Below are positions 1 through 64,000 of a stretch of 64,000 nt of DNA, piece by piece. Every line of letters starts with the position of its first letter. The stretch's first letter is position 1. The translations under genes were made by a program, and so were the position numbers. Source of the DNA: Candidatus Omnitrophota bacterium (GTDB lineage: Bacteria; Omnitrophota; Gorgyraeia; 2-01-FULL-45-10); the NCBI GenBank assembly GCA_026387175.1, contig JAPLME010000011.1, positions 129,856 through 193,855 on the forward strand, given 5' to 3'. The notes beneath the pieces are model-generated. The model was not told the DNA's origin, searched no databases, and saw only the letters and a program-made list of their open reading frames with translations.

Positions 1-2
1 CG

Positions 3-602
3 TGCGACAGGATATTTATTAACACCAGCGGCATAGGAGAGGTATATTACGATAAGCTTTCGACTGATAATATAATGACAGGCGACTCCGTAATAGTGAG
101 CGGCCCCATAGGCGATCACGCGATAAGCGTGATCTCGAAGAGGGAGGGCATAGAATTCAATACTATGATCAGGAGCGATTCGGCCCCTCTCGACAAATTA
201 ATCAGTAAGGTATTACGCGCGTCAAAGAAGGTGCGTTTTATGCGCGATCCCACCAGGGGAGGACTGGCGACTACGTTGAACGAAATAGCGTCGGGCGCGA
301 AATCGGGTATCGCGGTAGAAGAGGCGAAAGTGCCGGTCGCCGAAGGCGTGCGGCAGGCCTGTGAACTCCTCGGATTCGACCCGTTATATCTTGCGTGTGA
401 GGGCAGAGTGATCATAATAGCCGCGAAAGAAGATGGGCCGCGGATATTAAAGGCATTACGTTCCGAAAAGTGCGGCCGTGGAGCTAAGATAATAGGAAAT
501 GTAACCGGTGATCATTCGGGGAGAGTTCACCTTAATACGATATCCGGCGGCAAGAGGATCCTCGATATGCTTTCGGGAGAACAATTACCCAGGATCTGTT
601 GA
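3..602 (+). CDS. hypE: Hydrogenase maturation factor HypE, C-terminal part. The 5' end is cut off by the window edge, and the reading frame is open back to base 3.
   Basis: The frame is open from the window edge. The protein ends in the HypE-specific C-terminal 'PRIC' cysteine motif. It has an AIR-synthase-like fold signature (GDHAISV, NTSGIG). The gene sits in a hydrogenase context. Confidence 0.8.
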   Translation, partial: CDRIFINTSGIGEVYYDKLSTDNIMTGDSVIVSGPIGDHAISVISKREGIEFNTMIRSDSAPLDKLISKVLRASKKVRFMRDPTRGGLATTLNEIASGAKSGIAVEEAKVPVAEGVRQACELLGFDPLYLACEGRVIIIAAKEDGPRILKALRSEKCGRGAKIIGNVTGDHSGRVHLNTISGGKRILDMLSGEQLPRIC

Positions 603-605
603 ATT

Positions 606-1328
606 ATGTACAAAGCGCGAACATACAGAAGATGGGTTGAGCCTAAAGGGCTCGTCCCTTTCGAGGTCATCGAAAAAGAGACCGATCTGGCTATCTCTGC
701 CTCGAAAGTTTTAGAGGCTCAGGCAAGGGCCGCGGTATTGACCTTTAGACAGGACCTGGAGAATTATATAAAGATGGACCGGTCCTTTTTAACGTCGCTT
801 GCGCCTGTCGATGTCAGGCCCGACGCTCCCGCTATTGTTAAAATGATGGCGGATGCCGCCTTCAGGGCCGGCGTCGGCCCGATGGCGGCCGTGGCCGGAG
901 CTGTAGCGGAGATGGTCGGCAGAGAACTATTGAAATACTCCGGTGAGGTGATAGTCGAGAACGGCGGCGATATATTTATGAAGACGGACAAGAAGACCGT
1001 GATAGGTATTTATGCAGGCGCCTCCTCACCATTCACCGGAAAGATCGCCCTGGAGGTTGCCCCCGGAGATAACGGCCTCGGCGTCTGTACTTCGAGCGGC
1101 ACGGTCAGCCATTCTTTAAGCTTTGGAAAATCGGATGCAGTTGTTATAATATCAGAAGAGGCCTCTCTGGCGGATGCGGTAGCTACGGCTACGGGAAATA
1201 TCTTAAAAGCTCCCGGCGACATAGAGAAGGCCATAAATTTCGCGAAGTCGATAAAAGGCATAACAGGGGTTTTGGTTATAATGAAGGATAAGATGGGGAG
1301 CTGGGGGGATATAAAACTGATAGAGTAG
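606..1328 (+). CDS. UPF0280/ApbE-like family protein, likely linked to Fe-S or hydrogenase maturation.
   Basis: 240 aa. Its start overlaps the hypE stop. It has the Gly/Ala-rich 'GVGPMAAVAGAVAE' core typical of the ApbE-like UPF0280 family. The assignment comes from recognising the motif, not from a search. Confidence 0.4.
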   Translation: MYKARTYRRWVEPKGLVPFEVIEKETDLAISASKVLEAQARAAVLTFRQDLENYIKMDRSFLTSLAPVDVRPDAPAIVKMMADAAFRAGVGPMAAVAGAVAEMVGRELLKYSGEVIVENGGDIFMKTDKKTVIGIYAGASSPFTGKIALEVAPGDNGLGVCTSSGTVSHSLSFGKSDAVVIISEEASLADAVATATGNILKAPGDIEKAINFAKSIKGITGVLVIMKDKMGSWGDIKLIE

Positions 1329-1745
1329 ATTTTTCGGCGGCAGCAATCCGGCGTTTACTTTCGGTCAATGCTTCCGCTTGCCGCTCGCTCGGAATAGGCT
1401 TCCTCGCTCGCTGTTGCTAAAATTTCGATGATGAAGCCTATACCGCCTATAGGTATCGAAATTTTAGAAAGTCGCTCCAGCATCGCCCGAAAGTTCCGCC
1501 ATCTGACGAGGCCGAAAAATTTACTGGTGGGGTGAGCAGAGAGTGAGATTGGGGCAGGGAGCGGAGGCGAAAATATCATGTGTGATGCCCCAGATGATAT
1601 CCTCAGGCAGCGGAACTTCTGAGGGAAGCCTGGAGCGACTTTCGTAAAATCTTGATACTTCTAGGCGATATACCAGGACAATGAAACTGCAAAATACGGT
1701 TATTTATCTATAGGCAGGTTCATTGGCCATCAAGATTTTACAACA

Positions 1746-1774
1746 GCAGATTTACATGCCTAATGTAAATCTGC
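1746..1774. promoter_or_regulatory. Perfect 12-bp inverted repeat (GCAGATTTACAT-N5-ATGTAAATCTGC) in the 560-bp noncoding gap. Candidate operator or RNA hairpin.
   Basis: The palindrome was read directly from the sequence. No U-run follows it, so it is unlikely to be a terminator. Confidence 0.35.
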
Positions 1775-1891
1775 GACAAGCGAAAGGCTTACCACAGAAG
1801 TTTCGATGCTGCAGGAGAGGCGGATAGGTAGTAAGCATCCGAAGGATATTTTCGCCGTAGATATTATTGACTGTTAACATAGGAGGTTACC

Positions 1892-2299
1892 ATGGTATCC
1901 AAGAAGATCGTTTTGACATTTAAGCATGACAACGTTGGCCAGCCTATCGTATATAAGCTCGTTAAGGACTATGACCTGGTCTTCAATATACTGCAGGCCA
2001 AGATCACGCCGCAGGAAGAGGGCGTCATGGTACTGGAGCTGAAGGGAAAGAAGGAAAATTACGCCGCGGGCATAAAATATCTTACATTGCTCGGCGTAAA
2101 GATACAGCCTCTTTCCCAGGATGTGACCAGGGACGAAGACAGATGCACTCACTGCGGCGCATGCGTTACGATATGCCCGTCCGAAGCGCTGTATACGGAC
2201 AAGAAGACGATGAAGGTGATATTCGATCCCGAGAAATGTATAGCCTGCGAACTCTGCGTAAAAGCCTGCCCCCCCAGAGCCATGATGGTCAAGCTATAG
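1892..2299 (+). CDS. NIL-domain / 2x[4Fe-4S] ferredoxin fusion protein.
   Basis: An AGGAGG RBS lies 8 nt upstream. The C-terminus carries two CxxCxxCxxxCP motifs (CTHCGACVTICP, CIACELCVKACP). The N-terminal ~75 aa are NIL-like. Confidence 0.6.
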   Translation: MVSKKIVLTFKHDNVGQPIVYKLVKDYDLVFNILQAKITPQEEGVMVLELKGKKENYAAGIKYLTLLGVKIQPLSQDVTRDEDRCTHCGACVTICPSEALYTDKKTMKVIFDPEKCIACELCVKACPPRAMMVKL

Positions 2300-2302
2300 A
2301 TC

Positions 2303-2821
2303 ATGGCTAAGAAGGCGCCGCTTAAAGGATTACCGCCGATCGTCGATCGTTCATCAAGGGTGCTGGTCCTGGGTTCTTTCCCGAGCATAATATCGAGAGA
2401 GAAGAGAGAATACTACGCCCATCCCCGTAATTATTTCTGGGAGATTATCGCCGGAGTTGTGGGCGAGAGAACGCCCGTTACCTATAGGCGGAAGAAAGCA
2501 TTACTGAAGAAGCATAAGATAGGTCTTTGGGATATAGTAGGGTCCTGTTACCTGGAAGGCACACAGGACAGCATGATAAGGGGCCCGGCATTAAATGATA
2601 TCGCCGGGCTGTTAATAAAATACCCGAATATTAAAGCCGTATTCTTAGGAGGTAAAAAAGCATACAGCCTTTTTAAAAGACGATATCCGGCCTTAAAAGT
2701 GCCGTGTGAATGCTTGCCATCTACAAGCCCCGCCAACGCGGGGCAATCTCTGGGATCTAAAAAATCCGAATGGGAAAAAATAATAAGGATAAATAATAAG
2801 TGTTGTCCGAGCAAGAGATAA
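2303..2821 (+). CDS. Uracil-DNA glycosylase superfamily protein. The pattern fits a DNA-deoxyinosine / hypoxanthine-DNA glycosylase.
   Basis: The N-terminal 'VLVLGSFPS...YYAHPRNYFW' and C-terminal 'PSTSPAN' motifs are characteristic of the COG3663 HDG/UDG family-6 type. Confidence 0.55.
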   Translation: MAKKAPLKGLPPIVDRSSRVLVLGSFPSIISREKREYYAHPRNYFWEIIAGVVGERTPVTYRRKKALLKKHKIGLWDIVGSCYLEGTQDSMIRGPALNDIAGLLIKYPNIKAVFLGGKKAYSLFKRRYPALKVPCECLPSTSPANAGQSLGSKKSEWEKIIRINNKCCPSKR

Positions 2822-4116
2822 TAAAAGACGATCTTCCAGCGGACCTGGATGTAAATGCCGAATTCCGGGCGGCTTTTGACCTTATGGAGAATACAAGCGA
2901 CTCTCTATTCATCACAGGCAAGGCGGGCACAGGCAAATCGACGCTTCTCAAATATTTCAAGGCCCACACGGGTAAGAAGGTGATAGTCCTGGCCCCGACA
3001 GGCGTTGCCGCCGTCAACATCAACGGCCAGACCATCCATTCTTTCTTTAAGTTCCCTCCGCGGGTCATCCAGAAGGAGACGATACGGCGCTTGCGCGATA
3101 AGAGCCTGGTAGGAAATCTCGATATGGTGATAATAGACGAAGTGTCGATGGTTCGCGCGGACCTGATGGACGGGATCGATTACGCTTTACGGATCAATCG
3201 CGACGAGATGAGGAAGCCGTTCGGAGGGGTCCAGATGGTGTTTTTCGGAGACCTCTTCCAACTCTGTCCCGTAGTCGAACAGGAGGCGAAGGCGCTTTTG
3301 GAAGAACGATACTCGAGCCCGTATTTTTTCAGCGCCAAAGTCTTTAACGATTTTTATGTAAAACCCATCGAACTCTCCACGATATACAGGCAAAAAGACG
3401 ACAGTTTTATGGAGCTATTGAACAGGGTCAGGAACAAGGAACATACCGAGGAAGATCTCGACACATTAAACGCGAGGGTCCAGAGAGATGCCTCATTTTC
3501 AGCGAAAGATGATACGGTGATCCTGACGACTACGAATGTCCTGGCGAACTCGATTAACCGCGACAGGTTGGCGAAGCTTCCCGGGAGAGAATTTATATAT
3601 GAAGCGATCGCCTCCGGTAAATTCGACGAGTCCGCGTATCCGACGGACGGAGCCTTAAAGTTAAAGAAGGGCGCGCAGGTGATATTGATAAAGAACGATC
3701 CCGCACGGCAATGGGTGAACGGCACGCTTGCCAGAATATTCGCCCTGTCGGACGATTCGATAACGGTCGATATCAAAGGGCGCCTATGCTCTATTCCGGT
3801 AGTGAAATGGCAGAAGATCGAATATAGTTATAATGAAGATGAGGACAAGATAGAAGACGAGATCGTGGGGACATTTGAGCAATATCCCATTAAGCTGGCC
3901 TGGGCCATAACGATTCATAAGAGCCAGGGGCAGACGTTCGATAAGGTTATACTCGACCTGGGAAACGGCGCGTTCACCCACGGCCAATTATACGTGGCAC
4001 TCAGCAGATGCACCCGCCTGGAGGGCATAAGGCTTAGGCGCCCGGTAATGGACAGCGACATTATATTCGATCCTCGCATCTACGAATTCAAAGACCGTTT
4101 TGCCTCTTTACTTTAG
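2800..4116 (+). CDS. Pif1/RecD-family ATP-dependent DNA helicase. GTG start. It overlaps the glycosylase gene by 22 nt.
   Basis: Walker A 'GKAGTGKST', Walker B 'VIIDEVSM', 'GDLFQLCPV' (the Pif1-type GDxxQLPPV motif) and the C-terminal 'ITIHKSQGQTF' motif are all present. Confidence 0.75.
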   Translation: MLSEQEIIKDDLPADLDVNAEFRAAFDLMENTSDSLFITGKAGTGKSTLLKYFKAHTGKKVIVLAPTGVAAVNINGQTIHSFFKFPPRVIQKETIRRLRDKSLVGNLDMVIIDEVSMVRADLMDGIDYALRINRDEMRKPFGGVQMVFFGDLFQLCPVVEQEAKALLEERYSSPYFFSAKVFNDFYVKPIELSTIYRQKDDSFMELLNRVRNKEHTEEDLDTLNARVQRDASFSAKDDTVILTTTNVLANSINRDRLAKLPGREFIYEAIASGKFDESAYPTDGALKLKKGAQVILIKNDPARQWVNGTLARIFALSDDSITVDIKGRLCSIPVVKWQKIEYSYNEDEDKIEDEIVGTFEQYPIKLAWAITIHKSQGQTFDKVILDLGNGAFTHGQLYVALSRCTRLEGIRLRRPVMDSDIIFDPRIYEFKDRFASLL

Positions 4117-4148
4117 TAATTTCCCGGCAAAACAGGCATAATTCCGCC

Positions 4149-4177
4149 TTGACTGGAGTTTGTTATTGGTCTACAAT
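4149..4177 (+). promoter_or_regulatory. Sigma70-type promoter (TTGACT-17 nt-TACAAT) for the hydrogenase operon.
   Basis: Near-consensus -35 and -10 boxes with a 17-nt spacer lie in an AT-rich gap. The TTG of the -35 box is what the ORF track uses as the start of ORF 4149. Confidence 0.6.
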
Positions 4178-4220
4178 ATATTCTCTTAATCAAATAAATT
4201 ATATGCATAATAATCTATAT

Positions 4221-5249
4221 ATGATATCCAAAAAAGACCTCTCCGACCTCTTCGGCCGGCTTGCCGCGAAGAATAGGGTTGTCGTGCCGTATGTGAAAGG
4301 CGAGAGGCTGCATTTCGGCGACTTTGATCCCAAAAAAGAGGATGTCATTGAGCTCGGTGGTATCAGGCAGAGCCAGCCGTTCAAATCGTTTATCAATCCC
4401 GCGAGAGAGAAGATGACCCCTTGCGGCAAGGATAAAAAACCCCTCATAATAGCCGGAGTAAAGGCATGCGACCTCTCAAGCCTTGTTTTGCAGGATTTCG
4501 TTTTCCAGGGCGGAGACGTCGAGGACCCGTTCTATACGGAGAATAGGAATAATACGACTATCATAGCTGTCGATTGCACTTACGCCAAGGAGACATGTTT
4601 CTGCATCGCGATGGACGGCGCCCCCTACCCGAGAAAGTTCTTCGACCTTTCGCTATCGGCCATAGATAACCATTTCCTTGTAGAGGCCGCTAGCCCGAAG
4701 GGACAGAAGATAGTCGATGATTTCAGGCCATTCTTTAAGAATCCGTCTTTACACATGGTAGATATAAGGCAGACGCTCCGCGACAGAGTGTCGAAGCAGG
4801 TGCAGGGCTTCATAGATAAGAGAGGCACTCAGAACACCTCACAGATCAAAGGGACGGTAAAGAAAAATTATGACCTGACGGAATTCTGGAAGGATATGGC
4901 GTCGACCTGCGTGGAGTGCGGGGCATGCAATCTGGTCTGCCCGACATGTCACTGTTTTCTGCTATCCGACGAGAAAGATACCTCCGGAGCGAAGCGTTTC
5001 AGGTCCTGGGACGCCTGTCTTTACGGTACGTTCGCCAGAGTGGCCGGAAATCATAATCCCAGGAGGCATCTGCATGAGCGCCTGCGCAACAGGTTCGATA
5101 AGAAGTTCGAATTCTTTCCGGAAGTGCTGAACTATTTCGCGTGCACGGGCTGCGGCCGCTGTATCGAAGCGTGCCCGGGAGATATAGATATAAGGGAAGT
5201 CTTGAAAGGCCTGGTAGTGGGAAAATGGAGCAAACCTCCGCATGATTAG
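4221..5249 (+). CDS. Fe-S cluster subunit resembling AsrA (anaerobic sulfite reductase A) and HydB (sulfhydrogenase beta). A start at 4203 is also possible.
   Basis: Cys clusters 'CVECGACNLVCPTCHC' and 'CTGCGRCIEACP' are present. The domain organisation is AsrA/HydB-like. Paired with the following HydG-like gene (8-nt overlap), the two look like HydBG-like partners. Confidence 0.6.
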   Translation: MISKKDLSDLFGRLAAKNRVVVPYVKGERLHFGDFDPKKEDVIELGGIRQSQPFKSFINPAREKMTPCGKDKKPLIIAGVKACDLSSLVLQDFVFQGGDVEDPFYTENRNNTTIIAVDCTYAKETCFCIAMDGAPYPRKFFDLSLSAIDNHFLVEAASPKGQKIVDDFRPFFKNPSLHMVDIRQTLRDRVSKQVQGFIDKRGTQNTSQIKGTVKKNYDLTEFWKDMASTCVECGACNLVCPTCHCFLLSDEKDTSGAKRFRSWDACLYGTFARVAGNHNPRRHLHERLRNRFDKKFEFFPEVLNYFACTGCGRCIEACPGDIDIREVLKGLVVGKWSKPPHD

Positions 5250-6072
5250 CTGCGCGAAGAATCCATACGCGTTTATCGACGCGGAAGTGCTGAAGGTGAC
5301 CGATGAGACGTCGAACATAAAGACGTTCACTCTGAGGCCACGCGCCGACATCTCTTTCAGGGCCGGGCAGTTCATGGAAGTGACGCTTCCGGGCATAGGA
5401 GAGGCGCCGTTTACTCCGTCCTCGAACCATAATTTTAAGGAGACGCTTGATTTCACGATAATGAGCGCCGGCCGTGTCACAAAACTCCTGCACCAGGCGA
5501 AGGCGGGCGATGTAATAGGCCTGCGCGGGCCGTATGGCGCGAAGTACCCTCTGGATGTATTCAAAGGCAAAGAGGTATTCATAGTAGGCGGCGGCGTGGG
5601 CTTGGCGCCACTGAGAGCACTGCTATATGCGTTATTCAACGACGTGAACGATTATAAGAAGATAATCTTAAGATACGGCGCCAGGTCGCCGAGCGATATA
5701 GTTTATAAGGGCGAAATAGATTCCTGGAAGACTAAGGCGGGCCACGTCGACATCATGGTCAGCTGCGACGTCGGAGACCCGTCATGGAACGGCCATGTCG
5801 GACTGGTCACCACTATACTTAAGACCGAGGGGCTGGACGTAAATAACGCTGTCGCGATAGTGTGCGGCCCGCCCATAATGATGAAGTTTGCCACATTCAA
5901 ACTTTTGGACCTCGGGTTCAAGGACAGCCAGATATACCTTTCGATGGAAAAGAATATGTCATGCGGGATCGGTAAATGCGGCCATTGCAGGATAGGGCCA
6001 TACTACGCCTGCAAGGACGGCCCCGTATTTTCTTATGACAAGATAAAAGGGCTCCCTAATATTTGGGATTGA
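5242..6072 (+). CDS. FAD/NAD(P)-binding oxidoreductase with a C-terminal [2Fe-2S] cluster. Resembles PyrK, AsrB and sulfhydrogenase gamma (HydG).
   Basis: A ferredoxin-reductase-type FAD/NAD fold is indicated by 'RAGQFMEV' and 'FIVGGGVGLAPLRALL'. The C-terminus has 'CGIGKCGHCRIGPYYAC'. Confidence 0.7.
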   Translation: MISCAKNPYAFIDAEVLKVTDETSNIKTFTLRPRADISFRAGQFMEVTLPGIGEAPFTPSSNHNFKETLDFTIMSAGRVTKLLHQAKAGDVIGLRGPYGAKYPLDVFKGKEVFIVGGGVGLAPLRALLYALFNDVNDYKKIILRYGARSPSDIVYKGEIDSWKTKAGHVDIMVSCDVGDPSWNGHVGLVTTILKTEGLDVNNAVAIVCGPPIMMKFATFKLLDLGFKDSQIYLSMEKNMSCGIGKCGHCRIGPYYACKDGPVFSYDKIKGLPNIWD

Positions 6073-6076
6073 CCAT

Positions 6077-6583
6077 ATGAAGAGACTACTCATAGATTTG
6101 GATGCATGCTCCGGATGCGATGAATGCGGGATGCTCTGCAGTTATATACAGCATCCCGGCAATAACGGTATAACGTCCCTGCGTGAATTCGGACATTTCG
6201 CTATCGTCTGCCGCAGGTGCGACGATGCCCCGTGCGTGGCCTCATGCCCGTGGGAAGCGCTGGAATTGCAGAAAGAGTACAATATGATAAAGCGCTATCT
6301 GATGCGCTGCACCTCCTGCAAATCCTGTTCCAGGGCCTGTCCGTTCGGAGTCATATATCCGGAGACGATACCGCTGGTGGCATCACGCTGCGATTACTGT
6401 TTGGGCAGGCTGAGGGCGGACGAGTATCCTGTATGCCTGCAGTCGTGCAGTCACGGCGGAATAAAATACGGCGAGTTCGAGGAGAACAAGGAAGAGAACA
6501 TATTTAAGGCATCGGAATACTTATTGATCAAGACGAACTATAAATGGGAGCGGGTCCTCGAGCTCCCGAAGAAAAAACAATAG
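6077..6583 (+). CDS. Multi-cluster 4Fe-4S ferredoxin-like electron-transfer subunit (HycB/DmsB-like).
   Basis: Several Cys motifs are present: CSGCDECGMLC, CRRCDDAPCVASCP, CTSCKSCSRACP, CDYCLGR...CLQSC. Confidence 0.65.
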   Translation: MKRLLIDLDACSGCDECGMLCSYIQHPGNNGITSLREFGHFAIVCRRCDDAPCVASCPWEALELQKEYNMIKRYLMRCTSCKSCSRACPFGVIYPETIPLVASRCDYCLGRLRADEYPVCLQSCSHGGIKYGEFEENKEENIFKASEYLLIKTNYKWERVLELPKKKQ

Positions 6584-6585
6584 AT

Positions 6586-7524
6586 ATGGACGCATTGTTA
6601 TATATATTAGCTTTTCTGGTATTTCCGGGGTTATTATTCTCCGGAATCATGGGGCTCCTTGTGGGCTGGGTTGACAGGAAAGTCACGGCCAGGCTTCAGT
6701 GGAGATCCGGTCCGCCGTGGTATCAGAACTTTCTCGATATAGCGAAGCTGGGGTTATATAAGGAGACGCTGATACCCGAGGGTGTATCGAAGGTCATGTT
6801 CTTAGGGATGCCCGTTTTGGCCCTCGCCGCTACGACTCTCGTATCTACGGTAGTCCTTGTAGCGAACATTTTTCCCATAACGGGTTTCATCGGGGATATC
6901 ATAGTCGTCATCTATCTTTTACTTATACCGCCTGTCGCGCTTATGCTCGGAGGTTTCTCGTCGGCGAACTCCGTAGCTTCCCTGGGAGCCTCCAGAGAGA
7001 TGAAGCTGATGCTCTCATATGAGCTGCCGTTTATATTGACGTTGGTGACGGTAATCATTAAGAGCGGTTACGCGATAAGGCTGGGCGAGATCATTACATA
7101 CCAGCGCATGCATGGGGATATCTTTGCGAGCCCATCGGGGTTCATAGCATTCTTTGTAATGCTCCTATGTGTGCAGGCGAAACTCGGTTTTGTCCCGTTC
7201 GATATGCCCGAGGCCGAAACGGAGATCATGTCGGGGCCATACATAGAATACTCAGGTAAGGCGCTCGCCATATTCAAATTGGCTAAAGCAATGCTCTTAT
7301 TTGTCATCCCCGTTATTTTGATAACACTCTATTTTGGCGGCATAAAGTTAAGCCTTGGAGGCCTGCTCAAGACCGTGGTAGAGTACGTATCGATACTGGT
7401 ATTGATCATTGTGATAAAGAATACGAATCCCCGCGTCAGGATAGACCATGCGGTGAAGTTTTTTTGGGGCACAGTAACAGTGGGGGCTCTTTTATCGGTG
7501 GCGCTGGCGCTTATAGGAAGATAG
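6586..7524 (+). CDS. Membrane subunit of the NuoH/HycD/EchB/MbhM family.
   Basis: Polytopic membrane protein with the 'ARLQWRSGPPW' signature. The start chosen is the ATG immediately after the upstream stop. The ORF track's 6544 start would overlap the upstream gene by 40 nt. Confidence 0.7.
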   Translation: MDALLYILAFLVFPGLLFSGIMGLLVGWVDRKVTARLQWRSGPPWYQNFLDIAKLGLYKETLIPEGVSKVMFLGMPVLALAATTLVSTVVLVANIFPITGFIGDIIVVIYLLLIPPVALMLGGFSSANSVASLGASREMKLMLSYELPFILTLVTVIIKSGYAIRLGEIITYQRMHGDIFASPSGFIAFFVMLLCVQAKLGFVPFDMPEAETEIMSGPYIEYSGKALAIFKLAKAMLLFVIPVILITLYFGGIKLSLGGLLKTVVEYVSILVLIIVIKNTNPRVRIDHAVKFFWGTVTVGALLSVALALIGR

Positions 7525-7525
7525 A

Positions 7526-7963
7526 ATGGGACTAAAAGAGAACATACTTACAAGATCGATAAATATATTCCATGTATCGAGCGGGAGCTGCAATAACTGC
7601 GATATAGAGATCATCGACAGCCTTACGCCGCGTTTCGATCTGGAGCGTTTCGGGGTGACGCTGGTCGGCAGCATAAAGCATGCGGACGCTATGCTCTGCA
7701 CCGGGAGCGCCAATCGCCTGACGATACCTATTATAAAGAAATTATATGAGCAGATGCCCAAGCCCGGCTTCGTTATAGTGTACGGCGCCTGCGGGTGTTC
7801 AAGAGGCTTATTTAAAGACAGCTATAATACAGGCGCTCCTCTCGACGAAATAATACCGGTCGATGCGTATATACCTGGGTGCCCTCCGAAGCCTGAGGCA
7901 ACCATTGCGGCACTTGTCAAATTGATAAGTAAGATAAAATCGAATAAGGCCAAAAAAATATGA
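7526..7963 (+). CDS. Group-4 [NiFe]-hydrogenase small subunit (NuoB/HycG/EchC/MbhJ-like).
   Basis: Carries the NuoB-type Cys ligands for the proximal cluster: 'GSCNNCD', 'GACGCSRG', 'GCPPKP'. Confidence 0.85.
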   Translation: MGLKENILTRSINIFHVSSGSCNNCDIEIIDSLTPRFDLERFGVTLVGSIKHADAMLCTGSANRLTIPIIKKLYEQMPKPGFVIVYGACGCSRGLFKDSYNTGAPLDEIIPVDAYIPGCPPKPEATIAALVKLISKIKSNKAKKI

Positions 7964-8427
7964 CGATAGACGATATCCTGAAGAATATAAACGACCATTT
8001 TGGCGACAGGGTGCTGAAGACGGAGAAGAAGTCCTCGAAGAGGGCATATCTCGACATATATCCTAAGGATATAGTGGATATGGCCGGATACATATTTAAA
8101 GAACTCGGCCTTCGGTTCAATATAGCCAGCGCGGTGGATGATTTCGACAGAATAGAGATACTCTACCACTTCGCGTACGATCCCTCCGGCGTAATAATAT
8201 CGGTAAGGGCAATATTGAATGATAAAGACAGCCCGTCCATCGATACCATCACCCATGTCACTAAGGCGGCGTGGTGGATAGAGAGGGAGATACATGAGCT
8301 ATTCGGCGTGGAATTTGAAGGTAACGAGGACCTGAGGACGCTCCTCTTGCCCGACGATTGGCCGAAAGGCGTTTATCCGATGAGGAAGAGCTTCGTTGTG
8401 CCTAAGAGAGATTCGAGGAAAGCATGA
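7960..8427 (+). CDS. NuoC/EchD/MbhK-like 30-kDa subunit.
   Basis: 'WWIEREIHELFGVEFEGN' is the NuoC signature. The gene overlaps both neighbours by 4 nt. Confidence 0.8.
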   Translation: MTIDDILKNINDHFGDRVLKTEKKSSKRAYLDIYPKDIVDMAGYIFKELGLRFNIASAVDDFDRIEILYHFAYDPSGVIISVRAILNDKDSPSIDTITHVTKAAWWIEREIHELFGVEFEGNEDLRTLLLPDDWPKGVYPMRKSFVVPKRDSRKA

Positions 8428-9614
8428 GCGATAATAGATCGACGATACCTGTAGGACCATACCATCCGCTCCAGGAAGAGCCGGAGTTCTGGAAACTCAT
8501 CGTGGACGGCGAGACTGTGGTCGACGTAGATGTCAGGATCGGCTATAATCACCGCGGCATAGAGAAGATTTCGGAGTCGAAGAGCTTCGACCAGTCGCTC
8601 TTCATAGTGGAGAGGATATGCGGGATATGTTCTTCGAGCCATCCGATCGCTTGCGCTCAGGCGATAGAGGACATCTGTAATATCGAGGTGCCCGAAAGAG
8701 CGCTATACATAAGGACGATCACGCAGGAGCTCGAGAGGATACATTCGCATATGCTGTGGCTGGGATTAGCGGGCCACTTCATCGGATATAATACGGTATT
8801 TATGTGGGGGTGGAAGTACAGGGAGCCGATATGCGATATCATGGAGACCATAACCGGCAACCGCCAGAATTACGCTATGCACAAAGTCGGCGGGGTCAGG
8901 CGCGATATTGAAAAGGAGCACGTATCTTACATATTGACCAGGCTCGATGAATTTTTAAAACAGCTGGATATGCTGAAGGGCGCGATCCTGGATGATCCCG
9001 TCCTCCACGCGCGGTTAAAAGGCGTCGGGATACTGACGAGAGAAGCCGCGATAGAGTATTCAGCCCTTGGCCCGGTGGCCAGGGCCTCAGGCGTCGACAT
9101 AGACGTAAGGCGCGACCATCCGTATGGCGTATACAGTAAATTGAAATGGAACGTTATCACGCAAGACGAAGGCGACGTTTTCGCTAAGGCGGTAGTGAGG
9201 ATACTCGAGATGTTCGAATCCGCCAGTATCGTGAGACAGTGCCTCGATAAGATGCCGGAGGGCCCGATAGATTCGAAACCGAAGGATATAACGCCGGGCG
9301 AGGGCATCGGAGTGATAGAAGCCCCGAGAGGCGAATGTTTCCATTATGTAAAGTGCGACGGCACAAACTCGCCTGTCCGCCACAAGATCCGCGCCCCAAC
9401 CTATATGAACTTTCCGACATTCAGGGAGACGGTCGTGGGCCAGACGGTATCGGACGCCACTATAATAATGGCGTCGATAGACCCTTGCTATTGCTGTACG
9501 GAGAGAATGGCTATCGTGGATACAAATGATAAAGAGCTGCTGAAAGCAGAAGATCTGATCAGGCTTTCGCAGGAGAAGACGCGCAGGATAAAAGAAAAGC
9601 TCGGGGTAAAATAA
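8424..9614 (+). CDS. Group-4 [NiFe]-hydrogenase large (catalytic) subunit (NuoD/HycE/EchE/MbhL-like). It carries a C-terminal extension.
   Basis: The N-terminal Ni-Fe ligand motif 'RICGICSSSH' and the C-terminal 'DPCYCCTER' motif are present. About 35 aa follow the C-terminal motif, consistent with processing by the HycI protease encoded downstream. Confidence 0.85.
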   Translation: MSDNRSTIPVGPYHPLQEEPEFWKLIVDGETVVDVDVRIGYNHRGIEKISESKSFDQSLFIVERICGICSSSHPIACAQAIEDICNIEVPERALYIRTITQELERIHSHMLWLGLAGHFIGYNTVFMWGWKYREPICDIMETITGNRQNYAMHKVGGVRRDIEKEHVSYILTRLDEFLKQLDMLKGAILDDPVLHARLKGVGILTREAAIEYSALGPVARASGVDIDVRRDHPYGVYSKLKWNVITQDEGDVFAKAVVRILEMFESASIVRQCLDKMPEGPIDSKPKDITPGEGIGVIEAPRGECFHYVKCDGTNSPVRHKIRAPTYMNFPTFRETVVGQTVSDATIIMASIDPCYCCTERMAIVDTNDKELLKAEDLIRLSQEKTRRIKEKLGVK

Positions 9615-9618
9615 GAGA

Positions 9619-11424
9619 ATGTTCAACAACCCGCTTTTAATACTGGTAACGGCGCCGATCGCGGCAGGTTTTCTCGCCCTCGCTGCGACTGACAGGTTTA
9701 AGACTGCCGCGAAACTTTTGGCGGGTATCGTCACGGCCGCCTGCCTTGCCGGCAGTATACACATTTTCATTAAAAAACCGGTCAGCTGGTATTGTCTCGA
9801 CGCGGTCATCTTACGCGCCGATAATCTCTCCGCTTTCATCGCTATGGCGGTCAGCTTATTTGCCTTTCTTATAACGGTATATTCGTTCGGTTTTACGGAG
9901 AGATTGTTCGGCAGATATTTCGGTTATCTCTTGATGACATTGGGCGCGTCATTGGGTGTCTTATTCGCCAATAACTTTATTGTCATGATCGTCTTCTGGG
10001 GATTTCTGGCGTTGATGCTCTACTTGCTGGTCAACCTGGAGGGGACGCAAGAAGCGGCCCTCTCAAGCCGCAAGGCGCTCGTCATCATCGGCGGGACAGA
10101 CGCTGTAATGATATTAGGTATAGCGCTGATATGGTCTGTCACGGGGACTCTCTCGATGGATAAGGTGCGTCTTCCTATGACAAACGCGCTTACCTACATC
10201 GCGTATTTTTCGATAGTGATGGCGAGTTTCGCGAAGGCGGGAGCGATGCCGTTCCACTCATGGCTTCCCGATGTGGCAGAGGATGCAGCAGCTTCCGTAT
10301 CCGCGTACCTGCCGGCTTCGCTCGATAAGCTACTGGGTATATACCTTCTCGCGCGTGCGTCACTTGATCTCTTTATCACGACGAAAGCGTCTAACCTTGT
10401 GCTCGTGATGGTAGGGGCATTCACGATAATAATGGCTGTAATGATGGCGCTAGTTCAGCATAATTATAAGAGGCTGCTCGGATATCATGCTGTTTCTCAG
10501 GTAGGATACATGATCCTCGGCATAGGCACCGGCACGGCGGTAGGTATTGCGGGCGGACTTTTTCACATGCTCAATAACGCGATCTATAAATCCTGCCTTT
10601 TCCTTACAGCCGGCGCAGTAGAAAAGAGAACGAAGACTATGGACCTTGATAAGCTGGGCGGACTTGCGAAATTCATGCCGCTGACGTTTATAGCTTGTCT
10701 TGTAGCGTCGCTTTCCATATCGGGCATACCGCCGTTCAACGGCTTCGTCTCCAAGTGGATGATATATCAGGGTATTATCGAATCTGCCGGATCCGGCGGT
10801 AAACTCTGGGTGGTGTGGCTAAGCGCGGCAATGTTCGGAAGCGCGCTCACGATAGCAAGTTTCATGAAGCTTCTGCATGCGGCCTTCCTGGGGCGCTGCT
10901 CGGACGGTGTTAAGGATGTCCGTGAAGTCTCGCCGTCGATGTATATTCCGATGCTTATGCTGGCCGCGATATGCGTCCTCTTCGGCGTATTCGCTTTCCA
11001 GCTGCCGATCCCGTTATTCATAGTGCCTTCCATAGCAGGGAGCTTAGCATATATAGGGACGTGGGGCTCGATACTCGCCACGGTGCTTATCTTAGCGGGA
11101 TTGGTATTGGGTCTCTTTATATATTGGCTGTTGAAGTCCGGAAGCTTCCGGGTTGTCGATAACTTCGTGGGCGGGACGCCTTCGGAAAAATTGCCCCGCA
11201 TCTCCGGAACGGAGTTTTATAATACGATAAAAGATATAGCGCCCATAGGCAGGATATATAAGGAAGAAGAGTCCGGGAATCTGGATCTTTATAACGTCGG
11301 CCTTAAAGCGGTTAACTTTTTCACAGCGCCGCTCCGGCGCCTGCATAACGGAGTGCTGCCGACTTATCTGGTCTGGTGTTTCCTGGGCATGATAGCGATG
11401 TTTCTGTTTCTAGTAGTAAGATAG
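9619..11424 (+). CDS. MrpA/NuoL/MbhH-family antiporter-like membrane subunit (601 aa).
   Basis: 'HSWLPDVAEDAAASVSAY' and 'HAVSQVGYM' motifs place it in the proton-pumping complex I subunit 5 / Mrp family. Confidence 0.8.
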   Translation: MFNNPLLILVTAPIAAGFLALAATDRFKTAAKLLAGIVTAACLAGSIHIFIKKPVSWYCLDAVILRADNLSAFIAMAVSLFAFLITVYSFGFTERLFGRYFGYLLMTLGASLGVLFANNFIVMIVFWGFLALMLYLLVNLEGTQEAALSSRKALVIIGGTDAVMILGIALIWSVTGTLSMDKVRLPMTNALTYIAYFSIVMASFAKAGAMPFHSWLPDVAEDAAASVSAYLPASLDKLLGIYLLARASLDLFITTKASNLVLVMVGAFTIIMAVMMALVQHNYKRLLGYHAVSQVGYMILGIGTGTAVGIAGGLFHMLNNAIYKSCLFLTAGAVEKRTKTMDLDKLGGLAKFMPLTFIACLVASLSISGIPPFNGFVSKWMIYQGIIESAGSGGKLWVVWLSAAMFGSALTIASFMKLLHAAFLGRCSDGVKDVREVSPSMYIPMLMLAAICVLFGVFAFQLPIPLFIVPSIAGSLAYIGTWGSILATVLILAGLVLGLFIYWLLKSGSFRVVDNFVGGTPSEKLPRISGTEFYNTIKDIAPIGRIYKEEESGNLDLYNVGLKAVNFFTAPLRRLHNGVLPTYLVWCFLGMIAMFLFLVVR

Positions 11425-11434
11425 AGGATATCAA

Positions 11435-11971
11435 GTGGAGATAAATCTTTTACTGTTATTCATGATAGCAGCGGCTGTGATCGCGGTCGCGGTTAAGGAC
11501 CTTCTCTCGAGCGTTATAGCGGTGGGGGCGGTCGGCATAGGACTATCGATGGCATTCCTTGTAATGAAGGCGCCCGACCTGGCCATCATGCAGCTCGTCG
11601 TCGAGATCCTCAGCCTGATAATACTTATCCGCGCTACCATAAGAAAGGACCTTCCTTTCAGCACGTCAGGCAGATGGGCCTTTAATACGGTCTCCACGGT
11701 TATTTTTCTGGCGGTCTTCCTGGCCTTCGCGTATTTTTCATTTGCCGGCATACATAAGTTCGGCAGCCCGCTTATGAGGGTATCACAGGAATATTTGAGC
11801 CAGGCTCAGGCGAGGACGGGGATCCAAAATGTTATAGCGGCGATAACGCTTAATTACCGCGCGATCGATACGCTCGGCGAGGCTGCGGCGCTCTTTACGG
11901 CAGTTGTCGGCGTTCTGACCGTTGCGCGTAAAATCTGGCGAAGGGAAGACGCTAAATATGAATCCCGTTAA
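11435..11971 (+). CDS. MrpB-like (DUF4040 / MnhB N-terminal type) membrane protein.
   Basis: Small hydrophobic protein inside the Mrp block. The assignment rests on its position and hydropathy. Confidence 0.5.
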   Translation: MEINLLLLFMIAAAVIAVAVKDLLSSVIAVGAVGIGLSMAFLVMKAPDLAIMQLVVEILSLIILIRATIRKDLPFSTSGRWAFNTVSTVIFLAVFLAFAYFSFAGIHKFGSPLMRVSQEYLSQAQARTGIQNVIAAITLNYRAIDTLGEAAALFTAVVGVLTVARKIWRREDAKYESR

Positions 11972-12368
11972 ATCACCTGAGAAGGGGATGACGCTGATAG
12001 TAAAGGCGGTGACGAAGCTTACGCTCGGTTTCATCCTCCTATACGGCATATATATAACGTTGAACGGCCATATAGCTCCCGGCGGCGGGTTTGTCGGAGG
12101 AGTTATAATGGCGCTCGCGCTCGTCCATATAATGCTCGCTTTCGGCAAGGAGATATCTCTGAAATGGCTGCATGCTTATACCTTGCGGATAACCATGGCT
12201 GCCGCGGTACTCTTATTTTTATGCGGGGTCATGCTGGGATATCCGAAATGGATATTTAAGAATGAATTTGTTCTGCCTCTTTGCGAGATGGTCATTGTGG
12301 GCGCGGGGCTTTTTGCCATATTCGTAGCGTTGGTGCTGGCTTCAAAAACGGATAAACAAGCGGAGTAG
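11958..12368 (+). CDS. mrpB: MrpB/MnhB Na+/H+ antiporter subunit B.
   Basis: Contains the 'HIAPGGGFVGGVIMA' MnhB signature. The start is taken at the ATG at 11958. The ORF track's upstream extension from 11922 is unlikely. Confidence 0.7.
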   Translation: MNPVKSPEKGMTLIVKAVTKLTLGFILLYGIYITLNGHIAPGGGFVGGVIMALALVHIMLAFGKEISLKWLHAYTLRITMAAAVLLFLCGVMLGYPKWIFKNEFVLPLCEMVIVGAGLFAIFVALVLASKTDKQAE

Positions 12369-12379
12369 GGAATTAAGAT

Positions 12380-12718
12380 ATGATCACATATTTCTTATGT
12401 CTGGTCCTCTTTGCGATAGGGCTATTCTGCGTTGTCAGGAAGAGGAATATTATAAAGATAATCATAGGTATAGGTATCATGGAATATGCCATCAATCTCT
12501 TCTTCGTCCTGGTGGGCTATCGCACTCATGGCCGCTCGCCGATATTCGCGCGCGACCAGATGGTTACCAATATGGTCGATCCCCTGCCGCAGTCGGTGGC
12601 GCTTACAGCGATCGTGATCAGCCTTTCCGTTACGCTGATGCTGGTGGCTGTCGCGATAAGGATCTATGAGAGATACGGCACATTTGACATAACGAAGATA
12701 AACAGGCTAAAAGGATAG
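12380..12718 (+). CDS. mrpC: MrpC/MnhC (NuoK-like) subunit.
   Basis: Three-helix 112-aa protein with 'DPLPQSVALTAIVI'. Confidence 0.75.
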   Translation: MITYFLCLVLFAIGLFCVVRKRNIIKIIIGIGIMEYAINLFFVLVGYRTHGRSPIFARDQMVTNMVDPLPQSVALTAIVISLSVTLMLVAVAIRIYERYGTFDITKINRLKG

Positions 12719-12720
12719 CG

Positions 12721-14214
12721 ATGGCACCATTTTTTCTAATAATACCTCTTGCTGCAGCGTTCATAATGACGCTTATATCAAGGACGGACGAGCGCATCAG
12801 GGACGTTTTTGCTATCCTTGTGGCTATTTCACTTCCGGTGCTGTCCATATTAACATTGATGAAGGTGGCAATACCTGCGGGCTCCGTTCTTGTCCATAGG
12901 ATGTCGGGTTTCATGCCGCCGGCAGGGATAGCTTTTGTCGTCGACGGCCTCTCGGCCTTCATGCTCGTCACCGTGAACTCGGTCGCGCTCTTTGTGATCG
13001 TCTATTCGTCCGGCTACATGAAGAAGTATACCGACAAATGGAAATTCTATGCGTTATTCTTCATGATGATCTCCGGAATAAACGGTGTCCTGATAGCTTC
13101 AGATATATTCAACCTGTATGTATTTATGGAGATCGCGGCTATAGCGGCGTACTTCCTTGTGGCGTTCGGCACAGGGGCGGAGGAACTCGAGGCCTCATTC
13201 AAGTATGCGATAATGGGCACCGTCGCCTCCGCGTTCATATTGCTGGGCATAGCCTTCCTCTATGGCTACACTTCGACGCTTAATATGATGGATATGGCTT
13301 CTGTGATATCGACGCTGCCCCAGGTGCGGACCATACAATTTATCAGTGTGCTCTTTCTTATGGGCTTCGGCCTTAAAGCGGCGCTGGTGCCATTCCACGC
13401 ATGGCTTGCGTATGCGCACTCATCTGCTCCGGCACCGGTATCCGCGATGCTGTCGGGCGTCCTGATAAAAGCCCTCGGTATATATGCCATAGCGAGGATA
13501 TTCTTCAGCGTCTTCGGTATGAGCGCCGAGATCTGCCAGATACTCATTGCGCTTGGCGTGCTCTCTATGATCGTCGGGGCCATACTCGCGTTCGGCCAGT
13601 CGGATATTAAAAAAATCTTCGCGTATTCTACAGTGAGCCAGATAGGATATATCTCTCTGGCGTTGGGAGTGGCTACGCCGCTCGCGTTCGTCGGGGCGAT
13701 CTTCCACCTATTTAACCATAGTGCGGTCAAATCTCTTCTGTTCCTGAATTCAGGCTCGATAGAACACATGACAGGGACCAGGGAGCTTAGCAGGATATCG
13801 GGTGTGGTTAAAAACGCGCCGGTTACCGGCTATACGACGCTTTTGGGAGCTCTATCGATCTCAGGCGTGCCGCCATTCGGCGGGTTCTGGTCGAAGCTCA
13901 TAATAATATTCGCCTGTATCCAGGCGGGCCATCCGTTTCTTGCCCTCATCGCCGTTCTGGTAAGCGTTATGACACTGGCTTATTATTTTGTCTCGATGAC
14001 GGGCGTCCTTTTCGGAGTCAAAGCGGATGCCGCAGGTTTCGTGAATAAGATCCATCCGGCGATGAAGGCCGGTGTCATTGCCATGGCCCTTATAGTGCTC
14101 TTTGCGCCGCTTGCGCTTCTTCCGGATGTTAAAAAGATATTGATTGACGGCGCGGTCTCGGTCCTCGTAAACGGAAGGGCTTACGCGGATATGATGCTTG
14201 GAGCGATTAAATGA
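12721..14214 (+). CDS. mrpD: MrpD/NuoN/NuoM-family antiporter-like subunit.
   Basis: 14-TM protein with 'PFHAWLAYAHSSAPAPVSA' and 'STVSQIGYI' motifs. Confidence 0.8.
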   Translation: MAPFFLIIPLAAAFIMTLISRTDERIRDVFAILVAISLPVLSILTLMKVAIPAGSVLVHRMSGFMPPAGIAFVVDGLSAFMLVTVNSVALFVIVYSSGYMKKYTDKWKFYALFFMMISGINGVLIASDIFNLYVFMEIAAIAAYFLVAFGTGAEELEASFKYAIMGTVASAFILLGIAFLYGYTSTLNMMDMASVISTLPQVRTIQFISVLFLMGFGLKAALVPFHAWLAYAHSSAPAPVSAMLSGVLIKALGIYAIARIFFSVFGMSAEICQILIALGVLSMIVGAILAFGQSDIKKIFAYSTVSQIGYISLALGVATPLAFVGAIFHLFNHSAVKSLLFLNSGSIEHMTGTRELSRISGVVKNAPVTGYTTLLGALSISGVPPFGGFWSKLIIIFACIQAGHPFLALIAVLVSVMTLAYYFVSMTGVLFGVKADAAGFVNKIHPAMKAGVIAMALIVLFAPLALLPDVKKILIDGAVSVLVNGRAYADMMLGAIK

Positions 14215-14717
14215 TATTTAACGGTATTCTATTTATTCTCTGGTTCGCTGTATGGATGCTGCTATCGTGGCCGCCCGACGCGAAAAATATTATATCAGGC
14301 GTCCTGGTTTCATTATTTGTTACATTCATGACGAGCGATATCATGCATGTAGGGAGCGCCAAAGAGAGAAGAGCTATAACTTTTTTAGGGCGTCTGGCAT
14401 GTCTGGGGTGGTTCATCTATTACATCTTTGTCTTCCTATGGGAATGCTTTAAGGCTAATATCGATGTCGCTTACAGGGTTATACATCCGGATCTTCCCAT
14501 ATCCCCCGGCACGATAAAAGTCAAAGTCGCCCTCAAGAGCGATATAGGCCTGACATTCCTGGCAAACTCCATAACGCTCACTCCCGGTACGACAAGCGTC
14601 GATGTGGATAAGGAACAGGGTTACCTCTATGTACATATGTTATGTGTGAAGGAAGACCGCGGCAGGCTTAAGATAGTAGATAAATTTGAAAATATACTAA
14701 AGAGGATATTCGAATAA
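14211..14717 (+). CDS. mrpE: MrpE/MnhE subunit.
   Basis: 'ITLTPGTTSVD' is the MnhE signature. Confidence 0.7.
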   Translation: MIFNGILFILWFAVWMLLSWPPDAKNIISGVLVSLFVTFMTSDIMHVGSAKERRAITFLGRLACLGWFIYYIFVFLWECFKANIDVAYRVIHPDLPISPGTIKVKVALKSDIGLTFLANSITLTPGTTSVDVDKEQGYLYVHMLCVKEDRGRLKIVDKFENILKRIFE

Positions 14718-14721
14718 ATTT

Positions 14722-15081
14722 ATGAAGAGGCTTCACTACTTTGCGGGGCTGATAGCCATTATCATAGTTACGGCCGTCATACTCTTCTGTCCGATCGGAT
14801 CGAGCCTCAGGTGGCAGTCGGGATTCCTGGGCCGCGCGTTTTTATGGCTACTGGTTTCCGCAAGCCTGTGCTTATACAGGGTTATGCGGGGCCCGACGGC
14901 TCCGGACAGGGTCGTGGCGATAGATATACTGGGCATTCTGATCGTGGGATTTTGCGCGCTATTAAGCATCGCTACCGGGAGGGATTGGTATCTGGATATA
15001 GGCATAGCGTGGGCGCTTCAGAGTTTTATCGGTATAATGGCCCTATCCAAATACCTGGAAGGAAAAGATTTCGATGAATAA
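14722..15081 (+). CDS. mrpF: MrpF/MnhF subunit.
   Basis: 'MRGPTAPDRVVAID' is the MnhF signature. Confidence 0.7.
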   Translation: MKRLHYFAGLIAIIIVTAVILFCPIGSSLRWQSGFLGRAFLWLLVSASLCLYRVMRGPTAPDRVVAIDILGILIVGFCALLSIATGRDWYLDIGIAWALQSFIGIMALSKYLEGKDFDE

Positions 15082-15409
15082 TACAGCAGGCATTATATTG
15101 ATCGTTGTCGGGCTTATATTCGATTTTTTCGGATGCCTGGGGCTGATACGCTTTCCTGATGTCTATAATCGCCTTCAGGCCGCGACCAAGTGTATTACTC
15201 TCGGTACGTGCGGTATACTCTTAGGGCTGGTATGCTTTAAAGGGCTTTCCGCCACCGGCATAAAAGCGCTGCTCTGTCTCATATTCATAATACTTACCGC
15301 TCCGGTCTCTGCCCATGCGCTTGCGAGAGCGGCATACCGCTCCGGCGTGAAACCCTGGGCGGGTACGGTCGTTGACGAGTACGGTAAGGATATGGATAAA
15401 ATCGGGTGA
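15074..15409 (+). CDS. mrpG: MrpG/MnhG subunit.
   Basis: 'GLIRFPDVYNRLQAATK' is the MnhG signature. Confidence 0.7.
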   Translation: MNNTAGIILIVVGLIFDFFGCLGLIRFPDVYNRLQAATKCITLGTCGILLGLVCFKGLSATGIKALLCLIFIILTAPVSAHALARAAYRSGVKPWAGTVVDEYGKDMDKIG

Positions 15410-15416
15410 GGTGACT

Positions 15417-16019
15417 ATGAATAAAGAAGAGATACGCGAACAGGTCATAGTTATGGCGGATAAGGCTTATCAGATGCTGGAGTTTGTGGAGAAGGGATTT
15501 ATGGAGCATAAGACCGAATTTCTGACCGGCGCGATGGAGCGGGAGAGGGAGCTCAATGAGATGGAGAAGTCCCTCACCCAGAATGTGCTCGATCTTTCGA
15601 AGTCAGCCAAATCCGATAAAGAGAAGAAAGAGCTCGTTATTTTGGAGCAGGTTACCGAGACGCTTGAGAGGATGGGCGATGAGGCCGCGAACCTGGTGGA
15701 GAGGATCGAGATAAAGAACGCCGAGCACCTCCTTTTTAGCGACCTGGGCGTGGCGCAGTTCAATGAGACATATGGCGTTATGAAAAAGTCCGCCGATATG
15801 ATGCGCACCTTTTTGAAAGGCAGGAGCGAGGAATTAAAGGACCGCGTGGTGGATAATGGATTCCAGGTCAAGGCGCTTGTCCAGCGCTACAGGGAAGAAC
15901 ATATGGAACGTCTTGTAAGGGGTATATGCACGCCGATAGCGGCCAACATGTATTTCGACATGCTGGATTTCACCGGTAACCTGGCGCGGCACGCTTCGGC
16001 AATCGTTAAATTATTCTAA
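15417..16019 (+). CDS. PhoU-like / DUF47-like regulatory protein embedded in the hydrogenase operon.
   Basis: A GGTGAGGTGA RBS precedes the ATG at 15417. The protein is an all-helical, coiled-coil-rich ~200 aa with PhoU-like periodicity. The family call is tentative. Confidence 0.4.
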   Translation: MNKEEIREQVIVMADKAYQMLEFVEKGFMEHKTEFLTGAMERERELNEMEKSLTQNVLDLSKSAKSDKEKKELVILEQVTETLERMGDEAANLVERIEIKNAEHLLFSDLGVAQFNETYGVMKKSADMMRTFLKGRSEELKDRVVDNGFQVKALVQRYREEHMERLVRGICTPIAANMYFDMLDFTGNLARHASAIVKLF

Positions 16020-16030
16020 GGCGGTAATAT

Positions 16031-16648
16031 ATGAAGTATCCTAAGCTGAGGGAATTGAAAGAGGCGATCATCGCGCTTGTGAAAGGGCCCTACACCTCCG
16101 ATTATCCTTCGGAGCCGCATCACCCCGCGAAGAGATTTCGCGGAAAGCCGGAATATTCGAATGAAGGCTGCATAGCCTGCACCGCCTGCGCCGCCGTATG
16201 TCCGGTGAGGGCAATCGAATTCCGGGATGTCGTTACTAAAAATAAGGCTACAAGGAAGATGATGCTGCATCTGGACGAGTGCCATTACTGCGGCCAGTGC
16301 AGCGCTCTTTGCACCACGCGTGAGGATGTCCCACCCGGTATAAAGCATACCACCGAGTTCGATCTTGCGGGTTTCGACCGCGCCTCGATGATCTCGGCTA
16401 CCGATGAAAAAGAGCTGGCGTTATGTGAAATATGCGGCGATGTCATTACCGCTAAGGCCCACCTGGCCTGGATCGCCAAAAAACTCGGCCCGCTCGCGTT
16501 CTCGAACCCCACTCTATTCATATCGTCCCTTAAAGGGATGGGATTTGCCGAAGATGTCGCTCAAGGTGCTAAAGAATATGTCTTAAGATCCGACAGGATC
16601 AAGATCCTCTGCTCAAAATGCAGAAGGGTAACGACCATTGAACGATAG
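16031..16648 (+). CDS. NuoI/EchF/MbhN-like 2x[4Fe-4S] subunit.
   Basis: Two ferredoxin-type cluster motifs, 'CIACTACAAVCP' and 'CHYCGQCSALC', and a position consistent with MbhN. Confidence 0.75.
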   Translation: MKYPKLRELKEAIIALVKGPYTSDYPSEPHHPAKRFRGKPEYSNEGCIACTACAAVCPVRAIEFRDVVTKNKATRKMMLHLDECHYCGQCSALCTTREDVPPGIKHTTEFDLAGFDRASMISATDEKELALCEICGDVITAKAHLAWIAKKLGPLAFSNPTLFISSLKGMGFAEDVAQGAKEYVLRSDRIKILCSKCRRVTTIER

Positions 16649-17132
16649 TAAACCCGAACTCCACGATCTAAAAGCGGAACTAAATAACCGGATAAAGGGC
16701 AGGGTCACGATAGCCGGCATAGGCAATATAATGCGCGGCGATGACGGGCTGGGCCCGAAGCTCATCGAATTATTAAAGGCCCGCAACGTCAACGCGGGCC
16801 TCTTCGATTGCGGTACGGCGCCTGAGAACTATATATTCCCGATGCTTAAGAGCCTGTGCGACACGCTTATACTCGTGGATGCCGCTGATATGTCTCTCGA
16901 GCCGGGCGCCTCCAGAGTTCTCGACGTAGATAATATCGTGAATATCAGTTTCTCCACTCACAGCCCGTCTCCCAGGCTCTTCATAGACCTTCTGAAGATG
17001 GGCAGGGAAGACCTTAATATCTTCATAATATCCGTTCAGCCCAAAAATACGTCTTTAGGGATCCCGTTGAGCGAAGAGGTGCTTAAGGGGCTCGAAGCAC
17101 TGACGGGCGTTATTTTAGAAACCTTAACCTGA
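16638..17132 (+). CDS. hycI: Hydrogenase maturation endopeptidase (HycI/HyaD family). TTG start.
   Basis: 'IAGIGNIMRGDDGLGPK' is the GxGNxxxxDDGxG protease signature. Confidence 0.75.
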   Translation: MNDSKPELHDLKAELNNRIKGRVTIAGIGNIMRGDDGLGPKLIELLKARNVNAGLFDCGTAPENYIFPMLKSLCDTLILVDAADMSLEPGASRVLDVDNIVNISFSTHSPSPRLFIDLLKMGREDLNIFIISVQPKNTSLGIPLSEEVLKGLEALTGVILETLT

Positions 17133-17133
17133 T

Positions 17134-18522
17134 ATGCCGCATGCCATACCGAAACGCGTTATAGAAGAGATACCTGACCCGTCGGAACCGCTCGATATAT
17201 TCAGATCGATAAGGCGCCGTCCATATAGCTTTTTCCTGGACAGCACGTGCGATCCCAAAAAACTCGGCCGCTTCTCATTCATCGGATGCGATCCGTTTCT
17301 GGTATTAAAATCTAAAGGCGATTATGTAATTTTAGAGCACGATGGCCGGACAGAAGAGCTGAAGGCAAATCCATTTCTGGTCCTGAAGAAGCTATTGAAA
17401 AAATATAAGGCCGTCAATTATTCGAAAGAGCTCCCGTTTATCGGGGGCGCCGTCGGATATTTCTCTTACGACCTGAAGAGCTTTATAGAGGATCTACCCG
17501 GCACAGCGAAAGACGATCTTAAGCTGCCCGACTGCATTCTCGGTTTTTACGATTCCATAATAATATATGATAATCTGAAGAAGCGTTGTTATGCCTCAAA
17601 TCTCGGCATATCAAAAAGGCCTTCAGTAAATTTAAAAGATATGGTATGCCCCCCCGCCGGTAGCGCAACATATCGAAACTTGAGATCCAATTTTTCAAAA
17701 CAGTCGTATATCGAGGCTGTCAGGAAGGCAAAAGAATATATCAGGAAGGGAGATATATATCAGGTCAATATTTCCCAGAGGTTTCAGGCAGAGCTCTTCG
17801 GAGATCCGTTCGATCTATATGTGAGGCTCAGGGCCTGCAGTCCGGCGCCGTTCGGGGCGTACTTAAATTTTGGTGATGTAAAGTTTCTTAGCTCATCACC
17901 TGAGAGGTTTTTATTAAAGCGGGGAGATTATATTGAGGCCCGTCCTATAAAGGGAACGAGGCCGCGCGGGCGATCCGCCGCAAGCGACAAAGCGCTGGAG
18001 ATAGAATTAAAGAATAGCCCTAAGGATATGGCCGAGCACATAATGATAGTGGACCTGGAGCGTAACGACCTGGGAAGAGTATGTAAATACGGTTCGGTTC
18101 ATCCTGCGGAATCCATGATAATCGAAAAGTATGCCAATGTCTTCCATATGGTATCTACGGTGGCGGGCACTCTCAAACAAAACATGGATGCCGTCGATTG
18201 TTTGGCTGCTACATTTCCGGGAGGCTCTATAACAGGCGCGCCGAAGATACGCTCGATGGAGATAATAGATGAGCTGGAAAGTGTGAGAAGGTTTGCCTAC
18301 ACCGGCGCTATCGGATATATAGGTTTCGACGGGAATATGGATACGTCGATAGTGATAAGGACCTTCATAGTAAAGGGTAAAGACGTCTATTTTCAGGTGG
18401 GCGGTGGCATCGTGGCCGATTCTGAGCCCGAGGAAGAATATGAAGAGACGCTTCATAAGGCTGCGGGGCTCATGCAGGCGCTTAATGCGGGATCGAAAAA
18501 TAGGGAGCCAGTCTTCGTATGA
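17134..18522 (+). CDS. pabB: Aminodeoxychorismate synthase component I (chorismate-binding enzyme, PabB/TrpE family).
   Basis: Chorismate-binding domain motifs are present (GDIYQVNISQRF, ERNDLGRVC, PGGSITGAPKIRSMEII). The adjacent class-IV aminotransferase (PabC-like) favours PabB over TrpE. Confidence 0.7.
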   Translation: MPHAIPKRVIEEIPDPSEPLDIFRSIRRRPYSFFLDSTCDPKKLGRFSFIGCDPFLVLKSKGDYVILEHDGRTEELKANPFLVLKKLLKKYKAVNYSKELPFIGGAVGYFSYDLKSFIEDLPGTAKDDLKLPDCILGFYDSIIIYDNLKKRCYASNLGISKRPSVNLKDMVCPPAGSATYRNLRSNFSKQSYIEAVRKAKEYIRKGDIYQVNISQRFQAELFGDPFDLYVRLRACSPAPFGAYLNFGDVKFLSSSPERFLLKRGDYIEARPIKGTRPRGRSAASDKALEIELKNSPKDMAEHIMIVDLERNDLGRVCKYGSVHPAESMIIEKYANVFHMVSTVAGTLKQNMDAVDCLAATFPGGSITGAPKIRSMEIIDELESVRRFAYTGAIGYIGFDGNMDTSIVIRTFIVKGKDVYFQVGGGIVADSEPEEEYEETLHKAAGLMQALNAGSKNREPVFV

Positions 18523-19367
18523 AAAAAGTCTGGATAAATAAAAAACTATTCGACATGGATAAAGCGCGAGTTTCGATATTCGACAGAGGCTTTATGTACG
18601 GCGACGGCGTATTCGAGTCGATGCGCAGTTACGCCGGCGTAGTCTCCAAGATAGATGAGCATCTCGGCAGGCTCGCGCGAAGCCTGAAGACAACAGGGAT
18701 AAAGTCTCCTTATTCGAATAGTTATCTGAAGAAAGAGATATACAGACTGCTCGGCGTCAATAATCTTAAGAACGCCTATATCCGCCTTACAATAACCAGG
18801 GGAGAAGGTAGATTCGGCGTAGAGCATAAGGATGTGTTTAAGCCAAGCGTGGTCATTATAGCGAAAGAATTCGACCGCTACCCGGATTGGATGTTCGAGA
18901 AAGGTATAAGCGCACACATTGTAAGCACGAGACAGAACGACCTTTCGCCGTTAGCCGGCGTAAAGAGCCTTAATTATCTGAACTATATCATGGCGCGATT
19001 CGAGGCAAAGAAGAGCGGATGCGAAGAAGCGATCATCCTTAATACGAAAGGCCGCATAGTAGAGGCCGTGACGAGCAATATCTTTATCGTTAAAAGGAAT
19101 GCCATCGTGACCCCGCTTATCACGGATGGAGCGCTGCCCGGCGTCACAAGGGCCGTTATAATAAAAATTGCAAAGAAACTGGGCTTTAGAGTTATAGAGA
19201 AGAGCCTCTCACCTAAAGAGTTAATGAATTCGGACGAAATATTCCTCACTAATTCACTTGCCGAGGTCCTGCCTGTCACGAAGATCGACCGTAAACCGAT
19301 CGGTGCGGGTATCCCCGGGCATGTGACAAATCTCCTGCGCATCTCCTATCAAAACCAGATAAAATAA
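18519..19367 (+). CDS. pabC: Class IV aminotransferase-fold protein, most likely aminodeoxychorismate lyase.
   Basis: IlvE/PabC fold and a 4-nt overlap with pabB. Confidence 0.6.
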   Translation: MKKVWINKKLFDMDKARVSIFDRGFMYGDGVFESMRSYAGVVSKIDEHLGRLARSLKTTGIKSPYSNSYLKKEIYRLLGVNNLKNAYIRLTITRGEGRFGVEHKDVFKPSVVIIAKEFDRYPDWMFEKGISAHIVSTRQNDLSPLAGVKSLNYLNYIMARFEAKKSGCEEAIILNTKGRIVEAVTSNIFIVKRNAIVTPLITDGALPGVTRAVIIKIAKKLGFRVIEKSLSPKELMNSDEIFLTNSLAEVLPVTKIDRKPIGAGIPGHVTNLLRISYQNQIK

Positions 19368-19380
19368 TAAAATAAGGACC

Positions 19381-19416
19381 GGGTCCTCTACCAATCGGAG
19401 AAGGACCCTTAAAAAT
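19381..19416 (+). terminator. Candidate intrinsic terminator (GGGTCCT-14 nt loop-AGGACCC followed by TTAAAAATT).
   Basis: The hairpin was read from the sequence. The U-tract is weak. Confidence 0.35.
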
Positions 19417-19445
19417 TAGGGTATAAAAAAGTAAGATAATTTGTT

Positions 19446-19473
19446 TTGACATAATCATCTTATAATATACAAT
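19446..19473 (+). promoter_or_regulatory. Candidate sigma70 promoter (TTGACA-16 nt-TACAAT) upstream of the 1518-aa gene.
   Basis: Read from the sequence in an AT-rich gap. Confidence 0.4.
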
Positions 19474-19537
19474 AATATTAATACATTTCTATTAAACTAA
19501 CTTAATCCAATATCAGGAGCATAAATACTGTAAAATT

Positions 19538-22500
19538 ATGACAAGATCTTCCATATCTATCAGATTAGTATCCATTGTTTTGGCCGCAACCTTTATTACA
19601 GGTCAGGTTTCTGCTGGTCAAATCTCGTCAAATTCTTCCAATAATACGCTTGCTGCCCCAGTTGTATCAGGTGATATAGATCCTGCAAGAAGCGCCGATG
19701 TCAAAAAAGCTGTTGCCGGAACAGCTAAGCCGGGAGCTATCGGAAACGGTATCCCGTTATTGAAATTAGCGGAAGGGGCATTACCGCCTAGAATAGTTTT
19801 TCCGGCACCGGATGGCATGGTGGAACGTACGGCTATTGAGAAAATAATATATAAAAGGATACAGCTGGCCATAGATAGATGCGTTGAAGATAAAGCCCAG
19901 GTCCGCGACATACATCGGAAAAGATTCGAAGGGGCTCTGGATAATTTAATCGATTTGCGGAATAGGCTTTCACAAAGACTCTATTTATATAACGCTGATA
20001 TTATGGGTCCCGAAGATTATTTGCTGGGATTTAATTTTCAGGAGTATTGTGGTTTATCGCTTGATTTTATGGAATGGGTTGAAGAAAAACATTTTCCAGA
20101 TGTAGGCCTCGCCGCGCGTTTAATCGCCCAATATATATTTCATGAATGCGTTCCCGAAAAAGGCATAATAACCGAAAGAGACGACCACAGGGCTGTATAT
20201 AATGAGATTCAGTCTGATATATTTGGGAAGGATGAGGTGTTTGCTCTAAAGAAAGATTTGCGGGAATTTATAAATGAGAAAGTCAGTGAAATGCCTGCAA
20301 TTGGAGCGGGTCAAGCATTAAACAAAATATCCGCGGGTCAAATAAGAATTGGCAGCGCAACCATCGGTATCCTTCAAGGCGATATCACGCAAGTGCCTGC
20401 TGAAGCGGTTGTTCCGGGAATTAATAATATCATGAATGTCGGGATAGGTGTTACCGGCGCAATTAGTAGAGTCATAGGGTATGAGAACGAAGGTGAAGTG
20501 TTCCCATCACCAGAAGCTGTGACAGGAAAGAGCGCCTTTAGAGTAGGGGATGTGTATGCGGCCCCTCTTGGAAATATACAGACTGCAGCCGGATGGAAAT
20601 ATGTTATCAGCGCTATAATCCATAGTGGCCGGCCATGGAGTTATCCGACCGAAGAAAGTATCAGAGCTTCGACTAAGAATGCCCTGATAGAAGCCAGTAA
20701 AAGAAAAGTTCAATCAATAACATTTCCTGCTCTTGGCGCGGGTGCGTTACGAATGGATTTTAATACATCGGCAAGATCGATGTACGCTGGAATCAGGGAA
20801 TTCCTGGCAGAGAACCCGGAAACAAGCTTAAGAGATATTAAGATAGTGCTTTCTGACGCTCCCGCTGTGGCGCCGTTCAGACAGGAACTGATGAAGCTTG
20901 CGGAATCCGCAAAGAATATATCGCCGGAGCAAGCTGAAATTAAATTAAAATCAGCTTCTCTAAAAAACAAGACAATCGAAATAGTAAAAGTGATGGCAAG
21001 AGATGGTAAGGCGGATGTAAGGCCAATTATTGAATTAGCGCGGCAAATATATCCAAATTTTGATTCCCACATATCTGAGAGCCAATGGCCATCTGTTACG
21101 CCGAAAATGTTTACTATTTTGAATTTAGCGCTAAAGTATCAGGTTTATCTGCCCAATAATGAAATATTCGAAATAGCGCGAATTTCTGAAATGCCTGACG
21201 TAGTCAGGGGGAGAATCAAGGGAGGGCTTTGGCGGGAGCAGGGTTATTTAAAGTCAAAATCAAAAATATGGATCGCTGAAAGTTCGCCGACCGAAGAGGG
21301 TTACTCATCTCTCGGATTAGAAGCAGGCTGGTTTGCCATTGTTAACGTCGATTGTTTCAGGGAGGCCGGTAAGGAATGGTACCGGCAGCATTTTAAGCAA
21401 TCGACACTTAGTTCAGGCGGAAGCTATACGAGCCCTTACGAGATGGTAATGATACCGCTCGTGCAAACGGCGCGAATCGAAGAAGATGACTTTGTCGAGG
21501 GTATTTATGTAGAACATGCGCGCCAGGAAGCGATCAGGCGCGCCCAGGACAAGGCATATGCGGCCCAAAGATTAGGGAGGGATAACAGATTCGATCTTGA
21601 TAAAGACGGACAGACAGTTTCGAAAATATTAAAACCGGATTCGCTGTTAAAAGAGAGAGCATTAAATCATTTAGACCAACAAGTTGCGGGCAGTAAGGCG
21701 GCCGCCGAATTAGATTGGCAAGTAAGCTTGCGAACCGTAATAGAATATTCGGCCATGCTCGGCGGGGCTATCGCGGAAATGAAGAAACATATAGCCGATG
21801 GGCAGGAAGAATTGGCATACCTTGCTTTTCTGAATTTTATGGAATATCAATTCTTATACGCGAACCCGAAGCAAATGCCGGGCGACAGTATTTTTAGATT
21901 AACCCGTCTTAAGGCTGCGCTTTTGTTTTTTCGGGATATCGATGAATGGTCGGGAAAAGAATTAAAACATGATTCGATGGATATTTTAAATGAGCTGGGG
22001 ACAAAGTATGGGAAAATGCCGGCTGCTGAGAAGTCCTTGATAATGCTTGAGGAAATTTACGCGAAACATTTTTGGACAGACGATGAACGATATGACCGTT
22101 TGTCTTCCGAACCTTTTGAATTACCGGGTCCTTTCCCAGTTAATTATTCCGAAACAACATCGACAGTGTCATATAACGATGTTAAAGAAAAAGGTGATTT
22201 CGAAATAGATTTTGACGCGATGGAAAGAAAGCTCTTCCCTGTTTTGTCGGAAGAACGTGCAGGAGAAATAGGTGCAATGTTACAACAGCGCTTGCTATTA
22301 AAGACAATGCTTTCGCATCTGCGAACAGAAGACGAAAAAATAGCCGGTGGACAGATGCAATCCAGCAAGATATTCGATATTTATAGAAAGCAATATAACT
22401 TAAGCAAGCGGGGGTATCTTGACGCACTTCGACTCTATAGCGACCTACTGGCCGGAAAGAGCGCAGCAAGTCATCAAGGCGTGGAAGATGAATCGAAGCA

Positions 22501-24094
22501 ACGTTTGGATGCTAGTAAAGCGGCTCTTGCTCAGGCAATTGCGAGGATCGTGTTATTCAATGGCGCCCTTTCCCGGCCCAGATACTGGTATGTGAAAAAA
22601 CAAAATGAAATAATTATTGAAAAAGATGAGGATTCCGTACTTTACGTCACAAATAACAGTAGTATATATTATATATTAAGAGCCGCGAATTTACAGAAGG
22701 GGGATGTTATTCTGGATGCTTTCAGTGGCTCTGGCGGTATCCTTAGCTTCCTGAGTTTGGAAATGGCGCCCAAAACCATTATCGCCGCGGACATAAAATA
22801 TGGAACGCCTGAAGAAGGGGAAAAAACCTACGCGATAAATAAAAACCTTGAAGGAGTAAAACATTTATTTGATTTTTTACCCCAAACATTAAGGCCTATT
22901 TTAAGAGATATTACTATTTTAAAACAGGATTCCGCCTATATGGCATTGCCGGATTCCTCTGTCGATAAAATTATCGCTGATCCCCCCTTCGGGCGTAATG
23001 AAAAAGATGACAAATATCCCGATGAGATAAGAGCTTTTTTGCTTTTTCTTCGAAATTTAAAAGAATTTCACAGAGTTTTAAAAAGTGGCGGTGCCGTATT
23101 CTGTCATATGCCTATGACATGGAAAGAGTCACTGGAAGATTTTGAAAAGATAGATTTGTCACGCGCATCACCAGAGAGTTTATACAGCCAATTTTACACC
23201 CGCCTCGAGAAATATTATAAGGCGAGAGGCTGTCAACTTCCCTCATATGAATATAAGTCCGAAGACTGGAATATGGTAAAAGATATTCTCCAAAAGATTA
23301 TTTTCGATAAAAAAATATTTGAATTGCAAGCTGTGGATATGGAGCAGGGCGCCTTAACAGTGATCAAGCTGTTAAAGCCGCAAAAAGTAAATCCAGCGGT
23401 ATTATCAGCCAAAGAAGGCATAGATGAGAAGCATATAGAAGCTGCCGATAGTTTTGTTCGAATTTCCGAAGATCTGCCTGTCCGCGCCAAAGAGTTTGAA
23501 TTTAATCTTACCAAAATATTAGCCGATCATCCCGATCAGCTCTTTTTCATAGGGATTGAAAACGACATAGGAGAATCACAAAAGGCGCAAATCATGCCGA
23601 TATATCATGCTATCGATGAGATTCGAGACATGAAAGATGCTAGCGAAAAACCCCTCTTTCCTAATCTTATGGTAAAAAGATCAAGCGCAAAAGATCTTAC
23701 GGCTATGGTAAACGATCTTAATAAAGAAGGAAAGCTAAAACTCAATAATGCGTTCATTTGTGCTAAAAAAGCCAGCGTAGAGAATAAATTATACTACCTT
23801 ATAGAAGGAGAAGGCAGGGCATGGATTTCGGCAATAGATGATTTATTAAGAGAAGGTGATTATCTGCCCGTATTCGAAGCTATAACCTTGAATATGATGG
23901 CATATCTTAATGCCGATTTAACTGCCATCAAGAATTTCTATGATGCGATATCAGGTGAGTCAAAAAGCCCAGGCGAATTGCAAGACATGATAAAGAATAG
24001 AATAATCTATATTCTGCCTAAAGCTACCAAACTTGATGCTGGACAGCTTAGGAAACTATACGAACTGGCTAAAAAGGCCTACACGTCAGCGTAA
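19538..24094 (+). CDS. Large secreted multidomain protein with an N-terminal signal peptide, a macro (ADP-ribose-binding) domain and a class-I SAM-dependent methyltransferase domain.
   Basis: Signal peptide 'MTRSSISIRLVSIVLAATFITGQVSA'. Macro signature 'GDITQVPAEAVV...GVTGAIS...ITFPALGAGA'. MTase motif I 'VILDAFSGSGG' and motif IV 'IADPPFG'. Confidence 0.6.
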   Translation: MTRSSISIRLVSIVLAATFITGQVSAGQISSNSSNNTLAAPVVSGDIDPARSADVKKAVAGTAKPGAIGNGIPLLKLAEGALPPRIVFPAPDGMVERTAIEKIIYKRIQLAIDRCVEDKAQVRDIHRKRFEGALDNLIDLRNRLSQRLYLYNADIMGPEDYLLGFNFQEYCGLSLDFMEWVEEKHFPDVGLAARLIAQYIFHECVPEKGIITERDDHRAVYNEIQSDIFGKDEVFALKKDLREFINEKVSEMPAIGAGQALNKISAGQIRIGSATIGILQGDITQVPAEAVVPGINNIMNVGIGVTGAISRVIGYENEGEVFPSPEAVTGKSAFRVGDVYAAPLGNIQTAAGWKYVISAIIHSGRPWSYPTEESIRASTKNALIEASKRKVQSITFPALGAGALRMDFNTSARSMYAGIREFLAENPETSLRDIKIVLSDAPAVAPFRQELMKLAESAKNISPEQAEIKLKSASLKNKTIEIVKVMARDGKADVRPIIELARQIYPNFDSHISESQWPSVTPKMFTILNLALKYQVYLPNNEIFEIARISEMPDVVRGRIKGGLWREQGYLKSKSKIWIAESSPTEEGYSSLGLEAGWFAIVNVDCFREAGKEWYRQHFKQSTLSSGGSYTSPYEMVMIPLVQTARIEEDDFVEGIYVEHARQEAIRRAQDKAYAAQRLGRDNRFDLDKDGQTVSKILKPDSLLKERALNHLDQQVAGSKAAAELDWQVSLRTVIEYSAMLGGAIAEMKKHIADGQEELAYLAFLNFMEYQFLYANPKQMPGDSIFRLTRLKAALLFFRDIDEWSGKELKHDSMDILNELGTKYGKMPAAEKSLIMLEEIYAKHFWTDDERYDRLSSEPFELPGPFPVNYSETTSTVSYNDVKEKGDFEIDFDAMERKLFPVLSEERAGEIGAMLQQRLLLKTMLSHLRTEDEKIAGGQMQSSKIFDIYRKQYNLSKRGYLDALRLYSDLLAGKSAASHQGVEDESKQRLDASKAALAQAIARIVLFNGALSRPRYWYVKKQNEIIIEKDEDSVLYVTNNSSIYYILRAANLQKGDVILDAFSGSGGILSFLSLEMAPKTIIAADIKYGTPEEGEKTYAINKNLEGVKHLFDFLPQTLRPILRDITILKQDSAYMALPDSSVDKIIADPPFGRNEKDDKYPDEIRAFLLFLRNLKEFHRVLKSGGAVFCHMPMTWKESLEDFEKIDLSRASPESLYSQFYTRLEKYYKARGCQLPSYEYKSEDWNMVKDILQKIIFDKKIFELQAVDMEQGALTVIKLLKPQKVNPAVLSAKEGIDEKHIEAADSFVRISEDLPVRAKEFEFNLTKILADHPDQLFFIGIENDIGESQKAQIMPIYHAIDEIRDMKDASEKPLFPNLMVKRSSAKDLTAMVNDLNKEGKLKLNNAFICAKKASVENKLYYLIEGEGRAWISAIDDLLREGDYLPVFEAITLNMMAYLNADLTAIKNFYDAISGESKSPGELQDMIKNRIIYILPKATKLDAGQLRKLYELAKKAYTSA

Positions 24095-24096
24095 TT

Positions 24097-24122
24097 AAAA
24101 AATAGGGACAGTCCCTATTTTT
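24097..24122. terminator. Bidirectional intrinsic terminator (A6-TAGGGA-CAG-TCCCTA-T5).
   Basis: Perfect palindrome flanked by A- and T-runs, 3 nt after the stop codon. Confidence 0.65.
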
Positions 24123-24156
24123 AACATAATATTGTAAACCACTAGTTATTAAGCGG

Positions 24157-24185
24157 TTGACAATAGCCCGCCCCTCTGTTATTAT
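24157..24185 (+). promoter_or_regulatory. Sigma70 promoter (TTGACA-17 nt-TATTAT) for the TonB-dependent receptor gene.
   Basis: Near-consensus boxes. The TTG of the -35 box is what the ORF track uses as a start codon. Confidence 0.5.
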
Positions 24186-24192
24186 GCTAATC

Positions 24193-26019
24193 ATGCTGCG
24201 AATAATCTGCCGCGTTCTTATAATATTCTTCATATCCGTTACAGCATGCGCCGCCGAGGAGACGCAGAAACTGGAAAAGATAGTCGTTACGCCTTCCCGC
24301 CTGGCTACCACTTTAAGCGAAAATTCGAGATCTCTAACGATACTGGACCAGGAGGCCCTTGAGAGTTCGGTTTATGATAACGCCATACCTGATCTAATCG
24401 GAGAGATTGGCGGCATCGATATCAGGCGCAGGGGGCCTGAGAATGTGCAAGCTGATGTTAATATCAGGGGAGCCACGTTCGAGCAGAATATCGTGTTGAT
24501 AGACGGCATAAATGTGAACGACCCGCAGACCGGCCATTTCAGCATGGATATTCCAATTACGATGATGGATGTGGATACGATAGAGATATTGAAGGGCCCC
24601 GCCTCCAGTCTATACGGCGCAAACGCGTTTGGCGGCGCCATAAACGTCATAACCAAAAAACCCACGGATGAAAAAAAAGTAACGGTGTACGCGGAGGGCG
24701 GTTCTAATGACTATTTCAACGGCGGTCTTTCGGTTACGACACCGGTGGGTCCTGTTAAGAACCGCTTTTCTTTTGAACAGAGCCGGTCCACGGGATATAT
24801 GCCGCAGACCCAGTTCGACATATTGTCTCTTACAAACAGCACGCTGGTCGAGACCGGCATAGGAGTGTATAATTTTCTCTTCGGTTATCTGAATAAGGAT
24901 TTCGGAGCCGACAGTTTCTATTCGAATCTCTTTCCTAATGAATACGAGCGCACCGATACCAGGTTCTTCAAGATCGAAGGTAAAACCGAGGCCGGGGCTT
25001 TAAGTATAGAGCCCAAGCTCTTCCTGCGAAGGCACGGGGATAAATTTGTGCTCGACCAGAACCGCACCGGATGGCAGACGAACTACAGCACCACTTATAG
25101 CTACGGCGGAGAATTGAACTTCTCGCTCGAAAACGCGTTCTCTGATGTATCATGGGGTTATGAATTATCGCGCGACACCATAGATTCGACAAACCTCGAG
25201 ACACATAGCCGCACCAAAGACGGATTCTATATGGAGATCGCCCCGCACCTCACAGAAAACCTGCATCTGAATGTCGGATTCAGGGAGGACTATTACGGTG
25301 ATTTTGGGTGGGAGGCCTCGCCGACCATAAGCGCGAATTATAAAATGCTTGAACACGTTACGCTGCGCGGCTCCATAGGCCGAGCGTACCGGATACCCAC
25401 ATTTACCGACCTATATTACAATGACGCGGCCAATAGAGGCAGATCGTCTCTATCCTCAGAGAGCTCCTGGTCGTATGAGACGGGCGCGGAATTTAATTAC
25501 GAGGCATATTCCATCGATGCCGCATATTTCCATAGAGACTCTTTTAACACTATAGACTGGATACGGTTTTCTACGAATGATCCATGGCAGGCAACCAACA
25601 TTGGCACCGCGAAAGCCAATGGCCTGGAGCTCTCTTTCTCTGTGCTTCCGGAGAAGATTTATGAAGGCATTCCGGTTAAAAAAGTGTATGTAACAAATAC
25701 TATGCTCGATATATTCGCGAAACATGATTATCTTTCCAAATACGCGCTCGATTACCTGAAAGAGCATCTCTCGGCCGGCGTGGAGCTGGAAGCATCGGGA
25801 TTTAAGAATTCCTGGATATTGAATTATAAGAAGAGGGTGGGTGTACCGGATTTTATCGTTGTGGACACGAAGATATCGAAAGAGATAGTTCGTAAAGGGA
25901 AAGTATCATTTAACGCCTATATAGAGGTTTCTAATTTATTCGGCGTGGACTATACCGAACAATCCGGTATTCCGATGCCGGGCAGATGGATCAAATCCGG
26001 AGTCTCTCTGGAATTTTGA
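24193..26019 (+). CDS. TonB-dependent outer-membrane receptor. The start is probably the ATG at 24193, giving a short leader.
   Basis: Signal peptide, plug domain 'IVVTPSRLATT...' and 'GANAFGGAINVITKKP', a beta-barrel, and a C-terminal '...GVSLEF' aromatic terminus. Confidence 0.75.
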   Translation: MLRIICRVLIIFFISVTACAAEETQKLEKIVVTPSRLATTLSENSRSLTILDQEALESSVYDNAIPDLIGEIGGIDIRRRGPENVQADVNIRGATFEQNIVLIDGINVNDPQTGHFSMDIPITMMDVDTIEILKGPASSLYGANAFGGAINVITKKPTDEKKVTVYAEGGSNDYFNGGLSVTTPVGPVKNRFSFEQSRSTGYMPQTQFDILSLTNSTLVETGIGVYNFLFGYLNKDFGADSFYSNLFPNEYERTDTRFFKIEGKTEAGALSIEPKLFLRRHGDKFVLDQNRTGWQTNYSTTYSYGGELNFSLENAFSDVSWGYELSRDTIDSTNLETHSRTKDGFYMEIAPHLTENLHLNVGFREDYYGDFGWEASPTISANYKMLEHVTLRGSIGRAYRIPTFTDLYYNDAANRGRSSLSSESSWSYETGAEFNYEAYSIDAAYFHRDSFNTIDWIRFSTNDPWQATNIGTAKANGLELSFSVLPEKIYEGIPVKKVYVTNTMLDIFAKHDYLSKYALDYLKEHLSAGVELEASGFKNSWILNYKKRVGVPDFIVVDTKISKEIVRKGKVSFNAYIEVSNLFGVDYTEQSGIPMPGRWIKSGVSLEF

Positions 26020-26026
26020 ATATTCG

Positions 26027-27163
26027 TTAACCCAGTAGCAGCAGGATGGCTTTGGCGGCGCGCATGCTTGCTCCGCCGGGGCCGAGGGACGACTTCACCG
26101 CGGCGAGCTCTTTACGTGTGCTGGCAAGTCCGGCAGGGTCGGATAGCGCCCCGATGACCTTGTCGGCGATATTTTCCGGCGTCACGCAGTATTGCAGGAG
26201 CTCCGGCGCCACCTCTTTTCCGGCTACTATATTGACGAGGCCGAGAAAATGGATATCGACTACGCTATAGTAGAAGAGAGACGTTATGAAGGCGGTTTTG
26301 TACACGACTATTAAGGGCGTCCCGAGCATTCCCGTCTCAAGCGTAGCTGTGCCTGAGGCTACGACGGCAAAGTCAGCGGCTCCCACGATATTATGCGTGT
26401 CGCCCTCGACGAATCTGTGATCGAACGATGTGCCTTTCAAGGCGGTCTCGTAGATCGAAAGGTCCAGGTGCGGATGTTTCGATATTATAAATTGCACATC
26501 GTCCATTTTGCCGCTCATGAGCCGAGCGGCCCTGGCTATTATCGGCAGCAGGATCTTTATCTCGAGTTCCCTTGAGCCCGGTAATAGGGCGATCGTCTTC
26601 TTATCCTTCGAAAGTGAATATTTTTTGTATACCTCGTCTTTGGATGCTGTGACCTTTACTACGTCCACGAGAGGGTGTCCTACGAATTTCGCGTCGATAC
26701 CGTATTGTTTATACAGATCTTCCTCGAACTTAAAGAAGACCAGCATCTTTTTGACATATTTTTTTATAGCGTAGACCCTCTTCCGGCCCCACGCCCAGAC
26801 CTGAGGACTTATGTAGTAAACCACCGGGATTCCTTTTTCAGCCAGCTCTTTTGCTAACCTGAGATTAAACCCTGGATAGTCGACGAGGATGGCGATGTCA
26901 GGCCGGTCACGGTTGCATCTGGCGATCAATACATCGTGCGCTTTCTTTACGACGAATATGTGTTTTAGCACCTCGATCACGCCGATGAGCGCGAGCTTGG
27001 TTATGTCGAATACTATGTCGACACCGGCCTTCTTCGAAAGCTCTCCTCCGATGCCATAAAATTGCAGTGTGGGATCGAGGGACTTAAGGTCTTTTACGAG
27101 ATTCGAGGCATGGAGGTCCCCGGAAGGTTCGCCGGCGACTATGAGGATCTTTTTATTGGCCAT
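26027..27163 (-). CDS. lpxB: Lipid-A-disaccharide synthase.
   Basis: 'MANKKILIVAGEPSGDLHASNL...' is a canonical LpxB N-terminus. The longer ORF that extends to 27661 is an Arg-rich artefact. Confidence 0.8.
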   Translation of the reverse strand: MANKKILIVAGEPSGDLHASNLVKDLKSLDPTLQFYGIGGELSKKAGVDIVFDITKLALIGVIEVLKHIFVVKKAHDVLIARCNRDRPDIAILVDYPGFNLRLAKELAEKGIPVVYYISPQVWAWGRKRVYAIKKYVKKMLVFFKFEEDLYKQYGIDAKFVGHPLVDVVKVTASKDEVYKKYSLSKDKKTIALLPGSRELEIKILLPIIARAARLMSGKMDDVQFIISKHPHLDLSIYETALKGTSFDHRFVEGDTHNIVGAADFAVVASGTATLETGMLGTPLIVVYKTAFITSLFYYSVVDIHFLGLVNIVAGKEVAPELLQYCVTPENIADKVIGALSDPAGLASTRKELAAVKSSLGPGGASMRAAKAILLLLG

Positions 27164-28086
27164 TATTGTTTGACCGGAGTTATCTTCTTTATTATCTCTA
27201 ACGCTACCGCGAGCGCACGTCTTCCTTCGACGCCCGATACTATGGGCCGTTTTCCGGTATGGACGCGATCGATGAAGGATTTCAACTCTTTCTTGAGGGG
27301 ATTCTTCTTTCTGATCTTTATCTTCTTCTGCACTATCTTCTCGCCGGTCTTCTCGAATAACATCACGTCCTGAGTGACATAGTCGAGGGAGAGGTAGGAC
27401 TCTTCCTGGAATATGCGCATCTTCCGGACCACGTCCTTTGTTACGCGGCTCGCGGTGATATCCGCGATAGTGCCGTCCTGGAACATCAGCCGGACGTTCG
27501 CCACATCCTCGAAATTCGATATCGTGGAAAGCCCGACAGCCTCTATACTTACGACATCCTGCTGTATCAGGCCAAGGACTATATCTATATCGTGTATCAT
27601 GAGGTCCAGCACGACGCCGACGTCTTTTACCCTTGAGTGAAAGGGCCCCAGCCTCTGGCACTCTATGAACTTGGGCCTGTTTATGTACGGCTCTAGCGCG
27701 AGCACTGCGGAGTTAAAACGCTCTATATGTCCCACCTGCAGGATAAGCTTATTCTGTTCGGCTATCTCTATGAGTTCGTCCGCCTCAGAGAGTGTTTTGG
27801 TGATAGGTTTTTCTATCAATACGTGTATGCCGTGCCGCAGGAAATCCTTGGCCACATTATAATGGAGGCTTGTGGGAACGGCTATGCTGGCGGCGTCCAC
27901 TTTATCGAATAATTCCTCATAATCGGAGTAACTGGCGACCTTAAAGCGTTTTCCGACCTCAAGAGCCCGCTCTATATTGCAGTCGCAGACCCCCGCCAGT
28001 TTTACGCTATCCAGACTTGAGTACATCTTGGCATGTATGGAGCCCAGATGCCCGACCCCCACCACACCCACCCTTATCGTCTCCAT
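27163..28086 (-). CDS. Gfo/Idh/MocA-family NAD-dependent oxidoreductase. Possibly a GnnA-like UDP-GlcNAc 3-dehydrogenase.
   Basis: Starts 'METIRVGVVGVGHLGSIHAKMY' (Rossmann fold). Its stop overlaps the lpxB ATG (TAATG). The function is inferred from the family and the lipid A context. Confidence 0.6.
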   Translation of the reverse strand: METIRVGVVGVGHLGSIHAKMYSSLDSVKLAGVCDCNIERALEVGKRFKVASYSDYEELFDKVDAASIAVPTSLHYNVAKDFLRHGIHVLIEKPITKTLSEADELIEIAEQNKLILQVGHIERFNSAVLALEPYINRPKFIECQRLGPFHSRVKDVGVVLDLMIHDIDIVLGLIQQDVVSIEAVGLSTISNFEDVANVRLMFQDGTIADITASRVTKDVVRKMRIFQEESYLSLDYVTQDVMLFEKTGEKIVQKKIKIRKKNPLKKELKSFIDRVHTGKRPIVSGVEGRRALAVALEIIKKITPVKQ

Positions 28087-28183
28087 AGAAATATAATTAT
28101 AACATGTAGCAAAATACGTATCAAGCGATTTCCCTCGACAAGGCAAAAACGCTGTGATAATATACCGTGAAAATAGATAATAT

Positions 28184-30004
28184 ATGGATAAATACCGCAG
28201 ATTAATAAGATTCGTCTTTCCGCATGCCTGGGTGCTTGCCGCGGCAGGGGTGTGCATGGTGGCCACATCTGCCTTAAGCGGTGTTTCCATAGGCATGATA
28301 ATACCTCTTGTGGATAACGTCATATCGGGCAAGAAGATATCCATACCGGGAGGGGTGCCTATACCCGGGCTCCTGCAAACCCTCATCGATAAAGTGAACT
28401 CGATGAGCGCCTCACAGCTTTTGAGCAGTATGACCATTATTATAGTGATCCTGTGGCTCCTTAAGAGTTTCTTCGAATTTTGCCAGACATACCTGATGAA
28501 CGACGTAGCCCAGCGTGTGATAAGGGACATAAAGAACATCATATATAAAAAGATACTTACCCTTTCTATGGATTTCTACTCCAGGAATTCTACTGGGAAG
28601 CTGATGGCGCGTATCACCAATGATTCGGCCATCGTAAGAGATTCGATCTCGACGGGGCTTACGGACCTGATCTATCAGCCTATACAGCTTGTTATATACA
28701 CCGTGATGCTTCTGGCCATAAAGGTATATTTTTCCATTCCATGGACGTTGATCTGGATAAGCCTTTTGTTATTCGCGCTTGTGATTTACCCCGTAGTTAA
28801 GATCGGGAAGCGCCTTAAGTCTATTTCGAGGCAGTCTCAGGAAAAGATAGCCGACATAACGACCACCCTGCATGAAACCATATCCGGCATCAGGGTCGTC
28901 AAGGCCTTCTCTATGGAGGATTACGAAGCTAAAAAATTCGAGAACCAGAATCAGACTTTCTACAAGCTTTCGATGAAGTCCGTAAAGAGGATGACGGTGG
29001 TGAGCCCCATTACCGAATTCGTCGGGATACTATGCATAGCGATAATCATGTTAATGGCAGGCAAACAGATAGTCTCCGGCGCTCTTTCGGCAGGCGCATT
29101 TGTAACGTTTCTCGCGGCCATGTTATCTTTAATGCGGCCGATGAAGCGCCTGACCAACGTATATACCATAAACCAGCAGGCCATGGCTGCCGCCGACAGG
29201 ATATTCGATGTTCTGGACACTGAACCATCCGTCCAGGAGAAGGCTGGCGCGGTAAAACTGCCCAGGATCAACAAGGGCGTCGAGTTTAAGGATGTCCGTT
29301 TCAAATATGACGATAAAGATGTCCTTAAGGGCATAAGTTTCAATGTCCCTGTGGGCAATGTCGCGGCATTTGTGGGCCCCAGCGGAGTGGGGAAGACCAC
29401 CATATTGAACCTCCTCCCCCGTTTTTACGATGTTACCGGAGGCCGGATCCTGATAGACGGCATAGATGTACGCGATTGCGCGGTTAAATCCCTTATGGGG
29501 CAGATAGGTATAGTGACGCAGGAGACGATATTATTTAATGATACAGTAGCCGCTAACATATCCTATGGCTCAGGAAGCGATAATATAGAAGAGATCACGA
29601 AGGCCGCAAAGATAGCCAATGCGCACAATTTCATAATGAAGATGCCTCAGGGCTACAGCACGGTAGTCGGCGAAAGAGGTTTCAGGCTATCGGGGGGAGA
29701 AAAGCAGAGGCTGGCTATAGCCAGAGCCGTATTTAAAGACCCTCCGATACTTATACTTGATGAGGCCACATCGCAGCTTGATACGGAGAGCGAGATGCTG
29801 GTGCAGGAAGCGATAGACAGGATGATGTCCGGAAGAACGGTATTTGTTGTGGCTCATAGGCTTAGCACAATAAAGCATGCTAGCACTATCTATGTAATGG
29901 ATAGTGGCCGAATCATAGAGTTTGGCGCGCACGATGAATTAATTAAAAAAGGCGGCCTTTACAAGCGGCTTTACGATATGCAGTTTAAGGATAATATAAT
30001 TTAA
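28184..30004 (+). CDS. msbA: ABC transporter permease/ATPase fusion. MsbA-like lipid A/lipid exporter.
   Basis: Six-TM domain plus an NBD with Walker A 'GPSGVGKTT', signature 'LSGGEKQRLAIARA' and Walker B 'ILILDEATS'. It is transcribed divergently from the lpxB pair. Confidence 0.7.
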   Translation: MDKYRRLIRFVFPHAWVLAAAGVCMVATSALSGVSIGMIIPLVDNVISGKKISIPGGVPIPGLLQTLIDKVNSMSASQLLSSMTIIIVILWLLKSFFEFCQTYLMNDVAQRVIRDIKNIIYKKILTLSMDFYSRNSTGKLMARITNDSAIVRDSISTGLTDLIYQPIQLVIYTVMLLAIKVYFSIPWTLIWISLLLFALVIYPVVKIGKRLKSISRQSQEKIADITTTLHETISGIRVVKAFSMEDYEAKKFENQNQTFYKLSMKSVKRMTVVSPITEFVGILCIAIIMLMAGKQIVSGALSAGAFVTFLAAMLSLMRPMKRLTNVYTINQQAMAAADRIFDVLDTEPSVQEKAGAVKLPRINKGVEFKDVRFKYDDKDVLKGISFNVPVGNVAAFVGPSGVGKTTILNLLPRFYDVTGGRILIDGIDVRDCAVKSLMGQIGIVTQETILFNDTVAANISYGSGSDNIEEITKAAKIANAHNFIMKMPQGYSTVVGERGFRLSGGEKQRLAIARAVFKDPPILILDEATSQLDTESEMLVQEAIDRMMSGRTVFVVAHRLSTIKHASTIYVMDSGRIIEFGAHDELIKKGGLYKRLYDMQFKDNII

Positions 30005-30012
30005 ATAAATCC

Positions 30013-30041
30013 TTGAAAAAGAGAGGGCAAACCTCTATAAT
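30013..30041 (+). promoter_or_regulatory. Sigma70 promoter (TTGAAA-17 nt-TATAAT) upstream of rpsB.
   Basis: Consensus -10 box and good spacing. A GGGAGGGTGA RBS follows. Confidence 0.55.
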
Positions 30042-30108
30042 ATCCTAGCTTTGAAAATAGGGTAAGATTAGATAAACGTAGAAAAAGGGAGGGTGAATTA
30101 AGACTAAT

Positions 30109-30984
30109 ATGGTTGAATCTACACTGATGAAGAGCTTATTAGAGGCGGGTGTGCATTTCGGACATGAAACTAAGAGGTGGAATCCGAAGATGAAGAAGTA
30201 CATCTTCGGTTCTAAAAACGGGATCTATATAATAGACCTTGAGAAGACCCAAAACCTGATACTGAAAGCCTGCGATTTCCTGAAGAGCATCGCTTCAAGC
30301 GGCGGTTATATACTATTCGTCGGCACCAAGAAGCAGGCGCAGGATATAATAAAAGAAGAGGCCTCCAGATGCGGCATGTTCTATGTGCATCACAGATGGC
30401 TGGGCGGAATGCTTACCAACTTCCAGACGATAAAAAAGAGCATAAAGAGGCTTTTCGATATCGAGAGGATGAAAGAAGACGGCACGATGGCGAAGCTTTC
30501 CAAAAAAGAGGTTTCGGCGCTGAACAAGGAGCTTTTGAAGCTCAATAAGAACCTCGAAGGCATAAGGAATATGGATAAGCTGCCCAAGGCCGTCTTCATG
30601 GTCGATGCTAAGAAAGAGGATATCGCCGTAAAAGAGGCGGTCACTCTTAAGATACCGATAGTGGCTCTCGTGGACACTAACTCCGACCCGGACAATATCA
30701 AATATGTTATACCGGGTAACGACGATGCCATACGTTCGATCAAGCTGGTGACGGGCATCATGGCCGATGCTGTCCTTGCGGGCAAGGAGGCATTCAAGGC
30801 CGGAGTAAAAAAAGCCATAGAAGACGCCGCGGCCGAAGCCGCTGAAGAAGAGGCCGAAGGTGAAGATATAAAAGTCGTCGATGAGAAGGTCGAGGAGATA
30901 GTCGAAGGGGATATAAAACTTAAAGAGGACGAAGAGCTTCCGAAGAATATCCCTATAAAGAAAAAGAAGAAGATTATTAAATAA
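30109..30984 (+). CDS. rpsB: 30S ribosomal protein S2.
   Basis: '[19 protein letters not shown]' and an acidic C-terminal tail. Confidence 0.9.
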
Positions 30985-31008
30985 ATTTTGAGGGAGATAT
31001 AGTAATTT

Positions 31009-32345
<1,337 letters not shown>

Positions 32346-32354
32346 GGTGAGGCC

Positions 32355-32912
32355 ATGACAGTTAAAGAAGTTTTGCATGATGCTGAATCGAAAATGAAGA
32401 AGACAGTGGAAGCCACTCAGCGGGATTTTTCGGCGGTAAGGACCGGGAGAGCGTCCAGCGCGCTTGTCGATGGCATAAAGGTCGATTACTACGGAGCTAT
32501 CACGCCTCTAAAGCAGCTGGCGGCGGTGACGACTCCGGATGCGCGCCTGGTGATGATCCAGCCATGGGACAAGAACTCGCTGGTAGATATCGAGAAGGCG
32601 ATCCTGAAGTCCGATTTGGGCATAGCGCCGACCAATGATGGTAAAGTTATAAGATTGGCCATGCCGCCGCTAACTCAGGAAAGACGTTCCGAACTGGATA
32701 AGGTGCTAAAAAAAATAGCCGAGGACGGCCATATATCGATAAGGACCGGAAGGCATGCGGCTCTGGAGACGATCAAGAAACTCGAGAAGGACAAGGCGAT
32801 CACCGAAGATGACAGGTTTAAAGCTCATGAAGATATCCAGAAGCTCACCGATAAATACATCAAAGAGATAGACACGATCCTCGCCGCAAAAGAGAAAGAT
32901 ATCCAGGGATAA
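32355..32912 (+). CDS. frr: Ribosome recycling factor.
   Basis: 185 aa with the conserved RRF pattern and synteny with pyrH. Confidence 0.85.
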   Translation: MTVKEVLHDAESKMKKTVEATQRDFSAVRTGRASSALVDGIKVDYYGAITPLKQLAAVTTPDARLVMIQPWDKNSLVDIEKAILKSDLGIAPTNDGKVIRLAMPPLTQERRSELDKVLKKIAEDGHISIRTGRHAALETIKKLEKDKAITEDDRFKAHEDIQKLTDKYIKEIDTILAAKEKDIQG

Positions 32913-32932
32913 TTTAATCCCAAAAATCTTTA

Positions 32933-33008
32933 GGGCCGCTAGCTCATCAGGTAGAGCACCACACTTTTAATGTGGTTGTGGCAGGTTCGAGTCCTGCGCG
33001 GCTCACCA
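32933..33008 (+). tRNA. tRNA-Lys (anticodon UUU), with an encoded CCA end.
   Basis: The cloverleaf was folded by hand. The acceptor stem is GGGCCGC/GCGGCTC (7 bp, with one G-U pair). The anticodon stem-loop is CCACA-CUUUUAA-UGUGG. The T-arm has GGTTCGAGTCC. Confidence 0.85.
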
Positions 33009-33076
33009 TGTTGTAAGGCCATCTGTAGGTAAAACTATAGATGGCCTTTCTTAAAATTTTCAATAGGAAGGAGATC

Positions 33077-33499
33077 GTGCGAGATACAGCGATATTGATA
33101 ATGATTGTTTTATCATTATTGCTCCCCGGCCCGGCCATGGGAGGCGGGATCGAACATGCCGGCCACGATGGTGATTTTACGCCCGAACCCACCCTGATAT
33201 CCCCCACAACCGAGAAGGTCGACCTGACGGGCAAGACAGGCCTGGAGTTTAAGTGGAGTTCGCATGAGGCCAGGCGCGGATTCAGAAAATATTACGACTT
33301 CAGGTTGTATAAAGGATACGATATGCTGGAAAAGTCACTCCTTATGAAGAAAGAGGTCGATCCGAATACCTATGAGTTCAGCGTAAAGTCGGATACCTTC
33401 AGCGACGGCGAAGTATATACCTGGTCCCTGAGACAGGTCTATGACGGCATGCAGAAGAGCAGACGAAGCACAGCATCCTTTAAGGTGATAAAGAAATAA
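33077..33499 (+). CDS. Small secreted hypothetical protein. GTG start after an AGGAAGGAG RBS.
   Basis: A signal peptide follows the start. No family was recognised. Confidence 0.45.
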   Translation: MRDTAILIMIVLSLLLPGPAMGGGIEHAGHDGDFTPEPTLISPTTEKVDLTGKTGLEFKWSSHEARRGFRKYYDFRLYKGYDMLEKSLLMKKEVDPNTYEFSVKSDTFSDGEVYTWSLRQVYDGMQKSRRSTASFKVIKK

Positions 33500-33521
33500 T
33501 TTTCAATCAGAAGGATATAAT

Positions 33522-34253
33522 TTGAAGACATCTTTACAGCGTGTCGATAAGAAAGAATTGCGGCTGAAAGGGATAAAGGAGATCGTCGTATTAGGCGATG
33601 TGGGATGCACCGGTTTTAACGAAGATAGTAAAAAAATATTCGACGAGATATTGCGCATTAAGGCCAGCCTCTTCTTTATCATGGGGGATATCGCGTTTTC
33701 AGGAAAGAATCCGCAATTTGATGAGTTTATAACTTTTTGTAATGAACGCCTGACTGCTCCGGCATTCGCGCTGTGCGGCAACCATGATATTCCGGGTTAT
33801 GCCGGATATTTTGGACGGTCTTCTTACGCTCTCATATTCGATCACGCCGCATGCCTCTTCCTGGATAATTCGAAGGCGCATTTTCAGGAAAGAGATTTGA
33901 AGTTTTTGAAAGAAGAATTAGAAAAATATAAGGAAAAAAGATTTATCATACTTTTTCATATTCCGCCGCCGGTCAGCTTTAACCGCAGCTGTATGGGCGC
34001 CGATGAGTGGGGGAAGTTGCGAAGAGTTCTTGACGCTCATAAAGAAAAGATAGAATGTATTATATGCGCCCATATACACGGGTATTACAATTATCGGCTC
34101 GACGGTTATAATATATTTATCACTGCCGGCGGGGGAGCGGCCATGATTTATGATCTGCCGAGAGAAGAACTTAAGGCGCACAATTATCTTAAGTTATCTC
34201 TCCATGGAGATGCCTCGATAAATATAGCCATAAAAAGAATAGTGAAAGAATAA
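33522..34253 (+). CDS. Calcineurin-like metallophosphoesterase.
   Basis: Motifs 'VVLGDVGC', 'GDIAFSG', 'CGNHD', 'FHIPP', 'AHIHG'. Confidence 0.7.
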   Translation: MKTSLQRVDKKELRLKGIKEIVVLGDVGCTGFNEDSKKIFDEILRIKASLFFIMGDIAFSGKNPQFDEFITFCNERLTAPAFALCGNHDIPGYAGYFGRSSYALIFDHAACLFLDNSKAHFQERDLKFLKEELEKYKEKRFIILFHIPPPVSFNRSCMGADEWGKLRRVLDAHKEKIECIICAHIHGYYNYRLDGYNIFITAGGGAAMIYDLPREELKAHNYLKLSLHGDASINIAIKRIVKE

Positions 34254-34287
34254 GCAGGCCATGAAGCTCACAGCCTGCTTATGGTTT
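34252..34287 (+). terminator. Candidate intrinsic terminator (AGCAGGC-13 nt loop-GCCTGCT followed by ATGGTTT).
   Basis: The hairpin lies directly after the stop codon. The U-tract is weak. Confidence 0.4.
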
Positions 34288-34410
34288 AAAAATCTCCCGG
34301 CATTTTGATCAAACGTCAATATTTTACTTTACCCGCCCTCTATGTTATCATATGGCTAGAGGGCGGTTCAATAAGCTAACCTACTGAATATATGCACGCG
34401 GGCATTCATT

Positions 34411-35151
34411 ATGGAAACTACATTAAAGATATCCGGACTAACCGTCTCATACAGCCGCGGCTTTAAAGATAAAAAGACCGTTCTGCGCGGACTGGATCTG
34501 GAGATACATAAGGGAGAGATCTTTGGCCTGCTCGGCCCTAACGGAGCCGGCAAGACGACCCTGATAAAGTCGATAATAGGCCTGATCGGTATCGAGGAAG
34601 GCGCTATCTCGATATTCGGCGGATCTTCGTTCTCCGGAGGCATACGCTCAAAGCTCGGCTATATGCCGGAGGTCGCGAACTATTACTGGTTTATGACACC
34701 GGGGGAAATACTGGGCGCCTTGGGCGCTCTTTCCGGGATGAAGAAAACCTTGCTCAGGGATAAGATAGACAGCACACTGGAACTGGTGGGCCTCAAGACC
34801 GAGCGGGACGATCTTGTCAGCACATTTTCCAAAGGCATGCAGGAACGGCTCAATATCGCGCAGGCGCTTCTGCATGACCCGGAATTCCTGATCCTGGATG
34901 AACCGTTTTCGGGGCTTGACCCGCTGGGCAGGAGCCATACAAGAAATATATTAAAGAAGCTTAAAAAGCAGAATAAGACGATACTCCTGTCGTCGCATGA
35001 ACTTTCGGAAGCTGAACTCATATGCGACACCGTCTGCGTGATGAGAGACGGCAAAGTGTTGAAGCAGGGGCCGTTAAGGAAGCTGCTTGATGAAAAGGGC
35101 GACCACAGCCTGGAGACCTATTTCATGAGGATCATAGGCGAAGATGCGTAA
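34411..35151 (+). CDS. ABC transporter ATP-binding protein (ABC-2 type).
   Basis: Walker A 'GPNGAGKTT', signature-like 'FSKGMQERL', Walker B 'LILDEP'. Confidence 0.8.
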   Translation: METTLKISGLTVSYSRGFKDKKTVLRGLDLEIHKGEIFGLLGPNGAGKTTLIKSIIGLIGIEEGAISIFGGSSFSGGIRSKLGYMPEVANYYWFMTPGEILGALGALSGMKKTLLRDKIDSTLELVGLKTERDDLVSTFSKGMQERLNIAQALLHDPEFLILDEPFSGLDPLGRSHTRNILKKLKKQNKTILLSSHELSEAELICDTVCVMRDGKVLKQGPLRKLLDEKGDHSLETYFMRIIGEDA

Positions 35152-35869
35152 GATCATCATCTTAAGCGGATGCGTAATAAAGGAGCTTTTAAGGCGGAAG
35201 GATTTTTACCTTATATTCGTCCTTCTTATAGTGATGATCATTTACGCGGGCCTGATATCATTCGGCGGAGAACAGGGATTTCAGAGATATTTTAAGGAGA
35301 TAGGGATATCGCTCGCATATATCTTTTCGGTGATAATCGCCGTGACCTTCGCCTCGCGCCAGGTCCCTCAGGAGGTGGAATCGAAGACCATATATCCGAT
35401 CCTGGCTCGCCCTGTTTCGCGCGCCGTATTTTTAATAGGTAAATTTGCGGGCGTTCTACTCGTCTCCGTAATAAGTTTTACGCTATTCTACGCGGTCTTC
35501 ATCGTCTCATCCTTGTTACGGGGCGACTTTTCATCTCCGTCGCTCCTTCTCGCCGAAGGGTATCTTCTGCATATTTTCCTATTGTCATTTTTTACGGCTC
35601 TCACGATATTATTATCGCTCTTCCTAAGCGCCGCCGCGAACGTCGGATTGTCGCTTATCATTTACCTGTCGACCAATTGGTTCGGCGCCTCGCTCCCCGG
35701 ATATATATATCTGCCGCACCCGGAACTATTCGATATAAAAGAGAAGATAGTACATACATGGGACCTTGTGCCAGGATGGGTGCTTCTTTTCCTCGGGGCC
35801 TACGCGGCGATTTACACCTCCATATTTTTATTTTCCGCTTGCCTGGTATTTAAAAAACGGGACCTGTAA
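35144..35869 (+). CDS. ABC-2 family transporter permease.
   Basis: Six-TM hydrophobic protein whose start overlaps the ATPase gene. Confidence 0.6.
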   Translation: MRKIIILSGCVIKELLRRKDFYLIFVLLIVMIIYAGLISFGGEQGFQRYFKEIGISLAYIFSVIIAVTFASRQVPQEVESKTIYPILARPVSRAVFLIGKFAGVLLVSVISFTLFYAVFIVSSLLRGDFSSPSLLLAEGYLLHIFLLSFFTALTILLSLFLSAAANVGLSLIIYLSTNWFGASLPGYIYLPHPELFDIKEKIVHTWDLVPGWVLLFLGAYAAIYTSIFLFSACLVFKKRDL

Positions 35870-36681
35870 TGAGAAGAGCTATGATCCTGCCGATATCTAT
35901 CATTATTCTCTACGTCTCCACCGTACCCCTGAATTACTATTTCCAGCATAATACCCTTCGGACGAATGAAGAGCAGGACATCATAGAGAGAATATTCGGG
36001 GGCTTGAGGGGCGTTATCGGCGACTGGGCCTTTATGAAGGCCGAAGAGTATCACCACCGCGGGCTGCCTTTTCTTAAAGCGATGGCTTATCATGAAAATG
36101 AGTCGCCGTTTACATCGGTGGAAGAGCACCACCATGAAGATGGACGGGCTGGGCTTGCGGTAAAGAAAGATTTCTTCCAGAAGATATATTCCGCGGTAAA
36201 GGTTACAGAGGATTCGCATCTGAAGCCCGCCGAAGAGAAGGAGGCCCTGCCGTGGTTTTACGTGGAGGTGGCGTTCGATCCGAATGATATAAGAGGTTAC
36301 GTGCTCGGCGGTTACTGGCTACAGAGGATGGATAAGCCGCTCGAGAGCATGGACTTTATGAAGAAGGGGCTCAAGGCCAATCCGACGAGCGCCGCGATAT
36401 CCGCCGCCATAGGCAATCTCTATTTCAAGACCGGAAAATCAGGTGACGCTATCACCTATCTCGACAGGGCAAGAAAACTGTGGGCGATGGGGCAATATCC
36501 CAATAATACCAAAGACAGCTATTCTATGAGCGATAGATATTTTGCCCTTGATCTCCTGGGCAGCCTGTATGAAAAAGAGGGAAGGTACGTCGAAGCGCTT
36601 AAAGTGTATAAGGAGATATTCGCTCTCCGGCCGAATAAGGCTATGCTGGAGAAGATAACCAGGTTAAGAAGGCAATTATAG
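35869..36681 (+). CDS. Membrane-anchored hypothetical protein with a TPR-like C-terminus.
   Basis: N-terminal TM segment. The C-terminal helical repeats 'AIGNLYFKTGKSGDAITYLDRA' and 'LGSLYEKEGRYVEALKVYKE' look TPR-like. Confidence 0.45.
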   Translation: MRRAMILPISIIILYVSTVPLNYYFQHNTLRTNEEQDIIERIFGGLRGVIGDWAFMKAEEYHHRGLPFLKAMAYHENESPFTSVEEHHHEDGRAGLAVKKDFFQKIYSAVKVTEDSHLKPAEEKEALPWFYVEVAFDPNDIRGYVLGGYWLQRMDKPLESMDFMKKGLKANPTSAAISAAIGNLYFKTGKSGDAITYLDRARKLWAMGQYPNNTKDSYSMSDRYFALDLLGSLYEKEGRYVEALKVYKEIFALRPNKAMLEKITRLRRQL

Positions 36682-36682
36682 C

Positions 36683-37594
36683 ATGGAACAAAAAATTAAA
36701 TACGCGATAAAGGCCGCGAGAGCGAATTTTCTTCCCGCCAGCCTGATGCCTTTCCTGATAGGGGCCTTCTACGCGTTCAGGCTGGGCCACAATGTATCCC
36801 CGGCGAGGTTTATCTTGGCGTTTTTAGGCGTCGGTTCCATGCATCTTGCGGGGAATCTCTTTAACGATTATTTCGACTATAAGTCCGGAGCGGATAATAT
36901 GAGCGGCAAAGAGAGCCCGTTTTTCGGCGGCTCAAGGGTTATCCAGAAGGGCCTTTTGAATTCTTCGGATGTCCTGTCGCTCTCGTTATTCTTTACGGCG
37001 CTCGCGTTTTTATGCGGCATGGGTATATACATTATTACGGAGGATCCTGTCTTCCCGCTATTTATGTTAATAGCCGCGATCCTGGCATTCGAATATACGG
37101 CTCCGCCTCTGCGCCTGTCTTATAATAGGCTCGGTGAATTGGATATATTTCTTCTCTTCGGCGTATTACTGGTCATGGGAAGTTTCTATCTATTTACCGG
37201 GACTTTCACGATTGGCGCATTTCTTGTATCGCTGCCGATATCTTTTCTCGTCGGCGCCATCATTGTCTGTAACGAGGTTCCCGACTATCATTCCGACGTA
37301 GCCGCCGGAAAGCATAATCTTGTATATATCGTAGGCCGGGAGAGAGGATATATAATATACGCTTTTCTTATTATCCTTTCCGCCCTGACTCTTATAGTAA
37401 ATGTGTTATCCGGCAATATCCCGCATATCTCAGCTCTCATAATATTATTCTACGCTATAGGCGTAAAGGTCACGCTTATATTGAAAGACAGGGTAAGCGG
37501 CATGAATGACTTTATACATGCCAGCATGCTTACCATAGCGCTTCATACCATTGTAGGAGCCGCGATGATATTGACATTGTTGGTCAAATTATGA
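36683..37594 (+). CDS. UbiA-family prenyltransferase, most likely a MenA-type 1,4-dihydroxy-2-naphthoate polyprenyltransferase.
   Basis: 'NLFNDYFDYKSGAD' Asp-rich motif and a 9-TM topology. Confidence 0.6.
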   Translation: MEQKIKYAIKAARANFLPASLMPFLIGAFYAFRLGHNVSPARFILAFLGVGSMHLAGNLFNDYFDYKSGADNMSGKESPFFGGSRVIQKGLLNSSDVLSLSLFFTALAFLCGMGIYIITEDPVFPLFMLIAAILAFEYTAPPLRLSYNRLGELDIFLLFGVLLVMGSFYLFTGTFTIGAFLVSLPISFLVGAIIVCNEVPDYHSDVAAGKHNLVYIVGRERGYIIYAFLIILSALTLIVNVLSGNIPHISALIILFYAIGVKVTLILKDRVSGMNDFIHASMLTIALHTIVGAAMILTLLVKL

Positions 37595-38478
37595 AAACCG
37601 CCCGGGCCTTAGGGGCCGTAAATAAAAAGATCAGGGAGATAGTGGATAGAAGGGGTCCCGCTTTGCGGGGCCTGTTCGAGGATGCTTCTCTAGACGCCGG
37701 AAAACGGCTCAGGGCCGGACTATTCTTTAATTTTTCGCAAAGCTACGGAAACGATGCCGTAAAGATAGCTTCGGCGATAGAGCTCCTGCATGCCGCTACT
37801 CTCATCCACGATGACGTCCTGGACGCTTCTCCCATGCGCCGCGGCCGTCAGGCCCTTCATGTAAAGCGGGGAATACCTTTAAGCATCCTTTACGGGGATT
37901 ATCTTTTTTCCGAGAGCTTTTCCATGCTTGCGGAGGCAGGGAACCCCCGCATCTGGGAGGAGATGACGCGCTCACTCTCCGAGACTCTCAAGGGCGAGAT
38001 AGAGGAGCAGTATCGGCGCGGAGATGTATCATTGACCGAGGAAGAATATCTTTCCATAATAGAAAAGAAGTCGGGAACCCTCTTCGGGGCGGCATGTAAA
38101 ACAGGCCTCATCCTGAAGGATAGGGAGAGCCCGCTTGCGGAAAGGGCGTATAAGTTCGGTTTAAAGGTGGGGTCTGCGTATCAGATACTGGATGATTGCA
38201 GCGATTATTTCGGCCATAACGGCGGCAAAGGAAGATTTAACGATTTCAGAGAAGGAGTGATCACCCTTCCGCTTATATATTTACTTAAGAGGTGTTCCAG
38301 AAGCGAAAGAAGTTTTATCATAAAGAAGCTAAAGGGCTCGAAGGCCTGCCCGGCGGACTTTAAGAAGATAAAGGAGCTCATGAAGCGTTACGGGGTTATC
38401 TCCGATTGCTGCGCCCTCGCGCAGGAGATGCTTGATGAGGCGGAAGAAGATAAATTATGCAGAAGAAGAATATTGTAA
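37591..38478 (+). CDS. Trans-polyprenyl diphosphate synthase (IspB/HepT-like).
   Basis: First aspartate-rich motif 'LIHDDVLD' and second 'ILDDCSDY'. Confidence 0.7.
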   Translation: MKTARALGAVNKKIREIVDRRGPALRGLFEDASLDAGKRLRAGLFFNFSQSYGNDAVKIASAIELLHAATLIHDDVLDASPMRRGRQALHVKRGIPLSILYGDYLFSESFSMLAEAGNPRIWEEMTRSLSETLKGEIEEQYRRGDVSLTEEEYLSIIEKKSGTLFGAACKTGLILKDRESPLAERAYKFGLKVGSAYQILDDCSDYFGHNGGKGRFNDFREGVITLPLIYLLKRCSRSERSFIIKKLKGSKACPADFKKIKELMKRYGVISDCCALAQEMLDEAEEDKLCRRRIL

Positions 38479-39662
38479 TAGCGGGAAGCGGGTTCGCAGG
38501 CACCAGCGCCTTTCGCCGCCTGAACAGATATAGGGGCACGCTGGTCAAATACGGCTATGAGATCATCCTTATCGATGAAAAGGATGATTTTGAATTTATC
38601 CCGATGCTGCCCGACCTGATCGGCGGCTGGCTGGATCCCGCAAGGCTGCGGAGCTCTAATAGTGAATTGGCATCGCAGTATGGATGCTCCTTCATAAAGG
38701 GGAGGATCGATGCGCTCGACCCTGAAAGAAAGATGGTCAGCATAGGTGTCCAGAATATAAATTACGAATATCTTATTATATCCACGGGCTCATGCACGAA
38801 TTTTTTCAATAATCAGCTTGTTCAGGCCTCCTGCCGTAAGGTCGATACGATAGCCGACGCGTTAAATATAAAGGAAGAGCTCTCAGCTATCGCCTCGAAG
38901 AAGGGGGAAGTCGATGTCGTTGTGATCGGCGGCGGTTATACGGGTATTGAAAGCGCCACTAATATAAGATGGCTTTTTCGCAGAGAAGGAACGGTGCGCT
39001 GTCATGTGACGATGGTCGAGAAAGCGCCGGATATACTCATGGCTGTCCCTGAATGGATGCGCAAAGAGGCGCACAAAGAGTTGGAAGGCTTGGGAGTCAT
39101 CATGATCTGCGGAGATTCCCTAAAGAGCTATGACGGCCGTACCGTAAACCTTGAATCCGGCCGCTCGATAAAGGCGGATATCTGTTTGTGGACGGCGGGC
39201 GTAAAACTATCGCCTTATCTCGACGGCCTTAAGGCGGAGAAGGAAAGGACCAGGATAAAAGTCACACCTACTCTGAAGATAAAGGAACCAAAGTATGACA
39301 ATATATTTGTAGCGGGAGATACCGCGAATTTTCAGGATAACGATACTGCCCTGGCGATCAGGATGGCGGTCATGTTCTCCATGGGCCAGGGTAAAGTCGC
39401 CGCTGAAAATATCGTAAGATCTATCTCGAATAAACGGCTCATCGAATACAGGGCAGTAGATCTCGGATACCTTATACCGATGGCTCACGGAAAGGCCACG
39501 GGTATAGTGTTGGGTAGGAGGGTTCACGGCCTTTTAGGTTATCTGCTTCACTATTGTATGTGTATCTACAGGTCGGAATGGAAGAATATGTTCGGAATAG
39601 TGAAGGACCTGACAGCGAAAATGGCCGGGTCGGCCGTCAAAAAGAGAGGGAGGGTACAATGA
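38457..39662 (+). CDS. FAD-dependent pyridine-nucleotide-disulfide oxidoreductase, NDH-2 (type II NADH:quinone oxidoreductase)-like.
   Basis: Two dinucleotide-binding motifs, 'IVIAGSGFAGTS' and 'VVVIGGGYTGIE', at NDH-2-like spacing. Confidence 0.6.
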   Translation: MQKKNIVIAGSGFAGTSAFRRLNRYRGTLVKYGYEIILIDEKDDFEFIPMLPDLIGGWLDPARLRSSNSELASQYGCSFIKGRIDALDPERKMVSIGVQNINYEYLIISTGSCTNFFNNQLVQASCRKVDTIADALNIKEELSAIASKKGEVDVVVIGGGYTGIESATNIRWLFRREGTVRCHVTMVEKAPDILMAVPEWMRKEAHKELEGLGVIMICGDSLKSYDGRTVNLESGRSIKADICLWTAGVKLSPYLDGLKAEKERTRIKVTPTLKIKEPKYDNIFVAGDTANFQDNDTALAIRMAVMFSMGQGKVAAENIVRSISNKRLIEYRAVDLGYLIPMAHGKATGIVLGRRVHGLLGYLLHYCMCIYRSEWKNMFGIVKDLTAKMAGSAVKKRGRVQ

Positions 39663-40063
39663 GCGCTTTATCTGATATAGCTATTCTCTTATTGAGGATC
39701 GGTATAGGCGTTATATTCATCGGGCATGGCATGCAGAAGACATTTGGAGCCTTCGGGGGTCAGGGAGTCCAGGGCCTCGTCGGAATGGTGCAAAGCCTGG
39801 GTTTCAATCCGCCGATCGTCTGGGCGTGGATTCTCGCGCTCTCGGAGTTATCGGGAGGTATATTCACGCTGCTCGGGGTATTGCCGAGAGTAGGAGCGGC
39901 TTTAATAAGCATATCAATGATCGTGGCCATAGTGAAGGTCCACGGCCCGAAGGGGCTATTCGCCGCGCAGGGAGGTTTCGAATACCCGTTCCTGATACTC
40001 ATGGTGACGCTCTCTCTCGTAATAACGGGCGCCGGCAAGTTTTCGATATTCAATAAATTCTAA
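39659..40063 (+). CDS. DoxX-family membrane protein.
   Basis: An AGAGGGAGGG RBS precedes the start. 'LLLRIGIGVIFIGHGMQK' is the DoxX signature. ATGA overlap with the upstream gene. Confidence 0.65.
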   Translation: MSALSDIAILLLRIGIGVIFIGHGMQKTFGAFGGQGVQGLVGMVQSLGFNPPIVWAWILALSELSGGIFTLLGVLPRVGAALISISMIVAIVKVHGPKGLFAAQGGFEYPFLILMVTLSLVITGAGKFSIFNKF

Positions 40064-40074
40064 GGCTTCCATAA

Positions 40075-41100
40075 ATGACAAAGACTAAGATAATATGCAC
40101 CTTAGGTCCCGCCTCAAGTAAGGCGGGCGTTCTACTGAAGATGATGCGTGCCGGGATGGATGTGGTGAGGCTGAATTTTTCTCACGGCAGCCTACCGGAA
40201 CATCTGTCGCGGATACGCCTGGTAAGGGAACTTAATAGGAAATATCGCCGGCATATAAGGATATTGGGAGATCTGGAGGGCTATCGCATACGTCTCGGCA
40301 GGCTTAAAGGCGGCAAGCCCATTCAGATAAAGAAAGCCCAGACCATCTGGTTGACCCAGGAGAATATATTAGGAGAAGGCGATCTAATACCATTCGATTA
40401 TGTGGGCTCTTTAAATAGGATAGGAAAGGGCCAGCATATCTATATCGATGACGGTAATATTGCTCTTATGGCCGAGATTTGCGAAAAGAATAGGCTGAAG
40501 ACGAAGGTAATAATCCCGGGGGTGCTTAAGGAGCATAAGGGTGTTAATATGCCGGATGTCCGGATCGATTTTAAGGGACTCACTTCGAAGGATAAAGCGC
40601 ATCTCGATTTTTGTGTGGAGAATAAGATCGATTTTATCGCCCAGTCTTTTGTGAGAAGCGCGGACGACATTCTCGCCTTAAGGCAATATCTTAAAAGTAA
40701 CTCCAATAAGTTCCGAATTATCGCGAAGATAGAGAATTGGGAAGGCATCAGGAATATCGATAAGATAATCGATGTCTGCGAAGGGATCATGGTCGCAAGA
40801 GGCGATATGGGTGTCTCCATTCCGATATACGAAGTGCCCATAATGCAGAAAGAGATAATAAAAAGGTGCAACAGGATGAAGAAATTTGTGATCACCGCTA
40901 CGCAGATGCTTGAGAGCATGACCGAAAACCGTCGTCCTACGAGAGCTGAGGTCTCCGACGTCGCTAACGCCATATTGGACGGCTCGGACTACGTGATGCT
41001 CTCCGGGGAAACCGCCGTCGGCTTATATCCGTCGGAATGTGTTGACATGATGAACAAAATAATCACTTTCACCGAGAAGCACCAAATTAGTAAGGCTTGA
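40075..41100 (+). CDS. pyk: Pyruvate kinase lacking the C-terminal (effector) domain (341 aa).
   Basis: '[10 protein letters not shown]', '[11 protein letters not shown]' and '[26 protein letters not shown]' are present. The protein ends where the PK C-domain normally begins. Confidence 0.7.
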
Positions 41101-41154
41101 CATCGGCCCATCCGCGATTTATACTGATTACTGTAGATGGTTAATATCTGATCT

Positions 41155-41252
41155 ATGACATATAGGGGAGGTCGCGTTACGGCCTGAGAGTTCCGCTAGA
41201 GCGGATTACCCGATGAACCTGACCTGGATAATGCCAGCGTAGGGAGTAGAAG
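41155..41252 (+). promoter_or_regulatory. TPP (thiamine pyrophosphate) riboswitch aptamer (THI element).
   Basis: 'GGGGAGGUCGCG...GGCCUGAGAG...ACCCGAUGAACCUGACCUGGAUAAUGCCAGCGUAGGGAG' matches the THI-box consensus (CUGAGA, ACCUGAUCUGGAUAAUGCCAGCGUAGGGA). It lies upstream of a Thi4 gene. Confidence 0.85.
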
Positions 41253-41264
41253 TAATTTTATATA

Positions 41265-41296
41265 CCCTTGTGCTCACGGCATGGGGGTTTTTTATT
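41265..41296 (+). terminator. Riboswitch expression-platform terminator. A 9-bp stem (CCCUUGUGC-UCACG-GCAUGGGGG, with G-U pairs) is followed by U6.
   Basis: Folded by hand. It sits immediately 3' of the aptamer. Confidence 0.55.
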
Positions 41297-41312
41297 GCAT
41301 CAAACCAAAAGG

Positions 41313-41416
41313 CCGATGTCAGAGACATCGGCACTTAGCCTGTAATGCGGCTGAATAAACTAGGCCGATATCAGAGATATCGGCACTTAGCCGACAATAT
41401 GGCTGAATAAACTAGG
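41313..41416 (+). repeat. Two tandem 52-nt direct repeats (about 85% identical). Each contains an 8-bp hairpin (CCGAUGUC-AGA-GACAUCGG). The second copy ends in the thi4 RBS.
   Basis: Repeat units at 41313-41364 and 41365-41416 were read directly from the sequence. Confidence 0.6.
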
Positions 41417-41424
41417 AGGCAGGC

Positions 41425-42198
41425 ATGAAACTGGATGAGATCAAGATTTCTAAGGCGATAATAGAGACCTATAATGACAAGCTTATAAAGGCTCTGGACG
41501 TCGATGTGGCCATCGTGGGCGCCGGGCCGGCAGGCATGGTCTGCGCATACTATCTGGCGAAGGCGAAGAAGCACGTCGTCATGTTCGAGAGAAAGCTGTC
41601 GGTGGGCGGCGGCATGTGGGGCGGCGGCATAATGTTCAATGAGATAGTTGTCCAGGAAGAGGCTAAAGAGATCCTGGATGAGCTCGGCGTCAGGACTCGG
41701 AAGTATGACAGCGATTACTATCTGTCGGATTCGATCGAAGCGGTGTCCACCATCTGTTCGAAGACGGTAAAGGCCGGCGCCCAGATCTTCAATCTTATAA
41801 GTGCCGAAGACATCATGATCAGACAGAAGAGGGTATGCGGGCTCGTCCTGAACTGGACGGCAGTCGAGATGGCAAAGCTTCACGTGGACCCCATCACGAT
41901 GAGGGCGAAATATGTCGTAGATGCTACGGGCCACGCCACCGAAGTCGCGCGCATCATCGAGAGAAAGTCCGGCATAAGCCTTAAGACCAAGACAGGCAAG
42001 ATCATGGGCGAGGGCTCTATGTGGGCGGATGTCGCCGAAAATATGACATTGAAGAATTCCAAGGAAGCCGCACCGGGCTTCTACGTCTGCGGCATGGCCG
42101 CCAACGCGGTATTCGGCGGACCGAGAATGGGCCCGATATTCGGAGGCATGCTCCTCTCCGGCAGGAAGGTGGCTAAAGACCTGATCAAGTTACTGTAG
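41425..42198 (+). CDS. thi4: Thiazole synthase, Thi4 family.
   Basis: '[19 protein letters not shown]' FAD-binding N-terminus. The ~257-aa Thi4 architecture. A TPP riboswitch lies upstream. Confidence 0.8.
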
Positions 42199-42247
42199 TT
42201 CAAAAATGTTAGGTAGGAAAAAGACAGCTTTCTTTCTATTAATTTAA

Positions 42248-42282
42248 CAAACATGTGTGGTAAAATTTATCACACATGTTTG
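42248..42282. promoter_or_regulatory. 12-bp perfect inverted repeat (CAAACATGTGTG-N11-CACACATGTTTG) that encloses the start codon of the downstream gene.
   Basis: Read from the sequence. The ATG at 42276 lies in the 3' arm. Confidence 0.4.
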
Positions 42283-45200
42283 CCTATAGAACCACGCATA
42301 GCATATCACTAAAAGTTATAGCAATAGGCATGGTGTGCCTATTCTGCACGAACATAGTTGTCCTAGCCAACACAGATATCCTCGCTCCTATCGTCGGAAA
42401 TCCAGAAGTCTACAAAGCGATGCAGGGCATGATGGAAGAGCGGCTTGCTGTCCAGCAGAAACCGGCAAGTGAGCCATTTCAGCCAGAATTTGCGCTCAAA
42501 TTGCCGATCATTAAAATCGATCAGCCCGGCGCAGTTATATTTAACCCAAAGCTCAACTTCGTCCAGGGTAAGTCTTTGGACACCACCCTTATTAATACAA
42601 CGCGTTCTGCAGAAGAAGTGCGGGCGCTTTTAAAAAATATGCCGCGAGGCACGAAGCTCTTTATTAAGGGCCATCTCAGAGGCGTTGACGGCCCCGGCTC
42701 ATCTCTTGATTTGCCGGAATTCCAGATAAAACTTACGCCCCAGGGTAGTGTATTAATAGAACAGATCCCCTCCACTCCAACCCTTGCCAGCGAATTCAGT
42801 GTTACGGTACAGTTTGAGCTTCTGCCGGACAAAGATGATAGTGATGTGATCGAATACGTAGCTCCGGACTATGGCATTACCCAGGAGAAGCCCTACAGGG
42901 TTAAAGGCGGCGTCAAACTTAATACTGCCACTGAGGATACACCATGGGAGACGACGCCGAACGGCCAAAAGGACGGACCTGCGTTTATATTCCGGAACGT
43001 ATTCGGCCTCGGCGGTATACGCATAATCTGCGCGGATACTGACGCGATGGCTTTAGCCGGCGGTATGGAGTCGTCCAATGTATTTAATGTCGCTCTGATA
43101 GCCGCCGCGAGTATGTTAAGCGGCGCTAATCTATCGCAGGCAGATATATTCAGCCTCGCAGTGAAGCTTGAAAATAATGAATTTAAAGGATTGACGGGCG
43201 GTCAGGGACATCTTTGCTGTATGCTCGGAGGCGCTTACAGGCATTTATGGCTTTCGGGCCTGACCGACAATGCGGGTGAGTTGGTTAATCCTTATGCTGC
43301 GCTTTCAGTGCCATTTCTATCCGAGGGTCAGCTTAGCGCGATCGAGGATCACATGTTCCTCGTGCAGGCCGGAAAAGAATTCGAGAACGGCGAACCTAAG
43401 GTCAAGCGGACGGCATCCCTGATCAATTATATGTGGACCGACTTATTGAGGTATAACGATGCGGAAGGTTTAAGACTGCATCAGCAGAAGATAGCGCTCG
43501 CCGGGCAGTACACAAAGGCTCTGCAGGAAGGGAAATTCGAAGATGCGGTAACTGCCGTGAATAGATATGTTGATATCAGGGATGAACTGTGCCGCCGATG
43601 GATGGGCCTGGTGATAGATCATCATCTCGGTAGAGATGCGCCAGAATATGTGAAAAAATATTTTGCGCCGAAGGTTTTTGATAGATCGAACGAATATTAT
43701 GAGTTCTACGATGTGGTAAGGAATGTAATAAATAAGATGGACGAGCGCAGGGCAGAAGGCGCGCAAGACTATGAGACAATAGCGAAGAATACAAGTTTTT
43801 ATACTTACGAAGGCACAGGCGTTCTCGTGCAGAAAGCCAGGAAAGAGGGGATAGCTATCATGCCTCTGGGCGCCGGCGGGCCCGGAGCCAATCTTGTCGC
43901 GATATCTGCCCGTGGAAGCGCTCACCTGAAGAGTTTCCTGGAGCGGGAGGGCATATGGCAGTTTACGGCTGAAAAAGCCGAAGAGGCCAAGAAGATAATA
44001 AGAGGGTTTATAAAAACCGGAACGATCAGAGGATATATGCAGTTCAAGGTCGGCCGGGAAGGGCTAAAGATAGGCGGATTCGACAGCCTCACCGGCATTC
44101 GAGTGCCTGAAGGGCCGGTGCAGCTATCCAAGGTAGTCGGAACCAAAGCGGCGCCGGACTGGTGGTTAAAGAGGCAGATGGGCGGGATACTCTGCCCTCT
44201 CTTTTCTGGGAAGCGGCAAGGCGACCAGGGGATTGGCGATCTGAAGTGGCTTGAATCTTTCATCGATTTCATGTCGAAGCAGGACGCCGATTTTCTTGTG
44301 CAGCTGCCGACCACACAGATAAATCCGACCGATTCCTGCCCATATGTCAGCATAAGCTTATTTGCCAATAACGCTATCTGTTATCTCCCTCTCGACGAAC
44401 TTATTTCAGCTAAAGAAATGAGTAATTATCAGAAAGAGTTTGTGAAGATGTCCGCCGATGCGGATATGGCAAAAAAGTTAAACTCCGCTCTATCCGCCCA
44501 GAAAATAGACTACGCGATTATCGTGCCGTATAAAGAATATTGTCTGCGCCAGGAATTTGAGAAGTTGTATCCCGGCATCGCCCTAGGCGATAATTCGGGA
44601 TTCAATGCTTACGTGAAAGAGAATAAAGACTGGATAGAAGATTACTCTCTCTTCCACTCCTTATTAAATTATCACAACGGCCGGGCATGGTGGGAGTGGG
44701 ATCGTCAATATAAGGAAAGGGATGCTGAAGCGCTTAAGGCGTATAGTCAAAAAAATAAGAAAGAGATCCTATTTTATCAATATCTCCAGTGGCTATATTA
44801 CTCACGCTGGCAGAAGGTACGCGCGTATTCCCGCGAGAAAAACAAATTTATTATAGGCGATGCGCCTATATATCCTGCGCCTAATAGCGCGGATGTCTGG
44901 GTGAATCAGGATATCTTCGATATGGCCAAGAACGCAGGCGCGCCTGCCGAGCCCATAGCTCCCGACGGACAAAATTGGGGAACGCATCCTTACAGATGGG
45001 ACGAAAACTACTATAAAGTGATCGGATTCTGGGAGAAGCGCATAAGATATATGGCGCGATTCTATGATGGAATAAGAATAGATCATCTGCTCGGTTTGTG
45101 CTCGGAGTGGCTTATAGATGTCGGCCAGCATCCTAAGACAGGAAAATTTTATCCTGAATCTCTGGAAGCAGGGGCTGCGATGGGCGAGAAGATCCTCCGC

Positions 45201-46235
45201 CACCTGGCAAAAGCAGCCGAAGAAGAAAATATACTGCTTATCGGCGAAGATATAGGCTATAGAGACCATATTATAAGGGAGATGATAGATAACCTCTCGC
45301 TGGAACTGCCGAATCTATTTTTATATAATCCCGTTGGCTGGCGGCAAAAACATATGGCTAATAGGCCCCATACCATGGTCGTGGACGCGACACATGACAC
45401 GCCGGCCACATTTGCCGAGCGTTATGACGGATTGCATGATGGGGACCGCGGTCAGGTGAGAGACTTTTTAGATGTGCACGGCATTCAACCGGTTTCCGAA
45501 GACGCAAACCATATGGAAGAGCAAGTTATCGCGGCAATGGAAAGGGAGAGTTTTTATTGCCTCACTTTGCAGACAATAGTGGGAGAAAGAGATGCGCAAG
45601 TAAATGTACCTGGCGAAGTAGGGCCGCATAACTGGTCGTGGCGGGCGCCGCCGGTGGAAGAACTTTTAAAAATGGAGCACCTCGGTTATTTCCCGAAGCC
45701 GGCCAGTGCCACAAAAGAAGTTATAGGGGCGCTTCCGCAGGAATGGCTAAATGATGGGAATAAATTCAATGCCGCCGAATTCATTAAATATCTATCCAGC
45801 CTTCCTCGCAATAATAATAGAATCCTCGAACAAGATAAAACAGCATTTATATTTTCAGAAAACGTCACCTTCGCTAATGGCTTGGGGGTGCTCTTACCGA
45901 AATTAGTTAAATCCGGTATGAAAGTGGCGGTAATAGCTACCAATGACAAGGAGAGGGCGTTGATCGACGAGTTAAATCAAAATAAACCTGATGATGAAAG
46001 AATAATTTATGCTGACACAATCATTGAGGCAAGAATAAAGGCCAAAACGGCAAGGTATTATTACTTTAAAGTTAATGGCGATCCTGATACGGATTTGTAT
46101 AACGTCACTACATTCGATATAACGGACATAGTTAAGAAGATAATAGATGCTATAGGCAAAGTCAGCGGCATAGTGGAGCGCGAGAGGCTGGAGCTTCTCC
46201 ATGAGGCGGCCCGGAAATTCGCGCAAGCCGCATAA
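42276..46235 (+). CDS. Fusion protein with an N-terminal GHMP-family sugar kinase domain and a C-terminal GH77 4-alpha-glucanotransferase (amylomaltase, MalQ-like) domain.
   Basis: GHMP motif II 'AGGMESSNVFNVALIAAAS' and motif III 'MPLGAGGPGANLVAIS'. GH77 motifs 'GGILCPLFS...GIGDL', 'GDAPIYPAPNSADVW' and 'IRIDHLLGL'. Confidence 0.65.
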   Translation: MFAYRTTHSISLKVIAIGMVCLFCTNIVVLANTDILAPIVGNPEVYKAMQGMMEERLAVQQKPASEPFQPEFALKLPIIKIDQPGAVIFNPKLNFVQGKSLDTTLINTTRSAEEVRALLKNMPRGTKLFIKGHLRGVDGPGSSLDLPEFQIKLTPQGSVLIEQIPSTPTLASEFSVTVQFELLPDKDDSDVIEYVAPDYGITQEKPYRVKGGVKLNTATEDTPWETTPNGQKDGPAFIFRNVFGLGGIRIICADTDAMALAGGMESSNVFNVALIAAASMLSGANLSQADIFSLAVKLENNEFKGLTGGQGHLCCMLGGAYRHLWLSGLTDNAGELVNPYAALSVPFLSEGQLSAIEDHMFLVQAGKEFENGEPKVKRTASLINYMWTDLLRYNDAEGLRLHQQKIALAGQYTKALQEGKFEDAVTAVNRYVDIRDELCRRWMGLVIDHHLGRDAPEYVKKYFAPKVFDRSNEYYEFYDVVRNVINKMDERRAEGAQDYETIAKNTSFYTYEGTGVLVQKARKEGIAIMPLGAGGPGANLVAISARGSAHLKSFLEREGIWQFTAEKAEEAKKIIRGFIKTGTIRGYMQFKVGREGLKIGGFDSLTGIRVPEGPVQLSKVVGTKAAPDWWLKRQMGGILCPLFSGKRQGDQGIGDLKWLESFIDFMSKQDADFLVQLPTTQINPTDSCPYVSISLFANNAICYLPLDELISAKEMSNYQKEFVKMSADADMAKKLNSALSAQKIDYAIIVPYKEYCLRQEFEKLYPGIALGDNSGFNAYVKENKDWIEDYSLFHSLLNYHNGRAWWEWDRQYKERDAEALKAYSQKNKKEILFYQYLQWLYYSRWQKVRAYSREKNKFIIGDAPIYPAPNSADVWVNQDIFDMAKNAGAPAEPIAPDGQNWGTHPYRWDENYYKVIGFWEKRIRYMARFYDGIRIDHLLGLCSEWLIDVGQHPKTGKFYPESLEAGAAMGEKILRHLAKAAEEENILLIGEDIGYRDHIIREMIDNLSLELPNLFLYNPVGWRQKHMANRPHTMVVDATHDTPATFAERYDGLHDGDRGQVRDFLDVHGIQPVSEDANHMEEQVIAAMERESFYCLTLQTIVGERDAQVNVPGEVGPHNWSWRAPPVEELLKMEHLGYFPKPASATKEVIGALPQEWLNDGNKFNAAEFIKYLSSLPRNNNRILEQDKTAFIFSENVTFANGLGVLLPKLVKSGMKVAVIATNDKERALIDELNQNKPDDERIIYADTIIEARIKAKTARYYYFKVNGDPDTDLYNVTTFDITDIVKKIIDAIGKVSGIVERERLELLHEAARKFAQAA

Positions 46236-46314
46236 TTGTTTAGCCGCACCCCTTGTTTTTCCTATAAACCGTGCTATACTTTAGTTAAGACGCTTATGAG
46301 CGTCAAAGAAGTTC

Positions 46315-46362
46315 GCCCGTCTATCGGATAAATTAAGACGATTTACGATAGACGGGCTTTTT
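46315..46362 (+). terminator. Intrinsic terminator. A 12-bp perfect stem (GCCCGTCTATCG / CGATAGACGGGC) is followed by T5.
   Basis: Read from the sequence. It lies 80 nt after the stop of the fusion gene. Confidence 0.6.
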
Positions 46363-46402
46363 AATGCCTAAATGGCCGATTTGATAAATAATCAAATTAT
46401 TC

Positions 46403-46431
46403 TTGACAAAAAGTAAATAATGTGGTATGCT
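46403..46431 (+). promoter_or_regulatory. Sigma70 promoter (TTGACA-17 nt-TGgTATGCT extended -10) for the giant gene.
   Basis: Consensus -35 box, TG extension and 17-nt spacer. Confidence 0.5.
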
Positions 46432-46459
46432 TGTCTTGCAATGAAAAGTGAGACAGGAC

Positions 46460-49400
46460 ATGATAACCACACTGAAGACTAAAGCACCTTTTAAGGCTAT
46501 GGCGCTCGCCATAGCCTTTTCTTTTCTATGGCAGCAGATCTTATGGGCCGGTGATCTGGCAGCCACCACCCTCGAAAACTTGAATCAAGAACAATCCCAA
46601 ACCTTTGCGCCCGACTATCTTCAAAATCAGCAGACGGCCAGCCAGAGCATGATAACCCAGAAGCAGGATGTGGAAGATACCATCAATTCGCAGGCCCAAA
46701 CCGCAAACAATATCTCCGGCAATACAAAAGAATCCTCCGATAACTCTATAGAATTACAGGGCCCGAAATCGGCCTCTTCCGGCCAGGCCGGGGCAACCTC
46801 ATCTTCCACTATAATAGAGGAAGCTGCGAATGCGCCTGAAGGCGACGGCGCGATACTTTCCGTGACTACAGGAGATGGCGATATCGTGCATTATGCGGAT
46901 GGCGCGATAAGTTCCATTGAGAAGAAAGACGGTACGGTATTACGTGATCTCGTAATAGGCGAGAATAACGAGCTTATCGCCGCGAATATAACATATAAGG
47001 ATGATACCAATGAGATCGTCGCAAACGGTAAAGTGGCCAGGCTAACAAAACCCGATGGCACGGTCTTCGAATACAGTGGTGAACTGATCACGAGGGCGAC
47101 CTATCCGGACCCTGACAATCCGGAAGGAAATGTTGTCGACTATTTTTACTCTGTAGATAATGACAATAATATCATTGAAACAAAGCTTAAAGATTCTGAA
47201 AAATCATCTTTTTATGACAAAAACGGCGCGCTTATAAGAGTCGAATTTAATACCGGGAAAGTAATTGAATACGATAGCGATAAAAACGACGATACCGATA
47301 ACGGCATTCTTTCGAAAGTCATTACCGAAGATGGGAAGATATACATTTATGAGAAGAGCGAAGATGCCATTGACGGAGAGACGGTGTACACCGTTAAATT
47401 GAAGGAGATAAGAGACGGCGAAGGGAATACATTCCGGCTTGAAGATAATAATATCACGGAGATAGAGCTCTCAGATGGCACCATATTAAGAAACTTCGAG
47501 CTTGATTCTTCCGGTAACCTGGTCTCCGGAAATATAATATATAAAGATAACCCGACGCTCCGGTCCATTCTGGTCGAGAATAAAAGGGTCAAAGAAGTAA
47601 ATGATGTAAATGGCGTCAGGACCACGTATCGTTACGACCGGATTAATGAGGCAGGGGATATCGTAAACGCTACCATCGAGATAGACGACGGCTCCTCCGC
47701 CGTAGAAACATACACTTACACGAAGGACGAAGAGACGCTCGGCGTCACCATAACAAACGGCGATAGGACATGGAAATATAACTCCGCCTGGGTCCTGGAA
47801 AGTTTCAGCGACAGTGAGGGGGCCATAAAGCATCACTATTCACCCCTTGCCGTTTATGCGGGATCGACCTTCACATTAAGTGACGGCACCATTAAGGAAT
47901 ATAACGATAATAAGAGCCTGATAAAAACAATCCTTACTGACGGCACTGCTTATGAATATTATCAAAGCGGCAAATTTGCCGGGAAGCTTCAGAAGGAGGT
48001 GTCCCCTGACGGCAAAAGCATCATTTACGACTATAAGATAACGCCTGAAGGTGATCTCGTCGTTTACAAAAGAACGTCATATGACAAGAGCTCATCCTAC
48101 AAAAGCTATTATGCTACCGACAACGTAAATTACACTACAAATCCCACGCTTAAAGCGAGTTTTAATTTAGACAGCGACAAGACATATTCTTCCGCCTATG
48201 CGAGCGCGTCCTATTATAACTACAATGATAAATCGGTAAGCCTCTCTTTAAGCTTCTACAATGAAAAACCCTATCTCTATTACTATTCCTATAATTACAA
48301 AACCAAACAATATGTTTACGACTATAAGCAGCTGGATATAACCATAAATAAAGACACGGATTACACCGTAGAATATATATGGACCTCTACGGGTGTTAAT
48401 ATATATCTGTATAAATCCTCCGGAACGAGGCCCGGGACTGCTCTATACACGATAGCCGATAATAAATGGAACCCGGTTTTCTCCTTAAGCGGCAGCAACG
48501 CCCATTTAACACTAGACCCTTCCTCGAGCGGCACATACACAGGAAGCGAAAGCGTCTCCACGGATTATAATAATCCGCTAAAGGGCGGCCCTATGTACGC
48601 CGCTGAATTCACCTTCGACCAGAATGCCGCCTCCAGGTCCTTATATTATAGTGTTTATGGCAACAACAGCGCTTCTTACGATTCTATATACTTTAATTAT
48701 TACAATAATACTCCGAGCTTAAGCGTCTATCACTACGACTACAAGACCTACCAGTACACAAATAAGACTATTCCCGTAAATGTCGCCTTTAATAAGGGCG
48801 CGACCTATGTCATGCAGACAAAGATGGAAGACAATGTTCTAAAACTTTATATCTACGAGAAAGGTACCGCGCCGGGCGATCCCATCTATACTATCGAGAA
48901 CGCCGTCTGGAACCCGCAAGTCTATTCGACGATAAGCGGCGGCCGGATGAATGTCGAGGCGTACGATAACCTGGAAGTGTATAAATATGGCGATGCAGAT
49001 GGGACCTTACTTGAGCGCAATAGCTACGCGGACAAGGCCCTCCTTACCTATATATACGATGACGCGAGAGAGGTGATAGGGAAGAAGCTCGCCCTGGAAG
49101 ACGGCACAAAAAAGATATATGATGCGTATAATAAACTCTTGACCGAGACAAAAGCGAATGGTGAGATCGCGGCATATGAATACGACGCTTCAGGTAACGT
49201 CATATCTATAACTCCCCGCTTTCCGGACGGCACCGGCTACACATATTACGATTCCGGGGCCTTCCAGGGCAAGCTCAAATCCGCGGCCATTCCCGATGGA
49301 AAAGTCGTATACTACGATTATGCCGTAAATGAAAACGGCAATCTCCAGGTATATAAAAGAGTATCATATGACAAATCTAACCTTTATCAGAGCATTTATT

Positions 49401-52400
49401 CTAATAATTACATACCGGCTTCCATAAACCCCGCCATAAAGGCCTCGTTTAAATTGGACAGTTTAAAAACATACTCCTCGATCTACATGAGCGCTTACTA
49501 TTATAACTACAACGATAAGTCTGTGAGCCTTTCATTAAATATCTACGGCCAAAAACCAACCCTATATTATTACTATTATGATTACAAGACCAGGAAGACC
49601 GTAAGTGATAATAAAGAACTGAATATAACTGTAAATAGGAATGTCGTTTATAGCATAGAATTTGCATGGAGCCAGAATGGCATTAATATATACCTGTATG
49701 AAGCGTCCGAAGGCCGACCGTCCGATCCCGTCTATACGATAGCTAATTCGAACTGGAACCCGCGTTTCTCATTAAGCGGCAGTAACGCTAATATTATTTT
49801 TGACCCGACTTCAAGCGGAACTTATACTAACTCGAAGAGTGTATCGACGGATTATAATAATCCGTTAAAGAATAGTCCGATACATACGGCCACATTCACA
49901 TTTGATTCGAATGCCGCTTATAAATCGCTTTACTACGGTGTTTACGGTTACTCATCCTCATCCAGCGATTCGCTATATTTAAATTACTATAATAATACTC
50001 TTACTCTGTGGGCATATCACTATGACTATAAGACCTATAAGTACACCAATACCACTATCCCGTTAAATATCAAAATTAAAGATAATACCGCCTACACCCT
50101 TAAGACCAAGATCGAAAATAATACGCTCAAGTTTTACATATATGAGGCGCTCACTGCGCCGGCGGATCCCGTATATACGATAGAAAACGTGTCGTGGGAT
50201 CCTCAAGTTTACGCCAGTATCTCCGGCGGTGATATGAATGTAGAGGCGTGCGACCATCTGGAGACGTACGAGTACAATACCACCGCCGGCATTATGCTCG
50301 ATCAAGACGCTGAAGCGCGTTTAAGGAATAAGAATATCGTTATCGACGACCCATATAGCGCGATACCAGAGTATGCGCTCCTCTCTGATGCCCCCATGGT
50401 ATTTCCAAACGGAAGAACTGATATCATAAATGCCGTTAATCCGAATATGGATTTTTCAATAAGCCTGCCGGCTGGCGATCCGGACAATAACCCGTATTTC
50501 GATACGATAAAATATGATCAGAATAGAGTCCTGAAAGAGATCCTGAAGCCCAGTGGCGAGAAGATATCATATAGAGACGGGCTGGTAGATAATATTTTAA
50601 GCTCTTCCAGCACGACTTCTTATGGCTATCGTTTAAGCGGTCTTGGTAACGTGGATGAGATAACGGTCGACCGCGACGGCATAAAACGCATTTACGACAA
50701 ATACGGCAATATAAAGAGCTTAAGCCTCGATGACGCGACTAAGATCGTATATGAAAACGGCAAGGTCAAAGAGATCCAGAAAGCCGACGGCACGACGCTA
50801 AAGAATATGACGTTCCGCGACTCCGGAGAGCTTGATAGCGCGCTCGTATCTTATCCGGACGGAAGCCTCGCCCTTTACGATGACGCGAAACTCCTTCAAG
50901 CCATCAGCGCGTCCGGCGATATAACAGATTACAGCGATGGGAAGATCCGCAAAGTTACGCTCGAAGACGGCACCGTATACGACTGGTCTTATAGTGGCGA
51001 TAATATAGTGATCTTAGATAACGCTAAAAGCGAGAAGAGGACATATCTCGAAGGCAAGCTTATCAGTCTCGAGGAATTAGCGGGCTCTAAGCTAATTACA
51101 CGATATTATTATGATGGCACCTCAGGAGATCTTACTAAATCGGAGATATGCCGGAATAATGAAATTCTCTACACATACACTTATACATATGAAGACGGCC
51201 TTACTCTCGTTCGCGATGAGGATGGCAATGTCCAGGCCTACACCAAAGATAAAAAACTATCCTATATAATCGATTCCAAGGGTCGGAAATATTCCTATAC
51301 CTATGTCGGCAAGAACGAAGGTTATGTAGAAGTATATTTCCCATCGGGAAATAAGGCGAAGTATGACTTAAGCGGCAATATCATCGAGATCACAAAATCC
51401 GACGGCACGGTGATAAAAGACATTACCTTTTATAGCGATAATACTCCGCGAAACTTCACCTATATTAAGGACGGCGCTACATACAAGGTGGAAGAGGGGA
51501 AGATAGGGGAGATGCTATCGAAGGATGGCGTAAAGACCGTATATTACGATAACGGTTTTGTGAAATCGTTTGAGACAGAAGCCGGGGATCTGACAGAATA
51601 TCAATATTTCGTGAAAGACAGTAAGGTGTTTAACAGTTCATCCGCGCTTTTGGATGGTGATTTTAACCAGGTCAGTCTTTTTAATTCAAATTCCACCACT
51701 TATCTCACGCTATCTCAGGATTCGCTCCGGTTCGGAACCGGGACCGACGGTGTGAAGCACGTAACCGCCAATGAGACATTGGAAGCCGGCACATACAACT
51801 TTGAATCGCTTATGATTGATGCGGGGAAGACTTTAACGATTGCTTCCGGCGCTATCATAAAGGTGCTGGGTACAATTACCGTGAATGGCGCCATATTCTG
51901 CGGCGGTTCTTTAGATATATACGCCCCCAGTTTCAATGTAGGCGCTTCCGGATCCGTCACAGGCGCAGTAAATATCAAGTGTAATACAATAAATAACGCC
52001 GGTATTATAACCGGTAACGCCTCGATAACAGGAACGCTTAGTAACGGCGCGAATGAATTGGATAGAGACGATAGTTTTAGCGGCTGGGCCCATTACCTTG
52101 ATTATAATCCGGGCTCTGGGGCGCTCTCGCCGCGCATAACATTCCCTTCATGCACCATTAGCTCTGTAAAGTGGCAAGCAGGTGGCGGCGGAAGCGGAGA
52201 TAGCCAGGGATACGGTATTCTCTATCTTTATATAGACGGAGTTAAGACCCAAGTCTCACCGACATACTATTGGGGAAGGTGCCCCGGCAGTTTTAATACA
52301 GGCGTCGCTACGATAAACGGATCCTGGAATAATGTTACCGGCATTGAGTATTATATCGAGACGGATTCAACTATAGGTGTGGCTAGAGCTTATGGATACG

Positions 52401-55400
52401 AGATGCAGGCTTTTATTGGGACCCCTACGATAGAGTATATTAGCGGCAGCCCCGGCACAGTTAATACTACACAGTCCAGGCCCATCGCCAGTATCAAACA
52501 ATCCGATCACCCATCTTCCAGTTCCTTCGAATCCGGCGTTATAGAGCTCAATGCGCTTGACCTTGGCTCTATATCATGGAGCCAGGAACTGCCTGAAGGC
52601 ACAAATATCACATTTCAGACGAGGACAGGGGATACGGCTACGCCTGATTCTACGTGGAGTGAGTGGTCGACTAAACTAACCAGTCCGGCCTCTTCTCAAA
52701 TAACCTCTCCGACAGGCAAATATATCCAATACAGAATTAATCTATCCACTACTAATCCGGCTGTGACGCCGCTTTTGAAGCTCGGAGAGAATAGCCCGAT
52801 AACATTTGGTTACAGCCGTGCTCCATCCGGGTCGAGCGAGCTGCCCGGCATATATTGCGCTACGATGTCTAAAGGCGGCGTCACATCCGATTGTGATAAG
52901 AACAGCCTGGCAAGCCTCATCTTTAACCCCGACTACATGGGCGCTATCACGGACGAGATCCCCGATTATTTATTAAACGGCACTCAGAAAGAGCTGTATT
53001 TGAAGGATTCAGTTATCATATCGGAGCTCACCGCGATCACGAATATAGACGGGACGACCACGGAATATTGCCAGGGACAGATCTCGAAGACCACCAGATC
53101 TGACGGGACCATAATTAAGAGCGTTTCTTTCGATGCCGATAATAACGCGAAGGATTTTACCTATTCTAAAGACGGCAGTACATACATAGTGAAAGACGGG
53201 AAGATCGATACCGTAGTAACCGCCTCAGGCGAGAGCGTAAAGTACTATTCATACGGACTGATCGAGAGCACCGAGGCTGCAGGCTCTAAAAAGGAATACG
53301 AATATGGCATACAGACCACTGAAAATTACACGACAAGATCGATATTCCAGGATGGATCTTTTACCAGCGCATCCATTTTAGGACATGGCTCCACCACCTA
53401 TCTCCAGCTCTCGAAGGATTCACTCCGGTTCGGCACAGGTTCTGACGGCGTGAAGCACGTAACCGCGAATGAGACTCTCGAGGCAGGCACATATAACTTC
53501 GAATCGCTTATTATCGATCCAGGGACGACTTTAATAGTCGGCCCCAACACCATAATAAAAGTGCTGGACACAGTCACCGTAAATGGCGCTGTATTCTGCG
53601 GCGGTTCCTTAGATATATGCACCCCTGTTTTCAATGTCAGCTCTTCCGGGTCCGTTACCGGCAGCGTGAATATTAAATGCGACGCAATAAGCAGCGCCGG
53701 CATTATCACCGGCAATGTCTGCCTGACGGGAGCGGGCGGATCTGGCGCTACCACAGATGATAATTTCGGCACTTGCATAAGCGGCTCTCACGGGGCCGGC
53801 GGCAGCGCTGCTGTGACATTTCCAAGTTGTAACATCTCAAAGGCCAGATACAGGGCTTCGCTTGGCAGCTATGGCCTTCCCGCATATGCCAATGTTTATC
53901 TATGCGTTAACGGATCGTGGACTTGCATAGCAAGTTATGCAGGAGCCGGTGATTCCGGAGAGGTGAACAATACAACCGGTTGGTCCAATGTGACGGGCAT
54001 GATGATGACAGGGCAGTCACTTAACGGCGATTGCGTATGTTCTGTATATAACCTGTATGAAATGCAGGCCATTATCGGCCAATCCACGATAGAGTATACG
54101 AGCGGCAACCCCGGCATAGTCAATACCACACCGTCCAGGCCCACCGTTAACATTAAAGCGTACGATTATCCATCATCAGGTTCCTTCGAATCCGGCGTGA
54201 TAGAGCTTAATGCGCTTGACCTTGGATCTATATCGTGGAACCAGGAACTTCCCGAAGGCACAAATATCGCGTTCCAGACGAGAACGGGGGATACGGCTAT
54301 TCCCGATTCCACTTGGAGCGAATGGTCCGAAAGCCTGACAGATTCTAAAGGATCCGACATATTATCTCCTGGTAAAAAATATTTCCAGTATAAGATAAAT
54401 CTGTCAACTGCCGACCCTTCAGTAACGCCTAAGGTACTTCTCTATAGCACTCATGGCATATCGATCAGCTATATTAAGGTTTCTGACAACCCTCTGGATC
54501 CTTATGTGAAAGTGAAAGAAAATAACACCACCTCTGCATACAATAAATCAGGAGTCTTGATCTGGACCGAAGACGCCGCCGGCGTAAGAACTGATTATGA
54601 TCCGGCGAATTCTGAAGGCACCGTTGACCTCGCGCTCCTTAAGTTCGACTCATCATACACGGATTCTCTCACCCAGGATCTTCCTTCCTCTAAACTCTCA
54701 GACTCGCAGAAAGTGATAACCGTCTATGACCAAGGGAACGACACTCCCGTGGAGGTAATAACCGCAGGTCAATCGATCACTTATTTTGATGAAGGTTTTG
54801 CCACCAAAGTTGTCGATAAGAATGGAGTTACGCAAGTTACCTATACTTATGATGAAGACAAAAATATTATAAAGGTTGAATTTGTCGACGCTCGGCAGAA
54901 GCTCGAAGAGAATTACGAGAAAGCCCTGACTGAGATAGTTACCCAGAAGGATGCGGCGCTTGCCAAGCTCGTAAAGGCGGATGCCGCCGCCCGGGCCGAT
55001 ATACTCGCCAAATCAGCGGATATTCAAAAACAGATAGATAGTGAAAGGTCGCGTTTAATCCAGGAAAAGGCTAAATATGATTCTGGTGTATATGACCTCT
55101 CCGAGTTTGACAGAGCATTCAGGGAAATAGACGATTATGAAACACGTCTTCATCAGCAGACTCAGGACGCCTACACGGATTTAGACAATCAAATCGCCTC
55201 TGCCAAGGCACGAATAGAATTCGACGCCTCGACCGCGATGTGGGACCTTATCGATAACGACTACAACAAGATCCTGGGAGATATAGTCCAAAAGGAATCT
55301 TCACCGTTGATTTATCAATATTACAGAAAGATACTGGGCCGGGATCCTGGTGATGAAGACCTCTTATATTGGGCGAATATCGCGAAGACTGAATTAAGGC

Positions 55401-58400
55401 CGCTTACTGCCTCTGAAATAACCCAGTATTTGAAGGATCTCCCGGAGTATGCGGATCGGGAGGCTAGAAAGCAGAATATAATAACGAGCCTTACAGATTT
55501 CTTCGCCCAGTATCTATCCGCATCCGATGCCGATAAAGAGTCCATACTCTCGTCATTAGGCCTTACCTTGGATGATGTAGCTACGTCATTGCGAGGTGCC
55601 GAAGGCACCGAAGCAATCTCCGGCATTATTTCCTGGCTCTCCGGCCAATCCCTGCACTTTGGGGACAGCGCTTTTGAAACTATTATTGCGATGCTGAAAG
55701 ATAACGGCATAGAAAAGTCCTTCGAAGATATAGGTAAAGATGCGCTTAAGGTCGATATATTGACGGGCGTAATAACTAAAGACACCGAAGGCGATCTTCT
55801 TATATCGATGTATGCCATGCGGAAGGCCGCCGAAGCCAATGGCCTTACCTTGTCTTCCCAGAAGATATCCTATGACGACCTGAAGGACCAGGTTTCGAGA
55901 AATAGCGTTATAGTTCATATCGACGGTAAGCATTATGTGCTAGTGACAAGTATCAATGACGCGGACGGCACCATTACCTATATAGACCTCACCGTCGGAC
56001 ATAATGGCCAGGCGATGACCCTTTCAAGGGCCGAATTCATGGAGAAATGGAGAGGCTATTCTCTGTCGAAGGAGCTCTCCTATAATAAGGATCTGCCCAG
56101 CAATCCCTCCAAAGAGATAAATGTAACTCAGGAGAAGAATATAAGGGGAAGCGGCTGGTGGAGTGACTTCTGGAGAGGCATTGTCAACTTCTTCCAGAGG
56201 ATAATAGCGCCTATAGGCGCAATTCTTCTATTTACACCCCTTGCTTCTGTAGGAGCCATATTAATAGGTATCAATGTTGTAGTGCAAACCATATCTTTTG
56301 TTGTGCATACAGGCACTTTAATGGATGTAGTCTGGTCGGTTGTAAATGCTGTAGGTTCCGCGATATGTTCTACAGTGCTCCCGAACATATTCGATGCGGT
56401 GAGGGGTGCTTTTCAATCGATAGGAAGCGCATTTAGCAGTGCGTTTAGTTCTATAGGACAGGCAATTCCGATCCTTGGCAAAGTTTTTGGTGCGCCGATG
56501 GAAATATTTCAAAGCCTTTCCGGAGCGGCTACCGATATAGCGACAAGAATATGGAGCACCACAGGATTTACTGAAACGGTAAAAGATGTAGTTCTGAGCA
56601 TAGGAACAAGGATCATTGAGCAAGGTGTTAGTCTCGGTGCGAACTATTTATTTAAGAGTATGGGCCTTGACCCGACGTTAGCAAGCATAGGCAGCGCATT
56701 GATTTCCGGAGCCATTGCTGGTTTGGGCAATCCCAATATAGGGATTGTCGGTGGTATTTTACAGTCCGGTGTTATTTCCGGCGTCGACCAACTTGGTACT
56801 GCTTTAAAGCTCGATCCTAACATCACCAGTCTCGCCGGTATGATGGCTGGCTCTATTATAGGAGGTTCCGTATATACCGGAACAGGGGAAATATCATATC
56901 AGGACCTTATAAAAAGTATCTCACCATACATATACAGCGAATGTGCGTATATTGGTGTAACAGATGTGGGTGAACTCCTCGGTATCGATTCGCGAATATC
57001 CTACTTGGCGGGGGTGGGGATACGGTCAAGTATTAATATAGGTTATGGATCAGATGGAATATTCGACTGGAAGGATGCATGGAGTGGAGTGCAGCAGGGG
57101 TTGTTGCAGGGGATTACTTCAATCGGAATAAATTACGCTACGCAGGAGTTGGGGCTGAATCCGCTTTTGGCCAACATAGGCTTCTCGGCTATATCCGGGG
57201 CTATAAATGCGGGCATACAGGCTGCCACAGGCGATAGTAAGGATATATTCCAGAGCCTATTTAAGACCTATACGGATAATGCCTTAACCTTCCTGGGCTA
57301 TGGCGATCCTTCAAATGCGTGGCAGCAGGCAGCGTATATAGCCCAGATACAGGATTTCACAAAGATAGTGACGGAGAAAGGCTTTGTTGAGGCATTGAAT
57401 ACATATGGAGCCAGCTTCTTTAATAGCGTGGCTGTCAATTCAATCGTGCAATCTGGTATGTCCATTGGCCAATACTTTGCCAAGGCTCTTGGCGAGAATC
57501 GATTTTATTCAGAAACCATAAATGGTAAGACGTATAAAACTGTAGAGATACGTGACAAGAATGGCAATCTGATAGGTTCCAGTGGCATGTTCGAAACCAT
57601 AAAACTCCCAAGCGGTGAAGAGGTGAGCGAGTTAGTGGGTAAGCGCGAAACCACAACTGATGGATCATTTCTCGGCATTGGTAACCTCGGAGTTGACGTT
57701 TACGGTAAAGTGGGTTTCACCGACGCAGAGCTCGCGACGACTTATGATGGTATACGAAGGGAGAGTCAGACCATAGATAATGGATTGCAGGTTTATGCGG
57801 ATGTGTGCGATTTACATAGTGGAGACGTCCTGCTTACCATAACGCCAAAGGATGTTGGAGGTTGGAACATATACAGCGAAGATGGGGAGTACGTGGATGC
57901 TAATATAAAAGAATTTTCCATAGGGTATGACATAAGTATTAAAAACAGCGAAACAGTGCGATATCTTTCAACCACTATGAATTGGCTTACGGAAGAGCAG
58001 CGTGATATACTGAAGCGGATAGGATATAGCGATGCTGAGATAGATAAAATTTCTTTGGAAATAGGGTTGGTTATCGATGATTCTGGAAAAACTATGTTAC
58101 AATACAGCATAGGATCTGACATTCAGAAACTAATTAACGTAAGCGGAGCGCTTGGAAATGAATGGCTAAACAGCTTAAAATTGGATGTAAATATTTTCAA
58201 TCATGTAAGCAATGAATTGCTTGATGTGACAAGTTATACAAAAAACACACGGACGCTGATTGACACAGAGAAAGGTATATCTGCCGTTGATATGCTTAAT
58301 TTGGAAGTATTCAAGCCGGAAGAGTACTTGAAATATGCTTTCACGATAGAAGGCTTTTTCCAAAAAATAGGTTACGAAAATTCGGTTTGGGAAATGTCTG

Positions 58401-58987
58401 TTAATGACGCGGCTATTGAGGTGGGTAGCGTTATAAATAGCGGACTCGCAAGATTCGTGTATGTGCCGGGAATTAATACGGCAGTAAATGATTTGAGCAT
58501 GGTGCAAAAAATAAGTGATATGTTAGGCATGGATAGCGTTAACAAAACCGTTGTTATTGCTCATAGCGCCGGGGTTGATGCGGCTGTACGTTCTATGAAA
58601 TATGCAAAAGCCGATAAGTATGTTTTTATATCCCCGAGATCGGAAGCATACGCTATTTATAAAATAGCCACAGAGAATGGAATAGACCTGCGCAATATAA
58701 TGATAATAAATTCAGAAGGTGATATCCCAAATTGGAGCGGTAACCAGAATTATTGGGAGCAGTGTCCCAATGGGTATAAATATACATGGGAAAACGTTTA
58801 TATTAAAAATGACGTGAGTAAAGAAGTAAATCTATATGATTTTAATGCGCGTCATAGCTGGGCCATTAACTATTGGGTTGACGGCGCGACGGCCGATGGA
58901 GATTATTTCAATATCTACAAAGACGGTGTAATGCAAGACGAGCCGTCTACAATGACAAAGGTAATAAAAGAATTTATAAAAAAATAA
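46460..58987 (+). CDS. Giant secreted multidomain protein (about 4175 aa). It has a signal peptide, YD/RHS-like repeats, two internally duplicated module pairs, a DUF4214-like segment, a C39-like domain, a Gly/Ser-rich region and a C-terminal alpha/beta-hydrolase-like domain. A GTG start at 46448 is also possible.
   Basis: Signal peptide 'MITTLKTKAPFKAMALAIAFSFLWQQILWA'. Numerous 'xYxYDxxGN(L/V)' YD repeats (e.g. YEYDASGNVISIT). 'LIYQYYRKILGRDPGDEDLLYW' is DUF4214-like. 'GKHYVLVTS...EFMEKWRGYSL' is C39-like. 'VVIAHSAGVD' is a GxSxG-like nucleophile elbow. Confidence 0.7.
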   Translation: MITTLKTKAPFKAMALAIAFSFLWQQILWAGDLAATTLENLNQEQSQTFAPDYLQNQQTASQSMITQKQDVEDTINSQAQTANNISGNTKESSDNSIELQGPKSASSGQAGATSSSTIIEEAANAPEGDGAILSVTTGDGDIVHYADGAISSIEKKDGTVLRDLVIGENNELIAANITYKDDTNEIVANGKVARLTKPDGTVFEYSGELITRATYPDPDNPEGNVVDYFYSVDNDNNIIETKLKDSEKSSFYDKNGALIRVEFNTGKVIEYDSDKNDDTDNGILSKVITEDGKIYIYEKSEDAIDGETVYTVKLKEIRDGEGNTFRLEDNNITEIELSDGTILRNFELDSSGNLVSGNIIYKDNPTLRSILVENKRVKEVNDVNGVRTTYRYDRINEAGDIVNATIEIDDGSSAVETYTYTKDEETLGVTITNGDRTWKYNSAWVLESFSDSEGAIKHHYSPLAVYAGSTFTLSDGTIKEYNDNKSLIKTILTDGTAYEYYQSGKFAGKLQKEVSPDGKSIIYDYKITPEGDLVVYKRTSYDKSSSYKSYYATDNVNYTTNPTLKASFNLDSDKTYSSAYASASYYNYNDKSVSLSLSFYNEKPYLYYYSYNYKTKQYVYDYKQLDITINKDTDYTVEYIWTSTGVNIYLYKSSGTRPGTALYTIADNKWNPVFSLSGSNAHLTLDPSSSGTYTGSESVSTDYNNPLKGGPMYAAEFTFDQNAASRSLYYSVYGNNSASYDSIYFNYYNNTPSLSVYHYDYKTYQYTNKTIPVNVAFNKGATYVMQTKMEDNVLKLYIYEKGTAPGDPIYTIENAVWNPQVYSTISGGRMNVEAYDNLEVYKYGDADGTLLERNSYADKALLTYIYDDAREVIGKKLALEDGTKKIYDAYNKLLTETKANGEIAAYEYDASGNVISITPRFPDGTGYTYYDSGAFQGKLKSAAIPDGKVVYYDYAVNENGNLQVYKRVSYDKSNLYQSIYSNNYIPASINPAIKASFKLDSLKTYSSIYMSAYYYNYNDKSVSLSLNIYGQKPTLYYYYYDYKTRKTVSDNKELNITVNRNVVYSIEFAWSQNGINIYLYEASEGRPSDPVYTIANSNWNPRFSLSGSNANIIFDPTSSGTYTNSKSVSTDYNNPLKNSPIHTATFTFDSNAAYKSLYYGVYGYSSSSSDSLYLNYYNNTLTLWAYHYDYKTYKYTNTTIPLNIKIKDNTAYTLKTKIENNTLKFYIYEALTAPADPVYTIENVSWDPQVYASISGGDMNVEACDHLETYEYNTTAGIMLDQDAEARLRNKNIVIDDPYSAIPEYALLSDAPMVFPNGRTDIINAVNPNMDFSISLPAGDPDNNPYFDTIKYDQNRVLKEILKPSGEKISYRDGLVDNILSSSSTTSYGYRLSGLGNVDEITVDRDGIKRIYDKYGNIKSLSLDDATKIVYENGKVKEIQKADGTTLKNMTFRDSGELDSALVSYPDGSLALYDDAKLLQAISASGDITDYSDGKIRKVTLEDGTVYDWSYSGDNIVILDNAKSEKRTYLEGKLISLEELAGSKLITRYYYDGTSGDLTKSEICRNNEILYTYTYTYEDGLTLVRDEDGNVQAYTKDKKLSYIIDSKGRKYSYTYVGKNEGYVEVYFPSGNKAKYDLSGNIIEITKSDGTVIKDITFYSDNTPRNFTYIKDGATYKVEEGKIGEMLSKDGVKTVYYDNGFVKSFETEAGDLTEYQYFVKDSKVFNSSSALLDGDFNQVSLFNSNSTTYLTLSQDSLRFGTGTDGVKHVTANETLEAGTYNFESLMIDAGKTLTIASGAIIKVLGTITVNGAIFCGGSLDIYAPSFNVGASGSVTGAVNIKCNTINNAGIITGNASITGTLSNGANELDRDDSFSGWAHYLDYNPGSGALSPRITFPSCTISSVKWQAGGGGSGDSQGYGILYLYIDGVKTQVSPTYYWGRCPGSFNTGVATINGSWNNVTGIEYYIETDSTIGVARAYGYEMQAFIGTPTIEYISGSPGTVNTTQSRPIASIKQSDHPSSSSFESGVIELNALDLGSISWSQELPEGTNITFQTRTGDTATPDSTWSEWSTKLTSPASSQITSPTGKYIQYRINLSTTNPAVTPLLKLGENSPITFGYSRAPSGSSELPGIYCATMSKGGVTSDCDKNSLASLIFNPDYMGAITDEIPDYLLNGTQKELYLKDSVIISELTAITNIDGTTTEYCQGQISKTTRSDGTIIKSVSFDADNNAKDFTYSKDGSTYIVKDGKIDTVVTASGESVKYYSYGLIESTEAAGSKKEYEYGIQTTENYTTRSIFQDGSFTSASILGHGSTTYLQLSKDSLRFGTGSDGVKHVTANETLEAGTYNFESLIIDPGTTLIVGPNTIIKVLDTVTVNGAVFCGGSLDICTPVFNVSSSGSVTGSVNIKCDAISSAGIITGNVCLTGAGGSGATTDDNFGTCISGSHGAGGSAAVTFPSCNISKARYRASLGSYGLPAYANVYLCVNGSWTCIASYAGAGDSGEVNNTTGWSNVTGMMMTGQSLNGDCVCSVYNLYEMQAIIGQSTIEYTSGNPGIVNTTPSRPTVNIKAYDYPSSGSFESGVIELNALDLGSISWNQELPEGTNIAFQTRTGDTAIPDSTWSEWSESLTDSKGSDILSPGKKYFQYKINLSTADPSVTPKVLLYSTHGISISYIKVSDNPLDPYVKVKENNTTSAYNKSGVLIWTEDAAGVRTDYDPANSEGTVDLALLKFDSSYTDSLTQDLPSSKLSDSQKVITVYDQGNDTPVEVITAGQSITYFDEGFATKVVDKNGVTQVTYTYDEDKNIIKVEFVDARQKLEENYEKALTEIVTQKDAALAKLVKADAAARADILAKSADIQKQIDSERSRLIQEKAKYDSGVYDLSEFDRAFREIDDYETRLHQQTQDAYTDLDNQIASAKARIEFDASTAMWDLIDNDYNKILGDIVQKESSPLIYQYYRKILGRDPGDEDLLYWANIAKTELRPLTASEITQYLKDLPEYADREARKQNIITSLTDFFAQYLSASDADKESILSSLGLTLDDVATSLRGAEGTEAISGIISWLSGQSLHFGDSAFETIIAMLKDNGIEKSFEDIGKDALKVDILTGVITKDTEGDLLISMYAMRKAAEANGLTLSSQKISYDDLKDQVSRNSVIVHIDGKHYVLVTSINDADGTITYIDLTVGHNGQAMTLSRAEFMEKWRGYSLSKELSYNKDLPSNPSKEINVTQEKNIRGSGWWSDFWRGIVNFFQRIIAPIGAILLFTPLASVGAILIGINVVVQTISFVVHTGTLMDVVWSVVNAVGSAICSTVLPNIFDAVRGAFQSIGSAFSSAFSSIGQAIPILGKVFGAPMEIFQSLSGAATDIATRIWSTTGFTETVKDVVLSIGTRIIEQGVSLGANYLFKSMGLDPTLASIGSALISGAIAGLGNPNIGIVGGILQSGVISGVDQLGTALKLDPNITSLAGMMAGSIIGGSVYTGTGEISYQDLIKSISPYIYSECAYIGVTDVGELLGIDSRISYLAGVGIRSSINIGYGSDGIFDWKDAWSGVQQGLLQGITSIGINYATQELGLNPLLANIGFSAISGAINAGIQAATGDSKDIFQSLFKTYTDNALTFLGYGDPSNAWQQAAYIAQIQDFTKIVTEKGFVEALNTYGASFFNSVAVNSIVQSGMSIGQYFAKALGENRFYSETINGKTYKTVEIRDKNGNLIGSSGMFETIKLPSGEEVSELVGKRETTTDGSFLGIGNLGVDVYGKVGFTDAELATTYDGIRRESQTIDNGLQVYADVCDLHSGDVLLTITPKDVGGWNIYSEDGEYVDANIKEFSIGYDISIKNSETVRYLSTTMNWLTEEQRDILKRIGYSDAEIDKISLEIGLVIDDSGKTMLQYSIGSDIQKLINVSGALGNEWLNSLKLDVNIFNHVSNELLDVTSYTKNTRTLIDTEKGISAVDMLNLEVFKPEEYLKYAFTIEGFFQKIGYENSVWEMSVNDAAIEVGSVINSGLARFVYVPGINTAVNDLSMVQKISDMLGMDSVNKTVVIAHSAGVDAAVRSMKYAKADKYVFISPRSEAYAIYKIATENGIDLRNIMIINSEGDIPNWSGNQNYWEQCPNGYKYTWENVYIKNDVSKEVNLYDFNARHSWAINYWVDGATADGDYFNIYKDGVMQDEPSTMTKVIKEFIKK
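48025..50280 (+). repeat. Internal tandem duplication within the giant gene. Two ~0.97-kb copies (48025-48990 and 49312-50280), each built of two Tyr/Asn-rich lectin-like sub-repeats.
   Basis: The protein-level repeat is 'YDY..G.L.VYKR.SYDKS..Y.S.Y....Y......P..KASF.LDS.KTYSS.Y.SA.YYNYNDKSVSLSL..Y...P.LYYY.Y.YKT.....' x2. Confidence 0.7.
51625..54470 (+). repeat. Second internal duplication within the giant gene. Two ~1.15-kb copies (about 51625-52800 and 53320-54470) with stretches about 88% identical at the DNA level.
   Basis: For example, 51721-51820 aligns with 53422-53521, and 52527-52670 aligns with 54186-54329. The encoded beta-helix-like module is 'GAIIKVLGTITVNGAIFCGGSLDI'. Confidence 0.75.
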
Positions 58988-58991
58988 TATT

Positions 58992-59789
58992 ATGAAAATA
59001 AAATTAATTGCTTTAACTATAATTTTATGCTTGATATTATCAGTAGGGTATATTTTTCTTTTGCAAAAACATGTTTTATGGTTTTGTGACAGCTTTATGG
59101 CGTTTACGCATGAAAATTATTATCAGGCCATGTACGACGGATGGAAAAATAAAACATCGAGTTTCCTCCTGTCGCAGTTAAACATTTTTAGCGATGAGCC
59201 AAGATTTTCTACGGCAGCAGTCATATTAACCGAACGAAAAGAAAAAAGAGCTATCAAGCCATTAAGAGCTATTTTGAATAGTCAAGCAAGCTCGAATATT
59301 AAGCGCGTGGCTATATTCCGATTAGTGAATTTTGATGATAAAGAATCTATGGATCATTTTATGGGGAAAGCATACGCATACAAACAGATGAATTTGAATT
59401 TTTACGACAAATCCAAGTCCGAAGATATCGATGAATATCGAACCATATTGCAGGCTTTATCTTCAGTTCAATCAGAGAAAGCTTATCTACTCATTTTAGA
59501 GTTAGCAAAAAATGGCAGTCGCTGGGAAAAAGCATGGGTTTTCACCTTATGCCTACATTATTATAAGGCACACTCACTGGAAATAATTCCTATGTATGAA
59601 AAATATTTTTTTGATAATTTAGAGATATCATCAAGTCCAGCGAAAGATAATGTTATTTTAGGACTAACATCATTGGGAGATCCTAAAGCCATCCCCGTGT
59701 TAGAAAATATAGCTGAGAAGAAGCCGGAATACAGACGAGAAGCTAACCGTGCCATAGCATTTATAGAGGCCGCTCAGAACAAAAAATAA
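58992..59789 (+). CDS. Membrane-anchored HEAT/PBS-lyase-like repeat protein. Candidate immunity protein.
   Basis: N-terminal TM segment. 'VILGLTSLGDPKAIPVLENIA' is a HEAT-like repeat. The gene is AT-rich and begins 5 nt after the giant gene's stop. Confidence 0.45.
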   Translation: MKIKLIALTIILCLILSVGYIFLLQKHVLWFCDSFMAFTHENYYQAMYDGWKNKTSSFLLSQLNIFSDEPRFSTAAVILTERKEKRAIKPLRAILNSQASSNIKRVAIFRLVNFDDKESMDHFMGKAYAYKQMNLNFYDKSKSEDIDEYRTILQALSSVQSEKAYLLILELAKNGSRWEKAWVFTLCLHYYKAHSLEIIPMYEKYFFDNLEISSSPAKDNVILGLTSLGDPKAIPVLENIAEKKPEYRREANRAIAFIEAAQNKK

Positions 59790-59802
59790 AGGAGGGGTTT
59801 GC

Positions 59803-60426
59803 ATGGTGGGAAAAATACTTTTCATTTTTTTTGCGATTTCAATTGTATCTGTTAATTGCAGTAACTGCGCTGATAGCGCCTCCTATGCTGTTCAAGAGCC
59901 AAAAGGCGATACTGTGAACCTGGTTGATTTTATTCCCCAGAAGATAAATTTTCCATTTGAAATCAAGTATCCGGCAAAATGGTATGTTAGGGAAGAGCTT
60001 ACGGGTAATATGCCGGCTCTCATTTTAAGCCAGGAGCCGATTAAAAATGATACAGACAAATATAAAGTTGGCGTGAGTTTATTGTATAACGTAGGTTATT
60101 TTTCCAGCAGAGAGTCTTCCAGCTCAGCTTTGGGACAAACTGCCGATCTTGTGGTAAGAATTAGGGATTGGAAAGAAAGCAAAAAGCAATTTGTTGAAGG
60201 TTTGAAAGAAGCAGGAAATACTATTATTTCCCAATCGGATATAAAAGTTTCTGGGCAGCCTGCCCTGCGAGTTGAGTTTGAATCGAAAGCCGTGAGAGTC
60301 ACTGTCATATATGTGCAGGTAGGTGTGCATCTTTTAATGATGACCTTTGAGTCTCCTCCTCAAGAATATAATCTATATAAAGATATTTTTGAAAAGATGA
60401 TAAACTCGCTATTTTTTACACGATAG
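59803..60426 (+). CDS. Hypothetical secreted/lipoprotein (207 aa).
   Basis: Signal peptide with Cys 'FAISIVSVNCSNC'. AT-rich. A GGAGGGG RBS precedes the start. Confidence 0.45.
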   Translation: MVGKILFIFFAISIVSVNCSNCADSASYAVQEPKGDTVNLVDFIPQKINFPFEIKYPAKWYVREELTGNMPALILSQEPIKNDTDKYKVGVSLLYNVGYFSSRESSSSALGQTADLVVRIRDWKESKKQFVEGLKEAGNTIISQSDIKVSGQPALRVEFESKAVRVTVIYVQVGVHLLMMTFESPPQEYNLYKDIFEKMINSLFFTR

Positions 60427-60464
60427 GCAAGATTCTCTGATATATACTTATTGGGAATAAGAAT

Positions 60465-60487
60465 AAATAGGGCGCAGCGCCCTATTT
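60465..60487. repeat. Palindromic element AAATAGGGCGC-A-GCGCCCTATTT, copy 1. A likely bidirectional terminator. A second copy is at 60630-60652.
   Basis: Perfect palindromes that also form a direct repeat 165 bp apart. The core matches the terminator at 24097-24122. Confidence 0.5.
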
Positions 60488-60554
60488 GTGGAGTGAGATA
60501 ACCGTCTTAGCGAATAAGGATGGTCGATGAAGATAGGAAGATACGAATATGGGG

Positions 60555-60584
60555 GCAACTCTTCAGCGAGAGAGTTGCTTTTTT
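60555..60584 (+). terminator. Intrinsic terminator (GCAACTCT-TCAGCGAG-AGAGTTGC followed by T6).
   Basis: 8-bp perfect stem plus T6. It lies between the two palindromic elements. Confidence 0.6.
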
Positions 60585-60629
60585 ATTTCAGAATAGCTTG
60601 TGCCGTGCTTATAACCTTTATAATTCAAT

Positions 60630-60652
60630 AAATAGGGCGCAGCGCCCTATTT
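60630..60652. repeat. Palindromic element AAATAGGGCGC-A-GCGCCCTATTT, copy 2.
   Basis: Identical to copy 1. Confidence 0.5.
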
Positions 60653-60876
60653 ATAAGATATAATTTAGTAGGGTGCCCCTTTTCAGGATGGCCCCATTTT
60701 TGTGCGCACATTTTGTTACCCCTCCTTAATATATTTTAAAATAATTTGCAACAATTTGGCCTATTTTAGCGTCTTATATAATAGGTGAGTATAAACGCAA
60801 TCGCCTGATCTAATACAAAAAGCGTGTTATATTTATAATTATATTGACAAAAATACATATATGAGGTATCCTTAAT

Positions 60877-61158
60877 ATGCTTAAAGAGCATGGCAGTTTC
60901 ATATGGGATCCGAGGAAGGAAAGAGTGAATGTTTATAAGCACCGCATAGATTTTATTACCGCAGCCAAGGCATTTGAGGACCCAAAGAGAAAGATATTTA
61001 TCGATTCTAAACATAGCGAACGTGAAGATAGATATTTCTGTATAGGGAAAGTAGGCGATAGAATCATAACCATACGATTTACATATCGAAACGGTAAGAT
61101 CAGGATGATCGGTGCGGGTTACTGGAGAAAGGGGATAAGATATTATGAGAAAACATAA
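60877..61158 (+). CDS. brnT: BrnT-family (DUF497) type II toxin (ribonuclease toxin).
   Basis: 93 aa starting 'FIWDPRKERVNVYKHRIDFITAAKAFEDP'. BrnT-like. Its stop overlaps the start of the downstream antitoxin. Confidence 0.65.
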   Translation: MLKEHGSFIWDPRKERVNVYKHRIDFITAAKAFEDPKRKIFIDSKHSEREDRYFCIGKVGDRIITIRFTYRNGKIRMIGAGYWRKGIRYYEKT

Positions 61159-61375
61159 GACAGATCAGGATATGCCGATAGGCGAGTTAAAGAGAGTAGA
61201 TGATTTCTTGCCGCCGCCTAAAGAATTGGCTGTTCCGGAACAGACCATTATGGTCACTTTGCGGCTAAGCGAGAAGAGCGTTGACTTCTTCAAACAGCAA
61301 GCTAAGAGGTATAACACCAAGTATCAGAAGATGCTGAGGTTCCTGGTGGACAAATATGTGGAACGATATACATAA
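61145..61375 (+). CDS. brnA: BrnA-family antitoxin.
   Basis: 76 aa with '...LPPPKELA...QTIMVTLRLSEKSVDFFKQQAKRYNTKYQKMLRFLVDKY', a BrnA-like RHH/CopG-type protein. Toxin-antitoxin gene order and a 14-nt overlap. Confidence 0.65.
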   Translation: MRKHKTDQDMPIGELKRVDDFLPPPKELAVPEQTIMVTLRLSEKSVDFFKQQAKRYNTKYQKMLRFLVDKYVERYT

Positions 61376-61435
61376 ATGGGATTGTCGCAGGGACGGGTCT
61401 GGGTTATAATAAAGAATAAGAAAAAGGAGCTGCCT

Positions 61436-61936
61436 ATGAAAAGAAGCGTGTTTTTAGTGTTTGTATTCTGTCTTATCTTGATCATGCCGGCGTTTTCTAG
61501 TGAGCAAGCAGATACGGCGAAAGAGGAGATAAAAGCAACGATCTGCGAACTAATGAATAGAGTTACTAGTACAGCGGAGACGCTCGATGCGGCAAAGACC
61601 CTTTCGGTCTTGAGCGACGACCCGGACGCGGTCTTCTTTTTTGGCTCAAAACCGTACAGCAAGGCGGAGCTGGTGAGGACCCTCGCCGAGGCCTATGGTA
61701 AGCTCAAGTCCATGAAGATCAGTATGAACGCGCCCAAAGTGGAGGTGCTGGGAGCTGACGCCGCCGTATGGACCGCTACAGGCAGGGCAGACTCTGTCGG
61801 TAAATCCGGCGAGAGCTATACGGAAATGCTTACTGAAACCTGGATTTGGCAGAAGCAGTCCGGCATATGGCGTGTAGTTCATTACAATGAGTCGGTGACC
61901 GTTCCCCCTTTGACGCCCAAAAATAGTGATAAGTAA
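61436..61936 (+). CDS. Secreted NTF2-like / SnoaL-like (DUF4440-type) protein.
   Basis: An AAGGAG RBS precedes the start. Signal peptide 'MKRSVFLVFVFCLILIMPAFSS'. Size and hydrophobic pattern suggest an NTF2-like fold. The family call is tentative. Confidence 0.45.
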   Translation: MKRSVFLVFVFCLILIMPAFSSEQADTAKEEIKATICELMNRVTSTAETLDAAKTLSVLSDDPDAVFFFGSKPYSKAELVRTLAEAYGKLKSMKISMNAPKVEVLGADAAVWTATGRADSVGKSGESYTEMLTETWIWQKQSGIWRVVHYNESVTVPPLTPKNSDK

Positions 61937-61960
61937 ACTTGGATCCGCTTAGGAGTATCG

Positions 61961-62767
61961 ATGCCAGATAAGACGATCGTAGACCCGGGGCTGTATTCAA
62001 AAGATTATTTTTTGACCGATAATGAGGGTTTTAATGAATGGACTAAAGGCCTCGACAGCAACATCCATGATAAATTCAAAAAAGCCCTAAAATACGGAAA
62101 CCCAAAGAGAGGCGACGCTATACTGGATTTGGGATGCGGCCGCGGCGAATTGATTTACTACTGCGCTAAGCGAGGCGCTAAAATTCTGGGTATCGATTAT
62201 AGCGCAGAGGGCATAGCACTGGCGAGAGAGGTTATACTCAGACTTCCGCCCGACTTGCGCAAACTGGCCCAGGCCGAAGTGGGCGATATAGGAACATTTG
62301 ATTTTAAGGATAAATATGATATTGTATTCATGATCGAAGTTGCCGAACATATGCATGACTGGCAGCTAAAAGAAGCGTTTAAAAGAATACGCAGTATATT
62401 GAAAGATAACGGCCGCCTGATAATGATGACCCCTAATTATTATTATGAAAAATTCCTTTCTCCATTAAAAAGAATAGTGGATATCCCTTCAAATTTAATA
62501 AAATGGCCTCTGAGGATAATAAGAGGAAAGTATAAAAATGGCAGCGCATGGGCGGGTTTTAAAAAAATATTCAGGATAGCTCCCGACAGGGGAGAGCTTA
62601 ACAAGAAAATGCATGTCAATATTACTACGCCCGGCATGCTGCGTAAATTATTGAGTGATTTCGATGTCCAAATAGAATGTATCGATCCTTCCGTTAATCC
62701 CATGAGCCTTATCGCTAAAAAATGGTGCGGCAGAGAGATCGTTGTGATAGCGAGAAAGAAGCAATGA
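61961..62767 (+). CDS. Class I SAM-dependent methyltransferase.
   Basis: 'ILDLGCGRGELIYYCAKRGAKILGIDYS' (motif I) and 'DIVFMIEVAEH'. Confidence 0.7.
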   Translation: MPDKTIVDPGLYSKDYFLTDNEGFNEWTKGLDSNIHDKFKKALKYGNPKRGDAILDLGCGRGELIYYCAKRGAKILGIDYSAEGIALAREVILRLPPDLRKLAQAEVGDIGTFDFKDKYDIVFMIEVAEHMHDWQLKEAFKRIRSILKDNGRLIMMTPNYYYEKFLSPLKRIVDIPSNLIKWPLRIIRGKYKNGSAWAGFKKIFRIAPDRGELNKKMHVNITTPGMLRKLLSDFDVQIECIDPSVNPMSLIAKKWCGREIVVIARKKQ

Positions 62768-62786
62768 CGCATAAGGAACCGGCGTT

Positions 62787-63893
62787 ATGAGTAAAAAACA
62801 GGCGGAGAGCGCGTTAAGAGAGAGTGAAAAGAAGTATCGCCGGCTCGTCGAGGGCGTTAACAGCATCATCCTGCGCATGGACACGGAAGGCAGGGTGACC
62901 TTTTTAAATAAGTTCGCGCAAAAATTTTTCGGATATAAGAAGAGCGAGATAATGGGCAAAAGCGTGATCGGGACGATAACGCCTGTTACGGACAGCGCCG
63001 GGCGCGATCTTAAGGCGATGATAAGCGATATCATGCTCAATCCCGCGAAGTACGTCAGCAATGAGAATGAGAACATGCTGCGCGGCGGCCGGCGGGTGTG
63101 GATATCCTGGACTAACAGCGCTGTCCTCGATAAAGATGATCGCCCGACAGAGATACTCTGCGTCGGCAACGATATCAGCGCGATAAAGAAAGCGCAGGAA
63201 CTCTTAAAGGAGATGGACGATAGAAAGTCGGCCTTTGTCGCCAATGTGGCCCACGAGTTCAAAAACCCTCTATGCATCATGAAGGAGTCGCTGACCATTC
63301 TCATTAAAGGCATGGCCGGAGAGGTCGGGCCGAAGCAGAAAGAGATACTCGAGATAACGAGGCGGAATACATTCCGGCTCATCAGGCTGGTGACCGATCT
63401 CCTGGATATCGCGAAGATCGAAGCGGGGAAGATGAAGCTGAATAAAGAGGATGTGGATGTGGGTTCGTTAATAGATGAGATAGCGGTGGACAATAGTGCC
63501 GATATTTCCAAAAAGAAACTTACCCTGAAAAAAGATATCTCGAAAACCGCGGGCCTTATCCGGGCCGATAAAGACAGGCTGACGGAAGTCGTTATCAACC
63601 TTTTGAGCAATGCCGTAAAATATACGCCCTCCGGAGGCAGTATAACCGTTAAGCTTTCAGGGACAGGAAAAGAGATACGGTTCGAGATATCCGATACCGG
63701 GCCGGGCATCGCGAAGAAAGATTTTAATAAATTATTCGATAAATTCGAGCGTATTACCGCGGAAAGGCAGGAAGGTACGGGTCTGGGGCTTTCCATAGCC
63801 AAAGATATCATAAAACTGCACAAAGGAAAGATCTGGGTCCAGAGTGAAGTCGGTAAAGGCAGCAAATTTATTTTCACTCTGCCCAGGAACTGA
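62787..63893 (+). CDS. Cytoplasmic PAS-domain sensor histidine kinase.
   Basis: PAS region (NKFAQKFFGYKKSEIMGKSVIG), H-box 'VAHEFKNPL', N/G boxes 'LLSNAVKYT' and 'GTGLGLSIAKDI'. No TM segments. Confidence 0.8.
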   Translation: MSKKQAESALRESEKKYRRLVEGVNSIILRMDTEGRVTFLNKFAQKFFGYKKSEIMGKSVIGTITPVTDSAGRDLKAMISDIMLNPAKYVSNENENMLRGGRRVWISWTNSAVLDKDDRPTEILCVGNDISAIKKAQELLKEMDDRKSAFVANVAHEFKNPLCIMKESLTILIKGMAGEVGPKQKEILEITRRNTFRLIRLVTDLLDIAKIEAGKMKLNKEDVDVGSLIDEIAVDNSADISKKKLTLKKDISKTAGLIRADKDRLTEVVINLLSNAVKYTPSGGSITVKLSGTGKEIRFEISDTGPGIAKKDFNKLFDKFERITAERQEGTGLGLSIAKDIIKLHKGKIWVQSEVGKGSKFIFTLPRN

Positions 63894-63932
63894 TTCGGGT
63901 TATAATACAAGTAACTTGCGAAGGAGGCCTTA

Positions 63933-64000
63933 ATGCCGCTGGTTCAGAGAATATTGTTATACGTGCACATAATCCCTTTGGGCGCGATTATGGTTTTTCT
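63933..64000 (+). CDS. 5' end of an unidentified gene (MPLVQRILLYVHIIPLGAIMVF...). Truncated by the window end.
   Basis: An AGGAGG RBS lies 8 nt upstream. The hydrophobic N-terminus suggests a membrane or secreted protein. Confidence 0.3.
   Translation, partial: MPLVQRILLYVHIIPLGAIMVF

What the first reader, a model, noticed from the sequence alone, without database searches (positions are those of the whole stretch)
55300..60426. AT-rich C-terminal cassette (C39-like plus alpha/beta-hydrolase) and two AT-rich downstream genes
The last ~1100 codons of the giant gene and the two following small genes (a HEAT-repeat membrane protein and a lipoprotein) have visibly lower GC than the 5' 9 kb and the flanking genome. 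The terminal domains are DUF4214-like, a C39-peptidase-like fold apparently lacking the catalytic Cys (GDSAF instead of DCG), a Gly/Ser-rich linker, and an alpha/beta-hydrolase with an AHSAG nucleophile elbow (lipase/esterase-like, reminiscent of Tle-type effectors). A compositionally distinct C-terminal toxin domain followed by small cognate genes is the hallmark of polymorphic toxin systems (C-terminal displacement), with the HEAT-repeat protein and/or lipoprotein as candidate immunity proteins.
Basis: partly seen in the sequence, partly recalled or inferred. Interest (0 to 1): 0.65.

Follow-up and report, generated by a model that had tools for sequence, protein, structure and literature searches.

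The report
Swappable hydrolase tip with partner genes
The last ~360 codons of a 4,179-residue secreted protein of an Omnitrophota bacterium, plus the two small genes after it, form a low-GC cassette (a serine-hydrolase tip and its dedicated partner proteins) that looks exchangeable between relatives, as in known polymorphic toxin/immunity systems.

Summary
It starts at nt ~57,900 (codon ~3,818), not 55,300, and runs to ~61,200. GC is 0.369 against 0.468 around it, the lowest 3.3-kb stretch in the window. The DUF4214-like, C39-like and Gly-rich parts have normal GC and belong to the conserved body.

The GC change-point coincides with a homology break. The closest relative (L007) is 69% identical up to residue 3820 and has an unrelated tail after it. 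The tail's nearest relative (47%) sits on a protein whose body is only 36% identical.

The tail core is an uncurated hydrolase family. Ser4040, Asp4092 and His4136 are invariant in 22 sequences, and the predicted topology is alpha/beta-hydrolase-like.

ORF265 (membrane-anchored, HEAT repeats) has full-length homologues directly after related tails in four metagenome contigs, plus a fragment in a fifth. ORF207 recurs in two. Other tail types pair with other partner types. Relatives carry promoterless-looking orphan tail-plus-partner modules, several beside transposase or integrase genes.

This fits a polymorphic toxin/immunity system in Omnitrophota. Toxicity, substrate and immunity are untested. 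I rate it a new member of a known kind, of moderate interest.

The parts
46448..58987 (+). Giant gene (4,179 aa). Contains an N-terminal Sec-type signal (aa 1-35, ...FLWQQILWA|GD), YD/RHS-type repeats, two pairs of long internal repeats, a coiled coil, a C39-like domain, a membrane/Gly-rich module and the variable tail.
   Evidence: ORF list and translation. Pfam RHS_repeat 1.4e-10 and Peptidase_C39. Relatives are all Omnitrophota MAGs/SAGs. The signal-peptide motif is shared with P0011, P0018, P0022 and P0026.
55613..56140 (+). C39-like papain-fold domain (aa 3056-3231). Ser3074 (nt 55667-55669) stands where C39 peptidases have the catalytic Cys. His3162 and Asp3180 are invariant. Candidate releasing peptidase. 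Normal GC, part of the conserved body.
   Evidence: Pfam PF03412 E 4e-8, model positions 46-127. Invariant columns of alignment A3. HFGxSA[FY] in distant relatives. The Cys/His/Asp equivalence is by motif comparison from memory, not by a tool alignment.
56165..57397 (+). Conserved hydrophobic Gly/Ala/Ser-rich module (aa ~3240-3650). It has two strongly hydrophobic segments (aa 3244-3289) followed by repeated G(L/I)(D/N)Pxh(A/T/S)xhG motifs. Candidate membrane-insertion or translocation module. Normal GC.
   Evidence: Kyte-Doolittle scan and motif search. Conserved at 24-70% identity in all relatives. No Pfam match.
57881..57907 (+). Junction motif DGEYVDANI (aa 3812-3820). It is the last conserved stretch before the tails diverge, and it coincides with the GC change-point (57,900).
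   Evidence: BLASTP alignments end at aa 3820-3822 for L007, L012, P0001 and P0004. The motif (Y/H/D)G(E/D)Y(V/I)DA(K/R/N)I precedes divergent tails and lies inside two orphan modules. Change-point.
57908..58267 (+). Tail N-terminal subdomain (aa 3821-3940). Low GC. It is 56% identical to the same part of P0011 and has no Pfam match.
58268..58987 (+). Tail hydrolase core (aa 3941-4179, plus stop). The AHSAG nucleophile elbow carries Ser4040 (58565-58567). Also SPR (Ser4062/Arg4064), Asp4092 (58721-58723) and His4136 (58853-58855). Low GC.
   Evidence: Exhaustive phmmer found 23 representatives, nearly all with the match at their C-terminal end. Invariant S/D/H in 22 sequences. AF2 model pLDDT 83, pTM 0.85, with strand-Ser-helix elbow and the beta-alpha-beta order of alpha/beta hydrolases. 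Only weak matches to class-3 lipases (E 0.12) and cutinase/lipase folds (E >= 0.056). No Pfam family.
58992..59789 (+). ORF265: N-terminal membrane anchor plus an all-alpha HEAT-repeat domain. Cognate partner of the tail and candidate immunity protein.
   Evidence: HEAT_2 E 3.4e-8. All five aligned family members hit HEAT_2 and HEAT_PBS. Full-length homologues (29-33% id, E 1e-33 to 1e-36) lie immediately after the hydrolase-tail ORF in L022, L024, L026 and L027, with an N-terminal fragment in L028 (E 0.024 on its own; same conserved N-terminal motif). Shorter, sequence-dissimilar HEAT proteins occupy the same position in L020 and L029 (HEAT_2 checked for L020 only). Annotated 'hypothetical protein' MCX5678863.1.
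59803..60426 (+). ORF207: exported protein with signal peptide (possible lipoprotein). A second, less constant partner.
   Evidence: Homologues in L024 (52% id, same position) and L022 (60% id, fused behind a TPR domain). Absent from L026 and L027. No Pfam hit. The relative in L024 gives a sub-threshold PsbP hit, E 0.018. MCX5678864.1 'hypothetical'.
60427..60876 (.). Low-GC spacer at the distal side of the cassette. It holds two identical 26-nt palindromes (60462-60487 and 60627-60652) and a terminator-like hairpin (60551-60582).
   Evidence: No Rfam match.
60877..61375 (+). BrnT-like toxin (60877-61158) and BrnA-like antitoxin (61145-61375). The low-GC island ends inside this pair (~61,210).
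   Evidence: Precomputed Pfam BrnT_toxin and BrnA_antitoxin (weak) on the identical contig L004. GC values.

Best explanation
The window comes from a Candidatus Omnitrophota genome.

Shown:
- Gene 46448-58987 encodes a Sec-exported giant YD-repeat protein. Its last ~1,200 residues have two parts.
- The first part is a conserved, normal-GC delivery body: coiled coil, a C39-like domain with Ser in place of Cys, two hydrophobic helices, a Gly/Ala/Ser-rich repeat module, and a beta-rich stretch ending in the motif GEYVDAxI.
- The second part is a ~360-residue low-GC tip (aa 3821-4179) that differs from the tip carried by the closest relative.
- Together with ORF265 and ORF207, the tip forms one compositionally foreign cassette joined to the body at nt ~57,905.
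- The tip ends in a serine hydrolase of an uncurated alpha/beta-hydrolase-like family (Ser4040, Asp4092, His4136).

Inferred:
- The cassette was acquired by recombination at the junction, as in Rhs or CdiA C-terminal displacement.
- The tip is an exported effector that attacks an envelope component of another cell (competitor, host or prey). An ester bond in a lipid is the most likely target.
- It may be released by the C39-like domain and helped across or into a membrane by the Gly-rich module.
- ORF265 has its HEAT solenoid anchored on the outer face of the producer's cytoplasmic membrane. It binds and neutralises the cognate tip, acting as immunity. ORF207 is an auxiliary exported partner.
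For: 1. The homology break and the GC change-point coincide. L007 is 69% identical over aa 1354-3820 and then has an unrelated 341-aa tail. P0001, P0004 and L012 break at 3820-3822. The GC change-point is at 57,900, which is codon 3818.
2. Phylogenetic incongruence. The tail's best relative, P0011, is 56% (N-subdomain) and 41% (core) identical in the tail but 36% in the body. P0018/L015 is 45% identical in the body but 26% in the tail.
3. Several tail families follow the same body. These are A-type HSAG hydrolases, B1/B2 types (related to each other with 98% hhalign probability, but not detectably to A), an Abhydrolase_8/DUF676-type tail in L010, and non-hydrolase tails in P0005, P0008, P0031, L016 and L008.
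4. Tail type predicts the downstream gene.
   - A-type clade I (L022, L024, L026, L027, L028) pairs with ORF265-like HEAT proteins. L025, also in this clade, is followed instead by a zinc-ribbon/TM protein.
   - The main A-type clade II (L015, L017/L018, L021, L023) pairs with 91-109-aa multi-TM proteins. L019 shows only the small lipoprotein that follows them elsewhere.
   - L020 and L029, which branch beside clade II, pair with shorter HEAT proteins.
   - The window's own tail lies outside both clades (28-33% identity to all).
   - B1 pairs with small TM-TPR proteins, and B2 with 205-210-aa TM-TPR proteins.
   - The tails of P0008 and L016 are each followed by a beta-propeller lipoprotein. 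I did not test whether those two tails are related to each other.
5. Relatives carry orphan modules that start inside the conserved body and bring their own partner gene. Examples are L017/L018 (599 aa), L011 14667-15989, L023 4914-6029 and L026. The L011 and L018 modules lie beside transposase or integrase genes.
6. Tail plus partner has lower GC than the body in all nine related modules examined.
7. All partners carry signal, anchor or TM segments, so they are extracytoplasmic like the exported tip.
8. Ser/Asp/His are invariant, and the model has a strand-Ser-helix elbow.
9. Imm-HEAT immunity proteins, alpha/beta-hydrolase toxin tips and releasing peptidases are established parts of polymorphic toxin systems (PMC3482391).
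Against: - No toxicity, substrate or binding data exist.
- The fold match to known hydrolases is not significant (Foldseek best E 0.056, TM ~0.3; PDB profile E 0.12). No Pfam family matches.
- The window contains no orphan cassette and no dedicated secretion genes nearby. The neighbours are housekeeping genes.
- The hydrolase tip is also the commonest C-terminus across very distant family members. It could therefore be an ancestral functional part of the protein rather than an arbitrary toxin.
- The typical Rhs terminal autoprotease motif DPxGL is absent.
- The C39-like domain lacks the usual Cys, so the release step is speculative.
- ORF207 is absent from two of the four ORF265-type loci that extend far enough downstream to show it.
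- One clade I tail (L025) is followed by a zinc-ribbon/TM protein rather than an ORF265-type protein.
- No context could be obtained for the two closest tails (P0011, P0012).
Confidence: 0.68

Rival explanations
1. The tip is a resident surface or secreted enzyme (for example a lipase or esterase for nutrient acquisition or envelope remodelling). ORF265 is its dedicated steric chaperone or foldase. This would resemble the membrane-anchored all-helical Lif proteins, which are encoded just after family I.1/I.2 lipases. It would not be an immunity protein.
For: ORF265 is a membrane-anchored all-alpha protein encoded 4 nt after a lipase-like domain. It has a conserved motif right after the anchor, FxDSFMGF. 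The hydrolase tip is the commonest end of the family, even in distant members. No secretion or competition genes lie nearby.
Against: Pfam gives no Lipase_chap signal for any of the five family members, even at E <= 10. All five hit HEAT_2 and HEAT_PBS. Unrelated tails, including non-hydrolase ones, each have their own unrelated exported partner (TPR, beta-propeller, small multi-TM) and occur as orphan tail-plus-partner modules. That pattern is typical of toxin/immunity pairs and is not expected for foldases. The abrupt tail replacement relative to a 69%-identical body also argues against it.
Confidence: 0.14
2. No cassette exchange took place. The C-terminus and the downstream genes are simply fast-evolving and AT-drifted under relaxed or diversifying selection, and were inherited vertically.
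For: Tail and partner genes are AT-richer than the body in every related locus examined. This could reflect a shared mutational or expression-related bias rather than foreign origin. The window's tail is an outlier, ~28-33% identical to all the related tails for which gene context was available.
Against: Homology to a 69%-identical relative stops within a few codons and is replaced by a non-homologous sequence (hhalign probability <1% between A and B tails). The tail is closer to P0011 than the bodies are. The same junction is used by at least five different tail families. Standalone modules lie beside transposases and integrases.
Confidence: 0.06
3. The junction is an assembly or binning artefact that joins two organisms.
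For: The source is a metagenome-assembled genome, and the composition changes abruptly.
Against: Two independent assemblies from other sequencing runs span the junction at 99.99-100% identity (L003, L005). The reading frame is continuous. P0011 has the same body-junction-tail arrangement.
Confidence: 0.01

Closest known systems
Rhs/YD-repeat polymorphic toxins with downstream immunity genes (e.g. E. coli Rhs elements, B. subtilis WapA; template in Zhang et al. 2012, PMC3482391)
   Same: A Sec signal plus YD/RHS repeats and a conserved body. A variable C-terminal tip and the following gene are AT-richer than the core. Relatives carry orphan tip-plus-partner modules, and there is a short conserved junction motif.
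   Different: No DPxGL-type terminal autoprotease motif. The tip is separated from the YD repeats by >1,000 residues (coiled coil, Ser-variant C39-like domain, Gly-rich membrane module). No T6SS or other dedicated export genes lie nearby. The host phylum is Omnitrophota.
CdiA-CT/CdiI contact-dependent inhibition systems
   Same: A sharp conserved-to-variable junction (VENN there, GEYVDAxI here). A cognate partner is encoded immediately downstream. Orphan CT/partner modules retain a piece of upstream homology.
   Different: No TPS domain, FHA repeats or CdiB partner. The junction motif and body are unrelated. Delivery route unknown.
T6SS lipase effectors and their periplasmic immunity proteins (Tle1-4/Tli), and Tox-ABhydrolase-1/2/3 tips of polymorphic toxins
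   Same: A Ser-Asp-His hydrolase tip paired with extracytoplasmic partner proteins. Weak profile similarity to class-3 lipases in the nucleophile and SPR(V/M) region. Zhang et al. likewise report that Tox-ABhydrolase-3 is closest to class-3 lipases.
   Different: No Pfam family, including Tle3, Lipase_3, DUF2235 and PGAP1, matches the window's tip. The fold match is not significant. No T6SS. Substrate unknown.
Imm-HEAT immunity proteins (Zhang et al. 2012)
   Same: A small HEAT-repeat protein encoded directly after a polymorphic toxin tip.
   Different: In that paper Imm-HEAT is listed with Ntox34 and Tox-REase-7, not with hydrolases. ORF265 has a membrane anchor. Family membership beyond the generic HEAT_2 match was not tested.
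C39 bacteriocin-processing peptidase domains and the inactive C39-like domain of HlyB; Tox-PL-C39 and releasing peptidases of polymorphic toxins
   Same: Pfam PF03412 match above the gathering score. Its position upstream of a variable tip matches that of releasing peptidases.
   Different: An invariant Ser stands where the Cys is expected. Only model positions 46-127 align. The domain is embedded in a giant exported protein rather than an ABC transporter. Activity unknown.
Lipase-specific foldases (Lif) encoded after family I.1/I.2 lipase genes
   Same: A membrane-anchored all-helical protein immediately after a lipase-like domain.
   Different: No Lipase_chap signal. The partner varies with tail type and travels in orphan modules.

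Membership tests
Polymorphic toxin system (sensu Zhang et al. 2012) | Homologous proteins share a conserved N-terminal/central region but carry unrelated C-terminal domains | tested here: met
   At least five tail families follow the same body. Breaks fall at aa 3670, 3820-3822, 3897 and 3926.
Polymorphic toxin system (sensu Zhang et al. 2012) | A small gene immediately downstream co-varies with the C-terminal domain (cognate immunity) | tested here: met
   Co-variation of tail clade and partner type is shown, with one clade I exception (L025). ORF265 homologues follow related tails in four loci, plus a fragment in a fifth. The immunity function itself was not tested.
Polymorphic toxin system (sensu Zhang et al. 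2012) | Standalone (orphan) tip-plus-immunity cassettes available for recombination | tested here: inconclusive
   Present in relatives (L011, L017/L018, L023, L026). None is found in this 64-kb window. The rest of the genome was not available.
Polymorphic toxin system (sensu Zhang et al. 2012) | The C-terminal domain is toxic to target cells and is neutralised by the cognate immunity protein | not testable with these tools
   Needs expression and competition experiments.
Rhs-family toxins | YD/RHS repeats forming a shell that ends in the conserved PxxxxDPxGL aspartyl autoprotease motif just before the toxin tip | tested here: not met
   An RHS_repeat Pfam hit is present. No DPxG[LIV] motif occurs anywhere in the protein. 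The tip is >1,000 residues away from the YD-repeat regions.
Alpha/beta-hydrolase fold serine hydrolases | Nucleophile elbow (small-x-Ser-x-small) between a beta strand and a helix, with Ser, acid and His in that order on loops after successive strands | tested here: met
   A-H-S4040-A-G lies between strand 95-99 and helix 101-109 of the model. Asp4092 follows strand 144-149 and His4136 follows strand 175-182. All three are invariant in 22 sequences.
Alpha/beta-hydrolase fold serine hydrolases | Significant sequence or structure similarity to established members | tested here: inconclusive
T6SS Tle lipase effectors | Membership of a Tle family (DUF2235, Lipase_3, DUF3274/Tle3, PGAP1-like, PLD) and genetic linkage to T6SS/VgrG | tested here: not met
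   No such Pfam hit for the window's tip. No T6SS genes in the window. Only the unrelated tail of L010 gives a weak Tle3/DUF676 signal.
Peptidase C39 | Pfam PF03412 match above the gathering threshold | tested here: met
   27.6-33.6 bits against a cut-off of 22.
Peptidase C39 | Catalytic Cys-His dyad | tested here: not met
   The expected Cys position is an invariant Ser (HFGDS3074AF). His3162 and Asp3180 are invariant. The N-terminal third of the Pfam model does not align.
DUF4214 | Pfam match | tested here: not met
   No hit, even at E <= 10, on aa 2981-3071.
HEAT-repeat proteins (ORF265) | Pfam HEAT_2 match above threshold and an all-alpha structure | tested here: met
   34.1 bits against a cut-off of 27.7. 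All five aligned family members hit HEAT_2. The low-confidence model is all-helical.
Lipase-specific foldase (Lif) | Pfam Lipase_chap match | tested here: not met
   No hit at E <= 10 in any of five family members.

The most novel reading that the evidence does not exclude
The C39-type proteins were reported in 2026 as the largest Pfam-architecture cluster of long Omnitrophota proteins, with no function assigned. They may be a phylum-wide, previously unrecognised effector-delivery scaffold. In this reading a Ser-variant C39-like peptidase and a Gly-rich membrane module release or translocate interchangeable C-terminal enzymes. Those enzymes are swapped at a GEYVDAxI junction from mobile orphan cassettes, each with its own exported immunity protein. 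This would give these ultra-small, putatively predatory or episymbiotic bacteria a contact-dependent weapon. It would also give a concrete, testable function to one class of their enigmatic large proteins.
Probability: 0.35. Interest if true: 0.7.

Novelty: new member of a known kind. Interest (0 to 1): 0.5.

Why it matters
Large and giant proteins of Omnitrophota are repeatedly described as poorly understood (PMC10066038; bioRxiv 10.1101/2023.11.21.568195; 10.64898/2026.06.07.730766). In the library searched, only one paper holds both 'Omnitrophota' and 'polymorphic toxin', and it deals with a different kind of protein. The three Omnitrophota giant-protein papers I searched by keyword describe no polymorphic effector/immunity arrangement.

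If the reading is right, one common architecture class would be a carrier of exchangeable envelope-attacking enzymes with cognate protection genes. That would support an antagonistic or predatory lifestyle.

It also gives short, clonable test objects: a 240-360-aa hydrolase, a 265-aa HEAT protein and an S4040A control. And it adds an uncurated hydrolase family, a new junction motif and several new candidate immunity families to the catalogue of polymorphic toxin parts.

If it is wrong, the region is still a clear case of modular gene-end replacement in an uncultured phylum.

Tried and rejected
- The word-index homology search with the tail found nothing. Only the exhaustive phmmer search found relatives.
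- The profile search through the word index returned four short fragments.
- The first metagenome scan, with the window/P0011 tail alignment, found nothing. Two alignments were too divergent to seed scans at all.
- PDB sequence and profile searches gave nothing for the tail beyond E 0.12, and nothing for the C39-like domain.
- NCBIfam gave no hit for the last 1,229 aa or for either small ORF.
The single-sequence model was too poor (pLDDT 53) to use for fold search. The Lif-versus-immunity question therefore could not be addressed structurally.
- hhalign did not link A-type and B-type tails. I dropped my first impression that all tails are diverged copies of one hydrolase.
- I first counted L011 11856-13037 as an orphan. 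I rejected that because a 226-nt run of N interrupts the gene just before it.
- No orphan cassette, and no second copy of any tail or partner, exists in the window.
- No Rfam family matches in 57,500-61,500.
- The promoter-like site count is no higher than in shuffled sequence.
- An assembly chimera is rejected.

Full report
**1. What is in the sequence**

The region holds three tightly packed plus-strand ORFs. The giant ORF runs 46448-58987 (4,179 codons, GTG start). ORF265 runs 58992-59789 and ORF207 runs 59803-60426, with gaps of 4 and 13 nt.

After them come a 450-nt spacer, a BrnT/BrnA-like toxin-antitoxin pair (60877-61375) and a SnoaL/NTF2-like gene. The wider neighbourhood is housekeeping: a 4-alpha-glucanotransferase domain protein, Thi4, pyruvate kinase, prenyltransferases, a methyltransferase and a PAS histidine kinase. 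No secretion-system genes are present.

Exact-sequence look-ups place the window in a Candidatus Omnitrophota MAG. ORF265 is MCX5678863.1 (NTY76_07130) and ORF207 is MCX5678864.1. Both are annotated 'hypothetical' and both are singleton clusters at 90% identity.

**2. The compositional observation**

- In 100-codon bins, the gene keeps GC 0.43-0.48 and GC3 0.38-0.58 from 55,300 to ~57,850. It then drops to GC 0.38-0.40 and GC3 0.37-0.39.
- A two-state likelihood fit puts the low-GC block at 57,900-61,210, with GC 0.369 against 0.468 and a log-likelihood gain of ~51.
- It is the lowest-GC 3.3-kb stretch of the 64-kb window, about 3.2 sd below the mean.
- The AT-rich unit is therefore the last ~360 codons plus ORF265, ORF207, the spacer and the BrnT-like gene.
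- The DUF4214-like motif (aa 2955), the C39-like domain and the Gly-rich region are compositionally normal.
- Independent assemblies from other runs span the boundary at 99.99-100% identity, so it is not a chimera.

**3. Domain claims**

- On the whole protein, Pfam finds only RHS_repeat and Peptidase_C39 (aa 3120-3207). On fragments, C39 improves to E 4e-8, while DUF4214 is not detected even at E <= 10.
- The C39-like domain carries HFGDS(3074)AF. The Ser, His3162 and Asp3180 are invariant among close relatives. HFGxSA[FY] persists in relatives down to ~24% identity. The residue equivalence to C39 enzymes is my own motif comparison, not a tool result.
- The 'Gly/Ser linker' is a conserved ~400-residue module. 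It has two strongly hydrophobic segments (aa 3244-3289) and repeated G(L/I)(D/N)Pxh(A/T/S)xhG motifs. It has no Pfam match.

**4. The tail**

- The word-index search found nothing. The exhaustive phmmer search found 23 representatives.
- In nearly all of them the match lies at the C-terminal end. Several are proteins of 2,100-4,200 aa that share the coiled-coil, C39-like and Gly-rich body.
- A 22-sequence alignment of the core has invariant Ser100, Asp152 and His196, which are Ser4040, Asp4092 and His4136 in the giant protein. Ser122, Arg124 (the SPR motif), Trp41 and Gly68 are also invariant.
- The AlphaFold2 model is confident (pLDDT 83, pTM 0.85). It puts the Ser between a strand and a helix, and the Asp and His on loops after the next strands. 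That is the order expected for alpha/beta hydrolases.
- Similarity to known enzymes is weak.
  - The PDB profile hit to class-3 lipases has E 0.12. It does align HSAG with GHSLG and SPRM with SPRVGN.
  - The top Foldseek hits are cutinases, PETases and lipases, but E >= 0.056 and TM ~0.3.
  - No Pfam family matches the window's tail. A few family members give sub-threshold hits to various abhydrolase families.
- I conclude that this is an uncurated Ser-Asp-His hydrolase family with alpha/beta-hydrolase-like topology. 'Lipase/esterase' is a reasonable guess, not a finding.

**5. Comparison with relatives: the key evidence**

*Break points*
- Searches with the conserved body returned only Omnitrophota-type fragments and loci.
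- The closest locus, L007, is 69% identical over aa 1354-3820. The alignment stops at 3820 and an unrelated 341-aa tail follows.
- P0001, P0004 and L012 break at 3820-3822. Others break at ~3670, 3897 or 3926.
- Residue 3820 corresponds to nt 57,907, and the GC change-point is at 57,900.

*Junction motif*
- The last conserved residues form a motif, (Y/H/D)G(E/D)Y(V/I)DA(K/R/N)I. In the window this is DGEYVDANI, aa 3812-3820.
- At least five different sequence families follow it.

*Incongruence between body and tail*
- P0011 has the most similar tail (56% in the N-subdomain, 41% in the core), but its body is only 36% identical.
- P0018/L015 shows the reverse: 45% in the body and 26% in the tail.

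*Tail families*
- B1 and B2 tails are related to each other (98% hhalign probability) but not detectably to the window's type (probability <1%).
- One further tail, in L010, is a recognisable Abhydrolase_8/DUF676-type hydrolase. Others have no recognisable domain.

**6. Partner genes**

- A second metagenome scan retrieved 13 contigs with A-type tails.
- Full-length ORF265 homologues (29-33% identity, E 1e-33 to 1e-36) lie directly after the tail ORF in L022, L024, L026 and L027. An N-terminal fragment lies in the same place in L028.
- Shorter HEAT proteins occupy that position in L020 and L029. They show no significant sequence similarity to ORF265, and I checked the HEAT_2 match only for L020.
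- ORF207 homologues follow in L024 (52% identity) and in L022 (60%, fused to a TPR domain). They are absent from L026 and L027.
- A second clade of A-type tails is followed instead by a 91-109-aa multi-TM protein, usually with a small lipoprotein after it. L019 shows only the lipoprotein.
- Clustering of tail cores largely matches partner type. L025 is an exception: it belongs to clade I but is followed by a zinc-ribbon/TM protein. The window's own tail is an outlier to both clades.
- B1 tails pair with small TM-TPR proteins, and B2 tails with 205-210-aa TM-TPR proteins. The P0008 and L016 tails are each followed by a beta-propeller lipoprotein, but I did not test whether those two tails are related.
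- All partners have anchors or signal sequences.

**7. Orphan modules**

- L017 carries a main gene end with a B2 tail and its TPR partner. A 599-aa ORF follows that starts inside the Gly-rich module and ends in an A-type tail with its own multi-TM partner.
- The identical module sits next to two integrase genes in L018.
- L011 has a B1-type module plus partner after a transposase-like gene, and L023 has another module. Both start ~90-125 residues upstream of the junction motif.
- L026's host ORF also starts inside the body.
- The window itself has no such module.
- In all nine related modules examined, tail and partner have lower GC than the body. The window's pattern is therefore a family trait, as in classical Rhs elements.

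**8. Interpretation**

The arrangement meets the bioinformatic definition of a polymorphic toxin system. Zhang et al. 2012 (PMC3482391) list Imm-HEAT, Tox-ABhydrolase tips, Tox-PL-C39 and releasing peptidases as components.

*Shown:*
- modular replacement of the tail at a fixed junction;
- co-variation of the tail with downstream exported proteins;
- orphan modules in relatives;
- an invariant Ser-Asp-His set.

*Inferred:*
- that the tail is a toxin or effector, and that it hydrolyses a lipid or envelope ester;
- that the C39-like domain releases it, and that the Gly-rich module helps membrane passage;
- that ORF265 is the immunity protein, with its HEAT domain on the outer side of the membrane (lysines precede the anchor in all five homologues).

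The main rival is a Lif-like foldase role for ORF265. It has no sequence support and does not explain the diversity of partners and orphan modules, but it cannot be excluded without experiments.

A further caveat is that the HSAG hydrolase is also the commonest terminus in distant family members. It may be the ancestral working end of these proteins rather than one interchangeable toxin among many.

**9. Novelty**

Papers on Omnitrophota giant proteins mention C39 domains. One reports a PF03412 architecture cluster as the largest among long proteins. They call the functions poorly understood, and keyword searches of these papers found no polymorphic tips, immunity genes or orphan cassettes.

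The logic of the system is well known. What is new is the phylum, the delivery body, the junction motif, the hydrolase family and the partner families. I therefore file it as a new member of a known kind, of moderate interest.

Noticed in passing
window 60462-60487 and 60627-60652: Two identical 26-nt palindromes (AATAAATAGGGCGCAGCGCCCTATTT) lie 165 nt apart in the low-GC spacer after ORF207, flanking a terminator-like hairpin at 60551-60582. They are the only copies in the window (4 matches counting both strands, against 0.02 expected). They may be REP-like. Related loci have REP-associated-tyrosine-transposase-like genes beside orphan cassettes (L011 13986-14666, L018 6029-6685).
   Followed up: partly
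window 60877-61375: A BrnT/BrnA-like toxin-antitoxin pair sits at the distal edge of the low-GC island. The closest relative, L007, has two other toxin-antitoxin-like pairs in the same relative position (12258-13003 and 13213-13796). The region just after the giant gene therefore seems to collect selfish modules.
   Followed up: partly
window 19538-24094: A 1,518-aa protein with a Macro domain and DNA-methylase/UPF0020 domains occupies the second-lowest-GC stretch of the window (~0.41). It may be a defence or restriction-modification-type island.
   Followed up: no
window 46448-55300 (giant protein aa ~530-1300 and ~1840-2760): The giant protein contains two different pairs of long internal repeats of several hundred residues each. 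One pair is Tyr/Ser/Asn-rich. The other begins DSLRFGTG(T/S)DGVKHVTANETLEAGTYNFESL. Neither has a Pfam match.
   Followed up: no
window 55667-55669 (Ser3074) and relatives P0010, P0011, P0020, P0022, P0026, P0033: The C39-like domain has an invariant Ser where a Cys is expected (HFGxSA[FY]) across relatives down to ~24% identity. These include fragments labelled Azambacteria and Parabacteroides MAGs, the latter probably a binning error. This could be a Ser-nucleophile variant of a papain-fold peptidase.
   Followed up: partly
L024 2717-3337 and 3351-3986; window 59803-60426: The ORF207 relative in L024 and the next gene in that contig both give sub-threshold PsbP/PsbP_2 hits (E 0.01-0.05). This hints at a PsbP/DcrB-like fold for ORF207. 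The window's copy gives no hit.
   Followed up: partly
window 57908-58267 and tails of P0008, P0013, P0014, P0031, L023: A short motif of the form L(T/S)xEE(Q/K)xxLxxxG(Y/F)(S/T)Dx(E/D)I recurs just after the junction in several otherwise different tail families. It may be a shared adapter element.
   Followed up: no
L011 16385-17845 (minus strand): An inverted 486-aa fragment of the conserved Gly-rich body lies downstream of the orphan module in the RBG_13_46_9 scaffold, beside assembly gaps. It may be a rearrangement remnant or a scaffolding artefact.
   Followed up: no
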